Part shown: in pieces, positions 1 to 64,000 of the stretch
How the letters are laid out: each line of letters opens with the position of its first letter
Numbering within the stretch: position 1 is the stretch's first letter
Assembly (NCBI GenBank): GCA_000004985.1
Contig: GG738854.1
Reading direction: 5' to 3' (one strand)
DNA length: 64,000 nt
Origin: Naegleria gruberi
Taxonomy: Eukaryota
Position numbers and translations under genes: made by a program
Notes under the pieces: model-generated
What the model was told of the DNA's origin: nothing
Databases searched by the model: none
What the model saw: only the letters and a program-made list of their open reading frames with translations

Positions 1-72
1 TGATTTTTCTAATAAAAAATTAAACAATCTTTAAAATTAGTCTCCTCAACCGATTTTTAATTTCTAATAAAA

Positions 73-1812
73 ATGGCAAGAGTAAATGATTATTATTCGA
101 TGGATTGTTCTCCAGAATTTGAAATTAGCAATCATTTGAATTCTTCCTCACAGAAATGTACAACTTTCCACTCATCAACTAATCAAATTCTACCAGATGA
201 AATTATTCAATATCAAATAATACCATTTCTTGATGTGGAAACTTTGTGTTGTAAATTTAGTTTACTTTCTTCACATTTATATAAATTGGCTGAAGACAAT
301 TTGTTGTGGAGAGAAAGATTTTTCAATACTCTGCCAAGTTCTCAATTAGAATTCTTTCAGAACAATCCACTTTATTGGAAACAGTGCTATAATTCAAAAT
401 CAACAAGAAACTACTTTCTCTCACTTTCTCCAACACTTCACGAAAGAATTTATCCTTCTCTTGATGCTTTCAGTGTCAATTTCAAAGATTTGTACAGAAC
501 AACATTTGTTGAGGGCCGTTTAGAAGGAAATCGACTGCTCAACTCTGGTAATTATAAGAGAGATCAATTCTCACACCACATTACTTATTATTATCTGATT
601 GACATTGCTCAGAATTTGAAATTGACAAATGAAGAACTTCGATTGGTTGACAAGGTTTTCGATCAATCAGTTTCTCCAACCATTGAATTTTTCAGAGGAA
701 GAACAAGAGAGAAGGGTGCTCTAAATGATGATGAAACTCGTGAATATTATGGAGTATTTGGTATTGTAATTGGCATCTATTTTGTAATGTATCAGGAATG
801 GATGTCCAATGATTTGAGAGCTCATGTCATTGGTAGAAAATTAACACATCGAGTGAAGGAAGTTTCCAGACATGGAGATGAAATACAGAGAGAGGGTGCG
901 AGTGTTGAATTGAGAACTCATGATTCTGCATTCGATTACAAATACTTTTACAATGAAAAGTTGACATCCACTCCAAAAAATAATGATGATTTTGAACTCT
1001 CGAAATTTGTAAATGGTGATGAGAGTTCTTATCCACAATACTTGTATTTGAATCAATCCACAGAAGATAAATGGGATCAGAGAAGTAAGAGTCAACCAGT
1101 GAGCCTTACTATTCATGGAGTTTGGAGTGATAATAAGGAAAGATGTGGTTTGTTCACAAGTGAAAATATTGATTGGTCAACCAGTGTTTTCGATTTGGCA
1201 ACCCTAGGCAGTAAATTACATGATGTCAATTATAGAAGAGTGTACAGTGTTGATAATGAAGTTAAAATATTCTCCAAGTTGACTGCATTCAAGTATTGGA
1301 AGATGACAACACATATCAAAATAGACGCCACTCTCTCCAATTTCCAATCGACAGAATATAATGTCTCATTTGATTGTGATGCGTATGTGAGAGGAGAGGC
1401 AGCTGTTGCTATTCACCATAGTCAAAGTGGACCTTCATCCTATTCACATCAACATCATACTCATTATCAAATTGTTGGTAATGCAGTGGACAGTTACTTT
1501 TCATTCAATTTACTCAATCGAGGAGAACACATGTTCTTGGCATGGTGTATGTTTGATGATATGAAGAATGAATCCAAATTGAAGAGCGAACAAGCAATCA
1601 GAACTAAAGTTATTACTCCAAAAGAAGCTCCAATCACACCTGAAAAGGTATTGAGTGAGGAGAGAAGAAAGATGGTCCTATCATCAGACAAGTGTGGAAT
1701 GTTTCCAACCATGGACCAATTCAAACTTTCAGGAATATTGGTAGATCGTGATGGAGTGAAGGGATATGTTGAGCTAGAGCCAAGAATTCACCTCAAACAA
1801 CAACAGCAATAA
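73..1812 (+). CDS. F-box domain protein (single exon)
   Basis: 579-aa ORF with an ATG after an A-run. N-terminal 'LPDEIIQYQIIPFLDVETLCCKFSLLSSHLYKLAEDNLLWRERF' matches the F-box consensus (LPxEI..IF..L......VCK.W..L..D..LW). No introns are needed. Confidence 0.6.
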   Translation: MARVNDYYSMDCSPEFEISNHLNSSSQKCTTFHSSTNQILPDEIIQYQIIPFLDVETLCCKFSLLSSHLYKLAEDNLLWRERFFNTLPSSQLEFFQNNPLYWKQCYNSKSTRNYFLSLSPTLHERIYPSLDAFSVNFKDLYRTTFVEGRLEGNRLLNSGNYKRDQFSHHITYYYLIDIAQNLKLTNEELRLVDKVFDQSVSPTIEFFRGRTREKGALNDDETREYYGVFGIVIGIYFVMYQEWMSNDLRAHVIGRKLTHRVKEVSRHGDEIQREGASVELRTHDSAFDYKYFYNEKLTSTPKNNDDFELSKFVNGDESSYPQYLYLNQSTEDKWDQRSKSQPVSLTIHGVWSDNKERCGLFTSENIDWSTSVFDLATLGSKLHDVNYRRVYSVDNEVKIFSKLTAFKYWKMTTHIKIDATLSNFQSTEYNVSFDCDAYVRGEAAVAIHHSQSGPSSYSHQHHTHYQIVGNAVDSYFSFNLLNRGEHMFLAWCMFDDMKNESKLKSEQAIRTKVITPKEAPITPEKVLSEERRKMVLSSDKCGMFPTMDQFKLSGILVDRDGVKGYVELEPRIHLKQQQQ

Positions 1813-1927
1813 ATTTCAAAAATAAATTTCAATATCTTTCAAAATTATCCACACATTCAAAAAGTTTCATATTTCAATTTAAAAATAATTTAGTTGGCAA
1901 AATTTTGCAGCATTATTACAAATGAAC

Positions 1928-2924
1928 TTATTGTTCTCTCTTTCTTAATTCTTCTTCATCCTCAGTTTCTTCACTAATCAATTTTTGAATATCAAATGTG
2001 TACTCAGCAGAACCACTTCCGAATCCCTTAACTAACATGTTCTTTTCAATGTATTTATCAAAAGTTTCAGAAATTTCCTTATCGTTACCCTTGAGCATGA
2101 CGTACTTTTCAACAGTTTCCTTGGCCAAGAATGGCTTGACGAAAGCCCAGATCATTGAAATAGTCCAACCAGCATTGAGAACCATAGTACGAGCCAATCT
2201 TTCAGTGTAATAATTACCCAATTGCACGAATCTAAATTCAATAATTGTAAATTACATTCAATAATAATACTAAATACATACGTATCCTTCATTTCCTTGA
2301 CCAAACCCATTGAGAGTGATGAGTCCTTCAAGTCAACCAACCAAACAATATTGTTAACACCTTCTGGCATTCTCTTGATGCACTTTTCCATCATGTAGAC
2401 GAAGAGTTTGAACTTCATCTTCTTATTTTCTTCAGTATTGTCAGCAGTGTCCTTACCCAAGAGACAGTAGATAATTGGACGACCAGACTATTTTTCATCA
2501 TCATCAAATTAAAATCCATAAAGTAAAAAGCTATTTCTACTATTACAACTACTATTATACTAACCTTATCATAACCATAATGGTAGAGGAATCCTTGCTT
2601 GGCAATTGGTTCAAGATCCTTCAATCTAATATCTTGTGGACGGAATGAAGCTCTCCAATCCATAGTTTCCTTCAATTGCTTGGAGGCAACTTCCATATTC
2701 CATTGCAAACCAGAAAGATAACGGAAGAGACACATGTCATCAAGGAAGGCCTTTTGTTCTTCATCCAAATTCCAAGTTTCACTAATCTTACGAAGGTCTT
2801 CCATGAGCTTCTTTTGTTCATCAGTGAGTTTAGAGAGTGGTGAAACAACAGAAGATCTAACTTCTTCAGCTAATTTACCATAGGTTTCATCTCTTCCGGA
2901 AGGTAAGAAACTGTCTCTGACCAT
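1928..2924 (-). CDS. Sec14-like phosphatidylinositol transfer protein (CRAL-TRIO), 3 exons
   Basis: Minus-strand exons are 2924..2565, 2487..2282 and 2231..1928 (TAA stop at 1928-1930). Intron 1 is 2564..2488 (GTTAGT..TAG, 77 nt) and intron 2 is 2281..2232 (GTATGT..TAG, 50 nt); phases are consistent (0 and 2), giving about 289 aa. Motifs: 'SGRPIIYCLLGKD', 'FVQLGNYYTERLARTMVLNAGW', 'KPFLAKETVEKYVMLKG'. The three track ORFs (1928..2227, 2152..2460, 2415..2972) are these exons. Confidence 0.75.
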
Positions 2925-4205
2925 TTTGATTTCTACATGAATATAATCAATATTTAAATTATTATATAACAATATATTTTCATCAAATCACATAAATTAT
3001 ACAACAAAATCAAAAACGGATAATTATTATGATGAGTAAATCATATTGATTTAAATGATCCAAAAATCACACAAGTTATAATCACCACCATTGATGCAAA
3101 TCACCATCATCAACACGTCAATCAACAATATGGAATAACAATAATTAGCCTTTGGAAAATTCCATCACACAAAAAACATACAAGTTGAGGAGAAGGTTTA
3201 AGAATTTGAGTTTTTTTTAAAAATCTAATTTGTGTGCTGGATGATGAAAGTAGATATTGCTGATGAACCAAAGGGCAGAATGCAAATAAAAGGTGAGAAT
3301 CATCATCCTAACGGTAATGTTCTTGATGAGTTTGGTGGAGGTATGGATTATTATCTTGTTTCCAAAGCGATAACTGTCATTAATATGAAATATTGTTACT
3401 TGGTGAATAAATATGTAGAAATAGTCGGCTTTGATGACCGTTACGCACTATTCCCGCTCATTAAATTTATTAATTTAAAAAAAAGTCTTTAAAGATTCTT
3501 GAATTACCTCTTGATAATCGGGTTCTTGTATCAAATCAATTGAATAATAATAATTTTATGTAGATTAAACTATTGTGCTGAACTCGAAAAGATTGTAAGC
3601 ATCAATGCATATATCTTTTGAGTTTGGAATTTCTTGCTTGTACAGAATGCCAAGCAGTGTCGATGGTTAGATTGGAAATTAGAAACAACAAAGGCAACAA
3701 CATGGATTGTCTTTTAAGTGTCGCATGTTTAATAGTAGATCCACTGTGCGCTTACTGAAAGTTGTTGTTAGTAAGATCCTCAAAGGGATGATAAACTCCA
3801 CTCACGAATGTTGCCTCTTAATTTCCAAAAGGCCCAATTCATTTCGAAAAGGAAACAACCTGTAGAGGCTTTTAACTTGTAGTACCAAGTTCAGTGAGCC
3901 AATGAAGAAAGAAACAAAGCAAGGACCTCTTTCAGTCAATAGTTTATCTTTGGATCACAATTTAATGTTGTCTTTCATTGAATACTGTTGTGATATGTTA
4001 ATGTTTGTTTGTATTTAACACATGAATGGCTAGATTAATTTATTTCGTGCATACAACTGATGTCTAAAACATTTTTGTTTGGAGTTGTCATGGCATCTAA
4101 CTCTTGATTGTGAAATACCCCATAATTGTAAGGTTTAATTCTCATTCGGACAACCCAAAATTCGAGGGACCAAAACACAATTCAAACGAAAACAAAAACA
4201 ACAAA

Positions 4206-7200
4206 ATGGTGCACCAAACTGAGTCGTCACCACTTTCCCATGGTGTTGAATCAGAAAGCTGCCGAAAGTCATCTGCGCATCACGGATTAACAACAAGAAC
4301 TCTTCCTCTCATAACGATCCTTCTATTCATTGGATATTGTTGGGTTTTTGTATCATCTTTAACTTTTTTATGGAATCACTCAACTACTAGTAATTACACA
4401 CGCAATTCGCCCAGTTTCGTCTTCATTGAAGCTGCTAATATTTGTTACACAATTTCAAGTACTGATCCAACCGTTTGCTCTGGTAATGGCACATGTATTG
4501 CTTTGAATACTTGTCAATGTTATCCAGGCTATTCAGGTAAGTTTACTTTCGAATTAACGTTGTGATAATCATTTCGTAGGAAATAAATGTACAACACTAA
4601 TAACATGTAATAACCTTGGAGTTAATGATACACAGGTTTGTTCGGGGCACGGTGTTTGTATCGCCAAAAACAATTGTACATGTACAGATGGATATTCAGG
4701 AGCTAGATGTCAAACCGCCATGCAATGTTATGGAATTGACTTTACCAACACGACCTATGTCTGTAACGGTAATGGTAATTGCACTGCTGCCAACAACTGC
4801 ACCTGTAAAGATGGATTTTCAGGTACCAGATGTCAAACAATCAGACAATGTAGTAACATTGATTTTAATGATCCAACAGTTTGTTCTGGCAAAGGATCTT
4901 GTGTTTCGAATAATAATTGTGAATGTCTAACTGGTTATACAGGTAGTCAATGCCAAAATGTCATGAAATGTTACACAATCCCATTTAATGATCCAAGCGT
5001 TTGTTCTGGAAAAGGTCAATGCATTGCTTCGAATAATTGTTCATGTATTCAAGGATTTTCTGGGACTAAATGTCAGAATGATGATTCTATATTTACGTGT
5101 TTTGGTTTTAACTCGACTAACCCTTTGGTTTGTTCTGGAAATGGAAATTGTACATCGAATGGAAATTGTACATGTAAAGAGGGATTTTCTGGGACTAAAT
5201 GTCAAAATGATGACAGCTACTTTACTTGTTATGATATTGATCCATCAAATACAACCTATGTCTGTAATGGAAATGGAAATTGCACAGCTCAAAATAATTG
5301 CACTTGTAAGGAAGGATATTCAGGAACCAGATGTCAAAACGCCATGCAATGTTATGGAATTGACTTTACCAACACGACCTATGTCTGTAACGGTAATGGT
5401 AATTGCACAGCTGCCAACAACTGCACCTGTAAAGATGGATTTTCAGGTACCAGATGTCAAACTAACAATAATTTAATTACATGTGGTGGACTACTTCCAA
5501 TTGATCCACAAGTTTGTTCTGGAAATGGAAATTGCACTGCCAAAAATAATTGTGATTGCCTTTATGGATACGTTGGTAATCAATGTGCTGATTTACTTCA
5601 ATGCTTTACAATTAATTACAGTGAAAGTTCTGTTTGTTCTGGAAATGGAATTTGCATTGAAAAAAACAACTGCTCCTGCTTTGATGGATATACAGGAAAC
5701 AAATGTCAGACATCAATTCTTCATACATGTTATGGATTAAATGAAACTGATCCACTGATATGCTCTGGAAATGGACAATGTGTTCAGAACAATAATTGCT
5801 CATGTATTTATGGATATAGTGGAAATCAATGTCAAAAAGTGTTGAAATGTCACACCATTACATTCAATGATCCATTGGTATGTTCTGGAAATGGAAATTG
5901 TTCGTTGGATGGAAATTGTACTTGTAAACAAGGTTTCAGTGGTAACAAGTGTCAAAATGATGATTCAGTTTTCTCATGTTACGGTTTTAATTCGACAGAT
6001 CCATTGGTTTGTTCTGGAAATGGTAATTGTACTGCTGACAATCAGTGCAATTGTACAGATGGCTTTAGTGGAAATAAGTGTCAGAATAATGATAATTTAT
6101 TCACATGTAATGGAATTGATTCGAATAATGCAACTGTTTGTAGTGGAAATGGAATTTGTATTTCACAGAATAATTGTTCTTGTTTTTCTGGATTTTCTGG
6201 AAACAGGTGCCAAAAGGATGACAATTTTTTCACTTGTTTTGGTATTGACCTATCAAATTCCACAGTTTGTAATGGAAATGGTATTTGCGTTTCACAAAAC
6301 AATTGCACCTGCTTTAGTGGCTATTCAGGAAACAAATGTCAAAATAATGACATGATTATCAGATGTTACGGAATTGAGTCTACTGATAGCTCAGTATGTT
6401 CTGGTCGTGGTAATTGCACCTTTGATAATACTTGTAAATGCAAAGATGGATTCAGTGGAAGTCAATGTCAAAATGATGATAATATTCTCAAATGTTATGG
6501 AGTTGAGTTCAACAGTCCATTTGTTTGCTCTGGAAATGGAAATTGTTCTTCATTTGGTAATTGCTCATGTTTTGAGGGATTTTCAGGGAAAAAATGTGAA
6601 TTTGATTTGAATTCCAATGAGACAGCATCATCTAATTATACATGTTATGGTATTAATGGTGGATTATCTACTGTTTGTTCAGGAAATGGAAATTGCATTG
6701 CAGATAATGTTTGCGAATGTTTCTATGGATTTGATGGGTCTCAGTGTCAGAAAACACTTCAATGTTATGGAATTGATTACAATAATCCAAGCGTATGTTC
6801 AGGCAATGGTATTTGTAATTCAAGAAACTCTTGTTCATGTTATGAAAATTACGTTGACACCAAATGTCAAACGTACAGAGATCCAAACGCCACCTCATTC
6901 AAATGTTATGGTGTTCAATCGAATGATTCAAGTGTTTGTTCTGGCAGAGGAAACTGCACAGCAGATAATTTCTGTGAATGTCAAACAGGCTTTAAAGGTT
7001 CCAAATGTCAAAATTTGGTCAACTATTGCTTTGGCATTGATGAATATTCCAACAATGTTTGTTCAGGAAATGGAAAATGCACAAGTCAAGATACATGTGA
7101 ATGCTCTTCCAATTATTTTGGAAACGATTGTGGTGTTTACATTCTTCCAGAAACAAGTACAATCAAGATTCTTTCCAAATATTTGTATTTGATTGATAGT

Positions 7201-10008
7201 GCAACAGAGAATAATGTGATAACAGTTAGATCACAAAGATTGGTTAATAATTATAAGGGAATGGAAAGTAGATTGAAAAGCGTGTTGATTTTGTCAACTG
7301 AGCTAGTCAATTATGAATTTTCCCAAATTGGGCTTTTTGACAAGTTACAATTGTTTTCAAATATGACTGTTGGTGAATATACAGCAAATTTGACGATTGT
7401 AGATACTGGTTACAATATTGTTGTTGGACAATCTATTGTAAAGTCACTATTTAATGTTATGACTCTCCAACAATTGAGTCAACCTGAAATTCTTTCAAAA
7501 TTAACACCTAAGGAAATTAATCAAATTACAAGAGAATTGAAAAGAATATCAAATGACCAACAAGTTGTCTCCAATATAGTTTCGAATTTCAAGGATAATG
7601 TCAATAACTATACTTTGGATGATGGTTTGGATTTGACATCTTCTTTATTAGATTTGTCAATAACTAAATTAGAATCTAAAGAAAAGATAACTATTTCAGA
7701 AACATTAACTTCTTTCACGCAGAATTTAATTGAAAGCTCGTCAAATTTCACTTCAGAACAAGTGACACCTATTGCCATCAATATTGTGTCTGTGGCTTCA
7801 AATATTCTCGACAATTCTGGCGATAATTCAGCTGGTAAATCGCAAATAATTGGAAAGTCAATCGAATCTATTGAAAAAACTATTTCTTTAATTTCAGTTG
7901 TAAACTCGACAGAAAATTTATTGATTACAACTTCAAAGATTATGGTTTTGCTAATTTCCAAGGCAGAATATAAGAATTCACACGTGATCGATAAGGATTA
8001 TTCTTTATCTCTTCCAGAACTCGATTTTGGATTTTCGTTTGGTTTAGTCAAGTATGAAAATTATTTGACAGATGACTTACAGAATACTACAGCTATTTCA
8101 GATATTCTACAAGTGAGACCATTATCAAATGGAGTATTCACACCACTCCGTAATCTTTTAACTCCATTCAACTTGACCTTCTCTATTAAGAAATACGAAA
8201 CCCCAAATAATGAAACAATCGCAACTGTTGTTTGTAAATATTGGAATGAAACAAGAAGTGAATGGTTGAAGGACGGCTGTGTAACTACAATATTATCAGA
8301 AACTCAAGTAATGTGTTCTTGCTATCACACAACCAAGTTTTCTTCATTTGTAGATTATTCGAATATTGACTTTACAACAAGAACAGCTCAATCTTCACTT
8401 GCAGTTGCTAATATTATATTTAGTTCTATATTCATTGTAATCATTATTGTAATTCTCATTCTATTAGTGGTGTTTAGAAAATCTCAACCTGTCAAATCAA
8501 GACACGTGACTCCTTACCTTGCATTGACATCCTTACTCATTGAAAACTTAGTTTCTGGAATAATTTCTAAAGGACTTTTACTTGACAAGTACAATTTCAA
8601 TATAACCATCATGACAAGCGTCTGTGCAGTCATTTCTACTGCTTTATTGACAAGCGCAGTTTGGTGTTATTTCGTCATGTCTGTTCGATTCATTATTCAT
8701 AGATATTTCTATGAATACATGATGAGAATAGTAGAAAATAGACAGCAGAAGAATAATCTATTAATCAAGATTTTGAATATTTTCAAGCAAGATAAGGTTT
8801 TGATCTTGTCAAGTGTCATGCTTGCTGTTGGATTTATTTTATATTTTGCTATTTTTGTAATTTTGAGAGGAGTTTCTGTATTTTCTGATTCACAATTTAC
8901 CTATTCAACTACTATTTCATTATTTATTTTTTTACTTTCAATGACAGCAATGATTTTTGGCATTTATATTTTAGATTTTTATTTGGATTGCACTAACAAG
9001 CAATTAAGAGATGAATTGGTTGATATTTCAGATGAAATAATGTTAGTAGAAAGTGGAGACTCCCACCTAAGCAATTTGAATTCCAGAAAATCACTCAAGA
9101 TTACAAAACCATTTATTGAGCTATTGGAACAATCTCAAGTGAAAAAGATTGTGAGCTTGTTTTATTCGAATGACAAGCTCATGTTTAGACCAGAGGCAGT
9201 TTTCTTCATGACTGGTATGCTCTTCTTTACAGTTTCGTACTGTTTAGGATTTGCAAGCGTCAATGATCGTTACTTAATCAACCCTTCAGCTGCCATAACT
9301 CAACATGTTGATGTGTTAGATGCCATATCATTCCTCTTTGACATTCTCATGACTATTTGTTTTATCATTAGTTTCGGTGGTTTCTCCGTTTGTTGGGCCA
9401 TTGTAATTGAATCCAGAAAGAAGAATTGTTTCGTTGAATCTAAACAAGTTGTTATTAAGGAACGAATTAAGTCTCAAAGATTGGAAAATCTTGCAGATAT
9501 GACCGACAAGTTTGATATTTACAAACTCATGAAAAACAAGTATTTGCTTAGATTATTCCGTCAATATTCGAAACTGGAAATGTCATTAGAAAATTATGTA
9601 ATTTGGATGAGAATTGAACATGCCAAGTCTAAATTTGCTAAATTATGGATAGAAATGGAAGGAGAACCAGAATCGATTGAGGAATGGAATTTATTGTTAC
9701 AAGAATTGGAGGAATGGTTGACAGAGCATATTTCATCAGAAGCTGAGCTATCTCTCAATGTCAGTGCTCGTTCAAAGAAGCAGTTTGTGACAGCAGTGAG
9801 AGTATTGGAAACTAAGGTTGCAAGTATTCCATCAAAGAATAGAGATTCTTTATTGAATTTGAAACAAACTGTCAGAGATGCTATTGAATCATTGACCACT
9901 GATGTTTTATATAATTTGATGGACACTTATTCAAGATTTATCATTACTAATGAATACAAAGCCATGAAGGAAGTAGAAGCAGTTACAGAAATGACAACTT
10001 TCAAATAA
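4206..10008 (+). CDS. adhesion-GPCR-like receptor (latrophilin-like, LrlA-type): N-terminal signal anchor, ~34 EGF-like repeats, GPS motif, 7TM; 2 exons
   Basis: Exon 1 is 4206..4536 (ATG 'aaacaacaaaATGgtg'; M-VHQTES.., then TM 'LPLITILLFIGYCWVFVSSLTFL', then the first EGF module). The intron is 4537..4579 (GTAAGT..TAG, 43 nt, phase 1). Exon 2 is 4580..10008, joining the 1762-aa track ORF in frame. Tandem 'C.G.D...P.VCSGNG.C...N.C.C..GFSG..CQ' modules run through about 7140. The GPS motif 'CKYWNETRSEWLKDGCVTTILSETQVMCSCYHTTKFSSF' lies at about 8232-8350, followed by seven hydrophobic helices (about 8400-9420) and a cytoplasmic tail. About 1919 aa. Confidence 0.7.
4700..4838 (+). repeat. intragenic near-identical direct repeat, copy 1 (one EGF unit)
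   Basis: Bases 4720-4838 match 5344-5462 at 118 of 119 positions (actgctgcc vs acagctgcc). Identity extends about 20 nt upstream with 1-2 mismatches. This explains the identical alternative-frame track ORFs 4616..4930 and 4988..5476. Confidence 0.8.
5324..5462 (+). repeat. intragenic near-identical direct repeat, copy 2
   Basis: See copy 1. The two copies are 624 nt apart inside the EGF-repeat array of the adhesion-GPCR-like gene. Confidence 0.8.
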
Positions 10009-10308
10009 CATTTTAAATAGCTGATTGTGAATAGTGATAACTAGTGTTAATATTTTATTGAATGAAAATTTCTGGTAGATTTAGTTTACAGTAACCATTG
10101 TATTACACAGATATTTACAGTTCATTGTAATTTAGGATATCCTCTTTAAATGTTTCGAATAGCTTTAATAATGACAGATGTTTTCCATCAACACAATTTT
10201 TTGTTTTTCGTAGAACACATTTATACACCAACTCGTCAAGTCACTCATTTCGAATTAGGAATTCATCATTTCCATCAGCACAACAGAAACTTAAAAACAC
10301 AAAAAAAA

Positions 10309-12342
10309 ATGCAAGATTCCATTAGCACCAGTAGCTCTGGCAGTAGTAGTAGACAATTCATCAATCCAAGCTTGTTTAAACCATACTCCGCTACACCTTC
10401 TTCTGAGCAAGGTCAACAAGACGAAACAATTTACATTTCGGATAAACCATTTCCACTATTCGAATTCGATGCTACCAAAGAGAAATGGCAGATGAATCAA
10501 GATGCCTTTGCTAAATTAGAAACTGTGAGTGGTTCTGGCTTTGTGAAAGTAATTTCTGTGGTTGGTGCCTATCGTTTAGGTAAAAGTTATTTGATGAATC
10601 AGATAATGAATGGTAAGAAAGGAGGTTTCGAATTGGGACACACCACAGAGAGTATGACTAAAGGTGTATGGGCCTGGGGTGAGGTTGTTCATGATCCACA
10701 AGTTGGCACTCATATTCTTCTCTGTTTGGATTCTGAAGGTCTTTTAGATGTCGATAGAGAGGACGAAACTTTTGACATGTCACTTTTCTGCATATTGACA
10801 ATGTTGTCAAGTTATATGATTATCAATTTGGAAAAGAGAATAAGTAGCGATGATCTTAACAAGTTGGCTTTTGCATCTGATTTTACAAATATGATTGTCA
10901 CTGATCAACAAGATGACAAGGATTACAATCATGAAGATATTCAATATTATACTCCACAATTATTATGGCTAGTAAGAGATTTTACATTGAAATTGAAAGG
11001 AACAGAGCAAGAATACTTGAATGAGATATTAAATGAAGAGGATAAAAAGAAAAAGTCAAATGTCTCTCTAATTAAGAAGAATATTAAGAAGTATTTTGGT
11101 GACAAGATGGAGCTCAAGACTTTACCATGTCCAAGCAGTGATGAAGATGTATTGACAACCATTGAAGAGAGTGGTGATCAATTATCTGAGAAATTTGTTA
11201 ATGGAATGAAATCTTTGGTCAACCACATTAGAACAACAGCTTCCCTTAAAAAGATACTTTCTCCAAAGAGTAATCGTGAAATGTATCTCGACACAATGGG
11301 ATTTTACTATTATTGTAGAAAATTAGTGGAACAATTGAATGAAAATGCCAAACAAATTCAAATTCCAAACACATTCGAATCAGTCTTGACACAACAACTT
11401 GAATCTATTCTAAACGAAACGTTGGAGAATTATGATAAGAAGATTCAAAGCTTTATTGCTAAATTCCCAATTGAGGAAGATTCCCTCTTGGATATTCATA
11501 GTGAAGTTTCCAATTTTTATATGCAGAAAGCTCTCAATAGAGTTCCACATTTCAAGAGAGAAGAATTCCATGAAACTTTGTTGATTTCCCTTGGAGAAGT
11601 TTCGTTTAAGGATAATCCAGAAGAAGTTCAATTGAATTCTAGTTCCAAACTATACAATCTTCTTGAGAGAAACAGGGACGAATCTGAAAGATATTGTGAA
11701 CAAATCTATATTAAGGAAATTAATTCTGTCAAGTCAAAGATGTACTCTGTTGTTGAACAATGCAGAAGTGATTTGGAATTTGTTAGAGCTAATCTTCTTC
11801 AACAATTGATGGGTCCAGCTGCCAACAAGTACATGACTAAATTCTTCAGTGAATCCCAAGAAATAATGAAACAAACTATTCTCTGTCAAAAGATTGATCA
11901 AGCAGAGAAGGAAAAGGAGGTTTTAAAGGAGGAGATTTATAATATGAAAGAACAAAGAAAGCAACTGGTTGAGCTCATTCAAAAAGAACGAACACAAACA
12001 AACTCTGCCATGCAACAATTGCAGAGTCAACAACAAGCTCTCGAACAGCAAATTCAATTAGAAAAACAATCAGCCTCAAGTCAGATCAGTAACTTGAAAA
12101 ATCAATTGGAAAATATACCAAAGGCCACACCAACAGTCATTTACCAAACTGTTTCAGAGCCAAGCAAAAGTACTTGTAGTAGTAGTAGAAGTAGTAGATA
12201 TTACTCTAGCTCAGATGATGATGATTATTATTCAAGAGGTAGTAGAAGAAGCAGTGGTGGTAGAAGTGGAAAAACATTTTACAAAGGTGGCCAGTTTATT
12301 CCAGGTGGTGGAAGAGCTCCAAAAGGAGGCGTTTGGATGTAA
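10309..12342 (+). CDS. guanylate-binding-protein (GBP)-like large GTPase, dynamin superfamily
   Basis: Start taken at 'aaaaaaaaATGcaagattcc' (10309); the upstream part of the 10150 track ORF begins with a non-ATG codon and looks like 5' leader. The P-loop 'VVGAYRLGKSYLMNQIM' matches GBP 'GLYRTGKSYLMN'. The downstream helical domain has coiled-coil Q-rich segments and an S/R/G-rich C-tail. Confidence 0.65.
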   Translation: MQDSISTSSSGSSSRQFINPSLFKPYSATPSSEQGQQDETIYISDKPFPLFEFDATKEKWQMNQDAFAKLETVSGSGFVKVISVVGAYRLGKSYLMNQIMNGKKGGFELGHTTESMTKGVWAWGEVVHDPQVGTHILLCLDSEGLLDVDREDETFDMSLFCILTMLSSYMIINLEKRISSDDLNKLAFASDFTNMIVTDQQDDKDYNHEDIQYYTPQLLWLVRDFTLKLKGTEQEYLNEILNEEDKKKKSNVSLIKKNIKKYFGDKMELKTLPCPSSDEDVLTTIEESGDQLSEKFVNGMKSLVNHIRTTASLKKILSPKSNREMYLDTMGFYYYCRKLVEQLNENAKQIQIPNTFESVLTQQLESILNETLENYDKKIQSFIAKFPIEEDSLLDIHSEVSNFYMQKALNRVPHFKREEFHETLLISLGEVSFKDNPEEVQLNSSSKLYNLLERNRDESERYCEQIYIKEINSVKSKMYSVVEQCRSDLEFVRANLLQQLMGPAANKYMTKFFSESQEIMKQTILCQKIDQAEKEKEVLKEEIYNMKEQRKQLVELIQKERTQTNSAMQQLQSQQQALEQQIQLEKQSASSQISNLKNQLENIPKATPTVIYQTVSEPSKSTCSSSRSSRYYSSSDDDDYYSRGSRRSSGGRSGKTFYKGGQFIPGGGRAPKGGVWM

Positions 12343-12709
12343 ATATTACTGTACATATATTAAGGTGTAAATAACAATAATTGAATGAAATACAAAGCAA
12401 TCGAAATCGAATAACAACTGTAAACTCCTCATTGTCTAAATATTCAACTATAAACAATTCCAAATTATCATAATGTTAATTAAAAAGTCTTGCAGTTCCT
12501 TTATTTAGATGTTGAAAATTTAGACTCTTCATTCCATGGACATCGAATTATTTGAATTTAGAGAGATTAGTGAATTCAGCAATTCTCAAGAACAAAAGCC
12601 AACTGTGGTATATCACAATTTGACATTGTTCTTTCGTTAAGACTCACTTGATCAGTTTGAAATTCAAACTAATTAGGGATGTCATGATTATGAGAGTTCA
12701 TTTTCTTAG

Positions 12710-13057
12710 TTAGCCAGCATTTTCTCTAATTCTAGAGGAAACGCAAGGAGTAGGTTGAGGAAATAGCCAGACTAAACAAGAAAGAAGGGCACATACTAAA
12801 ACTGTGATGACAATAATTGAAAAGGCACCTTTAGCGAATGGTAGCCAAACCTCTCTGTAGATAATTTTACCTATGAGGATTCCAATATCTTCCTTTGGAA
12901 TCTGAAAGAAAACTGTCTGATTATTATTGTTGATTACAGTGATGATATTGGTGGCAGTAGTTTGATTATTGATTATTATCGGATGATGGTTGTGTTCGGT
13001 TGTATGTACAAGAACAGTAAAAATGAAAAGTAAAGTAAAGAGTAGATTTACAGGCAT
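12710..13057 (-). CDS. small single-pass membrane protein (hypothetical)
   Basis: ATG at 13057 is preceded by an A-run on the coding strand. Predicted signal peptide 'MPVNLLFTLLFIFTVLVHTTE' and a later TM 'AFSIIVITVLVCALLSCLVWLF'; 115 aa. No recognisable family. Confidence 0.3.
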   Translation of the reverse strand: MPVNLLFTLLFIFTVLVHTTEHNHHPIIINNQTTATNIITVINNNNQTVFFQIPKEDIGILIGKIIYREVWLPFAKGAFSIIVITVLVCALLSCLVWLFPQPTPCVSSRIRENAG

Positions 13058-13384
13058 TTTTTTGTGATAAAGATACCAGTAACTGTTTGATAACCGATAT
13101 TTAATACCAAAATGGTGAGGTGGGCACTTGGATACAAGAAATAATTTGGAAGCCTTGGTATCCACCTTTTGTTCAAAACAAATTGAATAAATGAAAAATA
13201 CTATTGTAAAGTTTTGAAGAAATCAAACTAAATAGTTTGTGTGGGAAAATGGTAAAATCAATTTTGTAAGCCAATATTGTCTATCACATCCAAGTACTGT
13301 TGGTTGAACATGAAGAATACTAAAAACAAGTTGTGGATGTTCACACATTAGTTTATTAAATTGAGATGTTTTAAACACACTTGC

Positions 13385-14309
13385 TTAAAACCGTTCGAGA
13401 CCGTACAAGTCCATTGTTGTATAGTTAGCCCAAGAATCACAATTGGAAACATTATCTATAGTCGTCGTCATTGGAATAGTCTCAGGAAATGAATTAGTTG
13501 ACAGCTGGAATGATTGATTCATTCTAATGGTTTGCAAAAATTCAATGAAAGAATCACTCATATTAATCTTTAGCTCACCTTGGCAACATTCTATTTTACA
13601 ATCTTCTTGCTCATCTGTTTTTGGTAACCTATTACAGTTGCCATTTAGCATGATTTCCTCTTTTGTATTGAAACCATCTGAGGAAAGTGATTGTAAAGTA
13701 GTAGTACCTGTCGTTGTCGTCGTACTCTGGGAAAGAGGAGAATTTGGATTGCTATTCACGGTATTAATTGGAAACAAAACAGCTTGTTCGTAATTGACCC
13801 CACTTGATGTGTTAAAATTGTTTGTTGAGGAGCATGTATTATCATGATTACAATATTGATGCCTACAGTCAAGAGGATATTGTTGATGGAGATGATGAAT
13901 ATTAGAGTAAGTGAGACTGCTGTTGCTATTACTACTTCTTGGTGATACACTAAAGTGGTTAAAGTAGTGTTGGTGATGGTGATTTGGAGAAATGGTGGTT
14001 GTGGAACTTATTCCACTTGGAAAGGTTGGGTGTTGTGGAGGTGTGGTTGATTGTTTCTTCGTCTTCTTTTGATGATATCTTGATGATGCTCATGAATTTT
14101 AATCGATCTTTTGTCGTTTCGTCCAGATCTTTTAGTTTAGTTTCGTGTCTGATTTTCTGTTCTCCTACTCGTAATTCAAAGTAATTTTGTCTAAAGTTTG
14201 TGTTATTGATTTCCTTCTTCAATTTTCTAATCCCTCCTTTGCAGTCAATTGGTGGTGTGAATGTTGTGGATGATGAGTCATCTGACAACACTTTCTGTTT
14301 ATTTGTCAT
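13385..14309 (-). CDS. hypothetical protein, apparent +1/-1 frameshift between two reading frames (possible pseudogene or sequence error)
   Basis: ATG at 14309..14307 (A-rich context) opens frame A, which ends at TAA 13959 ('..KFHNHHFSKSPSPTLL*'). Frame B is open from about 14090 down to the stop at 13385 and has no ATG before residue 'EEIMLNG'. The frames overlap in a His-rich tract (13959-14090). No AT-rich GT..AG intron is available, so a single gene requires a frameshift. Confidence 0.35.
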
Positions 14310-15220
14310 GGCTGGTTTAGGTTTTAAAGGTTTTTTTTTAACAGTCCAAATGTGAAATTCACTTGTACGGTTTCGTCTAAATACTTTCGGCAGCACCGGC
14401 GCAAACAAAGGAAACCCTCAAAAAACATGGATGAATGATGGCAAACCTGGAAGGGTACTTTGTGTAGATCAACAAGAATATGAGCCACCAAACAAGTTTG
14501 CAAAGCAATACGTTTCTACTGCAAGCTCAGCAAAATAATCTGCAACACATAAATTATTCGATATTACCTCTGCATATGATCATTTCGTTACATTCCCAAA
14601 CTCAAACCTTACCAAATCACAAAGTAGAAAAAGCAATTTTGGGTTGTGAAATTGGTCTCTTGCCATTTTTCCCGAATTTGTGATATCATAAACATCAGAG
14701 AACATTAACAAACTGCAATGATATCAATATTAATTCTTTCTTTGCATTGTCCTTTGGGTCTCTTCTTACGCGCACAATCTGCATTGACTCTTCGTATTTG
14801 CTTTAGTCAAAAACAGATTTTTCTATTCTTGTTAATAGGACCAAAATAACCTCATTAAGGATTAATATATCACTAACTGAGTGCCTAATCAAGTCGGTAC
14901 TTGAACGGTTTTTTGTCCTTACTGAGAGGTTGAGCAAATTGAATGTGTATGACTCATTATTTTGTTCCATTAAATTAGCTTGATGTTTTTTCTTCCCACA
15001 TGTTAAATGATTTAATTAAGTTATGGTGATGATGATGAATTTGACCAGCTGATAGAGTCATTTTCATGATCAAATACATCCCGATTCATTCCTTTCTATA
15101 CATATAATTTCATTACCACAACAAACAATAAATTCATAAAGTGGCAAAGTCAATATTTTCCTAATTGCTTGCCAAATTCCAATATTGGAGAAATACATAG
15201 ATGATAATCGCCATGATGTT

Positions 15221-15769
15221 ATTATTACCAGGGTTCTCCACAGGGTTAATAATTAAAAAGGAAAAGCTGGTTTTGTATTGAGCTTGTATTTTTTTGGAAC
15301 AGGTAAATAGAATTGTTTTGGATTGTGTGTTTATTGAAAATTTTGTTGGGATGAAGTGGGTGTTTTCACCGGAGCAGCAGTTTGCATGTCCGCACAAGCA
15401 AACGCCAGCGTGAAGGTCTGGTTCTTGGTAGCTGTGTGCTGATAACACCATCCAATCAACAGCTATGATACATCATCGTGCAAATGAAAATTTGAAATTT
15501 TCAACATTACGTCAATTGACTACTAAAATTATTATTTGTCTATGTTGATGATATTTGTATTAATTGATATGATTCAATAATATTACTCATTCCGAAGCTT
15601 TACATCACAGTACAAGTAGCCACGTAACAAAACTGCATCCACAACAAATTCATTTTTTATATTTGCAACGGCTAGCGATGGCGGTACGCAACTAAAACAG
15701 AACTATAACGAAAAGCTTGATACCAATCGGCAGCAAACTGCTGCTCCTGTGGAGAACCCTGATTATTAC
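15221..15769. mobile_element. non-autonomous hAT-like MITE (533-bp element plus 8-bp target-site duplications)
   Basis: Left TIR 15229-15244 'CAGGGTTCTCCACAGG' is the exact reverse complement of right TIR 15746-15761 'CCTGTGGAGAACCCTG' (16/16). Immediately outside both TIRs is the identical 8-mer 'ATTATTAC' (15221-15228 and 15762-15769). An 8-bp TSD and a TIR starting CAGNG are hAT hallmarks (compare Ac 'CAGGGATGAAA'). The interior is GC-richer than the flanks and has no transposase-sized ORF. Confidence 0.6.
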
Positions 15770-16099
15770 TCTGTCCAGATCTAAAAAAGGGTAAGTAACG
15801 TCAAGATTATATTATTATTTTCCACTTGCGATTTACTAGTAGGAACAAATGCAAAAGTGGCCCTGAGGGTACATCCCATTAAGAACATTGATTACAATCT
15901 TTGCATCCGTAGTTGAAGAAGGTGGGAAGTCGAGTCTTTTTGTTTTATTAAAAATAAATTATTAATAATTTAATTTTTAAATGCTATAATAGAGAGCAAA
16001 ACGATTAAGGTTCAATTAGAGGAGAAGATTAAAGAGGAATTTTAAGAAATAACAATATTCACCACGGTGATAAAAATATATTTCAAATTTTACAAAAAA

Positions 16100-16993
16100 A
16101 TGTTTAAATTGCAAAATGTACTTTTTCTTCGGAATAATTTATTTGGATTGAAATTAGCAAGAATTAATGCACAACAACAACATCAAATGCATACAAAATG
16201 TTCTCAACAAGCTTATACATGGAAATCGGAAATATTAGCAAATGAATTTTCACTATTGACTGATGAAAAGATGAATTCTGCTCCCTTCCGATTTATTCAA
16301 CCCTTGTTGAGACACTTTTCGGAAAGAGTTAATAATATGGAGAATGTTGGAGGTTTTAAAGAACCAATACCTGTTCAATATTTAAATGATTTGAGTTGTT
16401 CAATGATGAAGAATATTCAATTTTCAACAAGCATGACTGATGATAGTGAATGGTTTAGGAAATTAAAATTTGTGGATCAGGACTTTATTATGGCCAATGT
16501 ATCGTCCGAAAAATTGGAAGAAGGGTTTTGGTATGAGAGGCATATTTGTGAAACGAGTCAAGTTCCTACTCGATTCAATAATTTGCACGATTTTTATGGG
16601 TTTCTGATATGGATGACCTTTCCAAAGACAAAGAGATTGTTCAATTTGTTGCATAATCAAAACATGTTGGAGAGGGATAATCCACATTGTAAGAAGAGAT
16701 CACCCACACAAAATTTCCTTACACTTTTTGATGAGTGTGGTGTGTTGGTGTGTATTGAGGAAAATCATTTCGAGGAGTTGAAGAGTTTGCTATACAACAT
16801 GGAATTTAAAGAACTATTTTGGAAGAGGAGAGAGGTAGTGGAGGAAAACATGCTGTTTATCAATTTTGGACATTCAATATTGGAAATGCTTACAATGAGA
16901 CCTTACATTGGATATACCACAAAGTTTACAGCCGTACCTGTTAATTCTGAAACATGTAAGTCTTTAATCGCCAACTTTTGTTCACAGAGATAG
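16100..16993 (+). CDS. conserved hypothetical protein
   Basis: ATG at 16100 in 'tacaaaaaaaATGttt'; the track ORF's first codon at 16067 is GTG. Complex, non-repetitive composition ('..FNNLHDFYGFLIWMTFPKTKRLFNLLHNQ..'). A 3' extension into the 16978..17247 ORF is possible via a 38-nt intron (see findings). Confidence 0.5.
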   Translation: MFKLQNVLFLRNNLFGLKLARINAQQQHQMHTKCSQQAYTWKSEILANEFSLLTDEKMNSAPFRFIQPLLRHFSERVNNMENVGGFKEPIPVQYLNDLSCSMMKNIQFSTSMTDDSEWFRKLKFVDQDFIMANVSSEKLEEGFWYERHICETSQVPTRFNNLHDFYGFLIWMTFPKTKRLFNLLHNQNMLERDNPHCKKRSPTQNFLTLFDECGVLVCIEENHFEELKSLLYNMEFKELFWKRREVVEENMLFINFGHSILEMLTMRPYIGYTTKFTAVPVNSETCKSLIANFCSQR

Positions 16994-17296
16994 TTAGGAA
17001 TATTCACTCAAACATTACAAATAGCCCCTCAAAGGAAATTGATAACCTTGTGGAGTGTTACAAAACTTTAGATAATATTGCATTGGATTTATTTCAAAAT
17101 CAGAAAACATACGACATTGATATTCAAAACACAAAATCTTTACGCCCATTACCTGTCCTAGGAATACCTCAATGGTGGCCAAACCAAAACGAAGATTTCT
17201 ACAACAATCAACAATATTTCAGAAGGAAGCCAGAATTAAACACATAAATAAGGCAATATGACGCGAAATTTGCCTTTCGGGAGTATAGAATGAGCA

Positions 17297-17369
17297 GCCC
17301 CGCTAGCTCAGTCGGTAGAGCGTTGGACTTTTAATCCAACGGTCGTGGGTTCGAGCCCCACGTGGGGCG
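17297..17369 (+). tRNA. tRNA-Lys (anticodon UUU)
   Basis: Acceptor stem GCCCCGC/GTGGGGC (one G-U pair), D-arm GCTCAGTCGGTAGAGC (A box), anticodon loop CT-TTT-AA, T-arm GTGGG-TTCGAGC-CCCAC (B box), discriminator G. 73 nt, no intron. Followed by the run 'gcaattttttttttgc' (Pol III terminator, 17375-17386). Confidence 0.9.
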
Positions 17370-17639
17370 GTTGCAATTTTTTTTTTGCGCCTTAACGTTT
17401 TTTTGAGAGTTCTAGCATTTGTTGAAACTCTATTAAGAAAAAATAAGACAACATCTTGTTCTAAGGAACCTGCTGTTATTAAGAAATCCGCTCTGCAATT
17501 AATACCCTTGTTAATTACAGAGAAATCACACAATACAATAGAATCAAATTGGTTAAATTGTGATTAAGCTCCATCACCATTTCGAATTATATTCAATTCT
17601 ATATAATATTATTATTCAATCCTAACCACTCGGAAGAAC

Positions 17640-18947
17640 ATGGTCACTCTCAGATTTTGTCTCTACGATTTTGCTTCATCCCTCGATGAATTGAATATGA
17701 AGCACAGAATGTTAAGCCTAATTAATCATTCTCAATTTTCTGATATTTCCCTCCAATGTCAATCCCTTAAAAGCACTGATGAAGAAATTCGGTTTGAATT
17801 TCCGAAACTCTTCACCACCAGAGACTGGACAACAAGAAGAGAAACAATTATATGGACAAACTTTGGTGAAAGCCTGGTACTCATTGCTCAAATCCATAGA
17901 AAATCATTTCCTCTCTACTCGATTATCATTTCCCAAATTTTAAAGCAATATGAAATGTTTACCAATTCAAAAGATCTTTGTGTCCATTTCAATCCGTGGT
18001 TACATTCGGATAAGATTGTTGATATTGATATTCCTAGATACCTTCCATTGAGCAATCCATTCCTTTCCTATTCAAAATTTAATAAGGAAAGATTTCAGAA
18101 ATTGTTTGGTTGTGTATTTGGAGATGATGTATCATTCATGCCTGAATCTGTGCAACAATTACTTAGTTCAAAGAGAAATATCTTTAATGCAAGTCCTATT
18201 TCAATAGGAAACCTCCATCAGAGAACAACAGTTCTCTCCAAGCTTATTACCCTTCCTCATTATGATCCAATTATGGAAGATTTGATTGAGTTTTTATATG
18301 AAATGTGTTATGATTTGAGTCCATTATCGTTTGTGGTTGGAACGTCTGCTAATCATGATTTGGCTTTAATGGAAAGAGATGTTTTTCAATTATTGGTTGA
18401 TCTGGAAAGTCCTGTTCTAGGTTTTGGAGATACCAATAATCCAAAATTTAGGAATAGATTATCAACCATTCTTAGATTATTAGAAAATGAAGATGATTTT
18501 AATTATTACTTTACTTCAAAAAGAAGAAAACATGTAGAAACTCCAATAGATAATAGTGATATTTATTATCTTTCTCAAATTTCTCAATATATTGAGATGC
18601 CTTCCAGATTACATACCCCAACTCTGAGGACGAATCAAGAAGAAAAGTATTTAGAAGCAAGTTACAAGTTAAAAACTGAAGTTGAGAATAATGACAGATT
18701 TGTAAATGCTCCTCTCTTAAATTATAGAAGAAAGGTTGCAGAAAATGTTAAAAAACTGAGAACAACAACCTTTAGCGAATATCCTAAAGTAATCAAACTT
18801 GCCCTTAAGACATCAATTGCTAGTAGTTACAGACGTGACCATTTAGTTGGATTAGGAACTCATTATGGCACCACAATATTAGAGGTAACCAATAGACGTA
18901 AATTAGAGTATAGAATTTACCAACTCAGAAAGTTTTTGGGTTTTTGA
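17640..18947 (+). CDS. hypothetical protein (435 aa)
   Basis: ATG-initiated ORF with coding-like composition and no recognisable domain motifs by eye. Confidence 0.5.
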   Translation: MVTLRFCLYDFASSLDELNMKHRMLSLINHSQFSDISLQCQSLKSTDEEIRFEFPKLFTTRDWTTRRETIIWTNFGESLVLIAQIHRKSFPLYSIIISQILKQYEMFTNSKDLCVHFNPWLHSDKIVDIDIPRYLPLSNPFLSYSKFNKERFQKLFGCVFGDDVSFMPESVQQLLSSKRNIFNASPISIGNLHQRTTVLSKLITLPHYDPIMEDLIEFLYEMCYDLSPLSFVVGTSANHDLALMERDVFQLLVDLESPVLGFGDTNNPKFRNRLSTILRLLENEDDFNYYFTSKRRKHVETPIDNSDIYYLSQISQYIEMPSRLHTPTLRTNQEEKYLEASYKLKTEVENNDRFVNAPLLNYRRKVAENVKKLRTTTFSEYPKVIKLALKTSIASSYRRDHLVGLGTHYGTTILEVTNRRKLEYRIYQLRKFLGF

Positions 18948-18949
18948 GA

Positions 18950-21061
18950 TTACAAATCGTCAACTCCATTCACTATAACTGCTTCTTTCTTGTGGAGGTC
19001 ATAGATATGCTTCCACTCTGTGTATTGTTTAGTTCTCCTCAATCTAGAGAATGTATCATAAATGTTCAGAGCAAGCTCTGGTAGTAAAATATTGAGAATA
19101 TCTTGTCTATTGAGAATGTACTCATCTGGTAAATTCTGTTGATCCATTTCAATACAGAATTGAAGATAGGCCTTCCTAGATCTAGCACTTATGTTGACCT
19201 CAAATTTGGCATAACTTTTGATGAAGGTGTGGAATATATCTTTCATTCCAGCAACTGATACCTGTTTAGAATAGTCAGCAATCATTAGTTTTTCAAAAAG
19301 GAGGTAATTTTCATAGGAGCTTTCATTAATAGAGTACTCTTTGAAAAGCTCTCTTACATCCTTATTCGCAACTAAAATCCTTTCAATAGCCGTAATATCT
19401 TTCGATTCTGTACTGTTGTGCTTTGAATTGGAACCTCTTCTCCTTACGAAACCTCTTATTGAATAATAAATCTCAATAATCATTGCATTACCACCATAGA
19501 AGAAGAACATTACGAGCGCAATCGCTATTCTCACTGCCAAATTTACTGAAGTAGCCGATGATGAATTATTTGGTGTAATAATAATGAAAATAACCAGCAA
19601 GATCACAATGGCTAAGAAAACCATGAGGTCAATTCTGATATAAGCTGGATCATCAAAGAGTAAAAACTTTGCCAATCCTCCCTCCTTAATATTCTTCCTA
19701 TTGATTATCATATCAATTGCAATGCACAATAGAGCAAAGAAACATCCAATCAGAGTAATAATGAAAATATACAAGGTGAATGAAATGAATATCTTGTAAG
19801 GATCCAATACAATGATAATTACAATTGGTATCAGCAAAATCACAGCAAATATCACTGAAAATAAGAGAACCAACACAACTCCAACTGTACTCGATGCAAG
19901 TCTCCTCAGCACCTGAGTATATCTTCCATTCAGTTTCCTGATGAGAACATATAAATTTCTCAAATAAATCCATCTCACAATACTGAGAGCATACACCAAA
20001 CACATTATATTGAACACAAACAATGATGCCAATGAGCTAGCAGTCGCACAATTCACTCTAAACGGAGCTGTCCACAAATTGGTATAGAGAAATGCACAAG
20101 CTGGACATAAATACGGAATCAACAATCTTCTCTTCAGTGAAGGTCTCTTAAACATTCCAAATAGAAAGAAAACCACGTAAAATGAAACATAAACAAAGAA
20201 CATGGTATAATTGGAGAAATCTAGTGGAGTAAAATCGGAATAACTCATACATGCACTTGTGGAACAGTCAGAACAGGTTGCATTCCACAGGATCATTTCA
20301 GATTGATGACTTTGTATGAATTCTGAAATATTCCTTTCGTATAATAATACTTGATTGACAATATTCCAATCAGGTGTTAATCGAATAGATCGAATTCTTT
20401 CAATTTTAGAAATATCCTCTGTTGAGAAATTCAGAAAATTTCTTCCTCTATCCAAAACTATCATGTCATGTAAATTCGAAACTTTACAATCATTCGAATA
20501 TAAAATCAAATTCGTCCTCGTATCCACCTCCTTCTTTAAAATTGAAACTTTCTGATCTAATCCCCCAGAATCAACAATTAACTGCGAAGGAAATATTGGA
20601 AACATTACAAAATCCGAAATTTCATAACCCTCCTTTCGAATACTTTTCTTGGGCGAAATATAACGATTCCTTCTCACTGCAAATGTAAAAACACTAGAAG
20701 GTGCCAAAATTCCATCATAATTATCAAAGAAATGTCCAATAAAACAATCCGAATAGAAATAATCAACTTGTACAAGTGACATTTTGAAACTGGACGAAAC
20801 TTCATTCCAAATCTGAGAACAAGGTTGCGAATTTTGACAAGCTATTCGAAGGTTTGTGTGATTTGCAATTCTATCATTTAGAATAAACAAGGAGAATGTA
20901 TCAAATGCTCCAATAATTTTAGAATTATTTAAAAGATTCGAATAGAATATTGTACTGTTTTCTTGGCCGAAAGTAAAATATTTCATCAACACAGTGATTG
21001 TGATAATCGTCAGAAATGCGTCAAATTTGATGGGCCTAGTCGGTATTAGTATTAGATTCAT
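18950..21061 (-). CDS. 7TM receptor fused to a C-terminal RGS domain (AtRGS1-like architecture)
   Basis: ATG at 21061 follows an 11-A run on the coding strand; the track's 21094 start is TTG. N-terminal signal peptide 'MNLILIPTRPIKFDAFLTIITITVLM', an ectodomain of about 270 aa, seven hydrophobic helices, then the RGS motif 'ELFKEYSINESSYENYLLFEKLMIADYSK...EVNISARSRKAYLQFCIEMD'. Confidence 0.65.
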   Translation of the reverse strand: MNLILIPTRPIKFDAFLTIITITVLMKYFTFGQENSTIFYSNLLNNSKIIGAFDTFSLFILNDRIANHTNLRIACQNSQPCSQIWNEVSSSFKMSLVQVDYFYSDCFIGHFFDNYDGILAPSSVFTFAVRRNRYISPKKSIRKEGYEISDFVMFPIFPSQLIVDSGGLDQKVSILKKEVDTRTNLILYSNDCKVSNLHDMIVLDRGRNFLNFSTEDISKIERIRSIRLTPDWNIVNQVLLYERNISEFIQSHQSEMILWNATCSDCSTSACMSYSDFTPLDFSNYTMFFVYVSFYVVFFLFGMFKRPSLKRRLLIPYLCPACAFLYTNLWTAPFRVNCATASSLASLFVFNIMCLVYALSIVRWIYLRNLYVLIRKLNGRYTQVLRRLASSTVGVVLVLLFSVIFAVILLIPIVIIIVLDPYKIFISFTLYIFIITLIGCFFALLCIAIDMIINRKNIKEGGLAKFLLFDDPAYIRIDLMVFLAIVILLVIFIIITPNNSSSATSVNLAVRIAIALVMFFFYGGNAMIIEIYYSIRGFVRRRGSNSKHNSTESKDITAIERILVANKDVRELFKEYSINESSYENYLLFEKLMIADYSKQVSVAGMKDIFHTFIKSYAKFEVNISARSRKAYLQFCIEMDQQNLPDEYILNRQDILNILLPELALNIYDTFSRLRRTKQYTEWKHIYDLHKKEAVIVNGVDDL

Positions 21062-21801
21062 TTTTTTTTTCTGTTGAAATCTGTCAGTGCTCAAGATTAG
21101 TGAAATCTCCTTTTGACATTTTGACGACAGGATAGTAAAAGGAAGCGAATTAACGATTGTGCTTTTTCAAGAAAGAATCTGGATAAGCAAGTTAGTCTGT
21201 AATAGAGAACATGTTTACAATACATATTCATTATTCGAAACTTGTTGTAAACTAAATATGTTTTTCTCAAACACAAATGTAACATTAAGGTTTCTAAACA
21301 AGATCACAAAGGAAATTCGAAGGCTAAATTCCCCTGTCTTTCGAATAAAAATATGCGGTTTGGTTGACCACTTCACATTTAGTAATTTTTCTGAGCTACA
21401 TATTTGGAAATTTTATTGCATATTCGAAATATTGGTTCGGCTTTTCAATTTTTAAAAAAACTTCTTTTGAAAAAAACTGTCGCAAACTTGCAACTGAAAT
21501 TCGTCCAGTTTCGAATTGGACTTTTTTTACACATTTTGAAAACAAACTAATCTTAGTTTGTAGAACTTATTCGCATTTAGAAACTAGTTCCAGAAGTTGA
21601 TAAAAAGAAGTCAACCACATCGTATCTGTGATATTCGAAACCTGTCAATTCAATTAGCAATACAAAAAAAAAATCTAATTAGTCCACCATCAACGACAAT
21701 TGACACTTCATCATCTGGATAACCCAACATACTAATATTATTACTTTATACAAATTTTGTTACTACTCCATCCAAGTTTCGAATAACGTTTTTCAAAAAG
21801 A
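21062..21801. promoter_or_regulatory. divergent intergenic/promoter region between the 7TM-RGS gene (-) and the ankyrin-hemerythrin gene (+)
   Basis: 740 bp with no credible ORF, flanked by head-to-head start codons and A/T-rich with homopolymer runs. The small track ORFs here (21097..21600) are AT-rich and non-coding-like. Confidence 0.3.
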
Positions 21802-24531
21802 ATGGGTTTCTTCTCCAATTTATTTCATCATCACAATAAGAATGATCCTAAACACCAATCCGTTTCCGTTTCTTCCACTGCTCCTTCACTAACCTCTCCA
21901 CACACAATAGACGAAACCTCCCATGCCGACCAAGCTCTCGATCAATCCTTTCGTTCAACTGTCAGTTCAACTCACATCAATTCCAATACCTCATCCAGTC
22001 GTTTATCCATCGACTCAATGGCTTCCTCCTTCTCCAATGCCACACAATACAACTCAACTCATAAACATTCAATGAGTAATCCATTTCATTTCCTTCACAC
22101 TCACACTTCACATCATAATCCACAGAGAATGAGTGTTCGTGATTTTGCTCGACAATATTTGGAAGTTTTGGAGAGTGAAAAGAGGAGAGAATTGTTGAAG
22201 AGTGTTTCAATGATACAGACAAACTATTCGAATGGTGGTTGTGTGAGTGCGAATCAGTCGTTGCATGCAATTGTTGGTGGTGCTGCTGCTGCTACAGTAG
22301 TGGGTGATAATGTGAATTCGAATAATGAGAATTTGGTGAGTGAGGAGGCAACTGTTTCGAATGGAATTGCAGAGGTGAATACAGAGTCAACGACACTGGT
22401 GACAGCTGTTGATAATTCAAACACTTCCAATGAGGATGTTGCAGTTAGTAATGAAAATAATCGTCTCAGTATTGAAAATTCACAACTTATCAGAAATATC
22501 AAGAAACAACATGTAAATAATGAGGAGAAACAAACTTTTAAAAAGTTTATTATTGAAAATGAAAAGTATATTCAAACACTCGATGAAATTTATCAAGTTT
22601 GCATTTATGGACAAGTTGAAAGATTGAAGGAACTTGTCTCTGCACATAGTGAAAAATCCGGAAGAAAATTTTCACTCACAATGGCAAGTTTGAGAATGAC
22701 TGGTTCTGTAATTGATATGAGTGGTGATGCAGAACATAAGAATGTAAAGAAACAATCGTGGAGTCATTGTACTCTGGTTCACTTGGCTGCACGTTTCAAT
22801 CAGGTCGATGTTTTAGACATGCTCTTGAAAGAATTTACCAATGAAGATAATCTTTCAGATGTGCTGAATTGTGAGGATGATATTCATGCAACTCCATTGT
22901 TCCATGCTGTGACTGCTGGAGCCATTGAGGCAACTACATTTTTATGCAGTTTCACTCAACAAATCAAAATTAATGTAAAGGACATGTTTGAATGCAGTCC
23001 ACTTTGGTATGCTCTCAATAGAAAAGACTTTGAAATGGCCAATATTTTATTGACATTTGGTGCTGACATGTTCTTTAAAATTCATGGTGGAGAATCCTAT
23101 CTCCATAGAGCTTGTGACAATAATGATATTGCCATGGTTAAGTATATTCTTCTAGGTATTGGAGTGGACGATGAGATTGATTTGACCAATCAAAAGACTT
23201 TACAAATATTCGAGGAGAGACAGAACTTATTTTTGAGAAGTGATCAAAGACATCAAACACCTCTCTTCAATTCTATCAAATCCTATCAGGATAATATGAA
23301 GAAACGTAAATCTGATACTCTTCCATCTCCAAATGAAGCTCCAAATCCACAAAAGGAACAAGTGATGGACTTTTTATTAAGCTTTTTCAATGAACATGCC
23401 CCAGTGTTATTGCAGAAAGCTTTAGATCAAACGAATCACTATGGACACAATGTATTCCACTTCTGCGCTGAGCAAGATGCATTCCAGCAATTGCTCAAAT
23501 TAATCAAATATTTTGAAACTGATGAAAAGCTCAAGTTTGCCCTAAATCTCAAAGACAAAATTCTAGGTAACACCCCACTCCATATTTCTATAATGACAAG
23601 TCATTATGATATTTTTAAACTATTTATTAATTGTAGTGAAGTTGAGTTGAATATTCCAAACCAACAACTAGATTTACCACTCCATGTAGCCCTAAGACAA
23701 CACAAGTTGAGAATGTGTCAATATCTCTATATTCACTATAGTCAACAAGATTTAGAAGTTAAGAATGCTCAAAGATACTCCTCACTGAAATTGGCCAAGA
23801 GATTGGACATTAACATGAAAAAGCTTGCAGAGGGTTCAACAGAAGAATTTGAAAAGAAGAAGATCGTCAAGAACACTTCTGAAAAGAAATGGTGGCACAT
23901 TTTCAAGATTCACAAGCAAAACAATCAACAAGATTCCAGAAAGAGCATGGTTGAAAAGGGCCATACAACACCTCTCGAAGAAATTTCTCAAAATGAAAGC
24001 GAGTTCACCTCATCAACTGATGCCTCTTCCTCTGATTTATCGGCTCAAAGAACAACCTTCCCTCTGGTTATTTGGACTAAGGAGCTGACATTGGGAGTTG
24101 ATATTATTGACACTCAACACCATGCCCTTGTTGACATTATCAACAAGTTGATCAAATTATTGTTTGGAGAAGATAATGCTTTTATTCCTGACAGATCAGC
24201 AGATGAATGGATTCTGGGTTATATAATTGGCAATCTACTCGAATACACTGAATTCCATTTTGAAACCGAGGAGAAAATTATGTCCAAATATCAGAAAATA
24301 CTTCCAGATGGTTATTTAGATGAACATCATCAAGAACATGTCGAATTCACATCGAAAATTCACAAATTGCATCAAGAATACCTTGAAAGTCACTCCACTC
24401 TATCCTTCCTCAATGTGGATTTGTTGAATTATTTACTGAACTGGCTAGTTACTCACATCATGGGAAGTGATCATATTTTGGTTTCTCATCTTAACAAGGG
24501 TATGAAGGAGGGCCAAAAAATCGAATTGTAA
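21802..24531 (+). CDS. ankyrin-repeat protein with C-terminal hemerythrin (HHE cation-binding) domain
   Basis: ANK repeats include 'HLAARFNQVDVLDMLL', 'TPLFHAVTAGAIEAT', 'SPLWYALNRKDFEMANILLTFGAD', 'YLHRACDNNDIAMVKYIL', 'TPLHISIMTSHYDIFKLFI' and 'LPLHVALRQHKLRMCQYL'. The C-terminus 'DTQHHALVDIINKL...EYTEFHFETEEKIMSKY...HHQEHVEFTSKIHKLHQEY...WLVTHIMGSDHIL' matches the hemerythrin H-HxxxE-HxxxH-HxxxxD pattern. Confidence 0.7.
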   Translation: MGFFSNLFHHHNKNDPKHQSVSVSSTAPSLTSPHTIDETSHADQALDQSFRSTVSSTHINSNTSSSRLSIDSMASSFSNATQYNSTHKHSMSNPFHFLHTHTSHHNPQRMSVRDFARQYLEVLESEKRRELLKSVSMIQTNYSNGGCVSANQSLHAIVGGAAAATVVGDNVNSNNENLVSEEATVSNGIAEVNTESTTLVTAVDNSNTSNEDVAVSNENNRLSIENSQLIRNIKKQHVNNEEKQTFKKFIIENEKYIQTLDEIYQVCIYGQVERLKELVSAHSEKSGRKFSLTMASLRMTGSVIDMSGDAEHKNVKKQSWSHCTLVHLAARFNQVDVLDMLLKEFTNEDNLSDVLNCEDDIHATPLFHAVTAGAIEATTFLCSFTQQIKINVKDMFECSPLWYALNRKDFEMANILLTFGADMFFKIHGGESYLHRACDNNDIAMVKYILLGIGVDDEIDLTNQKTLQIFEERQNLFLRSDQRHQTPLFNSIKSYQDNMKKRKSDTLPSPNEAPNPQKEQVMDFLLSFFNEHAPVLLQKALDQTNHYGHNVFHFCAEQDAFQQLLKLIKYFETDEKLKFALNLKDKILGNTPLHISIMTSHYDIFKLFINCSEVELNIPNQQLDLPLHVALRQHKLRMCQYLYIHYSQQDLEVKNAQRYSSLKLAKRLDINMKKLAEGSTEEFEKKKIVKNTSEKKWWHIFKIHKQNNQQDSRKSMVEKGHTTPLEEISQNESEFTSSTDASSSDLSAQRTTFPLVIWTKELTLGVDIIDTQHHALVDIINKLIKLLFGEDNAFIPDRSADEWILGYIIGNLLEYTEFHFETEEKIMSKYQKILPDGYLDEHHQEHVEFTSKIHKLHQEYLESHSTLSFLNVDLLNYLLNWLVTHIMGSDHILVSHLNKGMKEGQKIEL

Positions 24532-24634
24532 ATAAAAATTTAATCCAAACTGTATCAATAATTTTAGAAATAATCTATTAATTATTTATCTTATGTTTTT
24601 CCACACATTTCAATTAAAATAATATTTTGTACAA

Positions 24635-25567
24635 TTAATCCTTCTTTGATTTCTTTCCAGACTCTGTTTGTTTGGCATCCTTCTTTTCCTTCTTTTGTTT
24701 TGGTTCTGTAGTGGAAGGTGAAGCTGGCTTAGCAACTGGTTTTTTAGATGGAGTAGACCACCAAGCACTGACAGCATCAGCAGCGTCCAAAATAAGTGGG
24801 AATGTAACAAACACTACCATAATGATATAAACTGAATTATAAGCAATGAGATATAAAACAGTAGATTTGGCTCCCTCATCTCCAACAACACTTTCCAAAT
24901 AATAATAACTCAAAGCATAGAAAACAGAGCAAACAAATGGCATTTTCAATCTCCAAGATGGATTTGCCAAAAAGGTACTAATTCCATAATCTGCCTTTTT
25001 AAGAACCAAATGAGCTTCAATAACATTCATTATTAAACTTCCACCAACAGCACTAAGATAACCCAAAAGGGCAGGGAAAAAGATGGTAGAAGAATGATTT
25101 TCACTTCTAGCCAACTTTAAAAAGAACAAAGTGCTAGCACACAATGCACAAGCACGTCTAAATTCGTTTGGCAAAGTCAAAACATATTTGAGAATTGGAT
25201 GAGCGAACCAGGAAGAGAAGCTTTCCTTTGCTCCCTTTGAACGGAAGAGAATATAGGAACAGACAGACCATACCCCCAATCCACACCACAACCTAAAATC
25301 ATTAAAGATGAAAGGAGCTGGTTTTCCGACGAGAATTCTAGAAATAGTTCCACCTCCTTCTCCCATCACAATAATATATACCATAGCCATGACGATATTC
25401 ATCTTGGTTGAATCATATCCAGCAGCAGCATAATATCTCTTAATGATGAGCAAGTGCTTGAGAACATACAATACCTGAAACAAGGTAATTGCGATCCAAA
25501 CATTTTCGAACAATCGGAACGAGTTGAGATCAAACTCTTGTATGAGAGAAAGAACAACTTTGGACAT
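24635..25567 (-). CDS. multi-pass membrane protein, TRIC/TMEM38-type cation channel-like (tentative)
   Basis: 310 aa with about 7 hydrophobic helices, a glycine-rich helix 'MGEGGGTISRILVG' and a very lysine-rich C-tail 'KQKKEKKDAKQTESGKKSKKD' as in TRIC channels. ATG follows an A-run on the coding strand. Confidence 0.4.
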   Translation of the reverse strand: MSKVVLSLIQEFDLNSFRLFENVWIAITLFQVLYVLKHLLIIKRYYAAAGYDSTKMNIVMAMVYIIVMGEGGGTISRILVGKPAPFIFNDFRLWCGLGVWSVCSYILFRSKGAKESFSSWFAHPILKYVLTLPNEFRRACALCASTLFFLKLARSENHSSTIFFPALLGYLSAVGGSLIMNVIEAHLVLKKADYGISTFLANPSWRLKMPFVCSVFYALSYYYLESVVGDEGAKSTVLYLIAYNSVYIIMVVFVTFPLILDAADAVSAWWSTPSKKPVAKPASPSTTEPKQKKEKKDAKQTESGKKSKKD

Positions 25568-26383
25568 TTTTAATTTATTAATTTTAATAACAATAATAAT
25601 TTTAATGATGTGACGAGGGAGTGTAAAATTTATGATGACCTTTTTTATCTTCTCTCGTTTTAGTAAAATTAAATCGATATGGCTTAGTGAGATGCATCGA
25701 TAGTAGATAGCAAATTATATCATTAGAGTTGGGTGGAAGAAATTTATTGGAATTGAATATGGAGAGTCATCATTGTGTTGATTAGAACGGAGCTCACAAT
25801 TAATTGAAGACCTTGGGTCGTCAAATTGTCTTATCAACTTCTTCAAATTACCTTTCTAATTGGCTCTTCTCCAAGTTTCTCATTATTGCCTCAATAATGA
25901 ATTGTCAGATTTGTCATCTTTGTGGCTTCTTTAAAAATGTAGTATTATCGTCAAGAAGTATGAAAATCAAGTTTAAACTTGTGACCAATTTTTGCTTCTG
26001 AAGAGTCAATAGTCATGGCATTGGTGTATCGACATTATGATTTTGGCTACAGTTGTGCTGTATTGGTAGAACGGCAAATGAAACTCTTGGTTTTTGCTTC
26101 TTTCTTTGCTGATCCATGTTGTTAACCTCCTTCCGATGATGGTTGCACCATGATTTTACCATGATTTTGGGTAAGTGAGAAGAAGGATAGGAGTTTCAAT
26201 GAACTTGAAAGAGAAATTACCAGATTGAATGAAATTACATGACGAATTTGTTTGGTGTTGTTGTGTGGGCTTTGTATTGTTGGATGAGGTTTTTTTTACT
26301 GCGTTCAACCTCCAAAACATTTCATTGTAAAATTCTAGTCACCCGTTAATGATAGAAAATTTGTTGAAAAAAAAAATCGCAAG

Positions 26384-26430
26384 GTGAGTAACCTCATAAC
26401 GTTATAGTTTTTTCTTACAATTATTATCAG
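26384..26430 (+). other. putative 5'UTR intron of rpl21 (GTGAGT...TTATCAG)
   Basis: 'aaaaaaaaaatcgcaag|GTGAGTaacc...ttattatcAG|aattcaaaATG'. Intron size (47 nt) matches the other introns in the window, and 5'UTR introns are common in ribosomal protein genes. Cannot be confirmed without transcript data. Confidence 0.3.
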
Positions 26431-26438
26431 AATTCAAA

Positions 26439-26924
26439 ATGCCACACAGCTTCGGTTATAGAGCCAGAACCAGACACACCTTCGCCAGAGGTTTCAGAGC
26501 CCACGGTATTCTCTCATCAAAGTTCTTCTTGACCAACTTCAAGCTTGGTGATTTCGTTACCGTCAAGGTTAACAGTAACGAACACAAGGGTATGCCACAC
26601 AGAATTTACCACGGTAAGACTGGTAGAGTCTGGAACGTTACCCCAAGAGCTGTTGGTGTTGAAATCACTAAGCAAGTCAGAGGTAGAATCATCAACAAGA
26701 GATTCCACGTCAGAATTGAACACGTCGTGAAGAGCAAGTGTAGACAAGACTTCTTGGAAAGATGTAAGCTTAACAACAAGATTGCTCTTGAAAATAAGGA
26801 TAAGCCAGTTGAACAAAGAAAGAAGTTCGTCAAGAGACTCCCAGCTCAACCAAGACCATCTTTCACTTTGAAGGTTGAAAATGTTGTTGATGTCATTCCA
26901 CCAGAATTCGTTGAAACTGCTTAA
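26439..26924 (+). CDS. rpl21: 60S ribosomal protein L21 (eL21)
   Basis: 'MPHSFGYRARTRHTFARGFRAHG...KGMPHRIYHGKTGRVWNVTPRAVGVEITKQVRGRIINKRFHVRIEHVVKSKCRQDFLERCK...LPAQPRPSFTLK..PPEFVE' is collinear with yeast Rpl21 (MGKSHGYRSRTRYMF..KGMPHKFYQGKTGVVYNVT..HIKHSKCRQEFLERVK..QPAQPRE..). Strong third-position C/G codon bias typical of highly expressed genes. Confidence 0.9.
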   Translation: MPHSFGYRARTRHTFARGFRAHGILSSKFFLTNFKLGDFVTVKVNSNEHKGMPHRIYHGKTGRVWNVTPRAVGVEITKQVRGRIINKRFHVRIEHVVKSKCRQDFLERCKLNNKIALENKDKPVEQRKKFVKRLPAQPRPSFTLKVENVVDVIPPEFVETA

Positions 26925-27202
26925 ATTTCATAATAAATTAATCATAAAAATTCAAAAACATTTAATTTTCTATTAAATATCATCATTAAATTTTCATACT
27001 TGCCGTATTTTCATTCAACGTTTTCCATCATGTGATTAGATAAATTTTTGTTTGATGCCTCTTGCTTGCAATCCATCAAATTACCAATTTTTAACGGTTG
27101 CAATGTTCAAATATTACTTGTACAGTTTGAAAAAAATAACGAATCACCACATAGCAATCCCTTTCGCTTGATCATCAAGTTGTACAAGCAAAAGATTTAA
27201 AA

Positions 27203-30200
27203 ATGCAAGAATCCATTATGAGTGCTGAGACTCTAGAAGAGGGTGATGCTAACGCTTTAAATTTAATAAATAGTTTAGTAACTGCGGAAGAGGAACAACA
27301 ACTTCAACATCATCATGCTCACCACCAACATCATGATTTTACAGAACTGACAGATAATCATTTTCTTGGTGACCATCATTCTGCTACCACTCCAACCCTT
27401 TCCGATTCTAAAATTCATCATGACAATGAGATACATTCCGTTACGGATGAAGAACATTTATTCAATTTTAATTTAGGTAGTGGAACAACTCCAACTAATC
27501 AACCACACCGAGATGACGATTCATCCTCTCATCATCTTGTTGGTAATTTTGATTCAACAACCTCTACTCCAATAGTACAAACAAACACAGGTCAGCCTTT
27601 GGATGATAGGGATCGATTATTAAAACGAATTAATGAATTAGAAGAACAAGTAAGAGCTTTGATAGAAGACAACAAACAAAAGACTGATGCATTTAATGTT
27701 ATCACACAACATAATATTGATTTATCATATCAATTACAAATTATTCAATATTACCATCCCGAATTAATATCAGCAATTCCTCCACCAAGTGCTGCTAATC
27801 CAACACCAAATTCTCCTCTCATGTTATCACCAAATAATCACCACCAGCAACATATTGCAACTACATCACCATTCTTTTCAAATCCAACAGGTATTACGCC
27901 ATCTTCTCACTTTTCAACTTCTCCAGGCGTATTATCAAATATTACATCACCAATGACCTCTCCTTCTGCTAATACTCCCAACATGTCAAATAATATTAAT
28001 GGAATTTCACCAAATCTTCAACCTTCATTGGTTCCAAATAATCCAGCAGGTTATTACCCACTTCATCATCCACATTTAATGCAACCAACTCCTCTCATTC
28101 CACAACAACCAAAGAATGGAACAAAAAAGAAGAAGAAAAAAGGAGAATCACCTGCAGTTAATTCTTCATCATTTCAATCACCAATTTCCTCTGTAACATC
28201 TCCAACTTCCTCTGTACCATTAAATAAGAAACAGACTAAAAAGAAGAGAAAACATGAAAGTGATGGAGAGGAAACTTCCGAGTCTGAAGATGAAACACCT
28301 GAAAATGCCACTTCTACCCCTTCAAACCTTCCACCTGTTAATACTCATTTACCACCACCACCTTCATCAAATCTTCCACCAAAACCTAAAGTAACACTTC
28401 CACCTCAACCATCTAAGCATTTGCCAAAGCTTCCACCAAGATCTCTACTTCCTGGTATGGATCCTTTTGCTATGCACGCTACAACACCTTTTCCATTTCC
28501 ACCTCCTTCTGGTTTACCTCATCCACCATTGGGAATGAGTGAACATCCTTTAATGATGGATCCATCACTTCTTCAACATCATATGGCTCATCATTCTTCA
28601 GAAGCTCCTTCTCCAGGTGCCTTCTCACCAATGGGAACAACAGCTGAAACTCCAGGTGCATCAAATCAACGAAGAAGAAGTAAAAAGGGTGAAGGAATTG
28701 AGAATAGTGATAGTAGTGAGACATTAAATCCATCCAATGCTGAATTAGAAATTAGAAAATTATTTGGAAAAGTTAACAATGGAGGAAAACGAGGTATTTT
28801 AGCTGTTCATGCAGGTGATGGTTTGGAAGCTGTTAAAGAAATTATCAGACAAACTCTGGATCAGGTAGAATTACTAAAGAATCGATCTGTTACAGAGTAT
28901 AATTCTAGGAAAGAAAACAATGCTATGAATTGCATTAACAAGGCTTTGGATTTATTACACCAAGCAACACGTGGAATAGTTGGAGGTTTATTACAATTAT
29001 TAGAGTCGAGTATTTCTCAACTTTTAGATGGTACAAGAGATAATTGGGGTTTAGAAATAGCTAAAATGATGGAAAAGAGTTGGTTAGATTTATTCTCAGT
29101 TATATTTGTAGAATCTGAAATCACCAGCTATACACAATTAGGTACTCTTGTTGATCCTATACAAATGCAAAGTTGTCTTGAAGAACTTCAATCATTTGGA
29201 AAATCTCTTTCTTACTTTAAATTTGACCATCTGACTAGAGTGTTCAATATCATGTTTGGTTACATGAAGAAGAATAACTCTGTAGAGTGGTATCTGGGCT
29301 TTTGTTTACAAATCAGATATTACAAAGAGTATTGTGCCAAAATGATTGAACTTTATCACTATGAAGATTGTTTTAACAATATTGTAAATAATATTCTCAC
29401 AGGAAATGCTCACTCTGAAAGAACAGGAGATTATAAGGATGAAGATAAGACATATCTTGTCGAGTATGCTGTTTTATGTCTCACTAAAATTTATGATCAA
29501 TCTGTAGAAATTGTCAGACAAGAATATATTGATAACCACATTGAAGATAGTATGCCAATCAACTTGTCAAATACTCAATATTCAGAAATGTTGGAAAAGA
29601 TAATGGGTAGCTGTGTAAATATTCAAAATATTGTTTTATACCCAAGAGAATTAGTCCCTCTACTCAAATTTTTGTTAAAGGTTTTCCCAAGTGATGAAGC
29701 TTTTATAGATGGAGGAGGTTTGGGAGAAACAAGACAAGATATTAGACATTTAACATTTATTGCAGATCTTTTATTTATTATGAGTAGATTTATTGTTGAA
29801 TTAGATGAATATAACGAAACCATTGATTCTGTCAAAGCAGTAGGAAGAAAGATTGTACTAGAATGTACAGACAACCTCCTTCAAAAGCTGATTAAGATTA
29901 GATTTGAAGGTGCTGCAACACATTTGAAGGAAATTTTGGAAACAAATGACCTTTTCAAGATGAGTATTGCTCAAATTTGTGAGAAGGCTGTTTGGATACC
30001 AATTCATCAAGAGGAGAAGGATTATAACTGGAAGTCTCTCCATGACTATAATGAAACTCTGCAGATCAAACAAGATGAAGCTGCTGTTACTGTTAGAGGA
30101 AAACTTTTGGAACATTTGAAAATACTATTACCTGGTGCATCTCAATATTTATCAGTAATGATTGATTGTATTAATTATGCACTTGGTTGTAAAATTGAAA

Positions 30201-30790
30201 ACAGAAGTAATACCAGTTATGAACAATTTTTCAATGTCATGAAGAGAATTGGCGTTCACTATTTACAAAGTCATAGAGAAGCCCAATGGGAAGAACTACT
30301 TGCAAAGATTTACTTTATTCACTCTAGGAAAGTTAAACTGAAGAAAATGTTAAAACAATGGAATACAGAATTTAAGGGCAAGATGGAAACCAATGTCAAC
30401 TGGTATGATCAATTATTAGGAGAGAATTATGTAGAGACAGAACCTCTTGTTTTGCTACCAAAAGTTGAAGAAAAACCTCCAGTTCCAATATCTGCTCTGC
30501 AGCCACAACCTGTCCTTAATCCAGCCACCACAATCACTTCAAATACACCAGTCACAAGCACTACCAACGCAGTCACACCTACAACAATTACTCCAGTGAC
30601 TTCTACCACTTCCTCAACACCCTCCTCTGGTGGTCTAACCACACAAACCCTTAAAAGAAGAAAAACTAAACTGGTCAAAGTAGAGGAAGTTTCCTCAAAT
30701 GGAAACAATTCATCTTATCCAAACTCTACAAACGCCTCAACTACCACCACAACTACAGCAGCAGAGGATGATATGGAAGAGGACGAATAA
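27203..30790 (+). CDS. large nuclear-type hypothetical protein (His/Pro/Ser-rich N-terminus, basic NLS-like K-runs, conserved ~650-aa C-terminal domain)
   Basis: 1195-aa ATG ORF. The low-complexity N-terminal half includes 'KKKKKKGESP' and 'KKQTKKKRKHESDGEETSESEDE'. The structured C-terminal half is family-unassigned. Confidence 0.55.
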   Translation: MQESIMSAETLEEGDANALNLINSLVTAEEEQQLQHHHAHHQHHDFTELTDNHFLGDHHSATTPTLSDSKIHHDNEIHSVTDEEHLFNFNLGSGTTPTNQPHRDDDSSSHHLVGNFDSTTSTPIVQTNTGQPLDDRDRLLKRINELEEQVRALIEDNKQKTDAFNVITQHNIDLSYQLQIIQYYHPELISAIPPPSAANPTPNSPLMLSPNNHHQQHIATTSPFFSNPTGITPSSHFSTSPGVLSNITSPMTSPSANTPNMSNNINGISPNLQPSLVPNNPAGYYPLHHPHLMQPTPLIPQQPKNGTKKKKKKGESPAVNSSSFQSPISSVTSPTSSVPLNKKQTKKKRKHESDGEETSESEDETPENATSTPSNLPPVNTHLPPPPSSNLPPKPKVTLPPQPSKHLPKLPPRSLLPGMDPFAMHATTPFPFPPPSGLPHPPLGMSEHPLMMDPSLLQHHMAHHSSEAPSPGAFSPMGTTAETPGASNQRRRSKKGEGIENSDSSETLNPSNAELEIRKLFGKVNNGGKRGILAVHAGDGLEAVKEIIRQTLDQVELLKNRSVTEYNSRKENNAMNCINKALDLLHQATRGIVGGLLQLLESSISQLLDGTRDNWGLEIAKMMEKSWLDLFSVIFVESEITSYTQLGTLVDPIQMQSCLEELQSFGKSLSYFKFDHLTRVFNIMFGYMKKNNSVEWYLGFCLQIRYYKEYCAKMIELYHYEDCFNNIVNNILTGNAHSERTGDYKDEDKTYLVEYAVLCLTKIYDQSVEIVRQEYIDNHIEDSMPINLSNTQYSEMLEKIMGSCVNIQNIVLYPRELVPLLKFLLKVFPSDEAFIDGGGLGETRQDIRHLTFIADLLFIMSRFIVELDEYNETIDSVKAVGRKIVLECTDNLLQKLIKIRFEGAATHLKEILETNDLFKMSIAQICEKAVWIPIHQEEKDYNWKSLHDYNETLQIKQDEAAVTVRGKLLEHLKILLPGASQYLSVMIDCINYALGCKIENRSNTSYEQFFNVMKRIGVHYLQSHREAQWEELLAKIYFIHSRKVKLKKMLKQWNTEFKGKMETNVNWYDQLLGENYVETEPLVLLPKVEEKPPVPISALQPQPVLNPATTITSNTPVTSTTNAVTPTTITPVTSTTSSTPSSGGLTTQTLKRRKTKLVKVEEVSSNGNNSSYPNSTNASTTTTTTAAEDDMEEDE

Positions 30791-31071
30791 ATGCTTTGCC
30801 ACTTATTGAGAGATATAACATGGAGAGAAAATCTTGTGAACAGTTTGATTCTGTCTCTGTAAGGAAGTCGATTAAGGGATATTAAGGGATCACTTCCTTT
30901 AAAAAAAATTGTACATGACCAATGATAACAAGAAGCACCACAACTACCGACAGGCACGGTCATCACTTCTCCTCACCACCGCACTCATTGTTGTTGTCAT
31001 CTGGATCATGTCCTCCTCGACCCTTACTACAAAAACAACAGTACTGTTCAAATGTAATAATAAGATTAATA

Positions 31072-34000
31072 ATGGCGGTTGGGTTCCTAGTGTTGTTAAC
31101 AACAATATCTTGCCAAATTCAGTCCGATGATTTTATATCTACTGCTCCATTAGAAATACCAAACCTTCTGCCTTCCACTTCATCATTTGTAACATATGTG
31201 TATTTGATAGATGAGGAGTTATATAAGGAGTGTACCAATATTACCACATCAACAGGTTTGTAATTTAAAGATCAATTATCCTTAGTCTTTTTTCATAGTT
31301 AAAAGGTTTTCGTGTCCGAGTATTTACAAATCCATTATGCATTTGAATAAGGAAGTAGGTGGTGAAATTATGATGAGAGATATAAAGTTAGTTCTCAAAA
31401 TTGGACGAGTAACAAGTTGTGAGGTTGCTCCTCTCATGGTTCAGACTTTCATTACAATAATTATTGAAAATTTAGAAGAGGATTCATACGGAACAATATC
31501 ATGTTCTTCGAGTAGAAATCCATCATCTATTATTCCTGATGAAACTCTCCTCCAATTCGTCATTTTGAAAAACATGAGGATGGAATATGTGGAAATTGGA
31601 CTATCCTTTCCATCAGAGGTTAGAATACGTCATTGTTACTTTATTAATTCAAAAATAAGTATTAGGAAGGATGAAAGAATGATGTTTTATGATACTCTTA
31701 AAGTGGAAATAAGTGGAGTAACTTCTCTGCAGAGTTATTTCACATTTTTTAAAGTGGACAAACTTCATTTGAGTAATGTTGCTATTGTTAAAGGAAAAAC
31801 AGATACATTTTCTGTTACCAAAAATGGATGGGATTTCAAAGGAGTTAAGGATGTTCTTCTTGAGGATTGTGTAATTAAGGATGTATTGAGAGTTTTGGAG
31901 GGAACAAATACAAATATTACAACTTCATCATTTGAGGGAGACTCATCACTCTATATTTCTCAATCTGACAATCTATTTATTTCCCAAACATTATTCTCTG
32001 ATTCTATATTAGAATCCTTACCAATGTTAATTATTACTTTTGTGAAGGTGGTTGACATTTCTGATTGTACTGTTGAAAGATTAGGTTCTCAATGGCTTTA
32101 TGTCTCTTCAACAGTTGATATAATTTTGATGCGTTTAATTGTTAATGATTGCAAATTGAAGGGCAATTTAGTCTATCTCACTTCTACAAACAAGGTTTTT
32201 ATTAAGAACTCTCTTTTTAAAGACATTACTGGAACTGTGGTTAATATGGCAAATATTGTAACTTTGGAGTTGAAAAATTCGACTTTCCATTCGTGCCATA
32301 GTAGAATACACGAATCGATTGTGATACTGAACACTAATGAAGTATTTTCAGCTAGTGCAACTAATGAAAAATCGATTATTTGGGGATCAAGATTTATCAA
32401 GTGTTCAGGGTCCAGGGGAGGAGCAATCTTCTTGAGTTCTTTTTATAAGGTTGATATTAACAGGTGTGAATTCATAGCAAATAGTGCACCAAGTGGGAGT
32501 GCAATATACTCGGATAGTAGAAGGGGAATGATTTATACAGCTACAGGGCTGGAACCTACCATCTCCATCTTTCATTCACTATTTCAAGAGAATGGAGACC
32601 CAACTTTTGGGTCAACATCCTCTGGAGGAGCCATTCACGTTAAGGGAAGCATATATATTGAACAATGTACATTTATTGCCAATTATGCTGTTAAGGGTGG
32701 TGTAATTTATATTGACAAATCAGATTCCACCTTTTACTTTAGTCAATACGAACAAAAGTTAGCAGTATTGGTTGCTAGAAGTGAATTTCAGAATAACACA
32801 GCAAATTTTGGAGAAATTTCCTTCACTGAACTACCTGATCCATCACTAATCTATTTCAAAACCAATATTGTTGTATTTAATCCAACTTCTCTGGGATCAC
32901 CTTGTACCAAGCTAATTATTGATAATACGCAATCTGAACGAGGAAATGTTTACAATGGAACATTAATGGTTTACATGGGAGAGAATGTGAATATAAACAT
33001 GATTGCTTCTAATTTATACGGATACATATTCCCAAAACCATACACAATTATTGGAATTAGGACTCCTGGATCTTCCAAGATATTTGTCAAAACATTAGAT
33101 GATGAAGATCATGTTGAAAATCAAACATTTAACAAATCCTTCTCACTCTATTCACATTATGAAATTTCCTCTCATGAAGATTTGGAGATTTTCATTTCTT
33201 ATGATAAGGTTCATATATCACTCAACTTGATTGTAACACCTTGTCCATTATTCTACAAGTGGGAATCTCCTGTTTGTGTTAATATTTTCTACTTGATTCC
33301 AACTGTTGCTTCAGTCACTTTGTTGACGATAGTTATTGGACTTGTAGCAATTGTTGCTTGTTGTATTGCAAGAAACAAGACAAAGAGATGGAATAGTCGA
33401 AAGAAGGCAGAAAGAATAATGGAACAAGCTCTACTTGATAAAAGAGTTATCTTTGAGGAAGATGAAGAGTCTAGCTCATGTAATTTGAATCGACCTTTCA
33501 TAATCTCAGCAGAAGATATTGTAATTGTAAAGAAAATTGGTGAGGGAGGTGCTGCTAATGTTTTCCTTGCTAAATGGAAAGGTCAAGAAGTTGCCATTAA
33601 AACTCTTAAAGAATGTTTCAGAGGAGACAATGAGGTTTTGGAAACAGAAGCTGCCTTGATTAGTAGTTTCCTTCATCCGAATGTGATTAGATTTTGGGGA
33701 TTTTGTGCCTCATCCTCTCAGAAATACATGGTCATGGAGTATATGAAAGGAGGAAGTTTGGAGAATCTGATTCAGAGTTGTAAAATTGGAAAGGAAAAGT
33801 TGTCCCTCTATGAAAAGCTTCAAATTCTGATTGGGGTAGCTAAAGGAATGGCTTATCTGCATGGCTTGAAACCATGTTGTGTTCACCGTGACTTGAAACC
33901 TGGAAATATTCTGTTGGATGAAAATCGAATCAGTAAGGTTGGAGATTTTGGTTTATCCAGACTCATTTCAAATACCTATCAGACCAGTTTTACAACGAAT

Positions 34001-34615
34001 GTGGGTACTTTATTCTATATGGCACCAGAAAACTTTTCTGATAATACCTTCTCTGAAGATTCATTGGGAATGTCTGGTTTTTCACACACAACCTACCAAA
34101 CTACAAATATGACCAACAATACTCATCATTCCATCCAATCATACTATTCAGAGACAGAGTCAGCAGTAGATCAATCGGCAACTATACAAGAATCAGAGAC
34201 CTCTGAGAAGAAACTATTGAATGCTTCAAAGGTTGATGTTTACAGTTATGCAGTGATTATGTGGTCACTCTTCTTTGAGGAAAGTCCTTATGGAAACTAC
34301 AATACTAAGAAGATGAACTTTTTTGGAGATAGTAATGATAACTTTACTAATTGTTACACTGTTTTACCATTGATTCTTCAAGGTAAGAGACCTACAGTAC
34401 CATTTAATTCTGTTGAGAAGATGAAGAGATGGCTTGATGTGTTTGTACTCCCAAAAGAATTAGGAAAGGACAGAGAACATTTATCTAAAATTGTTTTTAG
34501 ATATCTCAACATGATGAAGCTGTGTTGGCATCCACAGCCAGAAGAGCGTCCACCATTTGATCAAATAGTTCCAGAACTGGAAGATTTAGCTGAGCAACTC
34601 CAATACAATAATTGA
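31072..34615 (+). CDS. receptor-like protein kinase: signal peptide, beta-helix ectodomain with Pmp-like 'GGAI' repeats, TM, TKL-type kinase domain; 2 exons
   Basis: Exon 1 is 31072..31255 (ATG in 'aataATGgcg', signal peptide 'MAVGFLVLLTTISCQIQS'). The intron is 31256..31298 (GTTTGT..TTTTTCATAG, 43 nt, phase 1). Exon 2 is 31299..34615, in frame with the 1092-aa track ORF. Ectodomain repeats: 'GGAIFLSSF', 'SGSAIYSDS', 'GGAIHVKGSIYIEQCTFIANYAVKGGVIYID'. TM 'IPTVASVTLLTIVIGLVAIVACCIA'. Kinase motifs: 'IGEGGAANVFLAKWKGQEVAIKTLK', 'HRDLKPGNILL', 'DFGLSR', 'YMAPE'. Confidence 0.65.
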
Positions 34616-34764
34616 CAACTCAATTGAAATTCCTCCACATTCTCTCCAAGGATCGTTTTTCAATAGCATACGGAACTTCAAGAACTCCTCTCAAAATCTT
34701 TAAAATATCAAGACCCATACTGTAATGAACATAAGTTAACAATAAACTATTGATATTGCACAAC

Positions 34765-35765
34765 TTACAATATTCCAATAATTCCTGCAATTTGGCCTAA
34801 AAGACCTTCCATCGTTGAAGTAACCATTTCAGTAATTACATTAACATTCAATGTTGAATAAGCAACTGAAATTACCACTTCATCTCCATCGAATTGAGTT
34901 AATTCCACGATGGATAACTGAGGATGCCATCTCACTGAATTAATTCCTCCTTCGGTATTTGGTTTTAGTCTATTTGTGATAACCTTTGTCAAGATGAAAT
35001 AATTGTCCACTCCAGAAATTGCATAATTGGTCTCTGCAAATACATTAGGTACTGTTCCAGTTTCGTGAAAAGAAACTTGCAAACCAAATCTTGAATCTCT
35101 ATTTTCAGGAACAAAAGGGACATGAAAATAGAATGAAATAGTTCCTGCATATCCAATATCAGTAGCTTAAATTGTGAATGAGATTTTTCCTTGCTCGTTA
35201 ATCACTTACCATTCAAAAGTGATTGGCTCACATTATTGAATACATAACAATTGAACAATTGACCATTCTGAAAAAGCACAACTCTATCATAATGAGGATC
35301 CAAATTTTCCACAATTCCCAATGTAGAATTCACTTTCGTTGCAAACTTTAACGTTAAATTACAATAATCACAATCCAACATTGCATTCCAGTTACAAACA
35401 GTAATAGCTGGAAACGGTAAAGGAACTGACTCGATAAATGTTGTGGCTGTTGTTGGATTACTAATACTCTGCACAAATTGTTCGGAAGAGTCAACAATAT
35501 ACCATATACACATTGCTGTTGCTATGAACCACCCAATGCATGTTATTGCTCTGCTCACCTTAGTGTACATCCATGTTTTCTTCTTCTTTTTCCTCCGTTC
35601 TTGAAGTGTTTGCTGTATTTGCTGAATTTGCCTCACTTGTTCCATTCTGATTTCGGAATCCTGCACTCCATCATCACACACAGGACCTACTTGAACCTGA
35701 ATCCCAGACAACGTCTCGAACGTTGTAGAATTGGAACATTTCTCCTCCTCATTGTTTGTTGCCAT
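34765..35765 (-). CDS. two-TM membrane protein with an ENaC/degenerin-like post-TM1 'FPAITVC' motif (tentative family), 2 exons; paralog 1 of a tandem pair
   Basis: Exon 1 is 35765..35210 (ATG at 35765). The intron is 35209..35166 (GTAAGT..TTTAAG, 44 nt, phase 1). Exon 2 is 35165..34765; about 318 aa. Cytoplasmic N-tail with a K-run, TM1 'AITCIGWFIATAMCIWYIV', then 'SVPLPFPAITVCNWNAMLDCDYCN' (compare ENaC 'FPAVTIC'), a Cys-containing ectodomain and a C-terminal hydrophobic segment 'EGLLGQIAGIIGIL'. Confidence 0.55.
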
Positions 35766-36030
35766 TTTTTTTATTAAGGTTTTTGCATTTCCTTTAGCAG
35801 CTTTTTTAGTAGGTTTGGAAAGTTCATTGTCGGAATTGGTTATTGATTCAATAGTGATTGCAAGATGCTATTTTCTTATATTTGACTTGAAAGATTTGGT
35901 TGATATCTATTTCAATATTTGAGATGGTTAATTAAAGTTATCCCAAACTCTTCGTATTGACCGATGTTTCACAGAATAGGGAATTACAAGAATTCCTCTT
36001 AGAAATTTCAATACATCCAATCCCATACTA

Positions 36031-36847
36031 TCAACAAGCAAAAATTACAAAGCCAACTCTTAATAATAAACTTACAAAATTCCAACCATGCCAGCAATTT
36101 GCCCTAACAACCTTCAACGAAGTTGTGTAAATTTCTGAAATTTGTCTCAAATTCATAGAAGCATAAGCTACCGAAATAACAATGATATCATCATGTGTAT
36201 CGGTGAGTTCTATAAAGGACAATACTGATTCCCAACGAACCGAATGTAAGCCATCTTCTTTCGTTGGTTTCAATCTTGTGGTTAACACTTTTGTAACAGA
36301 AAAGAAATTGTCTACATTTGGAATGGCAAAGTTTGTCTCTGAAAAAACATTTGGCACAGTTCCAATCTCATGAAATGAAATTTGCAGACCGAATCTTCCA
36401 TCCAAACTCTGGGGCACGAGAGGGAGCTTAAAGTAGAATGTTAAAGTTCCAGAATATCCAACATCCTTTGCTGTTTCGAATGAGAATTATCCGCATAAAT
36501 TCAAATACGAACCTTCAACAGGATTCATCGACCTATTATTAAATACTAAACATTGAAATGGCTGTTCGTGCTGAACTACCACCTTACTATCATATTCCAT
36601 TGTGTAATTCTCCACAAAACCAGTTTCACTATTCACTCTCGTCAAGTGTTCCAAAGAAAGGGAGCAAAACTCACAATCATGCAAAGCATTCCAATTACAA
36701 ACAGTCATTGCAGGATAATATAAAGGAACCGAATCAACATAGGATGTTGCTGTGGTCGGATTTTCAAGTGCCGAGATGAAATTCGTTATTATATGAATAG
36801 GCAATATAAAATCCACAAACTCCCATCGCCACAATCCATCCAGCCAT
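36031..36847 (-). pseudogene. paralog 2 of the ENaC-like two-TM gene, disrupted by a 1-nt frameshift just after TM1
   Basis: Same two-exon structure (intron 36512..36471, GTTCGT..AAACAG, 42 nt). TM1 'MAGWIVAMGVCGFYIAYSYNNEF' reads in one frame and hits TGA; 'ISALENPTTATSYVDSVPLYYPAMTVCNWNALHDCEFC' continues in the adjacent frame, with an extra C at 'gaattt-c-atctcg' near 36777-36782. Further upstream (36949..37224) is a third frame with a His-rich tract, so the N-terminus is also unclear. Confidence 0.45.
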
Positions 36848-37340
36848 TGTGATTAATTCTCCAAAGTGAGGCAATCTGATACTCCAGTTTTTCCTTAATT
36901 GTGTCCATTTACTTTTATTAAGGGTGCCCTGCAAATTGGTATTATTTCCTATTGTCTGATGATTAAGTTGATGATGATGATTATTATTGAATAATTTTCG
37001 TGATGATGAAGATGACGACCATGATGATGATGATTGATGATGTGATGAGGTGCCTTCTTTGGCGACCTTCCAACCTCTATATAAACACTATCTGAACTGA
37101 GAATCGACTTGTCTCTTCTTGGAAACGAAGTGTGCATTTTTTTGAGTGTTGTTAAGGGAAGTTTGAATACGGATTTGGAGTTCCATAGCCATAACTGAAA
37201 CATTGTTGTAGAAAGAAAATTCATTTCTTGGGTTATGATATATTGGTGAAGATGAATTGGAGGGTTGCTGCTTATTCCAGATGTCTACAACCAGCACACT
37301 ATGGAAAGAATATAAAAGAATAATTTTTTAAATATGCGAA

Positions 37341-37425
37341 GCTCATATAGCTCAGTGGTAGAGCATTTGTCTTATGAGAACTTAAGGTTAGCAGATGGCC
37401 GAGGGTTCGACCCCCTCTATGAGCA
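37341..37425 (+). tRNA. tRNA-Ile (anticodon UAU) with 13-nt intron
   Basis: Acceptor GCTCATA/TATGAGC, D-arm GCTCAGTGGTAGAGC, anticodon stem TTTGT/GCAGA (two G-U pairs), loop CT-TAT-G[intron AGAACTTAAGGTT at 37377-37389]A, variable TGGCC, T-arm GAGGG-TTCGACC-CCCTC, discriminator A. Eukaryotic tRNA-Ile(UAU) characteristically carries an intron. Followed by 'aattttttgc'. Confidence 0.8.
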
Positions 37426-37781
37426 GTTCAAATTTTTTGCTTTTTAGTAGTGTTAAAGATTTATTAGAAGATTTCAATTCCAATTAATTAGCTCCAATCT
37501 TTTGTAGAGAATAAGAAATCTTTACGAGGTTGTTTTTGAGAATACTTTCTCTTGACTACCATGGAATGCGAATCTCTTTGATTCCACTTCATACTGGTAA
37601 CCTGAATATTGTCCAACTTGTTTTTAAGTGGTTTGTCAGATACGTGGTGTAAATAGGGTTCGTCCTGGCCAAATGACTTTCCAGATGAAGATCTGCCAGA
37701 AGAGCTCCAAGGAGACAATTGTCCAAAACGAAAGCTTTGTAAAGAGATTAGGTTAGGTAATATAAAGCAAAAAATTTGAAC

Positions 37782-37866
37782 TGCTCATAGAGGGGGTCGA
37801 ACCCTCGGCCATCTGCTAACCTTAAGTTCTCATAAGACAAATGCTCTACCACTGAGCTATATGAGC
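37782..37866 (-). tRNA. tRNA-Ile (anticodon UAU) with 13-nt intron, inverted duplicate
   Basis: Exact reverse complement of the 37341-37425 copy, convergent (tail-to-tail) with it. Confidence 0.8.
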
Positions 37867-38059
37867 TTCGCATATTTAAAAAATTATTCTTTTATATTCT
37901 TACCCATTCAACTTTTCTTGTCTCTTTATGGTTTGATGCTACATTTCAGAACCAACATTCATTCCTTTCTGGCCAGAATAAAAATTTAGAAAGATTATTT
38001 GATGAAATTGTTTACAAATTTAATGTAATCATCAATTTGTTCGTTTCAAAACAAAAAAA

Positions 38060-39079
38060 ATGATCAATCGCGATAATGATGAAGATAAAGTTTCTTTCAC
38101 CTTCTTTAATTTCACTCAATCCGAAGTCTGCAATCCTCTTTATGCTAAACTTCGTGAAAAACTTTCGTCCAACAAGAGCAAAACCTTCTCCATGCAATTT
38201 ACTCCCCACAAAACGATTGGCTATCAAAGGCCTATAATTACCGAGGACGGAGATGTGGAAGAAGTTTCTAATGAAGAGAACAAGTTGAAACTTCATTATC
38301 CTTCCGATATTAAAATTGCTCGCCATCATGGTTGTCTTGTAATTGCTGATGATCATAATGATAGAATAGTATTTCTCAATTTGGATAATTATCAATTGAG
38401 GACTGAATTTATTTTGGAAGAGAATGTCACTGATTTTTGGATTGAGTCTGATAGTGCTGGAAATGAATATATTTATTTTGGAGATAATGGAATTACTTTT
38501 AAATTTAATATTGCCAAATTGGTTGAACATGCACAAGTCAAGTTGAAAGATATAGAGCCTATGTGGAAGATTTCTGAAAAACTGTCTGGATCTATAATGG
38601 TAATACATGATACAAGTAGAAAGGAAAAGGTAGTATTGAGATGGAACAATGATGCACAAGGATTAAATGCTCATAGAGATTGTGATGGTTCTCTATTGGC
38701 CAAATATCCAGTCTTGTCGTTGTGTGATTCTCCTGGACTGTTTGCCATTTCAAATTCAGAATTCATTGCTCTCAATCACGAATCTAATATGGTCTTTAAA
38801 ATTACATTTACCGATGGCAAATGTGAAAACTCAGACATGTTTCAAGTACAAAATCATTGGAAACATCCACTTTCGGTTGCAAAAGAATTGAATCAACCTA
38901 GAATTTACATCTCAGATTATGGAAATAAGAGGATTGTTGTGTGGGACTTGTTGCAGGGGTGTGAAATTAAAATTCACCACGAGGAACATCTCCATCCATT
39001 TGGAATTTTCTATGACGATCAATCTGGACTACTCTATGTTGTCGATCAACAAGCTTCTATCATTCGAGTGTATCAGTAA
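38060..39079 (+). CDS. NHL-repeat-like beta-propeller protein (hypothetical)
   Basis: 339-aa ATG ORF after an A8 run. Repeated 'hydrophobic-x-V/I-x-D-x-x-N-x-R-I-V-V-W/F' blades: 'HHGCLVIADDHNDRIVFLNLD', 'PRIYISDYGNKRIVVWDL', 'GLLYVVDQQASIIRVYQ'. Confidence 0.5.
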   Translation: MINRDNDEDKVSFTFFNFTQSEVCNPLYAKLREKLSSNKSKTFSMQFTPHKTIGYQRPIITEDGDVEEVSNEENKLKLHYPSDIKIARHHGCLVIADDHNDRIVFLNLDNYQLRTEFILEENVTDFWIESDSAGNEYIYFGDNGITFKFNIAKLVEHAQVKLKDIEPMWKISEKLSGSIMVIHDTSRKEKVVLRWNNDAQGLNAHRDCDGSLLAKYPVLSLCDSPGLFAISNSEFIALNHESNMVFKITFTDGKCENSDMFQVQNHWKHPLSVAKELNQPRIYISDYGNKRIVVWDLLQGCEIKIHHEEHLHPFGIFYDDQSGLLYVVDQQASIIRVYQ

Positions 39080-39208
39080 ATACTTTAAACCACAAGATAT
39101 TGTAAACTAGAGTCTCTCCGCATTGTAATCGAAAGATTCGTAGTAGTATTTCACCGATTGTTCCACTATGTGATCATATGATTGGTGAAACAATTTGCGT
39201 GGATAAAA

Positions 39209-41025
39209 ATGGAGGGTGAAATTTTTATGATTGTTGAAAAAAAAATGACAACAAACAATCGCACGAAAATTATTTATTGCACAACTTTGTTGGTCGTTGT
39301 GCTCTCGTTAATGATGACGGTTGGAGTGCAAGGAGCCGATGATTTATTTCTCGTTGTTCGTCCATCATCATCTTCCCCAATGAAGAGAAGTTTGGATTCA
39401 TTTTACATGTTGCCAAAGGCTAAAATTAATCTTCTCGGAGGAGATGAAGTACATGCTCATGTACACTATGATGAGACAACTAACAAGACTGGGTGGGCCT
39501 TGTTGAGTCTTACAACAAATCCTGATGAAACAGATGCTGATCAAGCTTTTGCTGCTGGTTTTGTTGAAGGTATGTTGTTGGTAAAATGGAATTCATCAAT
39601 ATTCATGGAAATCATTTGAATGCACAGGTTATGTAACTGCCAATTTAATGGAAACCTATTGGCCTGGATTTAACAATGCAAGCTATACTCCAAGTTTGGA
39701 TCCTCAACTCAATCAATTTTTGGATGACAATTTACGTTTCATGAGAAGAAAAATTGCTGAATCTAGAAATGGAAATACCAATGAAAAACTTTATTGGACT
39801 CATGTAGGTTTGGTTTTGGATCAAGTTGAAGGTCTCTATGCTGGCTATTTAAAAAAAATGGCTGAACAATTCAAAACACCAACATTGACACTTCTAGAAA
39901 TGCTCAAATTCCAAGTAGCTGCTGACACTGATGACTTGTATTCCAAGTGGCAACCAACAAATTTTGACAATATGAGCAAGGAAGAAATTGAAAAATATAC
40001 ACTCCTTCACACAAGATGCACTGCATTCATCAAGTATAGTGAAGACAAGAAGAATCTTTTCCTTACTCATGCCACCTGGGCTCCTTATCAATACATGTTG
40101 AGAATTTACAAACATTACAGAATTAATTTTAAGGATACACCTGCCAAGTTGGTCAGCTTTTCTTCATCACCTGGATGGTTGGCTAGTGGTGATGATTTCT
40201 ACATTACTAGTGCTGGACTTATTGTTACTGAAACAACAAACTCCATCTATAATCAAACATTGTACAATTATGTTACATCAGAAACTGTATTATATTGGAT
40301 GAGAAATATTGTTGCAAACAGATTAGCCAACTCTGCCAAAGAATGGACTGAACTCTTTGCCAAATATAATAGGTATGTATTTTTAACAAAATGAATGTTA
40401 AATCCAGAACCACTATAGTGGCACTTATAACAATCAATGGATGATTATTGACACTAAGAAATTTGTACCAGGAGCTGATAAATCAGATCCAGAATTATTC
40501 TATATTTTGGAACAAATTCCAGGAGATTGTATGAGTGCTTCAATGAGTCACATTCTCGATGAAAGATATTGGCCATCATTCAATCTTCCTTACTTCTCAT
40601 ATATTTTTAATGTTAGTGGATATCCAGAAAAATTGAAAAAGTATGGAGACTTTTTCAGTTATGACAAGTGTCCTAGAGCTAAGATTTTCAAACGTGATGC
40701 ACCTTCAGTCAATACCATTGAGGATGTCAAGAAATTGATCAGATATAATGACTATCAACATGATCCACTTTCATTAGGAGATGCATGCCATCAAATTGCA
40801 TCCAGATGTGATTTGAATCCTGGAGGCTCAGCATTTGGTGCTATTGATGCTAAAGTTACTGACATTGCCTTTGCTAGAAGAAACTTTGCTTTTGCTCAAT
40901 CTGGACCAACTCACGACCAAGAACCAGTATTCAAGTGGAATAATGTTAATAGCCCAGCTAATCCACATCCTGGACAACCTGTTGAATTTGATTTTAATTG
41001 GGTATCTATGGCTCCAATATATTAA
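39209..41025 (+). CDS. phospholipase B-like protein (PLBD/LAMA family), 3 exons
   Basis: Exon 1 is 39209 (or ATG 39245, 'gaaaaaaaaATGaca', signal peptide MTTNNRTKIIYCTTLLVVVLSLMMTVGVQG)..39569. Intron 1 is 39570..39627 (GTATGT..CACAG, 58 nt, phase 1). Exon 2 is 39628..40372. Intron 2 is 40373..40418 (GTATGT..CTATAG, 46 nt, phase 2). Exon 3 is 40419..41025. The junction recreates the family motif 'YNSGTYNNQWMIID'. Other motifs: 'YWTHVGLVLDQVEGLYAGY', 'THATWAPYQYMLRIYKHY', 'SSPGWLASGDDFYITSAGLIVTETT'. Confidence 0.75.
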
Positions 41026-41135
41026 TTTTATAATATTGAGCTCAAGAGAGAACGATTTGAATTTCCCTTATATTATTAGTAATAAATTTAAAATATAAAA
41101 AAATGCAGAGACTTTAGGTACAAATTCTTGAAAAA

Positions 41136-42326
41136 ATGAGTGAATTGAAAACCATCAAAGATCTGCGTTCCAATTTCACAGCCATCAAAAAGATTGTTCA
41201 GGATGGCGTTGCACAGGAACCTAATTCAAACACTTTAGGCACAATTATACGCTTGTTACAAAAGTATGAATATGATCCGAAAGAATTTTTTGGTACGGAG
41301 AAAGGCATTGATGAATATTCAATGTTGGAATTAAATATTTGTGATGACAGTAGTGAACAGAATATTTGTATGAAAACGATACTGTTGATTAATTCGTTTT
41401 GGTTATTGGAGGTGAAACTTGCTGCTAAGAATGCAAAAGAGTTTCGGCTATTTTTTAATTGCATTGAAAAGAAGGTTTTAACAAAGTTTTTTGATTGCCT
41501 GCAACGAATTTATAGAGAATCAAATGAAGGAGAGCTTAAAGAGTTCACAAGTGGAATGGAAAGTTTGGAGAAATGGCAACAGTTCATTTTACATTTGTAC
41601 ATGTGTATGAATAGTGACATTTATACTGGCGCTAATTCCCTAAATAATATAATGACATCACGTCCAACTATATTATTATCATTAGTGCTTTATCAACATT
41701 TTTCTGAAAAGAAGGAAAAATTCTTGAATGAGAATCCTGGAAAATCATTCAATTTGACAATAACTGAAAATTATCTCCTTTCTACTGCAATTCTTATTTC
41801 TGATGATTATGACCTCGACGAGATGAGTTCAGAATTAAAGCTTACCATGGACCACATTTCAAAAGTGTACATTGAATATTTATACAATTTGGTAGGGTTG
41901 ACCTTTGAACAAGATACTCCAAATCTAGTATCGCTTGGTATTGTTTCTGTGGCCCAACTATCAATACGTAATTGTGATTTTGTTCAAAGATTAATCAAAG
42001 ATGATTACAGAATTATACAAAATACAGAAAATTCAGTTATTATCACAGAAGATTTCATTAGTGAGAAAGTTCCAGACATCCAAAATAAGAAACGAAACCG
42101 TGGCGAAAGTGCTTTGGCGGTCAAAATTAAGCTGTTAACTCTAATTGATATTTTGCTAGATGCTGATTTTGAAGATTTCAATGAAAATCAAAAGGTAGAG
42201 TTTTGTCTGTACTTTAAAGAGTTGATTATTGAATCCCTTAATGATGAAATGATTAATGAGTCGGGAAGTTTAGTCGGTAAACAAGCTGTTGCCACAGCCA
42301 TTAGATCTATCTCAGTTGTTACTTAG
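41136..42326 (+). CDS. hypothetical helical protein, N-terminal part (possibly the 5' half of one ~830-aa gene)
   Basis: ATG at 41136 after an A6 run; 396 aa; ends at TAG 42324-42326. The next ORF (42384..43712) is in the same frame and the 57 nt between them are stop-free apart from this TAG. Confidence 0.45.
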   Translation: MSELKTIKDLRSNFTAIKKIVQDGVAQEPNSNTLGTIIRLLQKYEYDPKEFFGTEKGIDEYSMLELNICDDSSEQNICMKTILLINSFWLLEVKLAAKNAKEFRLFFNCIEKKVLTKFFDCLQRIYRESNEGELKEFTSGMESLEKWQQFILHLYMCMNSDIYTGANSLNNIMTSRPTILLSLVLYQHFSEKKEKFLNENPGKSFNLTITENYLLSTAILISDDYDLDEMSSELKLTMDHISKVYIEYLYNLVGLTFEQDTPNLVSLGIVSVAQLSIRNCDFVQRLIKDDYRIIQNTENSVIITEDFISEKVPDIQNKKRNRGESALAVKIKLLTLIDILLDADFEDFNENQKVEFCLYFKELIIESLNDEMINESGSLVGKQAVATAIRSISVVT

Positions 42327-42383
42327 ACTGAGGGTACTATAGATCTTTTATCAGACAATTTTAGGGAATACCTATTTAATATT

Positions 42384-43712
42384 TTGTTCTGGTGTAAGCG
42401 ATTGCTATTTTCCAAAAATAGTACAATTAGAGCAAGAACTTTCCGTTCCCTTTCGGATTTTTTCACTAAAACTAGTTATTATTCTGACGATTTGATGGAG
42501 GCAATTATCAAATCACATGAATTGAATTTAGAGGAGGTACCAGATTATTTTGACATGTTGAGAGGAATTGCCAAAATTATGACAAACGTAAAAATTGGTG
42601 AATCTGTTGCGGAAAGCTTCAAATCCTTAATATTTACCTTATTTGAAAACATTTGTGTGGAAAATTTTTTGGTCAGTTTAAAAAAAACAAATGACGAAAG
42701 GAAGAAAATGCACTATATGAACATTGACAAATTCTTTCGTATGATAGAGGTTACGTATCTCATGATGGTAAATGATATTGACCTATTAGAAAGATTGCTT
42801 GTATTCATTGAAAAACAGACAGAGGTTATGAAGTGCACTTTATCAAGTGACCTTCTTCCATCATTTGCCTTGACCCTTAAAGAAATTATCAAATCAACTG
42901 ATAGAAATACTCTATTGGAGGTGTTTGACCAGCTAGAATATTATCCATTCTTGGTCAATTTTATTTCATTTTACTTTGCTAATGGTGACGCAGATCCAAA
43001 CTTTGAAATGAGTCCAATATTCACATTGTTGGGATGCTTTAGCGATTCCACGATACTGCACACCCATTTTTCCTTTGTTTCTGAGGTACTTGGCGAAGAT
43101 CAAGATTATATCTATGATTTCTTATTGCCAATTATAATCCGTAATGCCATTCTACCAAAATCTGCTTTGGAAACTACTGACCCAGACCAAGCAATATTCT
43201 TTGTAGAAAAGATCAAAGAAGTTCATTATGCACTGAGCAGAATAGTGAGCAATGATATTTTAATTAATGGAGGAGTAATCTCTTCTATGATATTGCAACA
43301 AACTATTGGTCCAATAACTAGTAATGCAACACAACTCAAAGCATTCGATAATCTGGTTGAATCGGATTTACTAAACAAGTACATGGAGAACATGTTCTTT
43401 ACCATGCTTGCTTGTGGAAAGGAGACACTGAAACAGTTCCCCCAACTTGCCAAAATTCTTTCCCATCTGTATGATACTACATATTCAAAGGAATTTCCTG
43501 ATAGTGAGCAATTCTTATTTTCCTCCTTTTTGGAATTAATGGAATACGCAATTGATAATGAAGTTTTAAAAGTTGGATATAATGAATGTGAATGGATGGA
43601 AAATGCTGAAGTAAATATCATTCCCAAATGTAAATCATCTCTGAGATCTCAATGTAAAAGAGTCATTATGAAGATATTGATAGAACTTAAATACGAAGAA
43701 GATAGTGATTGA
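42384..43712 (+). CDS. hypothetical helical protein, C-terminal part (in frame with 41136..42326)
   Basis: The track ORF begins with a non-ATG codon (TTG). The first internal ATG is about 36 codons in, yet the upstream sequence is coding-like and not AT-rich intergenic. This supports continuity with the preceding ORF, by a 66- or 78-nt intron (42277..42342 or 42277..42354) or read-through/sequence error at the TAG. Confidence 0.45.
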   Translation: MFWCKRLLFSKNSTIRARTFRSLSDFFTKTSYYSDDLMEAIIKSHELNLEEVPDYFDMLRGIAKIMTNVKIGESVAESFKSLIFTLFENICVENFLVSLKKTNDERKKMHYMNIDKFFRMIEVTYLMMVNDIDLLERLLVFIEKQTEVMKCTLSSDLLPSFALTLKEIIKSTDRNTLLEVFDQLEYYPFLVNFISFYFANGDADPNFEMSPIFTLLGCFSDSTILHTHFSFVSEVLGEDQDYIYDFLLPIIIRNAILPKSALETTDPDQAIFFVEKIKEVHYALSRIVSNDILINGGVISSMILQQTIGPITSNATQLKAFDNLVESDLLNKYMENMFFTMLACGKETLKQFPQLAKILSHLYDTTYSKEFPDSEQFLFSSFLELMEYAIDNEVLKVGYNECEWMENAEVNIIPKCKSSLRSQCKRVIMKILIELKYEEDSD

Positions 43713-44028
43713 TTCTTCTTTTCAAAAAACTATTTAGCAATCTTTTTCATATTAAATCGCTATTGCCTTTTTATGAGATATCAACAAGCAGTCTATTTAT
43801 TACTTGATTTTGTAAAGTTTTTTCTTTTCCTATCATCTTTCTGCTCAAAAAAAATCCACTTTAACTCTTGTTAATTCCATTGGTGAGTAGTGTCGATAGA
43901 TCTGTAAGCGTTTTGGCTCATTAACCTTTTCGTGAGTATCCCCGCCTTAGTTACAATCGCTTTTCCATCGAACCAGTAATCTCCAGTCTGCACTTGAAGA
44001 ACCAAAGTCACGTTGATCTCAAAAAAAA

Positions 44029-46281
44029 ATGTTTAGTAACTGCCATCATCATGATGATGCTGAACGTGTAGTAATTATATTGGACGATCATGACAAATTT
44101 ATGGAACAATTATTGAATAGCAAATATAAACAAGAACGAAATTTATCATGCTACAAACAAATATTAAAATATTTAACTAATACGAGAGGTTTAATATTAA
44201 AGTATTATGAATTACCTGTTATATTACGAAGAGATCGGAGATTCATCACTGAAATTGCACAAACTTTTGAATTTTACCAACAATTACCTGAAGAATTTAA
44301 ATCCGATAAACAAGTAATGCTAAATTGTTTTAAAAAGAAAGTATTTAATGGAAGTGATATTAAGAGTGGATATATTCCCTCTAATTTAATGAATGATAGG
44401 AAATTTATATTGGAATTAATTGAAGGAAATCCAACATGTCTCTATTTAGTACCGAAAGAAAGAGAATTCGTGTTGGCAGCAATGAAACACGATATTATAT
44501 ATTTGGGATTTCTCCCAGGAAGTGAAAAGAAGAATGAATCATACATGTGGGAATTGTTTTTGAAAAATTGGGAAAATTTAAGATTTGCAAGTGGTGAATT
44601 ACTAAATAATCCATCATTTGCTATAAAAGTAAGAAAGCATGATACCAATACTTTCAACTATTATTGTGGACGGCCACATTTGGCGGTTCATGCAAGGGAT
44701 AAATTTCGAAATAATAGAGAATATGTGCTTTTTGCTATTTTACATGGAAAAGCTGATTTTACAATGATAAAAAAGGTATTTCAAGCGGATTTGGAAATTA
44801 AAATGGCAAATAATATTAAAACTGATGCCTCCTTATGGAAATTAAAGGAAGAATGGGCAAATGACAAGGAAATGATTTTGAAATATGTCAAACATAATTC
44901 AAATATATTGAAATTTATTAATTTGGAATTACTACAGGATTATGAATTTAATATTAAATTAATTTACAAAAATATTGAAAGTATTCAATTTATTAATGAA
45001 TGCAATACTAATTTTAAACAATTATTTACACAATCAGATAAAACTGAATTAATTTCTAGATATTTAAGCAACAAAAAATTTAACATTAATTCCAAAATTA
45101 TAAATCCAACTAATATTAGAGCATTTGGTTCCAAAATTAATTATATACATTTTATAGAGGAATATTTAAATGAAAACGATTTAATTTATATAACAAGTAA
45201 TATTGATGGACAAGCATGTTACGGTTTGTTAAACGTAATTTCCAATAAGAAAATTTTCAATGAATGCTTACAATTATGGAAAATAACAGTTAAAAAGCAT
45301 TATTCATGTTATGAATTATTTAATATAAAATATACCAAACAAGATATTATTGAGATAATTTCATCCATGCATGAATCTCCTTTTCCATTCCTGGCACACA
45401 TTGATAGAAATGTATTTAGCTCTGAGAGTGAAGTTCTTCTCATTGCAATTCAAACCCATTTCAAGTGCTTTGAATTGGCAAGTAAAGAACTGAAATCTGA
45501 CTTGAATTTTATTAGAAAGTCAGTCAATTTAAATAGAAATATTATTAAAGTAATAGATTTGCAAATTGTACAAGATAATTTGGATTTATTGATTATTTAT
45601 ATAAATTATAAATTAAAAATCAATACCATGTATGGATATCAAAATAGCGCTCATGCATTAAATCCATTAATTAACATATTAGCAAAACATTTACAAAATG
45701 AGGATACAGTTTTACAATTAGTAGAAATACCCCAATTTGTAAATTTATTTTATGGCCATATAGATATTAATTTAAGATCAAGTGAGGAATTCTGTTTAAA
45801 AATATTAAAAACAGATTTGAATAATGCCACTAAAATTCCAAATTTAATTAAATATAGAAATTTCATAATTGAATTTCTAAAAGAGGGAAAATCCATTACA
45901 TTCATTCCTAAAATATTCGAACAGGATGAGGAATTTTTACATTTATTTTTTAAAAACTGGAATCGTACGGAATACCTTCCAATATTACCAGCGGATGAAA
46001 TTTTTATTGGTATTCTAATTAAGGAATTGAAAATTAACCCATCCATATATAGAAATTTTAATAATAGTGATCCGTTGAAACATAATTGGGATATATTATT
46101 GAATGTTGCCAGAGATGTAAATAGCTGTTTAGTTTTTCCCACCACAATATGGCAAGATGAGAATTTTAAATTGGAACTTGTGAAGAGAGGAATTTTTCCA
46201 CCTTCCTTTTTGAAACATTTTAATAGCATTTTGAACGATATGGATTTGATTGTAGAAAATGGTTTTTACTTGATTCAATAA
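44029..46281 (+). CDS. DUF4116 repeat-containing protein
   Basis: 750-aa ATG ORF after an A9 run. At least 8 tandem ~30-aa repeats of the DUF4116 type ('D/N-+-E/Q-hydrophobic-hydrophobic-L-x-hydrophobic-hydrophobic-K-x-N'): 'DKQVMLNCFKKKVFNGSDI', 'DRKFILELIEGNPTCLYLV', 'EREFVLAAMKHDIIYLGF', 'NPSFAIKVRKHDTNTFNYY', 'NREYVLFAILHGKADFTMI', 'DKEMILKYVKHNSNILKFI', 'DYEFNIKLIYKNIESIQFI'. Confidence 0.55.
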   Translation: MFSNCHHHDDAERVVIILDDHDKFMEQLLNSKYKQERNLSCYKQILKYLTNTRGLILKYYELPVILRRDRRFITEIAQTFEFYQQLPEEFKSDKQVMLNCFKKKVFNGSDIKSGYIPSNLMNDRKFILELIEGNPTCLYLVPKEREFVLAAMKHDIIYLGFLPGSEKKNESYMWELFLKNWENLRFASGELLNNPSFAIKVRKHDTNTFNYYCGRPHLAVHARDKFRNNREYVLFAILHGKADFTMIKKVFQADLEIKMANNIKTDASLWKLKEEWANDKEMILKYVKHNSNILKFINLELLQDYEFNIKLIYKNIESIQFINECNTNFKQLFTQSDKTELISRYLSNKKFNINSKIINPTNIRAFGSKINYIHFIEEYLNENDLIYITSNIDGQACYGLLNVISNKKIFNECLQLWKITVKKHYSCYELFNIKYTKQDIIEIISSMHESPFPFLAHIDRNVFSSESEVLLIAIQTHFKCFELASKELKSDLNFIRKSVNLNRNIIKVIDLQIVQDNLDLLIIYINYKLKINTMYGYQNSAHALNPLINILAKHLQNEDTVLQLVEIPQFVNLFYGHIDINLRSSEEFCLKILKTDLNNATKIPNLIKYRNFIIEFLKEGKSITFIPKIFEQDEEFLHLFFKNWNRTEYLPILPADEIFIGILIKELKINPSIYRNFNNSDPLKHNWDILLNVARDVNSCLVFPTTIWQDENFKLELVKRGIFPPSFLKHFNSILNDMDLIVENGFYLIQ

Positions 46282-46943
46282 CCCTATTTATTCATCTTCA
46301 ATATACTGCTGCAAAAATAAATCAAATAAATGAAGATAAGCTTATTAAACTAGGAAGGAATACAGAATTAACCGACAAATCACTAAAGAAAGATAAACAA
46401 GCTTCATCATCAAAGAACAGTAAGGAAGAAAATCCTGAGGAAATCAATAGAAAGTGGCATTTAAATTCTAGAAGGAAAAGAAATCCACAACAGTTTAAAA
46501 CTCTTTCTCCCTAAAGAAGAAACTAAACAAATAGAGACAAACATGAAGCTTTTATCATCTGGCTCATCGACGATTATAAGTAATACATCATGTTGATTAA
46601 GAGTTTGATTATTAAAATGTCTAACAAGGTCCAAAATGTAAGATTGTGAAATTGTATTCACGTATCATAAGTAAGAAGATGTTGTCCTTTCCAATTGAAA
46701 CATTTTTTTGATAAGAAAACTATTTCTAGAATTGAAATTGCCAGAATCAATAAGGGTTCTGAAGTAAAGGTGTTAAAGAAGAGAGATTGGAGGAAACAAG
46801 TTCAATTGGAAAGAGAAAAATGTATAAATTCATGCATTTTCCTCAAATATTCTCCATTGGAAAGAAATCAATGAATTGTGAATTTAGGTAAATTCTGATA
46901 AATTTCCAAATTAAATAAAAAACTCTCAGAGTTTATATGTAAA

Positions 46944-48452
46944 TTACATAACTGGATTTGTAATGATAATGTCAATATCGAAAAGTTGATGGTTTTCTGG
47001 TGATTCATGCAAGTATGTTTTCAGTTTTGCAAGCATTTCCTTCTCACTCTTTGATGTAAATATTGGGAGATATGGTGAGCAAGCAACCATAGTATTCCAA
47101 CCTCCGCATGCAACACAAACAGCTTTCAATTGGATATTTCCCCCAGAGTTGATTTTCATAGAGTCTGGGAATAAATTCATTTCTGATAGAGTTGTTTGAG
47201 TTTTCAAAATTCCTGGTTGATTTTGTTCCTCCTTTGTACTTTGATTGAATCCACTGTGTCCAAACAAGTAAGCTTTACCTTCAGAATCAAGAGCTGCTGA
47301 GTGATAACCTCCACAACTCACTTGAACAATATTCTTGAAATTTTTGTGTTCAAATAAACGACAATCCTCAGCACCACTCTCGGATTTTCTATTGAGACAA
47401 TTATATTGATTTCTTCCGCATGAGTAGACCACCCCTTCCTGAGTAGTAAATAAGGTGTGATAGTAACCAGAGTCAGCTGTCACTACTTTGTGATTAAATC
47501 CTTCAACCTTTTTTGTTGTATGCTTTCCATTTGCTGATCCAAAAAGCATATGACCCAATTCACCACAAGCATAAACTTCTCCCTGATCAGTAATGAAAAA
47601 ACTATAGTCATAACCACCAGATGCAGAAATTAATTTAGGGATTCCAGTGATTTTAGTGATAGCTCTTCCAAAACCTTGCCCACAACAGTAGGCATTTCCA
47701 TCAAAACTTACAAAGATTGAATGATAGTAACCTGCGTGAATGGATCTGATCTTTTCAGGTATATCAATCTTGTGTGTCAAACCTTTGTATCCTTCACTCA
47801 ATTGACCATGAGAGTTATCTCCACAGCCGTACACATCACCTTCCTTGGATAAAAACAATGTAAAGTAATATCCACAAGATGCTTGAACAATAAAGTGAGG
47901 AATTAATTCAGAAAAAATTTTAAAATCTTTCAATTCACTTTCTGATCTATCAACTCCGACCTGACCATTAGAATTAGAACCACAGCCCAATGCAAATCCA
48001 TCTTCAGTAATTGCAATAGCTTCTGTATAGCCCATAACGACTGAACTAATCTTGAATGGTGATCGAATATATGCAGGATTCTCAGCATCAGAAATTGCGA
48101 TCCAATTATCACCAAGGCCTCTCATCGAACTAGTTTCACCAAAACTAAACAAAACAGCTTGGGAAGCTTCCAACAGAGAGAAGGATGTTGGTTCGGATTT
48201 ATCGTTACGATAGGCTATTCTAGCTTTTATCATTTCTTTAAATTTAGCAGTATAGAAAGTAGCCTGATCTTTACGAAACTTGGTATCTTGACTTTGATAG
48301 GAGGCATCAATGTGAGGAATACTCATACTAGGAATAATTCCAATAGCACCAAATGATTTGGATTCACCTTGAAGACCACCCGATCCATTGTTTGAAGTTT
48401 CGGTTGATGATTTTGGTTTCTTCTTGAAAATGTTGGTGACGAAAGAAAGCAT
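46944..48452 (-). CDS. RCC1-repeat (regulator of chromosome condensation-like) beta-propeller protein
   Basis: 502 aa; ATG at 48452 after an A-run. Six or seven RCC1 blades with the 'G.V+.CG.N..GQLG' signature: 'GFALGCGSNSNGQVGVD', 'GDVYGCGDNSHGQLSEG', 'GNAYCCGQGFGRA', 'GEVYACGELGHMLFG', 'GVVYSCGRNQYNCLN', 'GKAYLFGHSGFNQS'. Confidence 0.7.
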   Translation of the reverse strand: MLSFVTNIFKKKPKSSTETSNNGSGGLQGESKSFGAIGIIPSMSIPHIDASYQSQDTKFRKDQATFYTAKFKEMIKARIAYRNDKSEPTSFSLLEASQAVLFSFGETSSMRGLGDNWIAISDAENPAYIRSPFKISSVVMGYTEAIAITEDGFALGCGSNSNGQVGVDRSESELKDFKIFSELIPHFIVQASCGYYFTLFLSKEGDVYGCGDNSHGQLSEGYKGLTHKIDIPEKIRSIHAGYYHSIFVSFDGNAYCCGQGFGRAITKITGIPKLISASGGYDYSFFITDQGEVYACGELGHMLFGSANGKHTTKKVEGFNHKVVTADSGYYHTLFTTQEGVVYSCGRNQYNCLNRKSESGAEDCRLFEHKNFKNIVQVSCGGYHSAALDSEGKAYLFGHSGFNQSTKEEQNQPGILKTQTTLSEMNLFPDSMKINSGGNIQLKAVCVACGGWNTMVACSPYLPIFTSKSEKEMLAKLKTYLHESPENHQLFDIDIIITNPVM

Positions 48453-49503
48453 TTTTTTTAATGTTCTTCTTGATTCGAAAGTGAAATGTGAAAGGAGAGG
48501 AGGCCTTCTTTTGAAGTTACCATTTGGAGAACATTGGAAAGTTACATAATTTCTTATGATACTCCAATAGGGTTTTAAAAATCCTATATATTACAACATT
48601 TAGTAAATAAATTATATTTAATTTCTTACCTAAATTCATTGGAATGATAGTAAGGATGAAGAAAATGAGGACGAGGAGAACATTATGATATTGTTGTTGA
48701 TGACGTTGTTGTAACATTTTTTAAGGCTATTAATATCATCATGTTCATGAACAACAGGAGAACACAACGATTAAGCGCGCCCGAGTATATTTGTGTTGAT
48801 GATATGGCTAAGGAAATAATATTTGTTCTGATGATTAATTAATTGTTATTGGTTGAGGAATTTAAACGATGGTGTGATGGTGGTAATGATATTAAATAAC
48901 TGAGTTGGTTTTGTTGAAGAGTTGATGATAGAGAGTGTGTTGTGTAAATTTGTGTGAAGAAAAGCAATCTATTCATGAAGATTTCTTCTCTGAAATGTAT
49001 TTTGAGAATTGGTATTGGTATTATTAATCCATCATGATGAGAGCCACAAGCAGTTTTCACTAATTTTTTAATTTGTTGTTTTTTGTTTAATTTTCATAAC
49101 GGAAACAACCGCGCCAAAAAAATGTCTTCTAATTGTTAGTCGGATTTGGACAACAAGAAACAAAATCAAACGGAAGATTGTTTATTGCACATAATTTGGC
49201 TCAATGCTACCTCTATGTAGTCGGCTTTATGGATTTGATGCAAATTAAATAATTAACAAAAACACACCAAGCCTTGAAGAAATTAAATTACAATATTAAT
49301 TATTATGTTATTGGGCAATTAAGCGAAATAATGAAAGAAGAAACCACTAGAACCCTTTCACCCATTATCAATCATTATTGCAATAGGAGTCGTTTCGCTT
49401 TTATAGCAATCGCGTAATTTCTTACTTCCAACTCCTGTCAAACTAAACCCAACTCAAACACACATGTAGATCTTGAACATACCATCAGAACATTCAGCAA
49501 AAA

Positions 49504-52500
49504 ATGTATCGAATGGGTTTATTTGAATGCCTTCAGTTGTTGATTGTTTGTTGTTTGACATTGGCAATGATAAGTTGTTCTAATGCCCAGACCAGATCAG
49601 TTGATTACAAAATAACAACACTTGCTGGAGGATTGTATGGAGAAGGAGTGAGAGCAACAAATGTTGGTATTAATGGACCGTTTGGTGTTTATTCATCATC
49701 TCTTTCTGGTGGGAACGTTTATTACACAGATGTTTCATATGGGCAAGTGAGATTTGTTGATTCGAATGGAATTTCACATCTTGTTGCTGGCTCACCAACT
49801 TATCATACAGGAACAGCCACAGATAGCTTGACTTTTGCAAATGATACCTTGAACATGCCACACAGTATTTCGTTCAATTCGAATGGAGAGATGTTTATTG
49901 CAGAGTACAACGCAACAAGGATTAGAAAGGTTTATTACAATTCAACTATTGGAGATTACAGTATGATTACTGTTGCTGGAGGTGGTTCTTCTCTTAGCAG
50001 TAACATTTCAGCTCTCAATGCCAAGTTCTCTCAACCTCGATGTGTTGTTGTTTCGCCAAATAATGAAGTTTACATTTGTGATACAGGTAATTACATGATC
50101 AGAAAGATTGTGAATGGTGTTGTGTATAATATTGTTGGAAATGGACAGCAGGGATCAAGTACTGATGGCACTCTTGCTGTCAATGCCAAAGTTTCTCTGG
50201 TATTGAGTGTTGCCTTTCATCCAGTGAGTGGTGAATTGTTCTTTTCTGATTATTCCAATAATGCAATCAAGTATGTCATGAATAATGGCAGCATTTTCAC
50301 ATATGCAACATCTAGTGGCCCTTATGGAATTGCTTTCGACTCGAGTGGCGATAATTTATATGTGGCAGAGTATGGATCTAACAAGATTGTTAAATTCACT
50401 AATGGTGTTAGATCTGTAATTGTCAATACTTTGGGCACAAAAAGTTTCAGTGGAGATGGTGGTAGTTCTTTGAGTGCAACCATCAATCTTCCTGCTGGTA
50501 TTGCACTGAATGGAAATAATCTCTACTTTGCTGATACTGCCAACAATCGTATTAGAGTGGTCAATTTACAAACCAGTATTGTGAATACTATTGCAGGTGA
50601 TGGAACTGCAAGATTCCTTGGAGCTTACTCTGGATCAAGATCAGATGTTTCATTATTTAGACCAGAGACAACATTTTACAATTCACAGACTGATGAGTTG
50701 CTGGTGGCCGACACCCTCAATCATCGCGTAGTTAGAATCAACTCACTGACAAATATCAATACATCCCCAATTGAATCTATTGCTGGTTATACTGGTATTG
50801 CTAGCAATGATGTTGCAGGCAAGTTGGGAAATCAAACCTATCTCAATTATCCATACTCTGTAGCTCAATCAGAAACTAGTGGTGATGTCTATTTTGGAAC
50901 CACTAATTTTGTTTACAAATGGGGAAAGAAAGATCAAAAGATTACACTCATTGCTGGATCGAGTAGTACATTGGCAGGCGATAATTATCTTGCTGTTGGT
51001 TCACAATTATATCAACCAGCTGGTATGGCCTTTGCTTCAAATGGAGATTTATATTTTTGTGATTCTAATAATCATGCTATTAGAAAGATTGATACTCAAG
51101 GTGTGATTACAACACTAACTGGAAATGGAACAGCAGGATTCCAAGATGGTGATGCTGCAAGTGCACTTTTCAATAGTCCAGCTAGTATTGCCTTATTACC
51201 AAATGGCGATTTTCTAGTTGCTGATTTTACCAATTCTAGAATTAGAAAATATGTTGCCAGTACCAAACAAGTTGTTACTATTGCTGGTAATTCAACTCTT
51301 GGTTTCTATGGAGATAATGGACTGGCTTCAAAGGCACTTCTAAACAAACCTACAGGTGTTTTCTATAATTCCACATCAGGTGATATTTTGATTGCTGATT
51401 ATTTCAATTTCAGAATTAGAAAAATTTCCAATAATACAGGAATTATTACAACCATTGCTGGATCTGGTTCAACCAGCTACAATGGAGATGGATTGGCAGC
51501 AACATCTACAAGTATGGCTCCATACGGATTGGCAGTAAATCCAATTAGTGGGGAGCTGTTCTTTACTGATAATGCCAACTTTCTTGTTAGAAGAATTGAT
51601 GCCAGCTCTAAGGTTCACACAGTAATTGGTGTTGCTAAAAGTACAATTTTCAATGTAACCAGTTTGGCCAATTCAACTGGTTTATCTTCAATTTCGTTCT
51701 TGACATTTTCACCAAGTGGTGATCTTTATGTTTCTTGCTTTGGACAACATGTCATCAAAAAGATGAGTTATGGTAGCGATATTGTTTATAATGTAGCTGG
51801 TACAGGAAATACAGATTTGAATGGAGATGGATTGGAAGCAACATTGACCAATCTTTATCAACCAATTGCTGTAGCTTACTCTCCTACTTCCAGTGAATTA
51901 TACTTTTCTGATTATTTACATGATAGAGTGAGAAAAATAACCTCTTCAGGATTGGTTGAAACAGTTGCAGGAGGTTTAGGTGATAAGGGATTGGCTGTTA
52001 ATGCAAAAATCAGAGGTGTTTCATCAATATTACTGGTAGACAATGATTTATATATCTCTGATGCATTCAATTATAGAATTCGTAAAATTTCCCTCTCAAC
52101 TGGTATTATTGATTCCATTGTTGGAGCATCATATGCATCTATTTACAATGGAGATAACTTGGCCAATCAAACCAATATTAACTATGTATGGGATCTGAGA
52201 ATTCAAAACGGTGAACTTGTATTTGCTGACATGAACAATAACTTAATTAGGAAAACAAGTTTATCTGGTAAAGGAAAGGTAACAACCATTGCTGGTATGG
52301 GTACAAACAATGCTTCGATTATTATCGATAATGTCAAGGCAACAAGTGCCTATTTGAAAAACCCTGGTTCTGTTGCATTCTTACCAACTGGTGATATGAT
52401 TATTGCAGAGACAGAAGGTCATATCATTAGAAAGGTTGATTTGAATGGCAATATTTCACTCATTGCTGGATCATTCTTCCAACCAGGTTTCAATGGTGAC

Positions 52501-53535
52501 TTGTCAGATTCAAAGAATTCTTTATTGTATCAACCAACAGGACTTTCTATTTTACAGGATGGTAGAATCATCTTCTCAGACTTTGGAAACAATAGAGTGA
52601 GAATGTTAACACCATATTGTAAGGATGAAAAGTATTATTTGACTCAATCTTCACAAGGTATTGTCTGCAACATTACTTCATGTTATGGACTCGCCTACAA
52701 TGATGCAAAAGTTTGTTCAGGAAATGGAATTTGTTCATCATTGAATAACTGCAGCTGCTCAAGTGGATATTCTGGAAACGATTGCTCAACTGCTGATATT
52801 TGTTCTGTCTTGTCAAGCTCATATGTTTGTACAACAACGTCTCTCAACACAACTGAAACTCAAGTTACAACAGTTCAAAATGTCACTCAATTGGATTCGA
52901 AAACTATCGAGTTCTCATCTACAAGTACTGTCACTGTTTCACTGCCATCAACAATTTCACAATACTTGACAAGTGTTGATTCAACATTGAAGAATGACAC
53001 TGTTACTGTTGTCAGTTCTGTTTCATCAGCAAGCAAAGTAACAGAAACTTCTGAGGTTATTTCACCAGTCATCTCAATTGTTCTTGTCAAGTCAAGTTCT
53101 AATCAAAAAATTTCTGTCCAAAATCTCGAAGAACCAATTTCATTATATTTCAATAAGGTCAACATGACTGTTTCGAATATTGAAACCTTGAATGTAACTT
53201 GTATGTATTATGATGAAAGTGAAAAGGTATGGAAATCGGATGGGGTTGAAAGTGAAATTACAGAGATTATTCTCCACAACCTTGCTGATGGAAATGTTAC
53301 CTTGACAATTTCACTTACATGCAAGACTTTCCATTTAACTTCATTTGGAATCATTGATCAAAACTACAAGAAGGCAACTACTAACTCTAATACTGACGAT
53401 TCCACAATCTTGACAGATTACACAGTTTTAATAGGTGCCATTGTTGGTGGTGTTGGTGGATGTTGTGTTATTGCCACAATTATTACACTCATCATTGTTG
53501 TCATTATCTTTGTAAGAAGAAGAGGAAAGAAATAA
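49504..53535 (+). CDS. secreted/single-pass protein with NHL-type beta-propeller repeats, EGF-like module, GPS motif and C-terminal TM (teneurin- or PKD-REJ-like architecture)
   Basis: 1343 aa. Signal peptide 'MYRMGLFECLQLLIVCCLTLAMISCSNAQT'. More than 15 NHL-like repeats ('LYVAEYGSNKIVKF', 'LYFADTANNRIRVV', 'LYFCDSNNHAIRKID', 'FLVADFTNSRIRKY', 'ILIADYFNFRIRKI', 'LYISDAFNYRIRKI'). EGF module 'CYGLAYNDAKVCSGNGICSSLNNCSCSSGYSGNDC', Ser/Thr-rich stalk, GPS 'CMYYDESEKVWKSDGVE...LTISLTCKTFHLTSFGII' (about 53198-53350), TM 'LIGAIVGGVGGCCVIATIITLIIVVIIFV', and a short basic tail RRRGKK. Confidence 0.7.
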   Translation: MYRMGLFECLQLLIVCCLTLAMISCSNAQTRSVDYKITTLAGGLYGEGVRATNVGINGPFGVYSSSLSGGNVYYTDVSYGQVRFVDSNGISHLVAGSPTYHTGTATDSLTFANDTLNMPHSISFNSNGEMFIAEYNATRIRKVYYNSTIGDYSMITVAGGGSSLSSNISALNAKFSQPRCVVVSPNNEVYICDTGNYMIRKIVNGVVYNIVGNGQQGSSTDGTLAVNAKVSLVLSVAFHPVSGELFFSDYSNNAIKYVMNNGSIFTYATSSGPYGIAFDSSGDNLYVAEYGSNKIVKFTNGVRSVIVNTLGTKSFSGDGGSSLSATINLPAGIALNGNNLYFADTANNRIRVVNLQTSIVNTIAGDGTARFLGAYSGSRSDVSLFRPETTFYNSQTDELLVADTLNHRVVRINSLTNINTSPIESIAGYTGIASNDVAGKLGNQTYLNYPYSVAQSETSGDVYFGTTNFVYKWGKKDQKITLIAGSSSTLAGDNYLAVGSQLYQPAGMAFASNGDLYFCDSNNHAIRKIDTQGVITTLTGNGTAGFQDGDAASALFNSPASIALLPNGDFLVADFTNSRIRKYVASTKQVVTIAGNSTLGFYGDNGLASKALLNKPTGVFYNSTSGDILIADYFNFRIRKISNNTGIITTIAGSGSTSYNGDGLAATSTSMAPYGLAVNPISGELFFTDNANFLVRRIDASSKVHTVIGVAKSTIFNVTSLANSTGLSSISFLTFSPSGDLYVSCFGQHVIKKMSYGSDIVYNVAGTGNTDLNGDGLEATLTNLYQPIAVAYSPTSSELYFSDYLHDRVRKITSSGLVETVAGGLGDKGLAVNAKIRGVSSILLVDNDLYISDAFNYRIRKISLSTGIIDSIVGASYASIYNGDNLANQTNINYVWDLRIQNGELVFADMNNNLIRKTSLSGKGKVTTIAGMGTNNASIIIDNVKATSAYLKNPGSVAFLPTGDMIIAETEGHIIRKVDLNGNISLIAGSFFQPGFNGDLSDSKNSLLYQPTGLSILQDGRIIFSDFGNNRVRMLTPYCKDEKYYLTQSSQGIVCNITSCYGLAYNDAKVCSGNGICSSLNNCSCSSGYSGNDCSTADICSVLSSSYVCTTTSLNTTETQVTTVQNVTQLDSKTIEFSSTSTVTVSLPSTISQYLTSVDSTLKNDTVTVVSSVSSASKVTETSEVISPVISIVLVKSSSNQKISVQNLEEPISLYFNKVNMTVSNIETLNVTCMYYDESEKVWKSDGVESEITEIILHNLADGNVTLTISLTCKTFHLTSFGIIDQNYKKATTNSNTDDSTILTDYTVLIGAIVGGVGGCCVIATIITLIIVVIIFVRRRGKK

Positions 53536-53595
53536 ACCAAGATAATCACTTTATATTTTACAAATCTGCTATATTGATATAATTGAAACTGTATT

Positions 53596-54525
53596 TTAAT
53601 TAATAAGTTCAATTACAGTGTTTTCTTGCAAATTCGAAACCAAAGGTTGCAAACAAACAATACATGGCAAATGATCCGATGCATTTTCCTTATACTCACT
53701 CAATACCTTACTCGAAATCAATTTAAACTGATCCTTTCTTCCAAAAATGTGATCATAACTTCCCCACAATGAAAATGGGCCTTTCAGTGGCCAATACCAA
53801 GTTGTTTGATTTTCAATAAAATCATGGAATTTCATTTCTTTGAGGAGGGAGGCATAGTTAGATTGGAATATTCCAGATTGACTTGTTTCGTTGAAATCTC
53901 CTAAAATGATGAGTGGATAGGAACATTTTTGTAATGCTTGTTTCGTATAACTCTCAACTTCATTTCGTCTTACTGAAACGGTTTGATAGAGAAAGGCACT
54001 AATATGTTGTAAATTTCCACCTTCGAATGAGAGAGGAGGTCTCAAATGTAAATTCAATACTTGATAATTAACAGAATCTTCAAGTTTCGAATTCTTTCTT
54101 GTCACAATAATATGCATGGCATCAAAATAACTTCCCTCCACATTACTACTCAACATTTCCACATCCAAATTGAGATTAGCTTTAGCCATCACTCCAGTTC
54201 CACTTGCTAAATAAACATTCGTCTTGGAATGATCCCAAACTTGATTTGGATATTGAGTAGAAAGTGTTGTACTATTCGAAACTGCAATTTCCCACCCAAC
54301 ATGAGTCTCCTGTAAACAAATCAAATCAACATTATCCACATTCTCCTTCATGGCTTGTAAAACTCGTTGACCATTATACGAAAGTGCTCCATCATAATTA
54401 ACACCACCAAAATTCACATTAAACGACATGATTCGAAGAATAGGAAGAGATTTCCGTGATTCTATTAAATCATTTAAAATAGACTGTGGGTTGCGTAATG
54501 ATGTATTGTTTGGAGGTAACGACAT
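53596..54525 (-). CDS. endonuclease/exonuclease/phosphatase (EEP) family protein
   Basis: 309 aa; ATG after an A-run. EEP motifs: 'LRIMSFNVNFGG' (N-terminal strand and Asn), 'DLICLQETH' (catalytic Glu), 'LIILGDFNE' (Asp-Asn) and 'SDHLP' (C-terminal His). Confidence 0.65.
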   Translation of the reverse strand: MSLPPNNTSLRNPQSILNDLIESRKSLPILRIMSFNVNFGGVNYDGALSYNGQRVLQAMKENVDNVDLICLQETHVGWEIAVSNSTTLSTQYPNQVWDHSKTNVYLASGTGVMAKANLNLDVEMLSSNVEGSYFDAMHIIVTRKNSKLEDSVNYQVLNLHLRPPLSFEGGNLQHISAFLYQTVSVRRNEVESYTKQALQKCSYPLIILGDFNETSQSGIFQSNYASLLKEMKFHDFIENQTTWYWPLKGPFSLWGSYDHIFGRKDQFKLISSKVLSEYKENASDHLPCIVCLQPLVSNLQENTVIELIN

Positions 54526-54703
54526 TTTTTTTTTGTAAATTTGTGAGTGTTGAACTTTTGTTCGAAAGTAATGAATGAAAATTAGTAAAGAACTGTGAAC
54601 TTTTGATGACGTAAAAGTAATCGTTGCAAACTAAACGATTCAACTTATTATTATTCAGATATGAATCTGTACATCCAATATTATTTAGTCTTCTCTTTCT
54701 CAT

Positions 54704-56623
54704 TTACCATTTTTTACTTTCACAAATTGAATCGACAATTGGGTGAATTTGGATGAGGAATTCGCTCAATTGCTCATTAAAAGATCCACTTCGCATACTA
54801 CCCATTGCAGCAGCAATTCTGTTTTTCATGAGAGTTGGAGCGAATTCTGATGGATTCTCTAAGGCACATTCAATTGCCATCTTGAATAAGGAAAAATTCT
54901 TCTGAGTACTATCGGTATGTATAATATCCAACAAGATTCTAAAAATGTTATCCTCTGTAATTGCCAACAACTTTTTGTGAATAGCTCTCACATGCACTGG
55001 TAAGGCAATCTTGGGGGAGAATAAACTTGAGAAGCATAAGGGAGTATGAGCTGCCTCTTTGACAATGCTTGGAGATGTTGCAAGATTTTCATACTCTTCC
55101 TCTTTCATCTCTACAAATAATGGATAGAGTGCTTCAAAAACTAACATGCAATCACTTGGTTTATAGATCCACTTTGCTTGTCTGCATGCTTCACCAACTC
55201 TTTGAATAAGGTAGAAAAGAGGATTGGAAGATTTGTAAACTATTTGGAAAATATCACAAATTGGTAAAAAGTGCCTTCTCATCTTTTTCAATGATTGCAC
55301 TATTGAATGGCTCTTCTTTTTGAAATCCGCCATTGATAAGCTGGTATCAATAAACAAGTGCACCGGAGAGAAATTCAAATAGTCACTTTTCAATTGTGAA
55401 AGAAAATTTTTGTTTTTCTGAATATCCATAATAATATCCACAATTTCAATCCTAACATTCTGTATGGAACTGATTAAAAAATCATTACTGCTACAACAAA
55501 TTTGTGTGATATTGGAGAGCTTAGAGTTCTTGGTTAAAAACTCTTTCAAAACACTTGGAGATTCGATTGATTGAAGAACCTTTGCAGAGCCAATTGGGAT
55601 TTCTTCCTCAAGATAAATAATTTTGCTAATTTGGTCTGGATCAAATCCGCATTCCTTGATATATTGGAATTTGTCTGAAATGTTAGAATAATATTTTCTA
55701 TCAGATGCTAAAAGAGGATACCTCCTTAATTGCTTTTGTAAAAACTTCAAGAATCGTCTCCATTCCACCTGTGTTGGTGCTTCATTGGAGGGCTCTTGTT
55801 GGGGCTCTTTTTTTTTCAAACGTTCTCTTTTGATCCATGGTGAGAATGCTAAACTTGGCTGTGAGAGGAACGCTTGGTAGAACCAAACTGGCTCATATCT
55901 AGATCTCAATACTGCCGAATAAACAGGTTCACTAAGAATGTATTGACTAGCTGGTAATACTTGTATCATGTTGGATGAAACTCTTGAATTGGAGAGAACA
56001 AGATCAGGATTTCTAATGCATTGATAGAGTCCTTCCCAAATCAATTTGACAACCAACAAATCATAACAATCATCTATTAAAAAGGAATAAAATGTTTTCT
56101 TTGAAACTCTAATAAGATTGTAAAATTCGCTAACAATTTCATCAATAATCAATTGTCTCATAAACAAGCTCTCTGCAAAAATAGCACGAGAGCTTGCTAA
56201 ATACTTGAATTCTCCATGCTTGGTTCCAAAGTAATGATATCCATTTGTATTTTCCTTTATCCAAGCAACAATCCTTTGATTGGAAAACAAACTATGCAAC
56301 ACTTGACTCAACACCATTGTTGACTTTCTCCTATCGTTGAAATCAATACTCGCTCCACTTGTAATCTTTTCAAAATGTGAATAAAAAGGAAAAATGTAAT
56401 CCATCACTTGTAGCAACACTTCAAAGGATAATTCATTAAAACGAGTCTTGATCTTTTTCTTGATCAGAATTGGCGTGTTTGTATTTTTCGATTTACTTTC
56501 TTTTTCATCATCGGAATTAATTTCCAATAATTCCTCATCTTTATAAAATTCATCATCACCATCATCACTACTGTAGCCTTCCAATTCTTCAAGCAAGGAG
56601 GTTGCTGATACGCCTTTCACCAT
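54704..56623 (-). CDS. hypothetical protein (~640 aa)
   Basis: ATG at 56623 in the context 'aaaaaaaATGgtg'; the track's earlier start at 56668 lies in AT-rich leader. Acidic N-terminal segment 'EELEGYSSDDGDDEFYKDEELLEINSDDEKE', then a largely helical body; no family assigned. Confidence 0.5.
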   Translation of the reverse strand: MVKGVSATSLLEELEGYSSDDGDDEFYKDEELLEINSDDEKESKSKNTNTPILIKKKIKTRFNELSFEVLLQVMDYIFPFYSHFEKITSGASIDFNDRRKSTMVLSQVLHSLFSNQRIVAWIKENTNGYHYFGTKHGEFKYLASSRAIFAESLFMRQLIIDEIVSEFYNLIRVSKKTFYSFLIDDCYDLLVVKLIWEGLYQCIRNPDLVLSNSRVSSNMIQVLPASQYILSEPVYSAVLRSRYEPVWFYQAFLSQPSLAFSPWIKRERLKKKEPQQEPSNEAPTQVEWRRFLKFLQKQLRRYPLLASDRKYYSNISDKFQYIKECGFDPDQISKIIYLEEEIPIGSAKVLQSIESPSVLKEFLTKNSKLSNITQICCSSNDFLISSIQNVRIEIVDIIMDIQKNKNFLSQLKSDYLNFSPVHLFIDTSLSMADFKKKSHSIVQSLKKMRRHFLPICDIFQIVYKSSNPLFYLIQRVGEACRQAKWIYKPSDCMLVFEALYPLFVEMKEEEYENLATSPSIVKEAAHTPLCFSSLFSPKIALPVHVRAIHKKLLAITEDNIFRILLDIIHTDSTQKNFSLFKMAIECALENPSEFAPTLMKNRIAAAMGSMRSGSFNEQLSEFLIQIHPIVDSICESKKW

Positions 56624-56708
56624 TTTTTTTAATAAATTTAAATTTGTAAAAAGATTACAAAAATTCAAGTTTGAAATTGAACTAAAAATTACTTATGTTT
56701 AGTGTGAT

Positions 56709-57533
56709 TTAGTTTATAAAGTTAAAGAAAACATCTGTATATTGGGTGTTGGCTCTCAGGTTGACAGAGATTTTCATCTTTTTCTTTTCCATCTTTTCCA
56801 AAACTTTGGAAATTACTAAATTAAATTCTTCTTGCACATCATCTTTCAATATATAATGCTTTGCATTTCGATAATTTGCCCCAAACTTCAACAATAATTC
56901 AATCATTTCTTCATCTTTAAGTTCAAATGCACGATACAAGGCAGTAATCATCGAATGATCATTAAATTGGTCAACCTTAGCCCCCTTCTCTAATAAATAT
57001 TGAGCTACATTATAATGTCCATTTTCTACAGCAACATAGAGTGGATACTTTTCACAATCATAATGCCCCCTTGATGGTATACAGTAACAATCTAGATTCA
57101 CACTAAATTTTTCAAAATACCACCAAATTATCCCAAAATATCCTTTTTGAAGTGGTTTCATGATAGGAGCAATGAATTCACCATATCTACCACCACGATT
57201 CCTTGGAGAAACAATGTCAATGTGTGGCAAGATTAATTTAACAATTTCCAAATGATTCATTTCACATGCCAAATACAGACATTCAGATAATCGCTTCTCC
57301 TTGATTTTTCCATTAAATAATTCGTCTTTATTATTCAATAATTCATCCAATAATAATTTAAATATTGATAAAAATCCATATTTCGATGCCAATTCCAGTC
57401 CAACAATTACATCTTGATGAAAATCTGACAATTTAATTGCATTCTCATGATAATCATGAATAAAATTCCAAACTCCGACACTGTCTCCTGTTGAAATAAG
57501 TTTGAAAAACTCTTCCCTTGCCAATGTTTCCAT
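56709..57533 (-). CDS. ankyrin-repeat protein
   Basis: ATG at 57533 (A8 context); the track start at 57545 is TTG. ANK repeats: 'LYLACEMNHLEIVKLIL', 'YPLYVAVENGHYNVAQYLLEKGAKVDQ', 'TALYRAFELKDEEMIELLLKFGANY'. Confidence 0.6.
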   Translation of the reverse strand: METLAREEFFKLISTGDSVGVWNFIHDYHENAIKLSDFHQDVIVGLELASKYGFLSIFKLLLDELLNNKDELFNGKIKEKRLSECLYLACEMNHLEIVKLILPHIDIVSPRNRGGRYGEFIAPIMKPLQKGYFGIIWWYFEKFSVNLDCYCIPSRGHYDCEKYPLYVAVENGHYNVAQYLLEKGAKVDQFNDHSMITALYRAFELKDEEMIELLLKFGANYRNAKHYILKDDVQEEFNLVISKVLEKMEKKKMKISVNLRANTQYTDVFFNFIN

Positions 57534-59340
57534 TTTTTTTGACAATGTTTACCAGTCTGCATATCCAACACAATGAATGTTACACTGATGTCAAAGAAGT
57601 TCAGAGGAACATACCTGTCAAATGCCTTTGACATCATCATAGACTCCTCTACTAGTGTTCTAGGCTACTTTTCAGGCAAAAGACATTTTAGGCTATTATT
57701 TGATGGACAAAAGTTCTTGGTGTTGCCTTGTATGTATTAATAACACCGAACAAATACACGTTCCATTATTTTCCACCATTAAGAAAAAATATTTCAGCCC
57801 AAACACACATTGGGAACACTTTGGTGATTTTCAGAGTGATTTCACCCCATGAATCCACCAAACTTTCACATCATCATCTCAACATCATCCTAATAGTATT
57901 ACTGGTAGTATTTTTTATTATTGGATTGTGATTATAAATTTGGAATTTAATTTTCACTTGGGAAAAATTCAAGTTGGTAAACCATCATCGGAACAACTTC
58001 CAACCATCATCATTGTTATTTATCATCATTATAATAGTAATATTTGTGGAAATAAATCTGATAATAGTAATATTTTAGTGAAATTCAATATTTTCACTAA
58101 AATCATCATCACTGCCAGATTCATATGGTAATTTGGAAAACTTTCAATCTAGTATTGTTCAGCATGGTCGATTCCATCAGGTAAAATCACTTCCGAACAT
58201 TTTCCTATTGGTTATCATCATGATAGGTTCATGTATATTTTCAACATGTACATGGACCATAACTCAACATGTACTTCACCAACTTGGAAAATGTCTTTCA
58301 TAACTACTATTCAAATACATAATAAACAATATATTTATTATCAGTTTTTCATCATTTTGTTGTTTTACCAACTTCGGAATATTCATGATAACATATCATG
58401 ATTCATGCCAAAAGTACATAGCCAAACTTCTTGAAACATTAATAAACTGTTATTAGTATTATTGTAGATGTACCATATCAAATATTTCGTTTTATTTCGA
58501 TGAGATCATAAAGATCTTAAATTTCTCTCTAAACATGCAAGTTCTCAGCCTAACCAGATGTTCACCATGTCAAAACATCAAAATAATAAATTTCATTGTA
58601 CTTTTGTATCACACATTAATTTATTGTGTTAAATTCATTGAATTGGAGATTTTAAATTTTTAAAAACTAATCTGTGATTATTTACCAATTAAATATACTT
58701 CTTTAATACTTGATAATTCATAAAATCCTAGTAGATATTGAATAGGTTCATAAAACAAGATATTACACATAATGGCTCTAAATTCATGCTAATAGAGCTT
58801 GTTTAATGAGACTTATCATATTAATGATATTTCCTACCTTAACAGATAAGTGTTGTCTAATTGGATTCTATTTGTGCAAGGCCTAATTCCATCCCTAATA
58901 TAGCAGACTTTTAGGGATGGATAATTTTAATGGAATCTATCCTAGAAGTATTTTTCGCCTGGAAGGTTCATACCAACGAATTTAACTGCCTGGGTCTTCA
59001 TGCGAGTTTTTATCGCCTATAACAACTAGTTCGGCTTCAGACATTCTCTCCTCGGTTGTTGGTCTAAATGACTACTCAGTATATGTGTTAAATTAATTAA
59101 GGAATTGGATGAAGTATATTAAGCCAAGAAATTTCATGAACCAAACAGCTTGGGATCTCACTAACATTTAAAGTCAACCTGGAAACTTGTTCAGCCTCTC
59201 ATTAACCTCAAACCTTACTCAATGCACACAATTCACAATCGGCTGCAATTCAAGTAATACTTGTTTAGTAAAATATTAACTCCGACACTATCTCCTCTAA
59301 TCGACTACAATGTAAATTCAATGAAAAGATTGAAAAAGCT

Positions 59341-59988
59341 TTATTTCTTTCCACAGAAAGTAAACTTTCCTTTAAGACATTCTTCAAGTTTTTCCCTATC
59401 ATCATATTCAAAACTATTCTTACATGAATTATTTTCCCAAATACGTTTTTCAGCCCAAGTTCCATTACAAGAAACAGTAAAACTTTCAGATCCAACTGAA
59501 ATACAAGTATTCAAAGGAGTTCCAGAAATTGACTTGACTGAATCATCTTTACAATCACTCTTTCCATTAATAACTGAATGCTTGATAGTCCACAACATTG
59601 GTGGATAATCACCAATATTGAAGGCACCACATTCCACTCTATAAGGATGATAAGGAGCAGTAGCTTGACACTCATTGGTAGAAATTACATTATCAGCATT
59701 AGTTAAACAATGTGAACAATTGGTATTGCAGGAAGTTTTATAGATTACTCTGACCTTATCTGAAGAAATTTGAGTACAGTGAGCAATTTCATAACCATAA
59801 TTGACTGGATCACTTGTCGGAACACAGACATTAGTTTTATCGAAAGAAACTGATTCGATATTGGTGTTGTCATTACATGATTTACCTTGTGAGTAGAATC
59901 TATATTTGATGAATTGGTTTTCTTGATGAGAGTAACAGATGGCAATGGCCAAGACGGAAAGAAGCAAGAGGATTGTGTTGAATTTCAT
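59341..59988 (-). CDS. secreted cysteine-rich protein (hypothetical)
   Basis: ATG at 59988. Signal peptide 'MKFNTILLLLSVLAIAICYS'. About 195-aa mature region with 18 Cys and several N-glycosylation sequons; no TM. Confidence 0.45.
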   Translation of the reverse strand: MKFNTILLLLSVLAIAICYSHQENQFIKYRFYSQGKSCNDNTNIESVSFDKTNVCVPTSDPVNYGYEIAHCTQISSDKVRVIYKTSCNTNCSHCLTNADNVISTNECQATAPYHPYRVECGAFNIGDYPPMLWTIKHSVINGKSDCKDDSVKSISGTPLNTCISVGSESFTVSCNGTWAEKRIWENNSCKNSFEYDDREKLEECLKGKFTFCGKK

Positions 59989-60332
59989 TTGTGTGTAATT
60001 TTTTTTAACAATTTTGTTTCGCATAAACTATTGGAAATGGCATGAGCTGTTAGAACATTGCTTTTTTGATTGTAAACCTTTCCATCGTGTGTAGTGGAAA
60101 GTCAATATTCTCGGCGAACTGTTAATTATTGTGTTACTTTTTACAATTGCTCGTTTCCTAATATTCTTCACGACTTTACAAATTTTTCTTGGTAGATTAA
60201 AAAAGACTGAGATTAAAGGTATCAAATGTTTAGGTTGCACAATTATGTTCTTAGAATTAGTTTGATTTTTATTCCCTTCAGCAGTTAACATAGTCAGTTC
60301 AGGCAGCCAAAAATCCAAGATAAAATTGCAAC

Positions 60333-60405
60333 CGCCCCACGTGGGGCTCGAACCCACGACCGTTGGATTAAAAGTCCAACGCTCTACCGACTGAGCTAGC
60401 GGGGC
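60333..60405 (-). tRNA. tRNA-Lys (anticodon UUU), second copy
   Basis: Exact reverse complement of the 17297-17369 gene. It shares the immediate flanks 'gagca|tRNA|gttgcaatttt' and is followed by T-runs on the minus strand. Confidence 0.9.
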
Positions 60406-60711
60406 TGCTCGACAATAATCCAAGGTGGGTCAATTTACAGGAATAGCTCACCAACAAAGGTCCAAGAAATGATTCTATTGAATTTTTGAATTTTTAACAT
60501 TAAAAAAATTACTATCCTCATATTACCTACAACACAACAAGAAATGTGTTACCTTAGATTATCACAATATGAATGAACTATTATTGTAAAAGAACATTAT
60601 CGAACATCCGAGCATCAAATACAGATATAAATCCTTTCTGTTCATATTCCTCCTGAGCCACAAAACATACACAAAAAAAACAAATCAACATTAGAAGGCT
60701 TTTTCATCACG

Positions 60712-62169
60712 ATGATGCAACAACAAGATACTAATTCAACAACAACAACAACAACAGAAGGAATGCTCGAGCTTCATGCAGAAGTTGATATTGTTAGAAA
60801 AGGGAGAAGATCAATTCCTTCCGAAATTTTGAGTTTAATCTTTAGTTATGCGATGGTGGATATAGTTGATGGAGAAATGATAAGAAAGGTTGGTGTATTG
60901 AGAGAGCTTGGTTCTGATTTTGTTGAGGCTATTGCAGACAATGTTAGACAATTGAATGTTGGATCCTTGTTGAGGTGTTATAAGGGAAACAAGTTGTCAG
61001 ATTATGCCTCCCACTTGTCAAGAAATATTGACAAGATTGTTCACATATTCCCAAAGCTTGAAAGATTGTTTCTTGATGGCTTGTCAGAATTGAAAGAGAA
61101 TCAATTGGAATACTTGCTAAATGAGTTGAATTTGAAGGAGATTTCAATTGTTGGATGTCCAATTAGTCAATTTAATTGTCCTGATATTGCTCAATTTGAA
61201 GTAATTACTGTTGATCAAGCTAATACAGAATTGAGATCGTCCCTATATAGACAAATATCCCTCTCCATTTACAATGGAAAGCCAAAAACTCGTGTTAAAG
61301 TGCCAGAAGGAATCAACTGCTTTCTCAAAACCCTCACTGGTACGGTATGTGAGCTAGAGCTGTCTTCAAGAGATACAGTCCATGATGTAAAAATGGTTTT
61401 CGAAGGATATTCTGGAGTTTATGCTGATAACCAACGTATGATATTTGCTGGGAAAAGATTGGCCGATGATAGGTGCTTGTACGAGTATGGTTGCACAAAT
61501 TCAGATTCAACCATTCATGTCGTATTGAGATTGTCTCAGGACTCTAATACTAAGATGCTTGACCTTCCAAATTATAACCAGATTAAATTCACTCCTCAAG
61601 AGGAATTGAAATCTTCCACTCTTTACGAACATGATGAGTTTAAAGTCTTGGAGTTGGACATTTTCAATGAGACCACGTGTGAAGTCTTAACAAAGGATAT
61701 TCTATATGAGAAAAAAGATGATTTTGACTATAACATTACCACTGTTTTGTCCAAGCCATTCAAGAGATATCTCAATACTACAGTCATTCCTTACCTTAAC
61801 AATTTGAGAAAGTTTGATAGGAAAATTCAAGAAGTGCAAGATATTTTCGTGGTTCACTACTCTCTCGAAGAGGATCAAGATTTAATCCTTCACACTGATC
61901 CTTCTTATATTACTTTGAATATTTGTGTTCATATATCGAACAATTTTACAGGAAATGAAATTGAGTTCATCACTCAAAACGAACAACAAGTGAGTGAGTT
62001 AGTGGAAAAGTGTGGATGTGGTCAGGATATTGATTCATCCATCAATTATACCTACAGAAGAGTTACACCAACAATCGGTAAAGCTTTAGTTCATCTTGGA
62101 AATCATCCTCACAAAACTCTCAACATTACCAGTGGCAATAGATTTAACATTATCTGTTGGTTGAAATAA
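60712..62169 (+). CDS. F-box / ubiquitin-like / 2OG-Fe(II) oxygenase (prolyl-4-hydroxylase-like) fusion protein
   Basis: 485 aa; ATG-ATG start. F-box 'IPSEILSLIFSYAMVD'. Ubiquitin-fold 'VKVPEGINCFLKTLTGTVCELELSSRDTVHDVKMVFEGYSGVYADNQRMIFAGKRLADDRCLYEYGCTNSDSTIHVVLRL' (compare ubiquitin '..[31 protein letters not shown]'). C-terminal oxygenase core 'LILHTDPS..ITLNICV' (HxD) and 'ALVHLGNHPHKTLNITSGNRFNIICW' (distal His and Arg). Confidence 0.6.
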   Translation: MMQQQDTNSTTTTTTEGMLELHAEVDIVRKGRRSIPSEILSLIFSYAMVDIVDGEMIRKVGVLRELGSDFVEAIADNVRQLNVGSLLRCYKGNKLSDYASHLSRNIDKIVHIFPKLERLFLDGLSELKENQLEYLLNELNLKEISIVGCPISQFNCPDIAQFEVITVDQANTELRSSLYRQISLSIYNGKPKTRVKVPEGINCFLKTLTGTVCELELSSRDTVHDVKMVFEGYSGVYADNQRMIFAGKRLADDRCLYEYGCTNSDSTIHVVLRLSQDSNTKMLDLPNYNQIKFTPQEELKSSTLYEHDEFKVLELDIFNETTCEVLTKDILYEKKDDFDYNITTVLSKPFKRYLNTTVIPYLNNLRKFDRKIQEVQDIFVVHYSLEEDQDLILHTDPSYITLNICVHISNNFTGNEIEFITQNEQQVSELVEKCGCGQDIDSSINYTYRRVTPTIGKALVHLGNHPHKTLNITSGNRFNIICWLK

Positions 62170-62296
62170 TTCTATTATGTACAATACATTGAATTTCAAA
62201 TGTTTTGTAATATTCCCTTAATATCTTAAAATATGCAAAAACACGTTTTTGGTTTTATTTTTAGAAAATTCACAAAACATAAAAAAATTTACACAC

Positions 62297-62707
62297 ATGT
62301 TCAGCTACGTCAACGAGTTACTCTCATCAGTGGTGAATCTCTCATCAGCAGAGTCTGTTATGCCGGAATCAACTCCTGCAATCGTTAATGCAGCCAATTC
62401 ACTGATAAAAGATACCTTTGATGATGATCAAATAGAAATGGAAAGGAAGGGAAGAAGATTACAAGAGTGGACTTGTTTGCACTTGTGTAATTTTCTCTAT
62501 CGTTCGGAGAGTGGTGAAGAGTTATTGTTTGTGATTAGGAATTTAATGAAGGCTGATGTTCAGGTGAAGGAAATTTATTCAGCTATTCATGATGAAGAGG
62601 AAAAGAATAGATTGATGGATTTGGTGGGTGGAACCAGAAGTGAAATTGAATTGGTTTTGAAATTGGTAGGAAAGGAAATTGATAGAATTAATGAATTGTT
62701 ATTGTAA
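62297..62707 (+). CDS. small hypothetical protein (136 aa)
   Basis: ATG at 62297 in 'acacacATGttc'; the track ORF's upstream start is non-ATG. Acidic, helical composition; no family. Confidence 0.35.
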   Translation: MFSYVNELLSSVVNLSSAESVMPESTPAIVNAANSLIKDTFDDDQIEMERKGRRLQEWTCLHLCNFLYRSESGEELLFVIRNLMKADVQVKEIYSAIHDEEEKNRLMDLVGGTRSEIELVLKLVGKEIDRINELLL

Positions 62708-62853
62708 AGTTGGTGTTTGGATTTGGAAGAGGAATGAAACTTTTAAATCAGCTCCATTACTTGGACTCAGAAATATGAAAATCAAAGATTATTGAAATGA
62801 TCTTTTAGATTTCGAATATAATTTACAAATGAAAGAAGAATTAAAACTGAACT

Positions 62854-63663
62854 TTACATCAAAATTGCTACTTCAATAATTTTATTGGGCAGCACTGAAT
62901 TGTTAGAATCCTTCTCACGTGAAATTTGAAAGAGTGCCCAACCATGTCTTGTTACAGATTGAGTTGATGCACTATTATTCGAATGTTGTTGCTGCTGTTG
63001 TTGTTGATTATTAGTTGAAATTGATTCAGAAATTGAAAGAGAATTAGTACTATTTTGATTATTATTCGCATTAGAAAGTGGTGCTGAACTAGTTGAATTA
63101 GCCACCACCGATTGACCACCATTCGTTTCATTTCCTTCAGAAACCATTGCAGAACTACCACTCTGTGATTGACTCATTGAAAAATTAATATAAACTCCAT
63201 TAGGCAAAACTGTAAATTTCAATCGATAGGCAAGTGTGAATTTGTGTGGAGTCAGAGCAGTGTACAACTCAATCGTTTGCATTAGTGTCAAATCTCTGTT
63301 CATCATATTTACAAAATGAATTTGTCCGCTCGGTGATAATTCCTTGAGTGAAAGTTTGTTTTTTGTTTTTTGTAAAAGATTTGAGATGGAGTGGGCGAAG
63401 GTTCCATTATTGACGATTTGGGACCATTTGGAAAGGTTTCTTGTTGGAAAGATGACTCTGGTTCGGCTTGTTAGTTTGGAGTTGTTATTGTTATTCACAA
63501 AAGTTATTGGAAAGGTTTCGGTTGGTGTGGAGAATGGAAGAGGCAAGTTAGATTGAATGGATGAAGTAGTGCATAAACCCTTTCGTCTAGGTTTATCAGT
63601 TTCTCGTGATTTACTGTTCAAGAATTGGGATTGCTTCTTTTCAGCATACTTTGAGAGTCTCAT
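62854..63663 (-). CDS. Q/N/S-rich hypothetical protein
   Basis: 269 aa; ATG at 63663. A structured segment 'IHFVNMMNRDLTLMQTIELYTALTPHKFTLAYRLKFTVLPNGVYINFS' is followed by poly-Q/N/S low complexity typical of dictyostelid nuclear proteins. Confidence 0.45.
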   Translation of the reverse strand: MRLSKYAEKKQSQFLNSKSRETDKPRRKGLCTTSSIQSNLPLPFSTPTETFPITFVNNNNNSKLTSRTRVIFPTRNLSKWSQIVNNGTFAHSISNLLQKTKNKLSLKELSPSGQIHFVNMMNRDLTLMQTIELYTALTPHKFTLAYRLKFTVLPNGVYINFSMSQSQSGSSAMVSEGNETNGGQSVVANSTSSAPLSNANNNQNSTNSLSISESISTNNQQQQQQQHSNNSASTQSVTRHGWALFQISREKDSNNSVLPNKIIEVAILM

Positions 63664-64000
63664 TCTTAAAACTATTCGAAACCTAAAGATGAAGATTGCA
63701 AGTTATTGTTGTTGTATTGCTACCAAACAAGTTGGATCGTGTTGACTTGTTTTTTTTGTGTTCGACTTCTCTATCGTCTCTTATTACCCGAAAATGTAGA
63801 TTCGGTTACTAGTACACGAAACACAATAAGAAACTTAAAAAAACGATATGATGGATAGGTGTATTAGAATGAGTTTCAACTTGACATTTTGGAGCAAGAG
63901 ATTGGAGGGAAACTTACCTGCATGACTCTTTTGACAAGTGACTTTGAAAAATTTGCAGTGACAGGCAGATCAAAACGAAACCCCGAATTGGAAATTTGTA

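What the first reader, a model, noticed from the sequence alone, without database searches (positions are those of the whole stretch)
4206..10008. LrlA-type adhesion GPCR with an unusually long EGF array and a fresh internal repeat duplication
The gene combines an N-terminal TM, about 34 Dictyostelium-style EGF modules, a canonical GPS (CxxW...W...GC...CxCxH-T-F) and a 7TM core. This is the family-2/adhesion-GPCR architecture, rare outside Metazoa. Two EGF units (4720-4838 and 5344-5462) are 118/119 identical at the DNA level although 624 nt apart. That indicates very recent unit duplication or gene conversion, so the array is actively expanding or contracting.
Basis: partly seen in the sequence, partly recalled or inferred. 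Interest (0 to 1): 0.5.

Follow-up and report, generated by a model that had tools for sequence, protein, structure and literature searches.

The report
Naegleria EGF–GAIN–7TM receptor fused to RGS
This is a real Naegleria gruberi gene for a cell-surface receptor that looks like an animal adhesion GPCR outside the cell (21 EGF repeats and a self-cleaving GAIN/GPS domain) but ends inside in an RGS domain that switches G proteins off; this receptor type was already described in the sister species N. fowleri, and it is not a Dictyostelium LrlA-type receptor.

Summary
The window is Naegleria gruberi NEG-M, not a dictyostelid. The locus is NAEGRDRAFT_64551 (EFC47500 / D2V6T6, "predicted protein").

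My gene model (4206-4536 + 4580-10008, 1919 aa) adds a signal/anchor segment and two EGF units that the public 1762-aa model lacks.

Architecture:
- 21 EGF modules, not about 34
- an Ig-like domain
- a full GAIN domain with a canonical GPS (C..W..W..GC..CxCxH-T|T-x-F)
- 7 TM helices

An exhaustive profile search finds only 92 relatives. Nearly all of them are GPS(H-T-T)-7TM-RGS proteins; those that carry names are from Naegleria or Willaertia. Bosch et al. 2022 described this "7TM RGS" family in N. fowleri and showed GAP activity for three paralogues.

The 118/119 repeat is confirmed (122/123 over 4716-4838 vs 5340-5462). Flanking units are not similar, so gene conversion between units 3 and 8 fits better than a block duplication.

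Verdict: new member of a known kind, moderate interest.

The parts
4206..4536 (+). Exon 1. It encodes the start Met, a 30-aa hydrophilic N-terminus, a hydrophobic signal/anchor segment (aa 31-57, nt 4296-4376) and most of EGF unit 1. It is absent from the public model EFC47500, which starts at ATG 4720.
   Evidence: Translation is. Exon 1 is collinear with the N-terminus of paralogue P0001 (MVHQT/MPLHQT start, hydrophobic segment, 'FVFIEAANICYTISSTDPTVCSGNG' vs 'FFVNAATTCYGVDSTDPSVCSGNG', and GYSG|NKC across the splice junction). The exact look-up that identified the public model is.
4537..4579 (+). 43-nt intron (GTAAGT...TAG). It restores the reading frame between exon 1 and the long ORF.
   Evidence: The sequence is. 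The spliced CDS is 5760 nt, in frame and without internal stops. No transcript evidence was available.
4443..7131 (+). Array of 21 six-cysteine EGF modules (35-36 aa cores, period 120-150 nt). The intron lies inside unit 1.
   Evidence: Pfam gives EGF_2 at 292 bits in 21 stretches, plus EGF_Teneurin and EGF_TEN.
4716..4838 (+). Near-identical copy A (the linker plus EGF unit 3) of the gene-conversion pair.
   Evidence: 122/123 identical to 5340-5462.
5340..5462 (+). Near-identical copy B (the linker plus EGF unit 8), 624 nt (five units) downstream of copy A.
   Evidence: The intervening and following unit pairs 4/9, 5/10, 6/11 and 7/12 are only 58-68% identical.
7162..7461 (+). Ig/fn3-like beta-sandwich domain between the EGF array and the GAIN domain (aa 972-1071).
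   Evidence: In the AF2 model the strands are E12-111 with pLDDT 60-87.
7465..8364 (+). GAIN domain. The helical subdomain A is aa 1073-1218 and the beta-sandwich subdomain B is aa 1224-1372.
   Evidence: The AF2 model has pLDDT of about 80-90 here. Foldseek against the PDB gives BAI3 GAIN at E 6.5e-10, then BAI2, CD97, GPR126, CELSR1, ADGRL3 and GPR56.
8233..8340 (+). GPS motif CKYW..W..GC..CSCYH-T|T-KF (aa 1329-1364). The predicted scissile bond is T1361|T1362, just before nt 8332. The Stachel-like strand TKFSSFVDYSN follows at nt 8332-8364.
   Evidence: Pfam GPS scores 35.2 bits against a cut-off of 22.5. C, W, G, C, C, C, H, T and F are invariant in 41 relatives. H-T-T lies in the turn before the last GAIN strand of the model.
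8371..9417 (+). Seven-transmembrane domain with a GPCR fold and a roughly 60-aa ICL3. Family motifs are RKxQPVKSR..TPY (ICL1), DPLxFRxE (before TM6) and FGG (TM7).
9490..10005 (+). C-terminal RGS box (nine helices, aa 1748-1919). The stop codon TAA is at 10006-10008.
   Evidence: Pfam RGS scores 24.9 bits against a cut-off of 23.9. The four-sequence RGS alignment A3 matches RGS10, RGS5, RGS2, RGS17 and RGS8 in the PDB, down to E 1.5e-4. Foldseek matches RGS8 and RGS16 with TMt 0.7-0.8. Residues in the SxEN, (E)xN and D-T-x-x-R motifs are invariant or nearly so in 41 relatives.

Best explanation
The locus encodes a member of the heterolobosean 'adhesion-type 7TM-RGS' receptor family. This is N. 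gruberi NAEGRDRAFT_64551, extended here to 1919 aa.

Shown here:
- A signal/anchor segment comes first, followed by 21 extracellular EGF modules and an Ig-like domain.
- A complete GAIN domain follows. Its GPS carries the catalytic H-X-T triad (H1360-T1361|T1362) and a Stachel-like strand (T-K-F-S-S-F-V), 13 residues before the predicted TM1 helix.
- A GPCR-fold 7TM bundle follows.
- A cytosolic RGS box retains the G-alpha-contact residues.

Inferred mechanism, by analogy with AtRGS1 and with the N. fowleri paralogues whose RGS boxes are proven GAPs on self-activating G-alpha subunits:
- At rest the RGS box, held at the membrane by the 7TM, accelerates GTP hydrolysis on Naegleria G-alpha proteins and keeps them off.
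- Ligand, matrix or prey contact, or force on the EGF stalk, is relayed through the GAIN domain. It may be autocleaved, exposing or repositioning the tethered T-x-F-x-x-F-V peptide.
- The signal passes to the 7TM bundle and changes the availability of the RGS box, through conformation, clustering or endocytosis. This releases G-alpha signalling.

The EGF array:
- It evolves by exchange between units. Units 3 and 8 were homogenised by a gene-conversion tract of about 120-190 nt.
- The unit number differs between paralogues (21 vs 12) and across the family (0-35).

The confidence given applies to the identity and architecture. The signalling mechanism itself I rate at about 0.4.
For: - Identity and organism: the window is N. 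gruberi.
- Domain calls.
- GAIN fold.
- GPCR fold of the 7TM.
- RGS box with conserved contact residues.
- Family definition: the 7TM profile finds only 92 representatives among 1.84e9 proteins. Offline checks found a CxCxH-T-T-x-F (or H-A-T) motif in 78 of these, just N-terminal to the 7TM match in most, and an RGS match at E<0.01 after the 7TM in 82. Pfam on 44 members gives RGS in 36, GPS in 30, EGF in 11, REJ in 5 and NHL in 3. Named members come from N. gruberi, N. fowleri, N. lovaniensis and Willaertia magna.
- Literature: N. fowleri encodes 28 7TM RGS proteins, several with GPS, EGF and lectin ectodomains. The RGS boxes of 7TM RGS2, RGS3 and RGS4 are GAPs for Nf G-alpha 2, 3, 5 and 7, two of which are self-activating (PMC9283941). 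H-X-S/T is the catalytic GPS motif (PMC13062082). The aGPCR tethered-agonist consensus is TxFAVLM (PMC12716839), against the family consensus T-x-F-x-x-F-x-E here, with A/S at +4 and I/L/V at +7 in most of the sequences printed.
- Gene conversion.
- Copy-number differences.
Against: - No experiment on this protein exists. GPS cleavage, GAP activity, ligand and localisation are all unknown.
- H-X-S/T is necessary but not sufficient for cleavage (PMC13062082).
- The Pfam RGS score is only 1 bit above threshold, and the paralogues P0002 and the window's second 7TM-RGS fall below it. Assignment therefore relies on the profile, the structure and conserved residues.
- Coupling between the GAIN/Stachel and the RGS box is pure inference.
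- The N-terminal hydrophobic segment starts at residue 31 and may be an uncleaved anchor, which would give an 8-TM topology with a membrane-tethered N-terminal fragment.
- Exon 1 and the intron have no transcript support here.
Confidence: 0.85

Rival explanations
1. It is a bona fide, highly divergent class-B2 adhesion GPCR. In this view the 7TM is homologous to 7tm_2, activates G proteins through its tethered agonist, and merely carries an appended RGS box for fast shut-off. The GAIN-7TM module would then be ancient, shared by Discoba and Amorphea.
For: - The GAIN domain lies directly upstream of a GPCR-fold 7TM with aGPCR-like spacing. The Stachel-like pattern is T-x-F-x-x-F-V against TxFAVLM.
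- The inactive CD97 holoreceptor (8ikj) aligns over 526 columns, which would span GAIN plus 7TM.
Against: - There is no Pfam 7tm_2 hit at E<=1 for this protein or for 44 relatives.
- The exhaustive profile search returns only 92 proteins and none of the thousands of aGPCR or secretin receptors.
- The 28-sequence family profile hits no GPCR in the PDB at E<=10.
- In N. fowleri the tested G-alpha partners include self-activating subunits that need no GEF (PMC9283941).
Confidence: 0.12
2. One reading: a dictyostelid orthologue of LrlA, a family-2 latrophilin-like GPCR.
For: - AT-rich genome (GC about 0.34).
- EGF modules of the C-x-C-x5-G-x2-C type, which are also common in Dictyostelium.
- A GPS followed by 7 TM helices.
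Against: - Window ORFs are identical to N. gruberi NEG-M proteins on one 665-kb scaffold.
- Amoebozoan family-2 receptors, including LrlA, have the 7tm_2 signature and no GAIN or N-terminal domains (PMC10445921). That is the opposite of what is found here.
- The RGS domain is not part of LrlA.
Confidence: 0.01
3. The near-identical pair reflects a very recent duplication that added units to the array (expansion), rather than gene conversion between pre-existing units.
For: - Units 3, 7 and 8 share the rare 36-aa 'NTTYVCNGNGNC' variant.
- Arrays in this family clearly change length: 21 vs 12 units in the two paralogues and 0-35 across the family.
Against: - The copies are five units apart. An unequal crossover would duplicate the whole five-unit block, yet units 4/9, 5/10, 6/11 and 7/12 are only 58-68% identical.
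- The high-identity tract is about one unit long. It has a sharp 3' edge at 4838/5462 and a decaying 5' edge. This is typical of a conversion tract.
Confidence: 0.15
4. The identical unit is an assembly artefact, with a read or contig mis-joined inside a repetitive array.
For: Repeat arrays are error-prone in assemblies. No reads could be inspected, and no independent assembly was found (the cluster of P0106 has one member; the metagenome scan gave 0 hits).
Against: - The reading frame and the six-cysteine pattern are intact through both copies and their junctions.
- One substitution distinguishes the copies.
- The flanks of each copy are unique and in register.
- The 624-nt spacing is short. 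From my own recollection the NEG-M genome was Sanger-sequenced, and such reads could span both copies; this was not checked.
Confidence: 0.07

Closest known systems
Naegleria fowleri 7TM RGS proteins (Nf 7TM RGS1-4 and 24 paralogues; Bosch, Jeck & Siderovski, J Biol Chem 2022, PMC9283941)
   Same: - Same genus and same architecture: EGF-like or lectin ectodomain, GPS motif, 7TM and a C-terminal RGS box.
- A N. fowleri 'GPS domain-containing protein' (KAF0978770) is in the cluster of P0002, which is 34% identical across GAIN-7TM-RGS.
- The RGS boxes of three members are proven GAPs.
   Different: - This is a different species and a different paralogue. None of the published RGS1-4 primers occurs in the window.
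- The published work noted GPS motifs only.
- No biochemical data exist for this protein.
Metazoan/holozoan adhesion GPCRs (class B2; e.g. ADGRE5/CD97 with EGF repeats, ADGRL/latrophilins, ADGRB/BAI)
   Same: - Long adhesive ectodomain, with an EGF array as in CD97/EMR and CELSR.
- GAIN domain with four Cys, two Trp and the H-X-T triad, and a tethered-agonist-like strand T-x-F-x-x-hydrophobic-hydrophobic.
- A GPCR-fold 7TM immediately after the GAIN domain.
   Different: - The 7TM is not detectably 7tm_2, by sequence or preferentially by structure.
- The residue before the scissile bond is Thr (H-T-T) almost throughout the family, rather than Leu.
- There is a C-terminal RGS (GAP) domain, so the predicted output is the opposite of GEF signalling.
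- The lineage is Discoba, whereas the GAIN-7TM linkage is currently thought to be restricted to holozoans (PMC12716839).
Arabidopsis AtRGS1 and other 7TM-RGS proteins of plants and protists (Trichomonas, stramenopiles, chytrids, filastereans; PMC3971589)
   Same: - Seven TM helices followed by a cytosolic RGS box.
- Proposed logic: a receptor-GAP restrains self-activating G-alpha subunits and is relieved by an extracellular cue.
   Different: - As far as I know, AtRGS1 has only a short N-terminus and no GAIN, GPS or EGF ectodomain (not checked here).
- Homology between the two 7TM domains was not tested here.
Polycystin-1 / sea-urchin REJ family (GAIN-containing non-GPCR membrane proteins)
   Same: - GAIN/GPS directly before the first TM helix.
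- Five relatives of this protein carry REJ domains and two carry PKD domains upstream of the GPS.
   Different: - This protein has no REJ, PKD or PLAT hit.
- It has 7 TM helices with a GPCR fold, whereas polycystin-1 (from my own knowledge) has 11 TM helices and a channel-like C-terminus.
- It carries an RGS tail.
Dictyostelium discoideum LrlA (family-2 latrophilin-like receptor)
   Same: A non-metazoan protist 7TM protein that has been discussed in the context of adhesion GPCR origins.
   Different: LrlA has the 7tm_2 signature and lacks GAIN and N-terminal domains (PMC10445921). The protein here has a GAIN domain and an EGF array, lacks 7tm_2, and carries an RGS box. The organism is also different.

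Membership tests
Adhesion GPCR (class B2) | GAIN domain fold containing a GPS motif (4 Cys, 2 Trp) | tested here: met
   Pfam GPS scores 35.2 bits against 22.5. The AF2 model has a six-helix subdomain A and a beta-sandwich subdomain B. Foldseek matches the BAI3, BAI2, CD97, GPR126, CELSR1, ADGRL3 and GPR56 GAIN domains at E 6.5e-10 to 3e-4.
Adhesion GPCR (class B2) | Catalytic H-X-S/T triad at the GPS | tested here: met
   H1360-T1361-T1362 is present. H and the +1 Thr are invariant in 41 relatives. The motif definition comes from PMC13062082.
Adhesion GPCR (class B2) | Autoproteolysis actually occurs | not testable with these tools
   This needs a Western blot of tagged protein and H1360A / T1362A mutants. 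The motif alone is not sufficient (PMC13062082).
Adhesion GPCR (class B2) | 7TM domain belonging to the secretin/adhesion family (Pfam 7tm_2, PF00002) | tested here: not met
   [not shown]
Adhesion GPCR (class B2) | Tethered agonist (Stachel) TxFAVLM-like sequence after the cleavage site | tested here: inconclusive
   T-K-F-S-S-F-V is present here. T+1, F+3 and F+6 are conserved family-wide (consensus T-x-F-x-x-F-x-E), and most sequences printed have A/S at +4 and I/L/V at +7. It matches the hydrophobic pattern of TxFAVLM. The same residues are, however, needed simply to form the last GAIN strand.
Adhesion GPCR (class B2) | Activates heterotrimeric G proteins (GEF activity) | not testable with these tools
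   A biochemical assay is required.
Dictyostelium LrlA-type family-2 receptor | 7tm_2 signature; short N-terminus without GAIN; amoebozoan gene | tested here: not met
   There is no 7tm_2 hit. A GAIN domain and an EGF array are present. The genome is N. gruberi. The LrlA description is from PMC10445921.
Naegleria-type GPS-7TM-RGS family (Bosch et al. 2022) | Seven TM helices followed by a C-terminal RGS box | tested here: met
   An RGS match follows the 7TM in 82 of the 92 relatives.
Naegleria-type GPS-7TM-RGS family (Bosch et al. 2022) | Sequence homology of the 7TM and RGS to Naegleria family members, including N. fowleri proteins | tested here: met
   P0001 (N. gruberi paralogue) is 68% identical. 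P0002, whose cluster includes N. fowleri KAF0978770, is 34% identical over GAIN-7TM-RGS. P0004 (N. lovaniensis) and P0007 (Willaertia) are also relatives. Direct identity to Nf 7TM RGS1-4 could not be checked because no sequences are held and their primers are absent from the window.
Naegleria-type GPS-7TM-RGS family (Bosch et al. 2022) | RGS box retains G-alpha-contact residues (SxEN in the alpha3-alpha4 loop, the Asn of the alpha5-alpha6 loop, D..R of alpha7-alpha8) | tested here: met
   The motifs read 'EMSLENY', 'LSLNVS' and 'MDTYSRF'. E817, E821, N822, N877, D932 and R936 are invariant in 41 sequences. They are aligned to RGS10 and RGS8.
Naegleria-type GPS-7TM-RGS family (Bosch et al. 2022) | GAP activity on Naegleria G-alpha subunits | not testable with these tools
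   This is shown only for N. fowleri 7TM RGS2, RGS3 and RGS4 (PMC9283941).
Plant-type 7TM-RGS (AtRGS1) | 7TM domain homologous to that of AtRGS1 | not tested
Polycystin-1/REJ family | REJ, PKD and PLAT domains with an 11-TM channel-like C-terminus | tested here: not met
   There are no REJ, PKD or PLAT hits in this protein, and it has 7 TM helices. REJ or PKD domains do occur in some relatives.

The most novel reading that the evidence does not exclude
A GAIN domain with a conserved tethered-agonist-like strand is wired to a GPCR-fold 7TM bundle that is not of the adhesion/secretin sequence family, and whose output is an RGS GAP. On this reading Heterolobosea either independently assembled, or retained from a very early eukaryote, a force- or contact-sensing 'inverse adhesion receptor' that signals by releasing a brake on self-activating G-alpha proteins. 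This would contradict the current view that the GAIN-7TM module arose in stem holozoans (PMC12716839). It would also give a second, independent system in which to test the Stachel mechanism.
Probability: 0.3. Interest if true: 0.7.

Novelty: new member of a known kind. Interest (0 to 1): 0.38.

Why it matters
- The family shows that a GAIN domain placed directly on a seven-helix receptor is not confined to animals and their close relatives. In Naegleria it is coupled to a G-protein off-switch rather than an on-switch.
- This bears on how adhesion GPCRs originated, and on whether tethered-agonist mechanosensing is a general solution that evolved more than once.
- The relatives in N. fowleri are candidate surface targets in a nearly always fatal pathogen.
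- For this locus specifically, the practical results are a corrected gene model (157 more N-terminal residues, including the signal/anchor), a functional annotation for a 'predicted protein', and a clear example of gene conversion inside an EGF array.

Tried and rejected
- Word-indexed homology searches returned only two relatives and not the window's own public protein. They gave the false impression that P0001 was an orthologue from another species. Exact look-ups showed that the window is N. gruberi itself and that P0001 is a paralogue.
- The look-up of encoding contigs had no record for P0001, P0101 or the window ORFs. No synteny or paralogue DNA could therefore be examined.
- The primers of Nf 7TM RGS1-4 are not in the window.
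- I considered that the second 7TM-RGS gene in the window (18953-21061, minus strand) belongs to the same 7TM family. I rejected this because the family 7TM HMMs give no hit and it has no intact GPS.
- I considered a five-unit block duplication for the repeat. I rejected it on the unit identity matrix.
- The AFDB fold library was unavailable, so comparison with the AtRGS1 7TM was not possible.
- A metagenome scan for the repeat core found nothing, so there is no independent assembly against which to check the repeat.

Full report
**1. What is at the coordinates**

The + strand carries one long gene. The frame opened by ATG 4206 runs to a GTAAGT donor at 4537. A 43-nt intron ends in TAG at 4579, and the frame continues from 4580 to a TAA at 10006-10008. 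The spliced CDS is 5760 nt and encodes 1919 aa.

Exact-sequence look-ups show that the window is Naegleria gruberi NEG-M. Ten window ORFs are identical to proteins on one 665,159-bp scaffold, among them EFC47499, 47500, 47503, 47504, 47506, 47508 and 47511. GC is about 0.34.

The public model for this gene is EFC47500.1 / XP_002680244 / NAEGRDRAFT_64551 / UniProt D2V6T6, annotated as "predicted protein". It is the 1762-aa ORF starting at ATG 4720.

The longer model is supported by collinearity with the paralogue P0001:
- the start (MVHQT vs MPLHQT);
- the hydrophobic segment;
- the first EGF unit;
- the splice junction (GYSG|NKC vs GFSGNKC).

There is no transcript evidence for the longer model.

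**2. Checking the observation**

Pfam finds 21 EGF_2 stretches (292 bits), and a six-cysteine regex also finds 21 units.

GPS scores 35.2 bits against a gathering score of 22.5. The motif is CKYW-x6-W-x4-GC-x11-CSCYH-T-T-K-F. Hydropathy and two AlphaFold models give seven TM helices after it.

No Pfam 7TM family, 7tm_2 included, is hit even at E<=1. Instead, the last ~170 residues hit RGS at 24.9 bits against 23.9.

The repeat claim holds:
- 4720-4838 vs 5344-5462 is 118/119 identical.
- The exact tract is 4716-4838 vs 5340-5462, 122/123.
- Weaker similarity extends upstream to 4656/5280.
- Among the 210 unit pairs the mean DNA identity is 63 +/- 5%. The next best pair is 79%.

**3. What the protein is**

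A profile of the 7TM region (window, P0001, P0002) was searched exhaustively against 1.84 billion representatives. It found only 92 proteins at E<=1e-3.

Offline analysis of these hits shows:
- A CxCxH-T-T-x-F motif (H-A-T in three) in 78 of them, just N-terminal to the 7TM match in most.
- An RGS match at E<0.01 downstream of the 7TM in 82.
- EGF counts from 0 to 35.

Pfam scans of 44 members give RGS in 36, GPS in 30, EGF in 11, REJ in 5, NHL in 3 and PKD in 2. No 7TM family is listed. Named members come from N. gruberi, N. fowleri, N. lovaniensis and Willaertia magna.

In a 41-sequence alignment the invariant residues are:
- GPS: the Cys, Trp and Gly residues, plus His, Thr and Phe;
- ICL1: a Pro;
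- before TM6: an Arg;
- TM7: a Gly;
- RGS: E817, E821, N822, N877, N929, D932 and R936.

**4. Structure**

An AlphaFold2 model of residues 961-1919 (41-sequence alignment, mean pLDDT 80.9) shows, in order:
- an Ig-like beta-sandwich;
- a six-helix bundle;
- a beta-sandwich in which H-T-T sits in the turn before the final strand (TKFSSFVDYSN);
- seven TM helices;
- a nine-helix C-terminal domain.

Foldseek against the PDB returns:
- the GAIN domains of BAI3 (E 6.5e-10), BAI2, CD97, GPR126, CELSR1, ADGRL3 and GPR56 as the only significant hits;
- RGS8 and RGS16 for the C-terminus (TM-score 0.7-0.8 on the target);
- class A GPCRs, weakly, for the 7TM.

No adhesion GPCR is in the top 60. Foldseek gives nothing at E<=1e-3. 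A 28-sequence family profile hits no GPCR in the PDB at E<=10.

The 7TM therefore has a genuine GPCR fold. It is a sequence orphan with no preference for class B2.

**5. The RGS box**

The four-sequence RGS alignment A3 matches RGS10, RGS5, RGS2, RGS17 and RGS8 (best E 1.5e-4).

By my reading of the canonical R4-family RGS/G-alpha interface, the residues that contact G-alpha are retained and family-invariant:
- S-x-E-N ("EMSLENY");
- the Asn of the alpha5-alpha6 loop ("LSLNVS");
- D-x-x-x-R ("MDTYSRF").

**6. Literature**

- Bosch, Jeck and Siderovski (2022, PMC9283941) reported that N. fowleri expresses 28 seven-transmembrane RGS proteins. Several have GPS motifs and EGF-like or lectin ectodomains "reminiscent of the adhesion GPCRs". 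The RGS boxes of 7TM RGS2, RGS3 and RGS4 are selective GAPs for G-alpha 2, 3, 5 and 7, two of which self-activate. The architecture is therefore already described in the sister species. None of their primers matches the window.
- 7TM-RGS fusions in general are widespread in bikonts (PMC3971589).
- LrlA and other amoebozoan family-2 receptors have 7tm_2 but no GAIN or N-terminal domains (PMC10445921). The "LrlA-type" label fails on every count.
- A 2025 survey concludes that GAIN-7TM linkage is restricted to holozoans and arose in stem holozoans (PMC12716839). The Naegleria family is an unintegrated counter-example, at least at the level of architecture.

**7. Likely mechanism**

Shown here are the domain order, the topology (ectodomain outside, RGS inside), an intact catalytic triad and intact G-alpha-contact residues.

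The following is inferred, by analogy with AtRGS1 and the N. fowleri data:
- The membrane-tethered RGS box acts as a constitutive GAP on self-activating G-alpha subunits.
- Engagement of, or force on, the EGF stalk is transmitted through the GAIN/Stachel element to the helical bundle.
- This alters the availability of the RGS box and de-represses G-alpha.

The Stachel-like pattern is T-x-F-x-x-F-x-E family-wide, usually with A/S at +4 and I/L/V at +7, against TxFAVLM in aGPCRs. That fits a tethered ligand. It is equally explained by the requirements of the last GAIN strand.

Whether cleavage occurs cannot be told from sequence (PMC13062082).

In this subfamily the N-terminal hydrophobic segment begins at residue 31-76. 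In most relatives it begins at residue 1-30. It may therefore be an uncleaved anchor, which would keep a cleaved N-terminal fragment in the membrane.

**8. The repeat**

The identical units are numbers 3 and 8, five units apart. If a five-unit block had duplicated, units 4/9, 5/10, 6/11 and 7/12 should also be similar. They are only 58-68% identical.

The tract has three zones:
- about 99% identity for 123 nt;
- about 78% for the 64 nt upstream;
- a sharp end at the unit boundary 4838/5462.

This is the signature of gene conversion between non-adjacent units, possibly repeated. It is not the signature of expansion.

Array length does change over longer times:
- The in-genome paralogue P0001 has 12 units, and its central units 4-9 are 83-94% identical at the protein level (mean 70%, against 53% in the window's array).
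- Only the terminal units look positionally conserved between the two paralogues.

An assembly artefact cannot be excluded without reads. It is unlikely given the intact frame, the unique flanks and the single distinguishing base. No independent assembly was found.

**9. Verdict**

This is a real and correctly located gene with a partly correct domain reading, but the wrong organism and the wrong family. The key RGS domain was overlooked.

It is a new, uncharacterised and mis-annotated member of an already described Naegleria GPS-7TM-RGS receptor family.

The residual interest lies in the evolutionary and mechanistic question of a GAIN domain driving a non-class-B 7TM with a GAP output.

Noticed in passing
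window 4206-4719 vs the public model starting at 4720: The GenBank/UniProt model (EFC47500 / D2V6T6, 1762 aa) starts at an internal Met in the linker before EGF unit 3. It lacks the signal/anchor segment and two EGF units. The extended 1919-aa model is supported by collinearity with paralogue P0001.
   Followed up: yes
window 18953-21061 (minus strand): A second 7TM-RGS gene of about 703 aa lies in the same window. It has an N-terminal ectodomain, seven hydrophobic helices and a C-terminal RGS box (27% identical to the target's; Pfam RGS 16 bits, below threshold). It has no intact GPS: 'ACMSYSDF' occupies the place of CxCxHTTxF. The family 7TM HMMs do not detect its 7TM, so it belongs to a different 7TM-RGS subfamily. 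This exact sequence is not in the public protein collection.
   Followed up: partly
window 49504-53535 (+): A 1343-aa single-pass membrane protein. It has a signal peptide, many NHL repeats (Pfam NHL and Teneurin-NHL), one EGF module, and then a GPS-like stretch 'CMYYDESEKVWKSDGV...LTCKTFHLTSF' with a canonical H-L|T, followed by one TM helix and a short tail. The GC and the second Cys of CxC, which I take to be a disulphide pair in canonical GPS motifs, are both missing. Pfam GPS does not hit it at E<=1. Teneurin-like NHL and EGF parts and an adhesion-receptor-like gene thus lie within 45 kb of each other.
   Followed up: partly
family-wide (P0001-P0092), GPS position: The residue before the scissile bond is Thr (H-T-T) in nearly every family member, and H-A-T in three. 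This differs from the Leu typical of animal aGPCRs, while the neighbouring single-pass protein uses H-L-T. The reason for the strict Thr is unexplained.
   Followed up: partly
relatives P0003-P0092 (Pfam scan): Ectodomains of the family are very diverse. They include EGF arrays of up to 35 units, REJ domains (5 of 44), PKD domains, Teneurin-type NHL propellers, RCC1-like propellers and fn3. This parallels the domain shuffling seen in animal aGPCRs and polycystin-1.
   Followed up: no
window 10150-12342 (+): Immediately downstream lies a 730-aa ORF with a guanylate-binding-protein (GBP) GTPase domain (Pfam GBP, E 1.7e-46) and a long coiled-coil, Ser-rich tail. This exact ORF is not in the public protein collection, so its public model probably differs.
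   Followed up: no
window 44001-47000: A marked GC dip (0.24-0.29, against about 0.34 elsewhere) overlaps ORF 44029-46281 (EFC47511, 750 aa).
   Followed up: no
[not shown]
   Followed up: no

What the first reader, a model, noticed from the sequence alone, without database searches (positions are those of the whole stretch)
15221..15769. Candidate novel hAT-like MITE with perfect 16-bp TIRs and 8-bp TSD
Seen directly: 15229-15244 'CAGGGTTCTCCACAGG' is the exact reverse complement of 15746-15761, and the 8-mer ATTATTAC abuts both TIRs on the outside (15221-15228 and 15762-15769). This is the geometry a cut-and-paste transposon produces. An 8-bp TSD plus a TIR starting CAGNG is diagnostic of the hAT superfamily (compare Ac 'CAGGGATGAAA'). 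The 533-bp body is too small for a transposase and is GC-richer than the surrounding intergenic DNA, consistent with a non-autonomous element mobilised in trans. hAT elements are not among the classical Dictyostelium transposon families, so this could mark an undescribed DNA-transposon family in this lineage, with an autonomous partner elsewhere in the genome.
Basis: partly seen in the sequence, partly recalled or inferred. Interest (0 to 1): 0.75.

Follow-up and report, generated by a model that had tools for sequence, protein, structure and literature searches.

The report
Small hAT-like transposon in Naegleria gruberi
This is a real 533-bp non-coding "cut-and-paste" transposon copy of hAT type, with a second copy found at another site, but it lies in the amoeboflagellate Naegleria gruberi and not in Dictyostelium, so it is an ordinary kind of repeat.

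Summary
CAGGGTTCTCCACAGG (15229-15244) is the exact reverse complement of 15746-15761, and ATTATTAC abuts both arms on the outside. Simulated windows gave 0 of 300 such structures, about 1e-5 expected per window.

The host is Naegleria gruberi, not Dictyostelium. A neighbouring ORF is 100% identical to an N. gruberi protein.

A spurious ORF inside the element led to a second copy on an environmental contig (L019). Its sample also holds a contig 99.7% identical to another part of this window, so it contains an N. gruberi strain. Over the 333 element bases on L019 there are no substitutions and one 15-bp indel. Similarity stops exactly at the outer TIR base, and the flanks are unrelated. This is therefore a mobile, multi-copy, recently active element with no coding capacity and no RNA-family signal.

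The 8-bp duplication, short TIR and CAGGG terminus fit the hAT superfamily. No transposase was found, because the N. gruberi genome could not be searched, so the superfamily call is an inference (about 0.7). Repbase and Dfam could not be checked either.

Verdict: a new or possibly already catalogued member of a known kind, of low to moderate interest.

The parts
15221..15228 (.). Left copy of the 8-bp target-site duplication, ATTATTAC
   Evidence: Read. One search gives the maximal flank match as exactly 8 bp. It fits the nTnnnnAn target preference reported for Hermes (PMC10368747).
15229..15244 (+). Left terminal inverted repeat, CAGGGTTCTCCACAGG. CAGGGTT occurs again at 15241.
   Evidence: (I1). 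The outer boundary at 15229 is confirmed by the second copy L019, whose identity starts exactly at this base.
15245..15745 (.). Non-coding body of the element
   Evidence: Longest stop-free stretch is 81 codons with no Pfam match. No Rfam match. RNA folding z-scores run from -0.6 to +0.3. There is no other similarity within the window.
15358..15385 (+). Internal degenerate second 'left end', GGGTGTTTTCACCGGAGCAGCAGTTTGC. It is inverted relative to the 29-bp right terminus (15733-15759), with 24 matches in 28 columns.
   Evidence: (I2). The same sequence is present in the second copy L019, so it belongs to the family and not just to this locus. Its origin is unexplained.
15477..15491 (.). 15-bp segment present here and absent from the second copy. 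It is the only difference between the two copies over 333 bp.
15733..15761 (-). Right terminus. The 16-bp TIR is 15746-15761. A 13-bp subterminal extension (15733-15745) has its inverted partner at 15358-15385, not next to the left TIR.
15762..15769 (.). Right copy of the 8-bp target-site duplication, ATTATTAC

Best explanation
Window 15229-15761 is one copy of a 533-bp non-autonomous class II (cut-and-paste) DNA transposon of Naegleria gruberi, most probably of the hAT superfamily.

Inferred mechanism: a transposase encoded elsewhere in the genome binds the 16-bp TIRs and subterminal sequences, excises the element, and inserts it across an 8-bp staggered cut. Repair of that cut produced the ATTATTAC duplication.

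The insertion lies in non-coding DNA, about 330 bp upstream of the start codon of a DUF3025 gene.

Shown here: the TIR and TSD structure, its non-random nature, the lack of coding or RNA signal, and a second, essentially identical copy at an unrelated site with the break exactly at the TIR edge.

Inferred only: the superfamily, mobilisation in trans, and recent activity.
For: - Structure: perfect 16-bp TIR and exact 8-bp TSD, with 0 of 300 simulated windows showing such a structure.
- Second copy: phmmer with the element's spurious 96-aa ORF against 1.84e9 proteins gave one hit, P0010, 99% identical over residues 1-75, which is the element part only. P0010 is encoded on ENA contig L019.
- Comparison of the copies: L019 matches window 15229-15576 with 0 substitutions and one 15-bp indel. 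Identity ends at the first TIR base, the flanks agree at only 16 of 60 positions, and the adjacent 8-mer is GAGAATGT rather than ATTATTAC.
- Same species: the same ENA sample holds contig L023, which encodes exactly the window's L21e protein and is 99.7% identical to window 26061-29478. The second copy therefore comes from an N. gruberi strain.
- Fit to hAT: the superfamily is defined by 8-bp TSDs and TIRs of 5-27 bp (PMC4316626; PMC3942097). The terminus CAGGG fits the hAT YARNG terminus (my own knowledge). ATTATTAC fits nTnnnnAn (PMC10368747).
- Not a gene: no Pfam domain in the element's ORFs and no ORF restored when the element is removed in silico.
Against: - No hAT transposase or longer element with the same TIRs was seen. 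No window ORF of 150 aa or more has a transposase domain.
- Only two copies are known, and only the left end of the second copy is visible, so its own TSD cannot be checked.
- The 8-mer flanking the second copy, GAGAATGT, does not fit nTnnnnAn.
- An 8-bp TSD is not unique to hAT.
- The two ends are asymmetric. The cognate of the 29-bp right terminus lies 129 bp inside the left end, which is unusual and unexplained.
- Pattern scans of JGI metagenomes and GTDB genomes gave only single, chance-level hits.
Confidence: 0.68

Rival explanations
1. It is a genuine non-autonomous cut-and-paste transposon, but of another superfamily that also makes duplications of about 8 bp, such as P, Mutator-like, Merlin, Novosib or Zisupton.
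For: The superfamily call rests only on TSD length, TIR length and the terminal pentamer. No transposase was linked to the element. One of the two flanking 8-mers does not fit the hAT Ac-type target motif. The only superfamilies named in the N. lovaniensis repeat table are CMC-EnSpm and PiggyBac, not hAT (PMC6125883).
Against: From my own knowledge of these families, not tested here: CAG...CTG termini with a short TIR and an exact 8-bp TSD are the classic hAT combination. Mutator-like elements usually have 9-10-bp TSDs and G-rich termini. Merlin termini start with GG. CMC elements make 2-4-bp TSDs and piggyBac makes TTAA, which excludes the two superfamilies reported for Naegleria.
Confidence: 0.2
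2. It is a chance inverted repeat, or a locally duplicated segment, that has never moved.
For: Only one copy exists in the 64-kb window. About 0.25 chance inverted repeats of 16 bp or more are expected per window.
Against: The joint TIR plus 8-bp flank match is expected about 1e-5 times per window, and 0 of 300 simulations showed it. An independent copy sits in unrelated flanks, with the break exactly at the TIR edge.
Confidence: 0.02
3. The interior is a structured non-coding RNA gene or a regulatory module, and the inverted termini are part of its structure.
For: The whole element folds better than shuffled versions as single-stranded DNA (z = -3.95). Its core reaches 54% GC.
Against: The centroid structure of that fold keeps little beyond the pairing of the two TIRs. 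The internal segments give z-scores between -0.6 and +0.3. No Rfam family reaches threshold, and the best E-values are about 1-5. An RNA gene would not explain the 8-bp duplication or the second copy breaking at the TIR edge.
Confidence: 0.03

Closest known systems
hAT-superfamily MITEs, for example mRover1 of Lachancea yeasts (PMC4316626), Mar of Drosophila (PMC3517528) and the BuT2 MITEs (PMC3942097)
   Same: Size of a few hundred bp, no coding capacity, short TIRs beginning CAG, exact 8-bp TSDs that differ between copies, and near-identical copies that suggest recent mobilisation in trans.
   Different: The host is a heterolobosean amoeboflagellate. No cognate autonomous element is known here. 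The ends are asymmetric, with a degenerate second left end 129 bp inside. Only two copies have been documented so far.
Autonomous hAT elements (Ac, hobo, Hermes)
   Same: 8-bp TSD. The TSD fits the Hermes target preference nTnnnnAn (PMC10368747). The TIR length of 16 bp compares with 17 bp in Hermes. The terminus begins CAG.
   Different: There is no transposase gene. The element is 533 bp against about 2.5-5 kb. Short subterminal repeat motifs like those bound by the Hermes BED domain were not evident.
Repeats reported for Naegleria genomes: CMC-EnSpm, PiggyBac, DIRS and Gypsy in N. lovaniensis (PMC6125883)
   Same: Same genus. The genomes are TE-poor, with a small DNA-transposon fraction.
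   Different: Those DNA-transposon superfamilies make 2-4-bp or TTAA duplications, not 8 bp (my own knowledge). No paper in the held library mentions hAT in Naegleria.

Membership tests
hAT superfamily (non-autonomous member) | 8-bp target-site duplication | tested here: met
   ATTATTAC lies on both sides, and the match is exactly 8 bp. Definition from PMC3942097 and PMC4316626.
hAT superfamily (non-autonomous member) | Short TIRs (5-27 bp) | tested here: met
   A perfect 16-bp TIR. Range taken from PMC4316626.
hAT superfamily (non-autonomous member) | Terminal motif 5'-YARNG (CAGNG or TAGNG) | tested here: met
   The terminus reads CAGGG. The motif itself is recalled from Kempken & Windhofer 2001 and Rubin et al. 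2001 and was not verified in the held library.
hAT superfamily (non-autonomous member) | Target preference nTnnnnAn (Ac/Hermes type) | tested here: inconclusive
   ATTATTAC fits, with T at position 2 and A at position 7. The 8-mer beside the second copy, GAGAATGT, does not. Two sites are too few to judge.
hAT superfamily (non-autonomous member) | Cognate autonomous element with the same termini encoding a hAT transposase (BED zinc finger, RNase-H-like DDE, hATC dimerisation domain) | not testable with these tools
   No eukaryotic genome collection is searchable. N. gruberi loci could not be fetched. No transposase domain occurs in any window ORF of 150 aa or more.
MITE (miniature inverted-repeat transposable element) | Under about 800 bp, TIRs, TSD, no coding capacity | tested here: met
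   The element is 533 bp. Its longest stop-free stretch is 81 codons with no Pfam match.
MITE (miniature inverted-repeat transposable element) | Multiple dispersed copies with different flanking duplications | tested here: inconclusive
   One further copy was found at an unrelated site with a different flanking 8-mer. The genome-wide copy number is unknown, and the right end of the second copy was not assembled.
CMC-EnSpm and piggyBac (DNA transposons reported in Naegleria) | 2-4-bp TSD with CACNG termini, or TTAA TSD | tested here: not met
   The TSD is 8 bp (ATTATTAC) and the termini are CAG...CTG.

The most novel reading that the evidence does not exclude
The element belongs to a hAT-type MITE family of Naegleria gruberi that is not yet catalogued and is still active or was active very recently. 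The two copies show zero substitutions over 333 bp, while allelic DNA differs by about 0.2-0.3%. If so, the genome would hold a functional hAT transposase. That would be the first documented active DNA transposon in Heterolobosea and a possible handle for insertional genetics in Naegleria.
Probability: 0.3. Interest if true: 0.4.

Novelty: new member of a known kind. Interest (0 to 1): 0.27.

Why it matters
Naegleria genomes are reported as very poor in transposons: about 0.28% classified TE in N. gruberi in a 2026 preprint and 0.68% DNA transposons in N. lovaniensis. Their repeats are mostly unclassified, and N. gruberi has few genetic tools. A MITE with essentially identical copies points to recent or ongoing transposase activity. 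That would be useful for strain typing, for repeat annotation and possibly as a transposition tool. Beyond that, it is a standard class II element and does not change what is known about transposon biology.

Tried and rejected
- **Fetching the N. gruberi genome locus by exact protein**. Not on record, so no genome-wide copy count and no empty-site test.
- **Orthologous N. lovaniensis locus, L001**. It is not syntenic upstream of the DUF3025 gene and is of no use as an empty site.
- **Exact look-up of 19 local ORFs in the 15-billion-protein collection**. None are present, so the other strain's version of this locus could not be retrieved.
- **The search for homologous proteins with the 74-aa element ORF and with a 524-aa six-frame concatenate**. 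Nothing was found. That index also failed to return P0010, so the negative result is weak.
- **The 16-mer in viral contigs as a control**. It gave 17 single hits, all with only about 18-21 nt of similarity, which is chance level.
- **The extended degenerate TIR pattern in JGI metagenomes and in GTDB genomes**. These gave 2 hits and 1 hit respectively, all single matches of chance length (for the JGI hits).
- **Rfam and RNA folding**. No structured-RNA signal.
- **Pfam scan of all 35 window ORFs of 150 aa or more**. No transposase.
- **Literature**. No held paper reports hAT or MITEs in Naegleria. The N. gruberi genome paper, Arensburger 2011 and Yuan & Wessler 2011 are not held. Repbase and Dfam are not available.
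- **Subterminal short-repeat motifs**. No convincing enrichment.

Full report
**Observation.** ATTATTAC lies at 15221-15228. CAGGGTTCTCCACAGG lies at 15229-15244, and its exact reverse complement lies at 15746-15761. ATTATTAC occurs again at 15762-15769. The flank match is exactly 8 bp.

With up to three mismatches allowed, the 16-mer occurs nowhere else in the window. Among 176 perfect inverted-repeat pairs of at least 11 bp lying 50-3000 bp apart, no other pair has a flanking direct repeat longer than 5 bp.

In 300 first-order Markov simulations of the window, inverted repeats of at least 16 bp arose 0.25 times per window. An 8-bp flank match next to any repeat of at least 11 bp arose 0.0067 times per window. 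The combination never arose. I infer a joint expectation of about 1e-5 per window, so the structure is not a chance event.

The GC excess of the body is small: 37.3% against 34.2% and 31.4% in the flanks.

**Organism.** The window is not from Dictyostelium. The ORF at 16067-16993 (DUF3025) is 100% identical to a predicted protein of Naegleria gruberi. Its next-best matches are N. lovaniensis and N. fowleri at 48-49%. The window's 34% GC is in line with this.

**Anatomy.** The element is 533 bp (15229-15761).
- It has no coding capacity. The longest stop-free stretch is 81 codons, and it has no Pfam match.
- Deleting the element in silico restores no ORF.
- It lies in non-coding DNA about 330 bp upstream of the DUF3025 start codon.
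- No Rfam family matches at gathering score across the whole window other than four tRNA genes. A permissive scan of 15000-16000 gave only E-values of about 1-5.
- Internal segments fold no better than shuffled sequence, with z-scores from -0.6 to +0.3. The whole element scores z = -3.95, and the centroid structure of that fold keeps little beyond the pairing of the two TIRs.

The right terminus continues as a 29-bp sequence, and its inverted partner is not adjacent to the left TIR. It lies 129 bp inside, at 15358-15385, with 24 matches in 28 columns. The element therefore carries an outer perfect left end and an inner degenerate one. I cannot explain how this arose. It is present in the second copy too, so it is a property of the family.

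**A second copy.** No eukaryotic genome can be searched with these tools, and N. gruberi loci could not be fetched. I therefore used the spurious 96-aa ORF that runs from inside the element out through the left TIR (15451 to 15161, minus strand). I searched it with phmmer against 1.84 billion representative proteins.

There was one hit, P0010. It is 99% identical over query residues 1-75, which is the part encoded by the element, and unrelated after that.

P0010 lies on a 703-bp ENA metagenome contig, L019. Comparing L019 with the window:
- The 333 element bases on L019 match window 15229-15576 with no substitution and one 15-bp indel (window 15477-15491).
- Identity starts exactly at the first base of the TIR.
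- The 60 bp outside the TIR agree at 16 of 60 positions.
- The adjacent 8-mer is GAGAATGT, not ATTATTAC.
- That flank carries a tRNA-Arg(ACG) gene.

The same ENA sample contains contig L023. It encodes exactly the window's ribosomal protein L21e and is 99.7% identical to window 26061-29478. The sample therefore holds an N. gruberi strain, and L019 is a second genomic copy in that species.

A sharp break at the TIR edge, unrelated flanks and a different flanking 8-mer are what transposition predicts and what segmental duplication does not. Two paralogous copies with no substitutions, where allelic DNA differs by 0.2-0.3%, suggest recent movement. This last point is an inference.

**Classification.** Papers in the held library define hAT elements by 8-bp TSDs, TIRs of 5-27 bp and a characteristic transposase (PMC4316626; PMC3942097). 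Hermes prefers nTnnnnAn targets (PMC10368747).
- The element meets the TSD and TIR criteria.
- Its terminus CAGGG fits the hAT YARNG motif. I recall this motif from memory and could not verify it.
- ATTATTAC fits nTnnnnAn, but the flank of the second copy does not.
- The defining protein could not be tested. No window ORF of 150 aa or more has a transposase domain, and the rest of the genome is out of reach.

Other superfamilies with duplications of about 8 bp (P, some Mutator-like, Merlin, Novosib, Zisupton) are not formally excluded. From my own knowledge, their usual termini and TSD lengths fit less well. The DNA-transposon superfamilies listed for N. lovaniensis, CMC-EnSpm and PiggyBac (PMC6125883), are excluded by the TSD.

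I put the probability that this is a genuine non-autonomous cut-and-paste element at about 0.9 or higher. I put the probability that it is hAT at about 0.7.

**Other searches.**
- The 16-mer in viral contigs gave 17 single, chance-level hits.
- A more specific degenerate TIR pattern gave two single hits in JGI metagenomes and one in GTDB genomes, all of chance length.
- Two word-indexed protein searches found nothing. That index also missed P0010, so this negative result carries little weight.
- Exact look-ups of 19 local ORFs found nothing. The other strain's allele of this locus, filled or empty, could not be recovered.

**Novelty and interest.** No paper in the held library reports hAT elements or MITEs in Naegleria. 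Naegleria genomes are described as TE-poor. Repbase and Dfam, where such a family may already be listed, could not be consulted.

The kind of element is entirely standard, so at most this is a new member of a known kind. The modest interest lies in the sign of recent activity in a TE-poor protist that has few genetic tools.

Noticed in passing
window 37306-37443 and 37764-37901: A 138-bp perfect inverted repeat. Each arm holds an 85-nt intron-bearing tRNA gene (37341-37425 on the + strand, 37782-37866 on the - strand; Rfam 61.4 bits). ARAGORN could not assign the anticodon. By eye the loop reads CUUAUGA, which suggests tRNA-Ile(UAU) with a short intron..
   Followed up: partly
window 17297-17369 (+) and 60333-60405 (-): Two tRNA-Lys(UUU) genes with identical Rfam scores (70.9 bits), 43 kb apart in opposite orientation. 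The first lies about 1.5 kb downstream of the element. The second element copy (L019) lies about 290 bp from a tRNA-Arg(ACG) gene. Two cases are too few to suggest targeting of tRNA genes..
   Followed up: no
L023 175-334, against window 26058-26061: The N. gruberi-like strain in ENA sample ERZ929261 carries an extra 160 bp where the window has only 'tg'. There is no TIR or TSD at the edges, so this looks like a plain indel polymorphism just upstream of the L21e gene..
   Followed up: partly
window 15021-15107 (+): A cluster of sub-threshold Rfam hits to C/D-box snoRNA families (snoR69Y, U54, SNORD43, sR39, sR1; E-values 0.8-5.6) over a GTGATGATGATGA...CTGA stretch, about 120 bp left of the element. 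It is probably a composition effect of the TGATGA repeat..
   Followed up: no
window 15229-15247: The left end contains CAGGGTT twice, 12 bp apart (15229 and 15241). The right end has it only once..
   Followed up: no
window 44001-47000: An AT-rich stretch (GC 24-28.5% against about 34% elsewhere) that overlaps a 750-aa ORF with DUF4116 repeats (44029-46281)..
   Followed up: no
window 39648-40394 and 40441-41025: A phospholipase B gene is split over two adjacent ORFs that match Pfam profile positions 64-286 and 295-487. This is consistent with a short intron of about 45 bp..
   Followed up: no
tools: P0010 is in the 15-billion-protein collection and is the representative of its own cluster. 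The word-indexed search with a 74-aa query that is 99% identical to it still returned no candidate. Negative results from that index are therefore unreliable for singleton metagenome proteins.
   Followed up: partly

What the first reader, a model, noticed from the sequence alone, without database searches (positions are those of the whole stretch)
31072..34615. Receptor kinase whose ectodomain is built from chlamydial Pmp-type beta-helix repeats; missed first exon with signal peptide
The extracellular part carries repeated 'GGAI' motifs with FxxN-like segments in a parallel beta-helix-like arrangement (as in polymorphic membrane proteins of Chlamydiae). It is fused through one TM to a TKL-type kinase with intact HRDLKPGN/DFG/APE motifs. 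The six-frame ORF starts inside the protein. A 184-nt upstream exon (31072-31255) supplies a classical signal peptide through a 43-nt GT..AG intron with consistent phase, so automated annotation would likely truncate this gene. The bacterial-type repeat suggests possible ancient horizontal acquisition of the ectodomain.
Basis: partly seen in the sequence, partly recalled or inferred. Interest (0 to 1): 0.5.

Follow-up and report, generated by a model that had tools for sequence, protein, structure and literature searches.

The report
Naegleria beta-helix receptor kinase gene

Summary
The window is Naegleria gruberi NEG-M DNA. The sequence features are all present at 31072-34615. They are a 1092-codon ORF, an upstream 184-nt exon with a signal-peptide-like start, and a 43-nt GT..AG intron that is the only frame-keeping join. 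The spliced product is 1166 aa.

No RNA data were available, but five lines of evidence support exon 1:
- Family alignments run across the junction, and Cys54 in exon 1 is invariant.
- The syntenic N. fowleri ortholog has an "MAV..." signal peptide.
- A 99%-identical strain has lost the ORF's first ATG.
- That strain diverges about 4% in the spacer but about 1% from 31072 onward.
- A paralog has 42- and 49-nt introns.

The horizontal-transfer idea and the annotation-truncation claim for this gene could not be tested. Interest is modest.

The parts
31072..31255 (+). Exon 1 (aa 1-61 plus the first base of codon 62); includes the start codon in an A(-3)/G(+4) context
   Evidence: Frame-consistent join. 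phmmer alignment to paralog P0131 starts at query aa 38. Cys54 is invariant in 4 family members. There is 1 difference in 184 nt against strain contig L002, compared with 12 events in the 281-nt spacer upstream. AlphaFold places strand 40-46 in the fold at pLDDT ~88.
31072..31113 (+). Predicted signal peptide MAVGFLVLLTTISC, cleavage before Gln15 (inferred)
   Evidence: Read from the sequence. The N. fowleri ortholog has MAVLTVICSLMMAVEA|Q and paralog P0135 has MQAALFAVFLALVFSCTLIHG|Q. AlphaFold pLDDT is below 50 for aa 1-37. No dedicated signal-peptide predictor was available.
31256..31298 (+). Spliceosomal intron, 43 nt, GT..AG, phase 1, with a yUnAy-like CCTTAG 13 nt upstream of the 3' AG
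   Evidence: It is the only GT-AG pair that keeps the frame open. If retained, translation stops after GL* (P0133). The paralog locus L003 has homology-defined introns of 42 nt (GTAAGT...TATCCTCATTCTGCATAG) and 49 nt, both phase 1. No RNA evidence.
31299..34615 (+). Exon 2 (aa 62-1166 plus the stop codon at 34613-34615)
   Evidence: Continuous ORF. tblastn of the model finds one colinear match, with 34% identity to the N. fowleri ortholog over aa 265-1162.
31183..31519 (+). N-terminal cap region (aa ~38-135; spans the intron) with four family-invariant cysteines (C54, C67, C102, C130) and one helix (aa 70-82)
   Evidence: Alignment A1; AlphaFold secondary structure.
31532..32884 (+). Right-handed parallel beta-helix (aa ~140-590)
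32372..32824 (+). Pmp-type repeat block (aa ~420-570): FxxN / GGA(I,V) rungs
   Evidence: Motif positions. Invariant family columns are F490, N493, G504, G505, F520, N523, A525, G528, G529, N561, A563 and G566. Chlam_PMP scores 21.4 bits against 20.6. All weak prokaryotic matches align to this block.
32906..33238 (+). Membrane-proximal beta-sandwich (aa ~598-708), followed by a conserved CP...C stalk (aa 710-721)
   Evidence: AlphaFold strands 598-708. Foldseek matches to Ig-like domains are weak, at E about 1e-2. The family alignment has a conserved YPG...DLYGN and CPxxY...C.
33284..33370 (+). Single transmembrane helix (aa 724-752), followed by the basic stretch RNKTKRWNSRKK
   Evidence: Kyte-Doolittle hydropathy peaks at 2.88; AlphaFold helix 724-763.
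33521..34594 (+). Protein kinase domain (aa ~803-1160) with GEGGAA, VAIK, HRDLKPGN, DFG and APE
   Evidence: Pfam PK_Tyr_Ser-Thr 2e-48 and Pkinase 5e-45. The best solved relative is CTR1 3ppz at 2e-33.
34067..34243 (+). Ser/Thr-rich insert of about 55 aa between APE and subdomain IX (DVYSY)
   Evidence: The CTR1 alignment breaks between query residues 190 and 247. APE is at aa 970 and DVYSY at aa 1041. A comparable insert is present in N. fowleri P0134 and N. lovaniensis P0001.

Best explanation
The locus is a two-exon Naegleria gruberi gene for a type I single-pass receptor-like protein kinase of 1166 aa.

Anatomy:
- Exon 1 supplies a cleavable signal peptide and the first strand and first conserved cysteine of the ectodomain. 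A 43-nt intron is then removed.
- The mature ectodomain is an N-terminal cysteine-containing cap, a right-handed parallel beta-helix of about 450 residues, and a beta-sandwich stalk.
- The last rungs of the helix carry Pmp-type FxxN/GGA(I,V) motifs. These motifs stack inside the helix and are structural, not catalytic.
- One transmembrane helix links this to an intact cytoplasmic kinase. Its HRDLKPGN catalytic loop predicts Ser/Thr or dual specificity. It is closest to CTR1 and TKL kinases, and it has a Ser/Thr-rich insert after APE.

Mechanism (inferred, not shown): the extended beta-helix binds a surface ligand. A polysaccharide or another cell or prey surface is most plausible, by analogy with beta-helix lyases, tailspikes and Pmp/PfbA adhesins. 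Binding-induced clustering would activate the kinase by trans-phosphorylation.

The gene belongs to a small, fast-evolving Naegleria family with at least 4 loci in N. gruberi. It has a syntenic ortholog in N. fowleri and an internally deleted copy in N. lovaniensis.
For: - Organism: exact matches of 6 window ORFs to N. gruberi EFC475xx proteins.
- Gene model: frame and uniqueness of the join.
- Homology across the junction: P0131 aligns from aa 38, and C54, C67, C102 and C130 are invariant.
- Ortholog: the syntenic N. fowleri gene carries MAV... plus a hydrophobic stretch, then |Q, upstream of its annotated Met.
- Strain contig L002: the ATG at 31337 is ATT, the spacer has 12 events in 281 nt, and 31072-31495 has 4 in 424 nt.
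- Intron size: the paralog has introns of 42 and 49 nt.
- Family: FxxN/GG columns are invariant, and the family profile hits PF02415 proteins.
- Motif enrichment: 0 of 20000 shuffles reached the observed count.
- Kinase: Pfam 2e-48, CTR1 2e-33, and all catalytic motifs present.
- Topology: one TM helix followed by a basic stretch.
Against: - No transcript data were available, so the junction, the transcription start and expression are untested.
- An in-frame ATG at 30922 is open in both strains and cannot be excluded as the start. However, that 150-nt stretch shows 5 nonsynonymous and 2 synonymous changes and an indel, so it looks unconstrained.
- Upstream out-of-frame ATGs at 30915 and 31008 would hinder scanning if the 5' UTR is long.
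- The donor GTTTGT is less canonical than the GTAAGT and GTAGGT of the paralog's introns.
- Chlam_PMP falls below its cut-off when the whole protein is scored (18.3 bits against 20.6).
- The ligand, dimerisation and kinase specificity are inference only.
- The AlphaFold model rests on a 7-sequence alignment.
Confidence: 0.8

Rival explanations
1. The protein starts inside the long ORF, at Met75 or Met86/87. Exon 1 is a chance ORF, so there is no signal peptide and the large N-terminal part is cytosolic or the gene is non-functional.
For: A six-frame reading gives ATG 31337 as the first Met. No RNA evidence for splicing is available. The 63-aa exon-1 ORF was called as a separate gene on a metagenome contig.
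Against: ATG 31337 is ATT in the 99%-identical strain. Family homology extends upstream of Met75 and into exon 1, including invariant Cys54 and Cys67. Relatives have signal peptides at the equivalent place. A ~650-aa beta-helix with 7 N-x-S/T sequons and conserved cysteines followed by a TM helix needs a signal peptide to be translocated.
Confidence: 0.07
2. Translation starts further upstream, at the in-frame ATG 30922. This adds about 50 residues, so the hydrophobic stretch acts as a signal anchor or a long-n-region signal. Alternatively, a different first exon from the 30915 frame (MTNDNKKHHNYRQARSSLLLTTALIVVVIWIM) is used.
For: The 30922 frame stays open for 50 codons in both strains, and the indel between them is 3 nt. 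N. fowleri also has an open in-frame stretch upstream of its MAV. Paralog P0131 has a 16-aa polar n-region starting MIKATTT.
Against: The stretch 30922-31071 has 8 events in 150 nt, against about 0.3-1% in flanking coding sequence. The 5:2 ratio of nonsynonymous to synonymous changes looks neutral. The extension has no similarity to the N. fowleri upstream stretch. ATG 31072 has the best initiation context, from my reading. For the 30915 frame I found no frame-restoring GT-AG, and its changes are all nonsynonymous.
Confidence: 0.1
3. The ectodomain was acquired by horizontal transfer from a bacterium, either Chlamydiae or another Pmp-bearing lineage, and was then fused to a eukaryotic kinase.
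For: The nearest matches outside the family are archaeal or bacterial beta-helix repeat proteins, with E from 1e-12 to 1e-9. The family profile hits PF02415 proteins and Rhombotarget A.
Against: Those matches cover only about 110-190 residues of repeated motif at 30-37% identity, and no chlamydial protein stands out. FxxN/GGA beta-helices are known in Trichomonas, Methanobrevibacter and Phycisphaerae (PMC10715098), so vertical inheritance or convergence are equally open. The gene has host-like GC of 0.35, a spliceosomal intron, and orthologs and paralogs across Naegleria. The Pmp middle domain and autotransporter barrel are absent.
Confidence: 0.1

Closest known systems
Naegleria paralogs and orthologs: N. 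fowleri FDP41_007123 (P0134), N. gruberi EFC50872 (P0132) and P0011, metagenome P0131, P0135, P0002
   Same: They share the architecture: cysteine cap, beta-helix with FxxN/GG rungs, beta-sandwich with YPG...DLYGN, CP..C stalk, TM helix, and a kinase with an insert after APE. P0134 is syntenic, with the same upstream neighbour.
   Different: Ectodomain identity is only 22-28%. The paralog has introns in the kinase domain and none after the signal peptide. All are unnamed hypothetical proteins, and several models are truncated or chimeric.
Chlamydial polymorphic membrane proteins (Pmp; Pfam PF02415 repeat)
   Same: Both have repeated FxxN and GGA(I,L,V) tetrapeptides on successive rungs of a beta-helix that is exposed on the cell surface (PMC10715098, PMC11166332).
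   Different: Only about 5 rungs here carry the motifs. There is no Pmp middle domain and no C-terminal autotransporter beta-barrel. Anchorage is by a TM helix and the protein is coupled to a kinase. The organism is eukaryotic.
Pmp-like surface proteins of Trichomonas vaginalis and other non-chlamydial PF02415 proteins
   Same: They are eukaryotic or archaeal beta-helix surface proteins with the same tetrapeptide pair (PMC10715098).
   Different: None of those described is fused to a protein kinase. I found no paper describing such a fusion.
Protist and plant single-pass transmembrane kinases (Entamoeba TMKs, oomycete LRR-TMKs, plant RLKs; CTR1 and other TKL kinases for the catalytic domain)
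   Same: The layout is the same: signal peptide, sensory ectodomain, one TM helix, and a cytoplasmic Ser/Thr/Tyr-superfamily kinase. Lineage-specific ectodomains are the rule in protists (PMC10463195). CTR1 is the closest solved kinase.
   Different: The ectodomain is a pectin-lyase-fold beta-helix rather than an LRR, CXXC, TIG, LysM or lectin domain. Heterolobosea were not in that survey. CTR1 itself is not a receptor.
Right-handed parallel beta-helix carbohydrate-active enzymes and adhesins (K1 lyase 7w1c, GH110, AlgE4, phage tailspikes, PfbA, Vag8)
   Different: Sequence identity is 7-17%. No catalytic residues were identified, so whether this ectodomain binds or cleaves carbohydrate is unknown.

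Membership tests
Chlamydial Pmp autotransporter family | Multiple paired FxxN and GGA(I,L,V) tetrapeptides (Pfam PF02415 / TIGR01376) | tested here: inconclusive
   There are 3 canonical pairs plus 2 degenerate ones, and 0 of 20000 shuffles reached 3. PF02415 scores 18.3 bits on the full protein and 21.4 bits on the ectodomain, against a cut-off of 20.6. TIGR01376 scores 13.5 against 15. Four of 7 family members match, the best at 1.4e-8.
Chlamydial Pmp autotransporter family | Pmp middle domain (PF07548) | tested here: not met
   No such hit in the Pfam scans at E<=1 or E<=0.01.
Chlamydial Pmp autotransporter family | C-terminal autotransporter beta-barrel (PF03797) | tested here: not met
   No hit. 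The C-terminal part is a TM helix plus a kinase.
Pectin-lyase-like right-handed parallel beta-helix superfamily | Three-sheet right-handed beta-helix fold | tested here: met
Eukaryotic protein kinase superfamily (active) | Gly-rich loop, VAIK Lys, alphaC Glu, HRD...N, DFG, APE | tested here: met
   GEGGAA 809, VAIK 826, HRDLKPGN 924, DFG 944 and APE 970. A Glu is present in the ETEAAL segment downstream of VAIK, but its identity as the alphaC Glu was read from the sequence only, not confirmed by a structural alignment. PF07714 scores 2e-48 and PF00069 scores 5e-45.
TKL group of protein kinases | Groups with TKL kinases (Raf/CTR1, MLK, RIPK, IRAK/Pelle) in a kinase phylogeny | tested here: inconclusive
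   The best solved match is CTR1 at 2e-33, followed by a mix of TK (BMX, ITK, ABL) and TKL (TNNI3K, BRI1, BAK1, TAK1, RIPK1) kinases. The best non-Naegleria hits are plant Raf-like or STY kinases and amoebozoan SH2 kinases. No phylogeny was built.
Type I single-pass receptor kinase | Cleavable signal peptide, extracellular domain, one TM helix, cytoplasmic kinase | tested here: met
   Met by prediction only. The signal peptide rests on sequence reading and homologs. Localisation is not testable here.
Spliceosomal intron | GT..AG borders, restores the reading frame, removed from mRNA | not testable with these tools
   The borders and frame are met, and the size matches homology-defined introns of a paralog. 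Removal from mRNA needs RNA-seq.

The most novel reading that the evidence does not exclude
Heterolobosean amoebae independently assembled a receptor-kinase family. Its sensor is an adhesin or tailspike-like Pmp-type beta-helix, possibly of prokaryotic origin, that couples recognition of polysaccharides on bacterial prey or on the substratum directly to TKL-type phosphorylation. This would be a kind of pattern-recognition receptor kinase not described in any eukaryote.
Probability: 0.2. Interest if true: 0.55.

Novelty: new variant of a known kind. Interest (0 to 1): 0.3.

Why it matters
- Receptor kinases are thought to have arisen several times by joining lineage-specific sensory domains to conserved kinases. 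Discoba are hardly sampled, and a 2023 cross-kingdom survey did not include Naegleria (PMC10463195).
- A beta-helix/Pmp-type sensor would add a new ectodomain class to receptor kinases.
- It gives a testable candidate for how a bacterivorous amoeba, and its pathogenic relative N. fowleri, which has a syntenic ortholog, sense surfaces.
- On the practical side, gene models of this family are often N-terminally wrong. Surveys based on predicted proteomes will therefore under-count secreted and receptor forms.
- The gene itself is an ordinary member of an existing, unnamed family in public genomes.

Tried and rejected
- **Word-indexed ectodomain search.** It returned nothing at E<=1e-3. The profile search did not return sequences that were in its own query alignment. 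So the lack of a near-identical N. gruberi hit says nothing about whether the gene is annotated.
- **Exact look-ups.** None is in the collection. By accession order (EFC47506 is the upstream gene, EFC47508 is 38060-39079), EFC47507 is probably this gene in some other form. I could not retrieve it. Literature searches for its likely identifiers found nothing.
- **Encoding-contig look-ups for N. gruberi's own proteins.** Not on record.
- **AlphaFold-database fold library.** Not available.
- **N. lovaniensis syntenic copy.** I first took it as a comparator for the ectodomain. It lacks the equivalent of aa ~190-760, so it was useless for that.
- **P0239 context.** Looking at the best PF02415 profile hit to judge prokaryotic versus eukaryotic origin was uninformative.
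- **Alternative acceptors at 31285 and 31320.** Rejected because of in-frame stops.
Full report
**Source and setting.** Six of ten long ORFs in the window are exact matches to Naegleria gruberi NEG-M proteins on a 665,159-bp scaffold. The ORF just upstream (27203-30790) is EFC47506.1. GC is 0.33-0.36 throughout, including the target. The region is gene-dense with long uninterrupted ORFs. This fits published N. gruberi figures of 1.7 exons per gene and 33% GC (PMC8296547).

**Observation.** 31337-34615 (+) is a 1092-aa ORF.
- Joining 31072-31255 to 31299-34615 removes GTTTGTAATTTAAAGATCAATTATCCTTAGTCTTTTTTCATAG (43 nt, phase 1) and gives an open 1166-aa product.
- Reading, the other AG acceptors after this donor (31285, 31320) lead to in-frame stops. 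Intron retention terminates after 63 aa.
- The product starts MAVGFLVLLTTISC|QIQ. It has one strong hydrophobic segment, aa 724-752, followed by RNKTKRWNSRKK.
- It carries GEGGAA, VAIK, HRDLKPGN, DFG and APE.
- Three canonical FxxN-x(3-14)-G[GS][AV]I pairs lie at aa 453, 490 and 520, with degenerate copies at 426 and 558. Shuffles expect 0.02, and none of 20000 reached 3.
The Pmp-type motifs are confined to aa ~420-570.

**Is exon 1 real?** No transcript data could be consulted, so I used comparative evidence.
1. An exhaustive phmmer search of the ectodomain found four clear relatives. The alignment to P0131 (E=5e-35) begins at query residue 38, inside exon 1, and runs through the junction to the TM helix.
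2. In an alignment of the four N-termini, Cys54 (exon 1), Cys67, Cys102 and Cys130 are invariant.
3. The N. fowleri gene FDP41_007123 (P0134) is the syntenic ortholog, with the same upstream neighbour. Its ORF continues upstream of the annotated Met and encodes MAVLTVICSLMMAVEA|QLSE without an intron. Paralog P0135 starts MQAALFAVFLALVFSCTLIHG|Q.
4. A metagenome contig from a 99%-identical strain (L002) covers 29455-31495.
   - The two differ at 12 events in the 281-nt spacer 30791-31071, including 1-nt and 3-nt indels.
   - They differ at only 4 positions in 31072-31495 and at 4 positions in 1336 nt of the upstream gene.
   - The ORF's first ATG (31337) is ATT in that strain.
5. In the paralog locus L003, comparison with the intron-less kinase region of the target defines two introns, both phase 1. 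One is 42 nt (GTAAGT...TATCCTCATTCTGCATAG) and the other is 49 nt. The 42-nt intron shares a TATCCTYA element and a CATAG 3' end with the proposed intron.
6. AlphaFold places the exon-1 strand 40-46 in the fold at pLDDT ~88, while aa 1-37 are below 50.

Together these make the model likely. I put it at about 0.8 for the junction and somewhat lower for the exact start codon.

**The start codon.**
- An in-frame ATG at 30922 is open to 31072 in both strains.
- The 150 nt between them carry 5 nonsynonymous changes, 2 synonymous changes and an indel. That is a neutral-looking pattern at roughly ten times the coding divergence.
- ATG 31072 has A at -3 and G at +4.
- Out-of-frame ATGs at 30915 and 31008 would interfere if the 5' UTR were long.
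- The start therefore needs 5'-end mapping.

**Ectodomain.**
- *Pfam on the full protein.* The hits are sub-threshold: Beta_helix 24.1 bits against 25.9, and Chlam_PMP 18.3 bits against 20.6.
- *Pfam on the ectodomain alone.* Both pass narrowly, at 28.2 and 21.4 bits. Four of seven family members match Chlam_PMP, the best at 1.4e-8.
- *Family alignment.* The only invariant columns are F490, N493, G504, G505, F520, N523, A525, G528, G529, N561, A563 and G566. These are the FxxN/GG motifs.
- *Family profile.* It retrieves 20 proteins, 13 of them carrying PF02415. In the PDB by sequence it finds only Rhombotarget A, at 1.9e-4 (compare).
- *AlphaFold model.* Built with the 7-sequence alignment, it has pLDDT 77.6 and pTM 0.68. 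It shows short strands from ~140 to ~590, a beta-sandwich at 598-708 and a helix at 724-763.
- *Foldseek.* It gave only weak matches to the same classes and to Ig-like domains.

The fold claim is confirmed. Pmp-type repeats are a real but partial and marginally scoring feature. The protein fails two defining features of chlamydial Pmps: there is no middle domain and no autotransporter barrel. It shares the repeat, not the family.

**Kinase.**
- Pfam PK_Tyr_Ser-Thr scores 2e-48.
- The closest solved structure is Arabidopsis CTR1 at 2e-33, followed by a mixture of TK and TKL kinases.
- The closest non-Naegleria sequences are plant Raf-like or STY kinases and amoebozoan SH2 kinases.
- HRDLKPGN predicts Ser/Thr or dual specificity.
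- 'TKL-type' is reasonable, but I did not test it by phylogeny.
- A Ser/Thr-rich insert of ~55 aa separates APE (aa 970) from DVYSY (aa 1041). It is also present in the orthologs.

**Family and annotation.**
- Relatives with beta-helix, TM helix and kinase occur in N. gruberi (EFC50872 and P0011, the latter on the same scaffold), N. fowleri, N. lovaniensis and metagenomes.
- Their models are often wrong at the 5' end. P0134 starts 37 aa after the signal-peptide Met. P0011 starts inside the beta-helix. P0132 has an unrelated N-terminal 300 aa where the metagenome ORF P0131 has a signal peptide.
- For the target itself I could not retrieve the deposited model. None of 11 candidate products is in the 15-billion-sequence collection. 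Accession order suggests EFC47507 is this gene.
- The homology tool's failure to return self-like sequences means I cannot say whether it is truncated.

**Horizontal transfer.**
- Matches outside the family are archaeal or bacterial beta-helix repeat proteins. E runs from 1e-12 downwards in significance, and they cover only ~110-190 residues of the repeat block.
- FxxN/GGA beta-helices are documented in Trichomonas, Methanobrevibacter and Phycisphaerae (PMC10715098).
- The gene has host-like composition, an intron, and orthologs and paralogs.
- Nothing here favours transfer over ancient presence or convergence. The question is open.

**Mechanism.**
- Shown by prediction: a secreted N-terminal beta-helix, one membrane pass, and an intact kinase inside the cell.
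- Inferred: ligand binding along the beta-helix, probably to a polysaccharide or another cell surface by analogy with the structural neighbours and with Pmp/PfbA adhesins. Clustering would then lead to trans-phosphorylation, perhaps involving the Ser/Thr-rich insert.

**Novelty.**
- I found no paper describing a Pmp-type or beta-helix ectodomain on a protein kinase.
- A cross-kingdom survey of transmembrane kinases did not include Naegleria. It did stress that protist ectodomains are lineage-specific, so the existence of such a family is not very surprising.
- I rate it a new variant of a known kind, with modest interest.

Noticed in passing
L001 4812-6432 (N. lovaniensis PYSW02000032.1, syntenic copy): The N. 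lovaniensis ortholog (C9374_008101, P0001) matches N. fowleri P0134 at aa 45-190 and 761-1102. It lacks the roughly 570 residues between, which cover most of the beta-helix, the TM helix and the kinase N-lobe. There is no run of N at the junction; a 10-N gap lies just upstream at 4798-4807. It is either an internally deleted pseudogene or an assembly collapse. The annotated 429-aa model splices across the break.
   Followed up: partly
L005 3850-4010 (N. fowleri VFQX01000058.1): The annotated FDP41_007123 starts at MKSMIVGQDC. The ORF is open upstream and encodes a signal peptide, MAVLTVICSLMMAVEA|Q, so the deposited model is N-terminally truncated by at least 37 aa.
   Followed up: yes
window 30922-31071: This is a divergence hot-spot between the window and the 99%-identical strain contig L002. 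It has 8 events in 150 nt, against 2 in the preceding 131 nt and about 0.3-1% in the coding flanks. Both strains nevertheless keep an in-frame ORF open here, and the indel is 3 nt.
   Followed up: partly
window 34620-35765 (-) and 36031-37224 (-): Two tandem, multi-exon paralogous genes lie on the minus strand. One exon product, containing FPAITVCNWN, weakly matches Pfam ASC (amiloride-sensitive sodium channel, 21.7 bits against a cut-off of 23.6). They appear to be DEG/ENaC-like channel genes immediately downstream of the kinase gene.
   Followed up: partly
window 49504-53535 (+): A 1343-aa ORF has a signal-peptide-like start, many NHL repeats (E=3e-53), a teneurin-type NHL domain and EGF domains. 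Its exact ORF product is not in the protein collection, so the deposited model probably differs.
   Followed up: no
window 4720-10008 (+): EFC47500 is a 1762-aa protein with dozens of teneurin-like EGF repeats (E=2e-72). Its C-terminal part has weak MFS_1 and RGS hits, which suggests a multi-pass receptor with an RGS domain.
   Followed up: no
window 27203-30790 (+): The upstream neighbour EFC47506 (1195 aa) has a His/Gln/Thr-rich low-complexity N-terminal half and no Pfam hit. Its C-terminal ~560 aa are 67% identical to the N. lovaniensis neighbour, and it keeps synteny with the kinase gene in three Naegleria species.
   Followed up: partly
window 44001-46000: GC drops to 0.258 here, against about 0.33-0.36 elsewhere. 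The drop lies within or around the 750-aa ORF 44029-46281 (EFC47511).
   Followed up: no
L003 (metagenome contig ERZ929261 k127_578075) compared with N. gruberi EFC50872 (P0132): The deposited N. gruberi model EFC50872 is identical to the metagenome ORF P0131 from about aa 300 onward. Before that it carries an unrelated Gln/Asn-rich N-terminal ~300 aa with its own TM segment, where P0131 has a signal peptide and the N-terminal part of the ectodomain (cysteine cap and first beta-helix rungs). It is probably a chimeric gene model.
   Followed up: partly

What the first reader, a model, noticed from the sequence alone, without database searches (positions are those of the whole stretch)
34765..36900. 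Tandem pair of small ENaC-like two-TM genes, one apparently inactivated by a 1-nt frameshift
Two adjacent minus-strand genes share the same 2-exon structure (42- and 44-nt introns at the same codon) and about 50 % identity. Both carry 'FPA(I/M)TVCNWNA' shortly after TM1, reminiscent of the ENaC/degenerin post-M1 'FPAVTIC' motif, and both have a C-terminal hydrophobic segment. In the downstream copy the TM1 reading frame runs into TGA while the conserved ectodomain continues in the neighbouring frame (extra C near 36777-36782). The N-terminus of that copy is also in a third frame with a His-rich tract. This is either a young pseudogene after tandem duplication, or sequencing errors in homopolymeric or low-complexity DNA. 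The family assignment is tentative; the proteins are much shorter than canonical ENaCs.
Basis: partly seen in the sequence, partly recalled or inferred. Interest (0 to 1): 0.5.

Follow-up and report, generated by a model that had tools for sequence, protein, structure and literature searches.

The report
Naegleria mini-ENaC gene pair, one dead
Two neighbouring genes of the amoeba Naegleria gruberi encode unusually small relatives of animal ENaC/ASIC ion channels; one is intact, the other is a decayed copy with at least two frameshifts, and the public gene model wrongly fuses them.

Summary

Gene B (about 36928..35928) is A's tandem sister: 52 % identity, and both short introns sit at the same codons. 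Its homology runs through three reading frames. No ATG lies in the TM1 frame upstream of TM1.

B is most likely a recently inactivated, unprocessed pseudogene of an old duplicate (dS above 1, dN/dS about 0.25, each frame segment still open). The database protein (492 aa) is a chimera of B's ectodomain and A.

The family differs from canonical DEG/ENaC. It has an all-beta ectodomain of about 200 aa, no HG motif, and G-[L/I]-D-x-L-K where animals have G/S-x-S. N. gruberi has at least seven such loci. Interest is modest: an annotation fix plus an uncharacterised compact channel subfamily.

The parts
35210..35765 (-). Gene A exon 1: ATG at 35765, N-terminal cytoplasmic tail, TM1 (aa 73-91), post-TM1 motif FPAITVCNWN, first half of the ectodomain.
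   Evidence: ORF and splice search. Pfam ASC best stretch is aa 72-131. Hydropathy maximum lies at aa 73-91.
35166..35209 (-). Gene A intron 1: 44 nt, GTAAGT...TTTAAG, phase 1.
   Evidence: This is the only GT-AG pair that gives an open frame. The exon junction matches the intronless orthologs P0002 and P0003.
34769..35165 (-). Gene A exon 2: second half of the ectodomain and the first part of TM2 (LLGQIAGIIGI).
34720..34768 (-). Gene A intron 2: 49 nt, GTAAGT...TTACAG, phase 2, inside TM2.
   Evidence: The same position is interrupted in N. lovaniensis P0004 and in metagenome loci L004 and L006.
34620..34719 (-). Gene A exon 3: FMGLDILKILRGVLEVPYAIEKRSLERMWRNFN plus the stop codon TGA (34622..34620).
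   Evidence: The C-terminus is conserved in all full-length relatives.
36949..37224 (-). Possible N-terminal ORF of gene B (ATG at 37224 or 37136, His-rich). It is in a different frame from TM1, and its link to the rest of B is unresolved.
   Evidence: Three-frame translation. 36 hypothetical GT-AG joins exist, none with a consensus donor.
36779..36928 (-). Gene B TM1-frame segment (GTLNKSKW...ITMAGWIVAMGVCGFYIAYSYNNEF). This frame ends at TGA 36766..36764.
36778..36778 (-). Lesion 1 of gene B: a surplus base (C) that shifts the frame between TM1 and the ectodomain.
   Evidence: The alignment with relatives shows B has one codon plus one nt too many here.
36513..36777 (-). Gene B ectodomain, first part (ISALENPTTATSYVDSVPLYYPAMTVCNWNA...NPVE).
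36471..36512 (-). Gene B intron 1: 42 nt, GTTCGT...AAACAG, phase 1, at the same codon as A's intron 1.
   Evidence: The public model P0001 uses the same junction.
36115..36470 (-). Gene B ectodomain, second part (AKDVGYSGTL...EIYTTSL).
36111..36114 (-). Lesion 2 of gene B: AAGG where A and all relatives have six bases (Glu-Gly). The net loss is 2 nt, a second frameshift.
36076..36110 (-). Gene B first part of TM2 (LLGQIAGMVGI), in a third frame.
36028..36075 (-). Gene B intron 2: 48 nt, GTAAGT...TGATAG, at the same position as A's intron 2.
35928..36027 (-). Gene B exon 3 (FMGLDVLKFLRGILVIPYSVKHRSIRRVWDNFN) plus the stop codon TAA (35930..35928).

Best explanation
Gene A encodes an intact subunit of a compact channel of the DEG/ENaC/ASIC superfamily. 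It has two transmembrane helices around an all-beta ectodomain of about 200 residues (palm plus beta-ball, no helical thumb, finger or knuckle).

By analogy with solved relatives, it probably assembles as a trimer whose TM2 lines the pore. The constriction would be formed by the family-specific G-L-D motif, with a conserved Lys one turn below. This is inferred, not shown. The gating stimulus and ion selectivity are unknown.

Gene B is A's tandem sister. It arose by an old duplication in the N. gruberi lineage and stayed under purifying selection for most of its history. It was recently disabled by at least two small indels (+1 nt at 36778, -2 nt at 36114..36111). It is an unprocessed pseudogene that keeps both introns. 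The public 492-aa protein model is an artefact that splices B's ectodomain onto A.
For: Organism and the chimeric model. P0001, 'predicted protein [Naegleria gruberi]', is 100 % identical to A over 84 % of A. Its sequence runs from B's MTVCNWNA... through the frameshifted read KVVRANCWHGWNFV into A's QVGPVCDDG, and ends at GIIGIL without exon 3.

Gene A model. Only one GT-AG solution is open for each intron. The product aligns end to end with 348-384-aa proteins of N. lovaniensis and N. fowleri and of a Logan assembly of a sequencing run; two of these genes are intronless.

Family.
- Pfam ASC scores are 45.8 bits (A) and 43.3 bits (B), against a cut-off of 23.6.
- The family profile hits ASIC1 at E = 1.1e-5, aligning FPAxTxCN and the beta12-TM2 segment LLGxIxGxxGxxxG.
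- The model of P0002 has pLDDT 75-89 over residues 75-310.

Gene B lesions. Homology to A lies in three frames.

History.
- A and B are sisters with 92 % bootstrap.
- dN 0.36-0.40, dS 1.3-1.6, ratio about 0.25.
- B keeps 55 of 63 family-invariant columns, A keeps 60 of 63.
- B's branch is longer, with B-unique versus A-unique changes of 44:19 to 33:25 depending on the outgroup.
Against: - No reads, ESTs or RNA-seq were available. Errors in the assembly, or a null allele on one haplotype of a heterozygous strain, are not excluded.
- The openness of all three B segments and the low dN/dS would also fit an intact gene that was mis-sequenced.
- Channel function, trimer formation and selectivity are inferred from homology only.
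- The selectivity-filter Ser and the HG gating motif of animal channels are absent, so the pore may work differently.
Confidence: 0.78

Rival explanations
1. Gene B is intact in the organism. The frameshifts are sequencing or assembly errors, so N. gruberi has two functional tandem paralogs here.
For: - Each of B's three segments (50, 206 and 44 codons) is free of stop codons in a 35 % GC genome, where about 7 % of random codons would be stops.
- dN/dS between A and B is about 0.25.
- B retains 55 of 63 invariant residues, and its changes are conservative.
Against: - At least two separate indel events would be needed: +1 nt at 36778, and -2 nt at 36114..36111, which may itself be two 1-nt losses.
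- Neither lies in a long homopolymer.
- The TM1 frame has no ATG upstream of TM1.
- The intron-1 donor is GTTCGT, whereas the other three donors are GTAAGT.
- From my own knowledge, the reference assembly is multi-fold Sanger coverage, for which three indel errors in 1 kb would be unusual.
Confidence: 0.1
2. The lesions are real but allele-specific. The assembled haplotype carries a null allele of B, and another haplotype of this heterozygous strain keeps an intact copy.
For: - The inactivation looks very recent: open segments and conserved residues.
- From my own knowledge, the N. gruberi NEG-M genome paper reported heterozygosity.
Against: - No second haplotype of this locus was found. The only other N. 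gruberi sequence close to A (P0012, 71 %) is a different paralog.
- There is no direct evidence either way.
Confidence: 0.08
3. The proteins are members of the PAC/TMEM206 (proton-activated chloride channel) family rather than DEG/ENaC.
For: - The size is the same, about 350 aa.
- The top Foldseek hit is a PAC/ASOR chain, 8h8d_C at 1.2e-11.
- The profile-to-PDB-sequence E-value for PAC is marginal, 0.08-0.9.
- A conserved Lys sits in the lower part of TM2.
Against: - No Pfam family other than ASC appears even at E <= 10.
- The ASC score is well above its cut-off.
- The DEG/ENaC sequence signatures FPAxTxCN and LLGxxxGxxGxxxG are present.
Confidence: 0.04
4. The annotated 492-aa fusion (B ectodomain spliced to A) is the true product.
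For: It is the deposited gene model. A GT-AG join from B's intron-2 donor to an AG inside A's exon 1 exists in the sequence.
Against: - The fusion starts after TM1, so it has no membrane anchor or signal.
- It contains the non-conserved frameshifted peptide KVVRANCWHGWNFV.
- It omits the exon 3 that is conserved in all relatives.
- Every full-length homolog is a single-domain protein. Those returned by the homolog searches are 348-463 aa, and most single-stretch representatives that span nearly the whole profile are about 300-400 aa.
Confidence: 0.02

Closest known systems
DEG/ENaC/ASIC superfamily (Pfam PF00858 ASC; solved examples ASIC1 6ave, ENaC 6wth/6bqn, FaNaC 7yvb)
   Same: - Two-TM topology.
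- Post-TM1 motif FPAxT(I/V)CN.
- Beta12-TM2 glycine pattern LLGxIxGxxGxxxG, including the Gly at the 'degenerin' position.
- Pfam score above the cut-off.
   Different: - The ectodomain is about 200 aa and all-beta. The model has only one 4-residue helix, so the helical thumb, finger and knuckle are missing.
- Only four family-conserved Cys in the ectodomain.
- The selectivity-filter position reads G-[L/I]-D instead of G/S-x-S, followed by a conserved Lys.
- There is no HG motif before TM1.
- The host is a heterolobosean amoeba, outside animals.
PAC / TMEM206 / ASOR proton-activated chloride channel (7jna, 7sqg, 8h8d)
   Different: - Sequence relationship is only marginal (E = 0.08 or worse).
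- No Pfam hit to a PAC family.
- Structural identity is lower (9-10 %) than to ASIC and ENaC.
- The DEG/ENaC signature motifs are present here.
Non-metazoan Deg/ENaC homologs reported from heterokonts (Cafeteria) and Tunicaraptor (PMC10507113; PMC9822975)
   Same: They are DEG/ENaC-related genes outside animals with a patchy distribution.
   Different: - Those papers' BLAST survey with animal queries included Discoba but reported candidates only in holozoans, one alveolate and one stramenopile (PMC10507113).
- The heterolobosean family here is a separate, compact group.
- From my own memory, not verified here, Studer et al. 2011 (Physiol Genomics 43:844) had already noted an ENaC-like gene in N. 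gruberi.
Unprocessed (duplicative) pseudogenes next to their functional paralog
   Same: Tandem position, retained introns at the same codons, and a reading frame broken by small indels.
   Different: The duplicate is old and was long constrained (dN/dS about 0.25). There are no stop codons yet within the frame segments, so the decay is very recent, or an artefact.

Membership tests
DEG/ENaC/ASIC (Pfam PF00858 ASC) | Profile-HMM score above the curated gathering cut-off. | tested here: met
   A scores 45.8 bits (E = 6e-12) and repaired B 43.3 bits; the cut-off is 23.6. Orthologs score 35-55 bits.
DEG/ENaC/ASIC (Pfam PF00858 ASC) | Two transmembrane helices flanking a large extracellular loop. 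| tested here: met
   Hydropathy maxima lie at aa 73-91 and 306-331 of A. The ortholog model has helices 78-110 and 314-341 around a beta-rich domain. The orientation of the termini was not testable.
DEG/ENaC/ASIC (Pfam PF00858 ASC) | Post-TM1 motif FPAVT(I/L)CN. | tested here: met
   A has FPAITVCN and B has YPAMTVCN. The motif aligns to ASIC1 FPAVTLCN. In 54 family sequences (gene A plus 53 representatives), P is present in 53, C in 54 and N in 50.
DEG/ENaC/ASIC (Pfam PF00858 ASC) | G/S-x-S selectivity-filter motif in TM2. | tested here: not met
   The position that aligns with ASIC1 G-A-S reads G-L-D in A and B. Family-wide it is G 46/46, D 38/46, followed by K 39/46 three residues later.
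DEG/ENaC/ASIC (Pfam PF00858 ASC) | Conserved His-Gly (HG) gating motif before TM1. | tested here: not met
   It is absent in A and B. It occurs in 1 of 43 family members, and there only within a low-complexity tract.
DEG/ENaC/ASIC (Pfam PF00858 ASC) | ASIC-type ectodomain fold (palm and beta-ball). | tested here: met
DEG/ENaC/ASIC (Pfam PF00858 ASC) | Helical thumb, finger and knuckle subdomains, and a cysteine-rich ectodomain of about 350 aa or more. | tested here: not met
   The ectodomain is about 200 aa. DSSP shows only strands plus one 4-residue helix. There are four invariant Cys.
DEG/ENaC/ASIC (Pfam PF00858 ASC) | Trimeric assembly and an amiloride-sensitive cation conductance. | not testable with these tools
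   Needs expression, electrophysiology or an experimental structure.
PAC / TMEM206 | Significant sequence similarity to PAC proteins. | tested here: not met
   The best profile E-value against PAC chains is 0.08. There is no Pfam hit other than ASC at E <= 10.
PAC / TMEM206 | PAC-like compact fold and size. | tested here: met
Unprocessed pseudogene (gene B) | Reading frame disrupted relative to intact paralog and orthologs. | tested here: met
   Homology is spread over three frames, with lesions at 36778 and 36114..36111.
Unprocessed pseudogene (gene B) | Retains the parental intron-exon structure and genomic (tandem) context. | tested here: met
   Introns of 42 and 48 nt sit at the same codons as A's 44 and 49 nt. 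B's stop codon is 162 bp from A's ATG.
Unprocessed pseudogene (gene B) | Relaxed selective constraint. | tested here: inconclusive
   dN/dS between A and B is about 0.25, with saturated dS. B's branch is longer; the relative-rate chi-square is 1.1-9.9 depending on the outgroup. There are no internal stop codons.
Unprocessed pseudogene (gene B) | The lesions are real in the organism, and no full-length product is made. | not testable with these tools
   No reads or expression data are available.

The most novel reading that the evidence does not exclude
The heterolobosean proteins would represent a distinct minimal branch of the trimeric two-TM channel fold, intermediate in size and architecture between PAC/TMEM206 and animal DEG/ENaC. 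They would have their own pore chemistry (G-x-D plus Lys in TM2, no HG motif).

This would imply that the palm/beta-ball core is the ancestral module. The thumb, finger and knuckle of animal channels would then be later additions. The family is sizeable: at least 7 loci in N. gruberi and 286 cluster representatives at E <= 1e-3. It was overlooked in recent surveys of non-metazoan DEG/ENaC.
Probability: 0.25. Interest if true: 0.6.

Novelty: new variant of a known kind. Interest (0 to 1): 0.38.

Why it matters
1. It corrects a public gene model. The N. gruberi 'predicted protein' of 492 aa is a chimera of a pseudogene fragment and a real 350-aa gene, and it lacks that gene's conserved last exon. 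Anyone using that entry for DEG/ENaC phylogeny gets a misleading sequence.

2. It shows that Naegleria and Willaertia carry a multigene family of compact DEG/ENaC-like proteins. They have a PAC-sized, all-beta ectodomain and a different motif at the selectivity-filter position. Recent surveys held in the library report non-animal DEG/ENaC only in heterokonts and a filasterean relative. This family is therefore a useful extra data point for the origin of the fold, and a small, tractable target for structure-function work, including in the pathogen N. fowleri (P0005).

The pseudogene itself is ordinary gene-family turnover.

Tried and rejected
The structure was therefore predicted for ortholog P0002.
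- The neighbouring kinase ORF is not on record as an exact protein.
- I looked for conserved gene order between the window and the loci of P0002, P0003 and P0004. None was found beyond the ASC gene itself.
- I searched for a closer, intact ortholog of B with the repaired B protein and in JGI metagenome contigs. None was found.
- I looked for an intron that would join B's ATG ORF to the TM1 frame. There are 36 GT-AG possibilities, none with a consensus donor, so this stays undecided.
- An intron cannot rescue lesion 1 or lesion 2, because the conserved residues are contiguous on both sides.
- The bacterial promoter/terminator scan is irrelevant for a eukaryote.
- Literature: no held paper describes a Naegleria DEG/ENaC. 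Studer et al. 2011 and Hanukoglu 2016 are not held, so prior mention of an N. gruberi ENaC-like gene rests on my memory only.
Full report
**Source and setting**

The window is AT-rich (about 34 % GC) and eukaryotic. A protein search with the spliced product of the downstream gene returned 'predicted protein [Naegleria gruberi]' at 100 % identity, on a 665-kb scaffold. Relatives came from N. lovaniensis, N. fowleri and Willaertia magna. The window is therefore N. gruberi nuclear DNA.

**Gene A**

On the minus strand an ATG at 35765 opens a 187-codon ORF. Only one GT-AG pair keeps the frame open at each of two places.
- Intron 1 is 35209..35166: 44 nt, GTAAGT..AAG, phase 1.
- Intron 2 is 34768..34720: 49 nt, GTAAGT..CAG, phase 2.

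The resulting exons are 35765..35210, 35165..34769 and 34719..34620, with stop TGA at 34622..34620. They encode 350 aa.

The model is validated by relatives. Proteins of 348-384 aa from other Naegleria align from before TM1 to the very C-terminus (...W-x-N-F-N). Two of those genes, P0002 and P0003, are intronless.

**Gene B**

tblastn of protein A against 37300..35900 finds homology in three different frames.
- TM1: 30 % identity over 47 aa.
- The ectodomain: 52 % identity over 223 aa, E = 4e-85.
- TM2 and the C-terminus: 46 % identity over 59 alignment columns, 16 of which are a gap spanning the intron.

fixes the anatomy.
- TM1-frame segment: 36928..36779.
- One surplus base: C at 36778.
- Ectodomain, first part: 36777..36513.
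- Intron 1: 36512..36471 (42 nt, GTTCGT..CAG, same codon and phase as in A).
- Ectodomain, second part: 36470..36115.
- Four bases, AAGG (36114..36111), where A and every relative have six (Glu-Gly).
- First part of TM2: 36110..36076.
- Intron 2: 36075..36028 (48 nt).
- Last exon: 36027..35928, with stop TAA.

B therefore carries at least two frame-breaking lesions, not one. Neither sits in a long homopolymer. Between TM1 and the NPTT motif B has one codon plus one base more than all relatives.

The TM1 frame has no ATG between the upstream stop (about 37090) and TM1. The His-rich ATG ORF (37224/37136..36949) is in the ectodomain's frame. It might be linked to TM1 by a further lesion or by an unrecognised intron. 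36 GT-AG joins are formally possible, none with a consensus donor, so I leave this open. An intron cannot repair lesions 1 or 2, because conserved residues abut on both sides.

**The public gene model**

P0001 (492 aa) begins at B's internal Met (MTVCNWNA...). It follows B's ectodomain, reads the frameshifted peptide KVVRANCWHGWNFV, then jumps into A at QVGPVCDDG, and stops at GIIGIL without exon 3. It is a chimera of a pseudogene fragment and a truncated real gene.

**History of the pair**

In a neighbour-joining tree of 226 shared columns, A and B are sisters with 92 % bootstrap, and B has the longer branch.

With C-terminal fragments added, a metagenome sequence (P0016, 68.5 % identical to A) groups with A to the exclusion of B. 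Support is weak (64 %). This hints that the duplication predates that species split.

Codon comparison gives dN 0.36-0.40 and dS 1.3-1.6, a ratio of about 0.25. Identity is 70 % at codon positions 1+2 and 44 % at position 3.

B keeps 55 of 63 columns that are invariant in the other full-length members, against 60 of 63 for A. Its departures are conservative. B-unique changes outnumber A-unique ones, from 44:19 to 33:25 depending on the outgroup.

None of B's three segments (50, 206 and 44 codons) contains a stop, although about 7 % of random codons at this composition would be stops.

Together this means an old duplicate that was constrained for most of its life and was disabled only recently. 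Alternatively it is not disabled at all and was mis-sequenced. I favour a real pseudogene, for three reasons. Two or three independent indels would have to be errors. The intron-1 donor has drifted from GTAAGT to GTTCGT. The TM1 frame has no in-frame start. Without reads I keep about 10 % on sequencing error and about 8 % on an allele-specific null.

**Family assignment**

- Pfam PF00858 (ASC, amiloride-sensitive sodium channel) is the only family hit for A even at E <= 10. The score is 45.8 bits against a cut-off of 23.6.
- Repaired B scores 43.3 bits, and six relatives score 35-55 bits.
- A profile of nine family members hits ASIC1 and ASIC2 chains in the PDB at about 1e-5. The alignment covers FPAxTxCN after TM1 and the beta12-TM2 stretch LLGxIxGxxGxxxG. 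PAC/TMEM206 chains appear only at E = 0.08-0.9.
- The structure tool refuses spliced window sequences, so I modelled ortholog P0002 (47-49 % identical to A) with 16 family sequences. pLDDT is 75-89 over residues 75-310, and the tails are disordered.
- Foldseek against the PDB gives PAC/ASOR (1.2e-11) and ASIC1 (1.7e-11) neck and neck.

The proteins therefore belong to the DEG/ENaC branch of the ASIC/PAC fold.

**How it differs from canonical DEG/ENaC**

- The ectodomain is only about 200 residues. In the model it is all strands, with a single 4-residue helix. The helical thumb, finger and knuckle of ASIC and ENaC are missing, and what remains is the palm/beta-ball core.
- Only four Cys are invariant.
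- In an alignment of gene A with 53 diverged representatives, the position that aligns with the animal G/S-x-S filter reads G (46/46), L/I, D (38/46). A Lys follows three residues later (39/46).
- The HG motif before TM1 is absent.

Two textbook signatures of the animal family are therefore not met, while the profile, the fold and the post-TM1 motif are. I file it as a variant, not a standard member.

What it conducts and what gates it cannot be inferred. A trimeric pore lined by TM2 is the most likely mechanism by homology, but it is an inference.

**Size and spread of the family**

An exhaustive profile search of 1.84 billion cluster representatives gives 286 proteins at E <= 1e-3 and 52 at E <= 1e-30. 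The best hits are mostly single-stretch matches of about 300-400 aa that span most of the profile (a few longer models and many fragments are mixed in). Longer proteins (450-740 aa) that match only the TM1 and TM2 ends, presumably canonical DEG/ENaC, appear from about 1e-11 downwards.

Named members are all Naegleria or Willaertia. N. gruberi alone has at least seven loci:
- A and B;
- P0010;
- P0012;
- the adjacent pair NAEGRDRAFT_64420 and 64421, on the same scaffold but outside this window;
- the C-terminus of a 1563-aa model.

A second tandem pair lies on a metagenome contig (L007). Tandem duplication and loss is therefore the normal dynamics of this family.

**Literature**

Papers held in the library state that DEG/ENaC outside animals are known from heterokonts and Tunicaraptor. 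A BLAST survey that included Discoba found candidates only in holozoans, one alveolate and one stramenopile (PMC10507113; PMC9822975). One study reported no DEG/ENaC homologs in any of the pathogenic protozoan genomes it examined (PMC3681921).

From memory, Studer et al. 2011 (Physiol Genomics 43:844) reported an ENaC-like gene in N. gruberi. The paper is not held, so I could not check it. The Pfam assignment of the N. gruberi entry is precomputed in the databases, so the bare family assignment is not new.

**Verdict**

The pseudogene is ordinary. The mis-fused public model and the compact, motif-divergent channel subfamily give the finding modest value.

Noticed in passing
window 31337..34615 (+) and 34620..34622 (-): A 1092-aa intronless ORF on the plus strand has a right-handed beta-helix region, a TM segment and a protein-kinase domain (PK_Tyr_Ser-Thr, E = 1.6e-48). 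It ends only 4 bp from gene A's stop codon on the opposite strand. The 3' UTRs of the two convergent genes must therefore overlap each other's coding sequence.
   Followed up: partly
window 37341..37425 (+) and 37782..37866 (-): Two 100 % identical 85-nt tRNA genes lie in convergent orientation just upstream of gene B (Rfam tRNA, 61.4 bits each). ARAGORN could not name the anticodon. By my reading they are tRNA-Ile(UAU) with an intron of about 13 nt.
   Followed up: partly
window 17297..17369 (+) and 60333..60405 (-): Two tRNA-Lys(UUU) genes lie on opposite strands, 43 kb apart.
   Followed up: no
window 4428..7125 and 49714..52809: The N-terminal repeat regions of a 1563-aa N. gruberi model (P0023, whose C-terminus is another ASC-like domain) match these two stretches of the window at 25-42 % identity. 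The matches are many and overlapping, which indicates repeat-rich surface-protein-like genes.
   Followed up: no
window 44001..46000: GC content drops to 0.258, against about 0.34 elsewhere.
   Followed up: no
N. gruberi loci outside the window (P0019/P0030 = NAEGRDRAFT_64420/64421; P0010; P0012; P0023): N. gruberi has at least five further ASC-like loci. They include a second pair with adjacent locus tags on the same 665-kb scaffold. Several public models look mis-built: P0010 lacks part of TM1, and P0023 is a 1563-aa fusion.
   Followed up: partly
L007 3674..4786 and 5079..6147: A JGI metagenome contig from another heterolobosean-like organism carries two ASC-like genes (P0011, P0006) in tandem, in the same orientation. 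Tandem pairs therefore recur in this family.
   Followed up: partly
L002 8001..9294 (N. lovaniensis P0004 gene): This ortholog has three introns. The last one sits at the same TM2 position as intron 2 of A and B, so that intron predates the split between N. gruberi and N. lovaniensis. P0002 and P0003 are intronless.
   Followed up: partly
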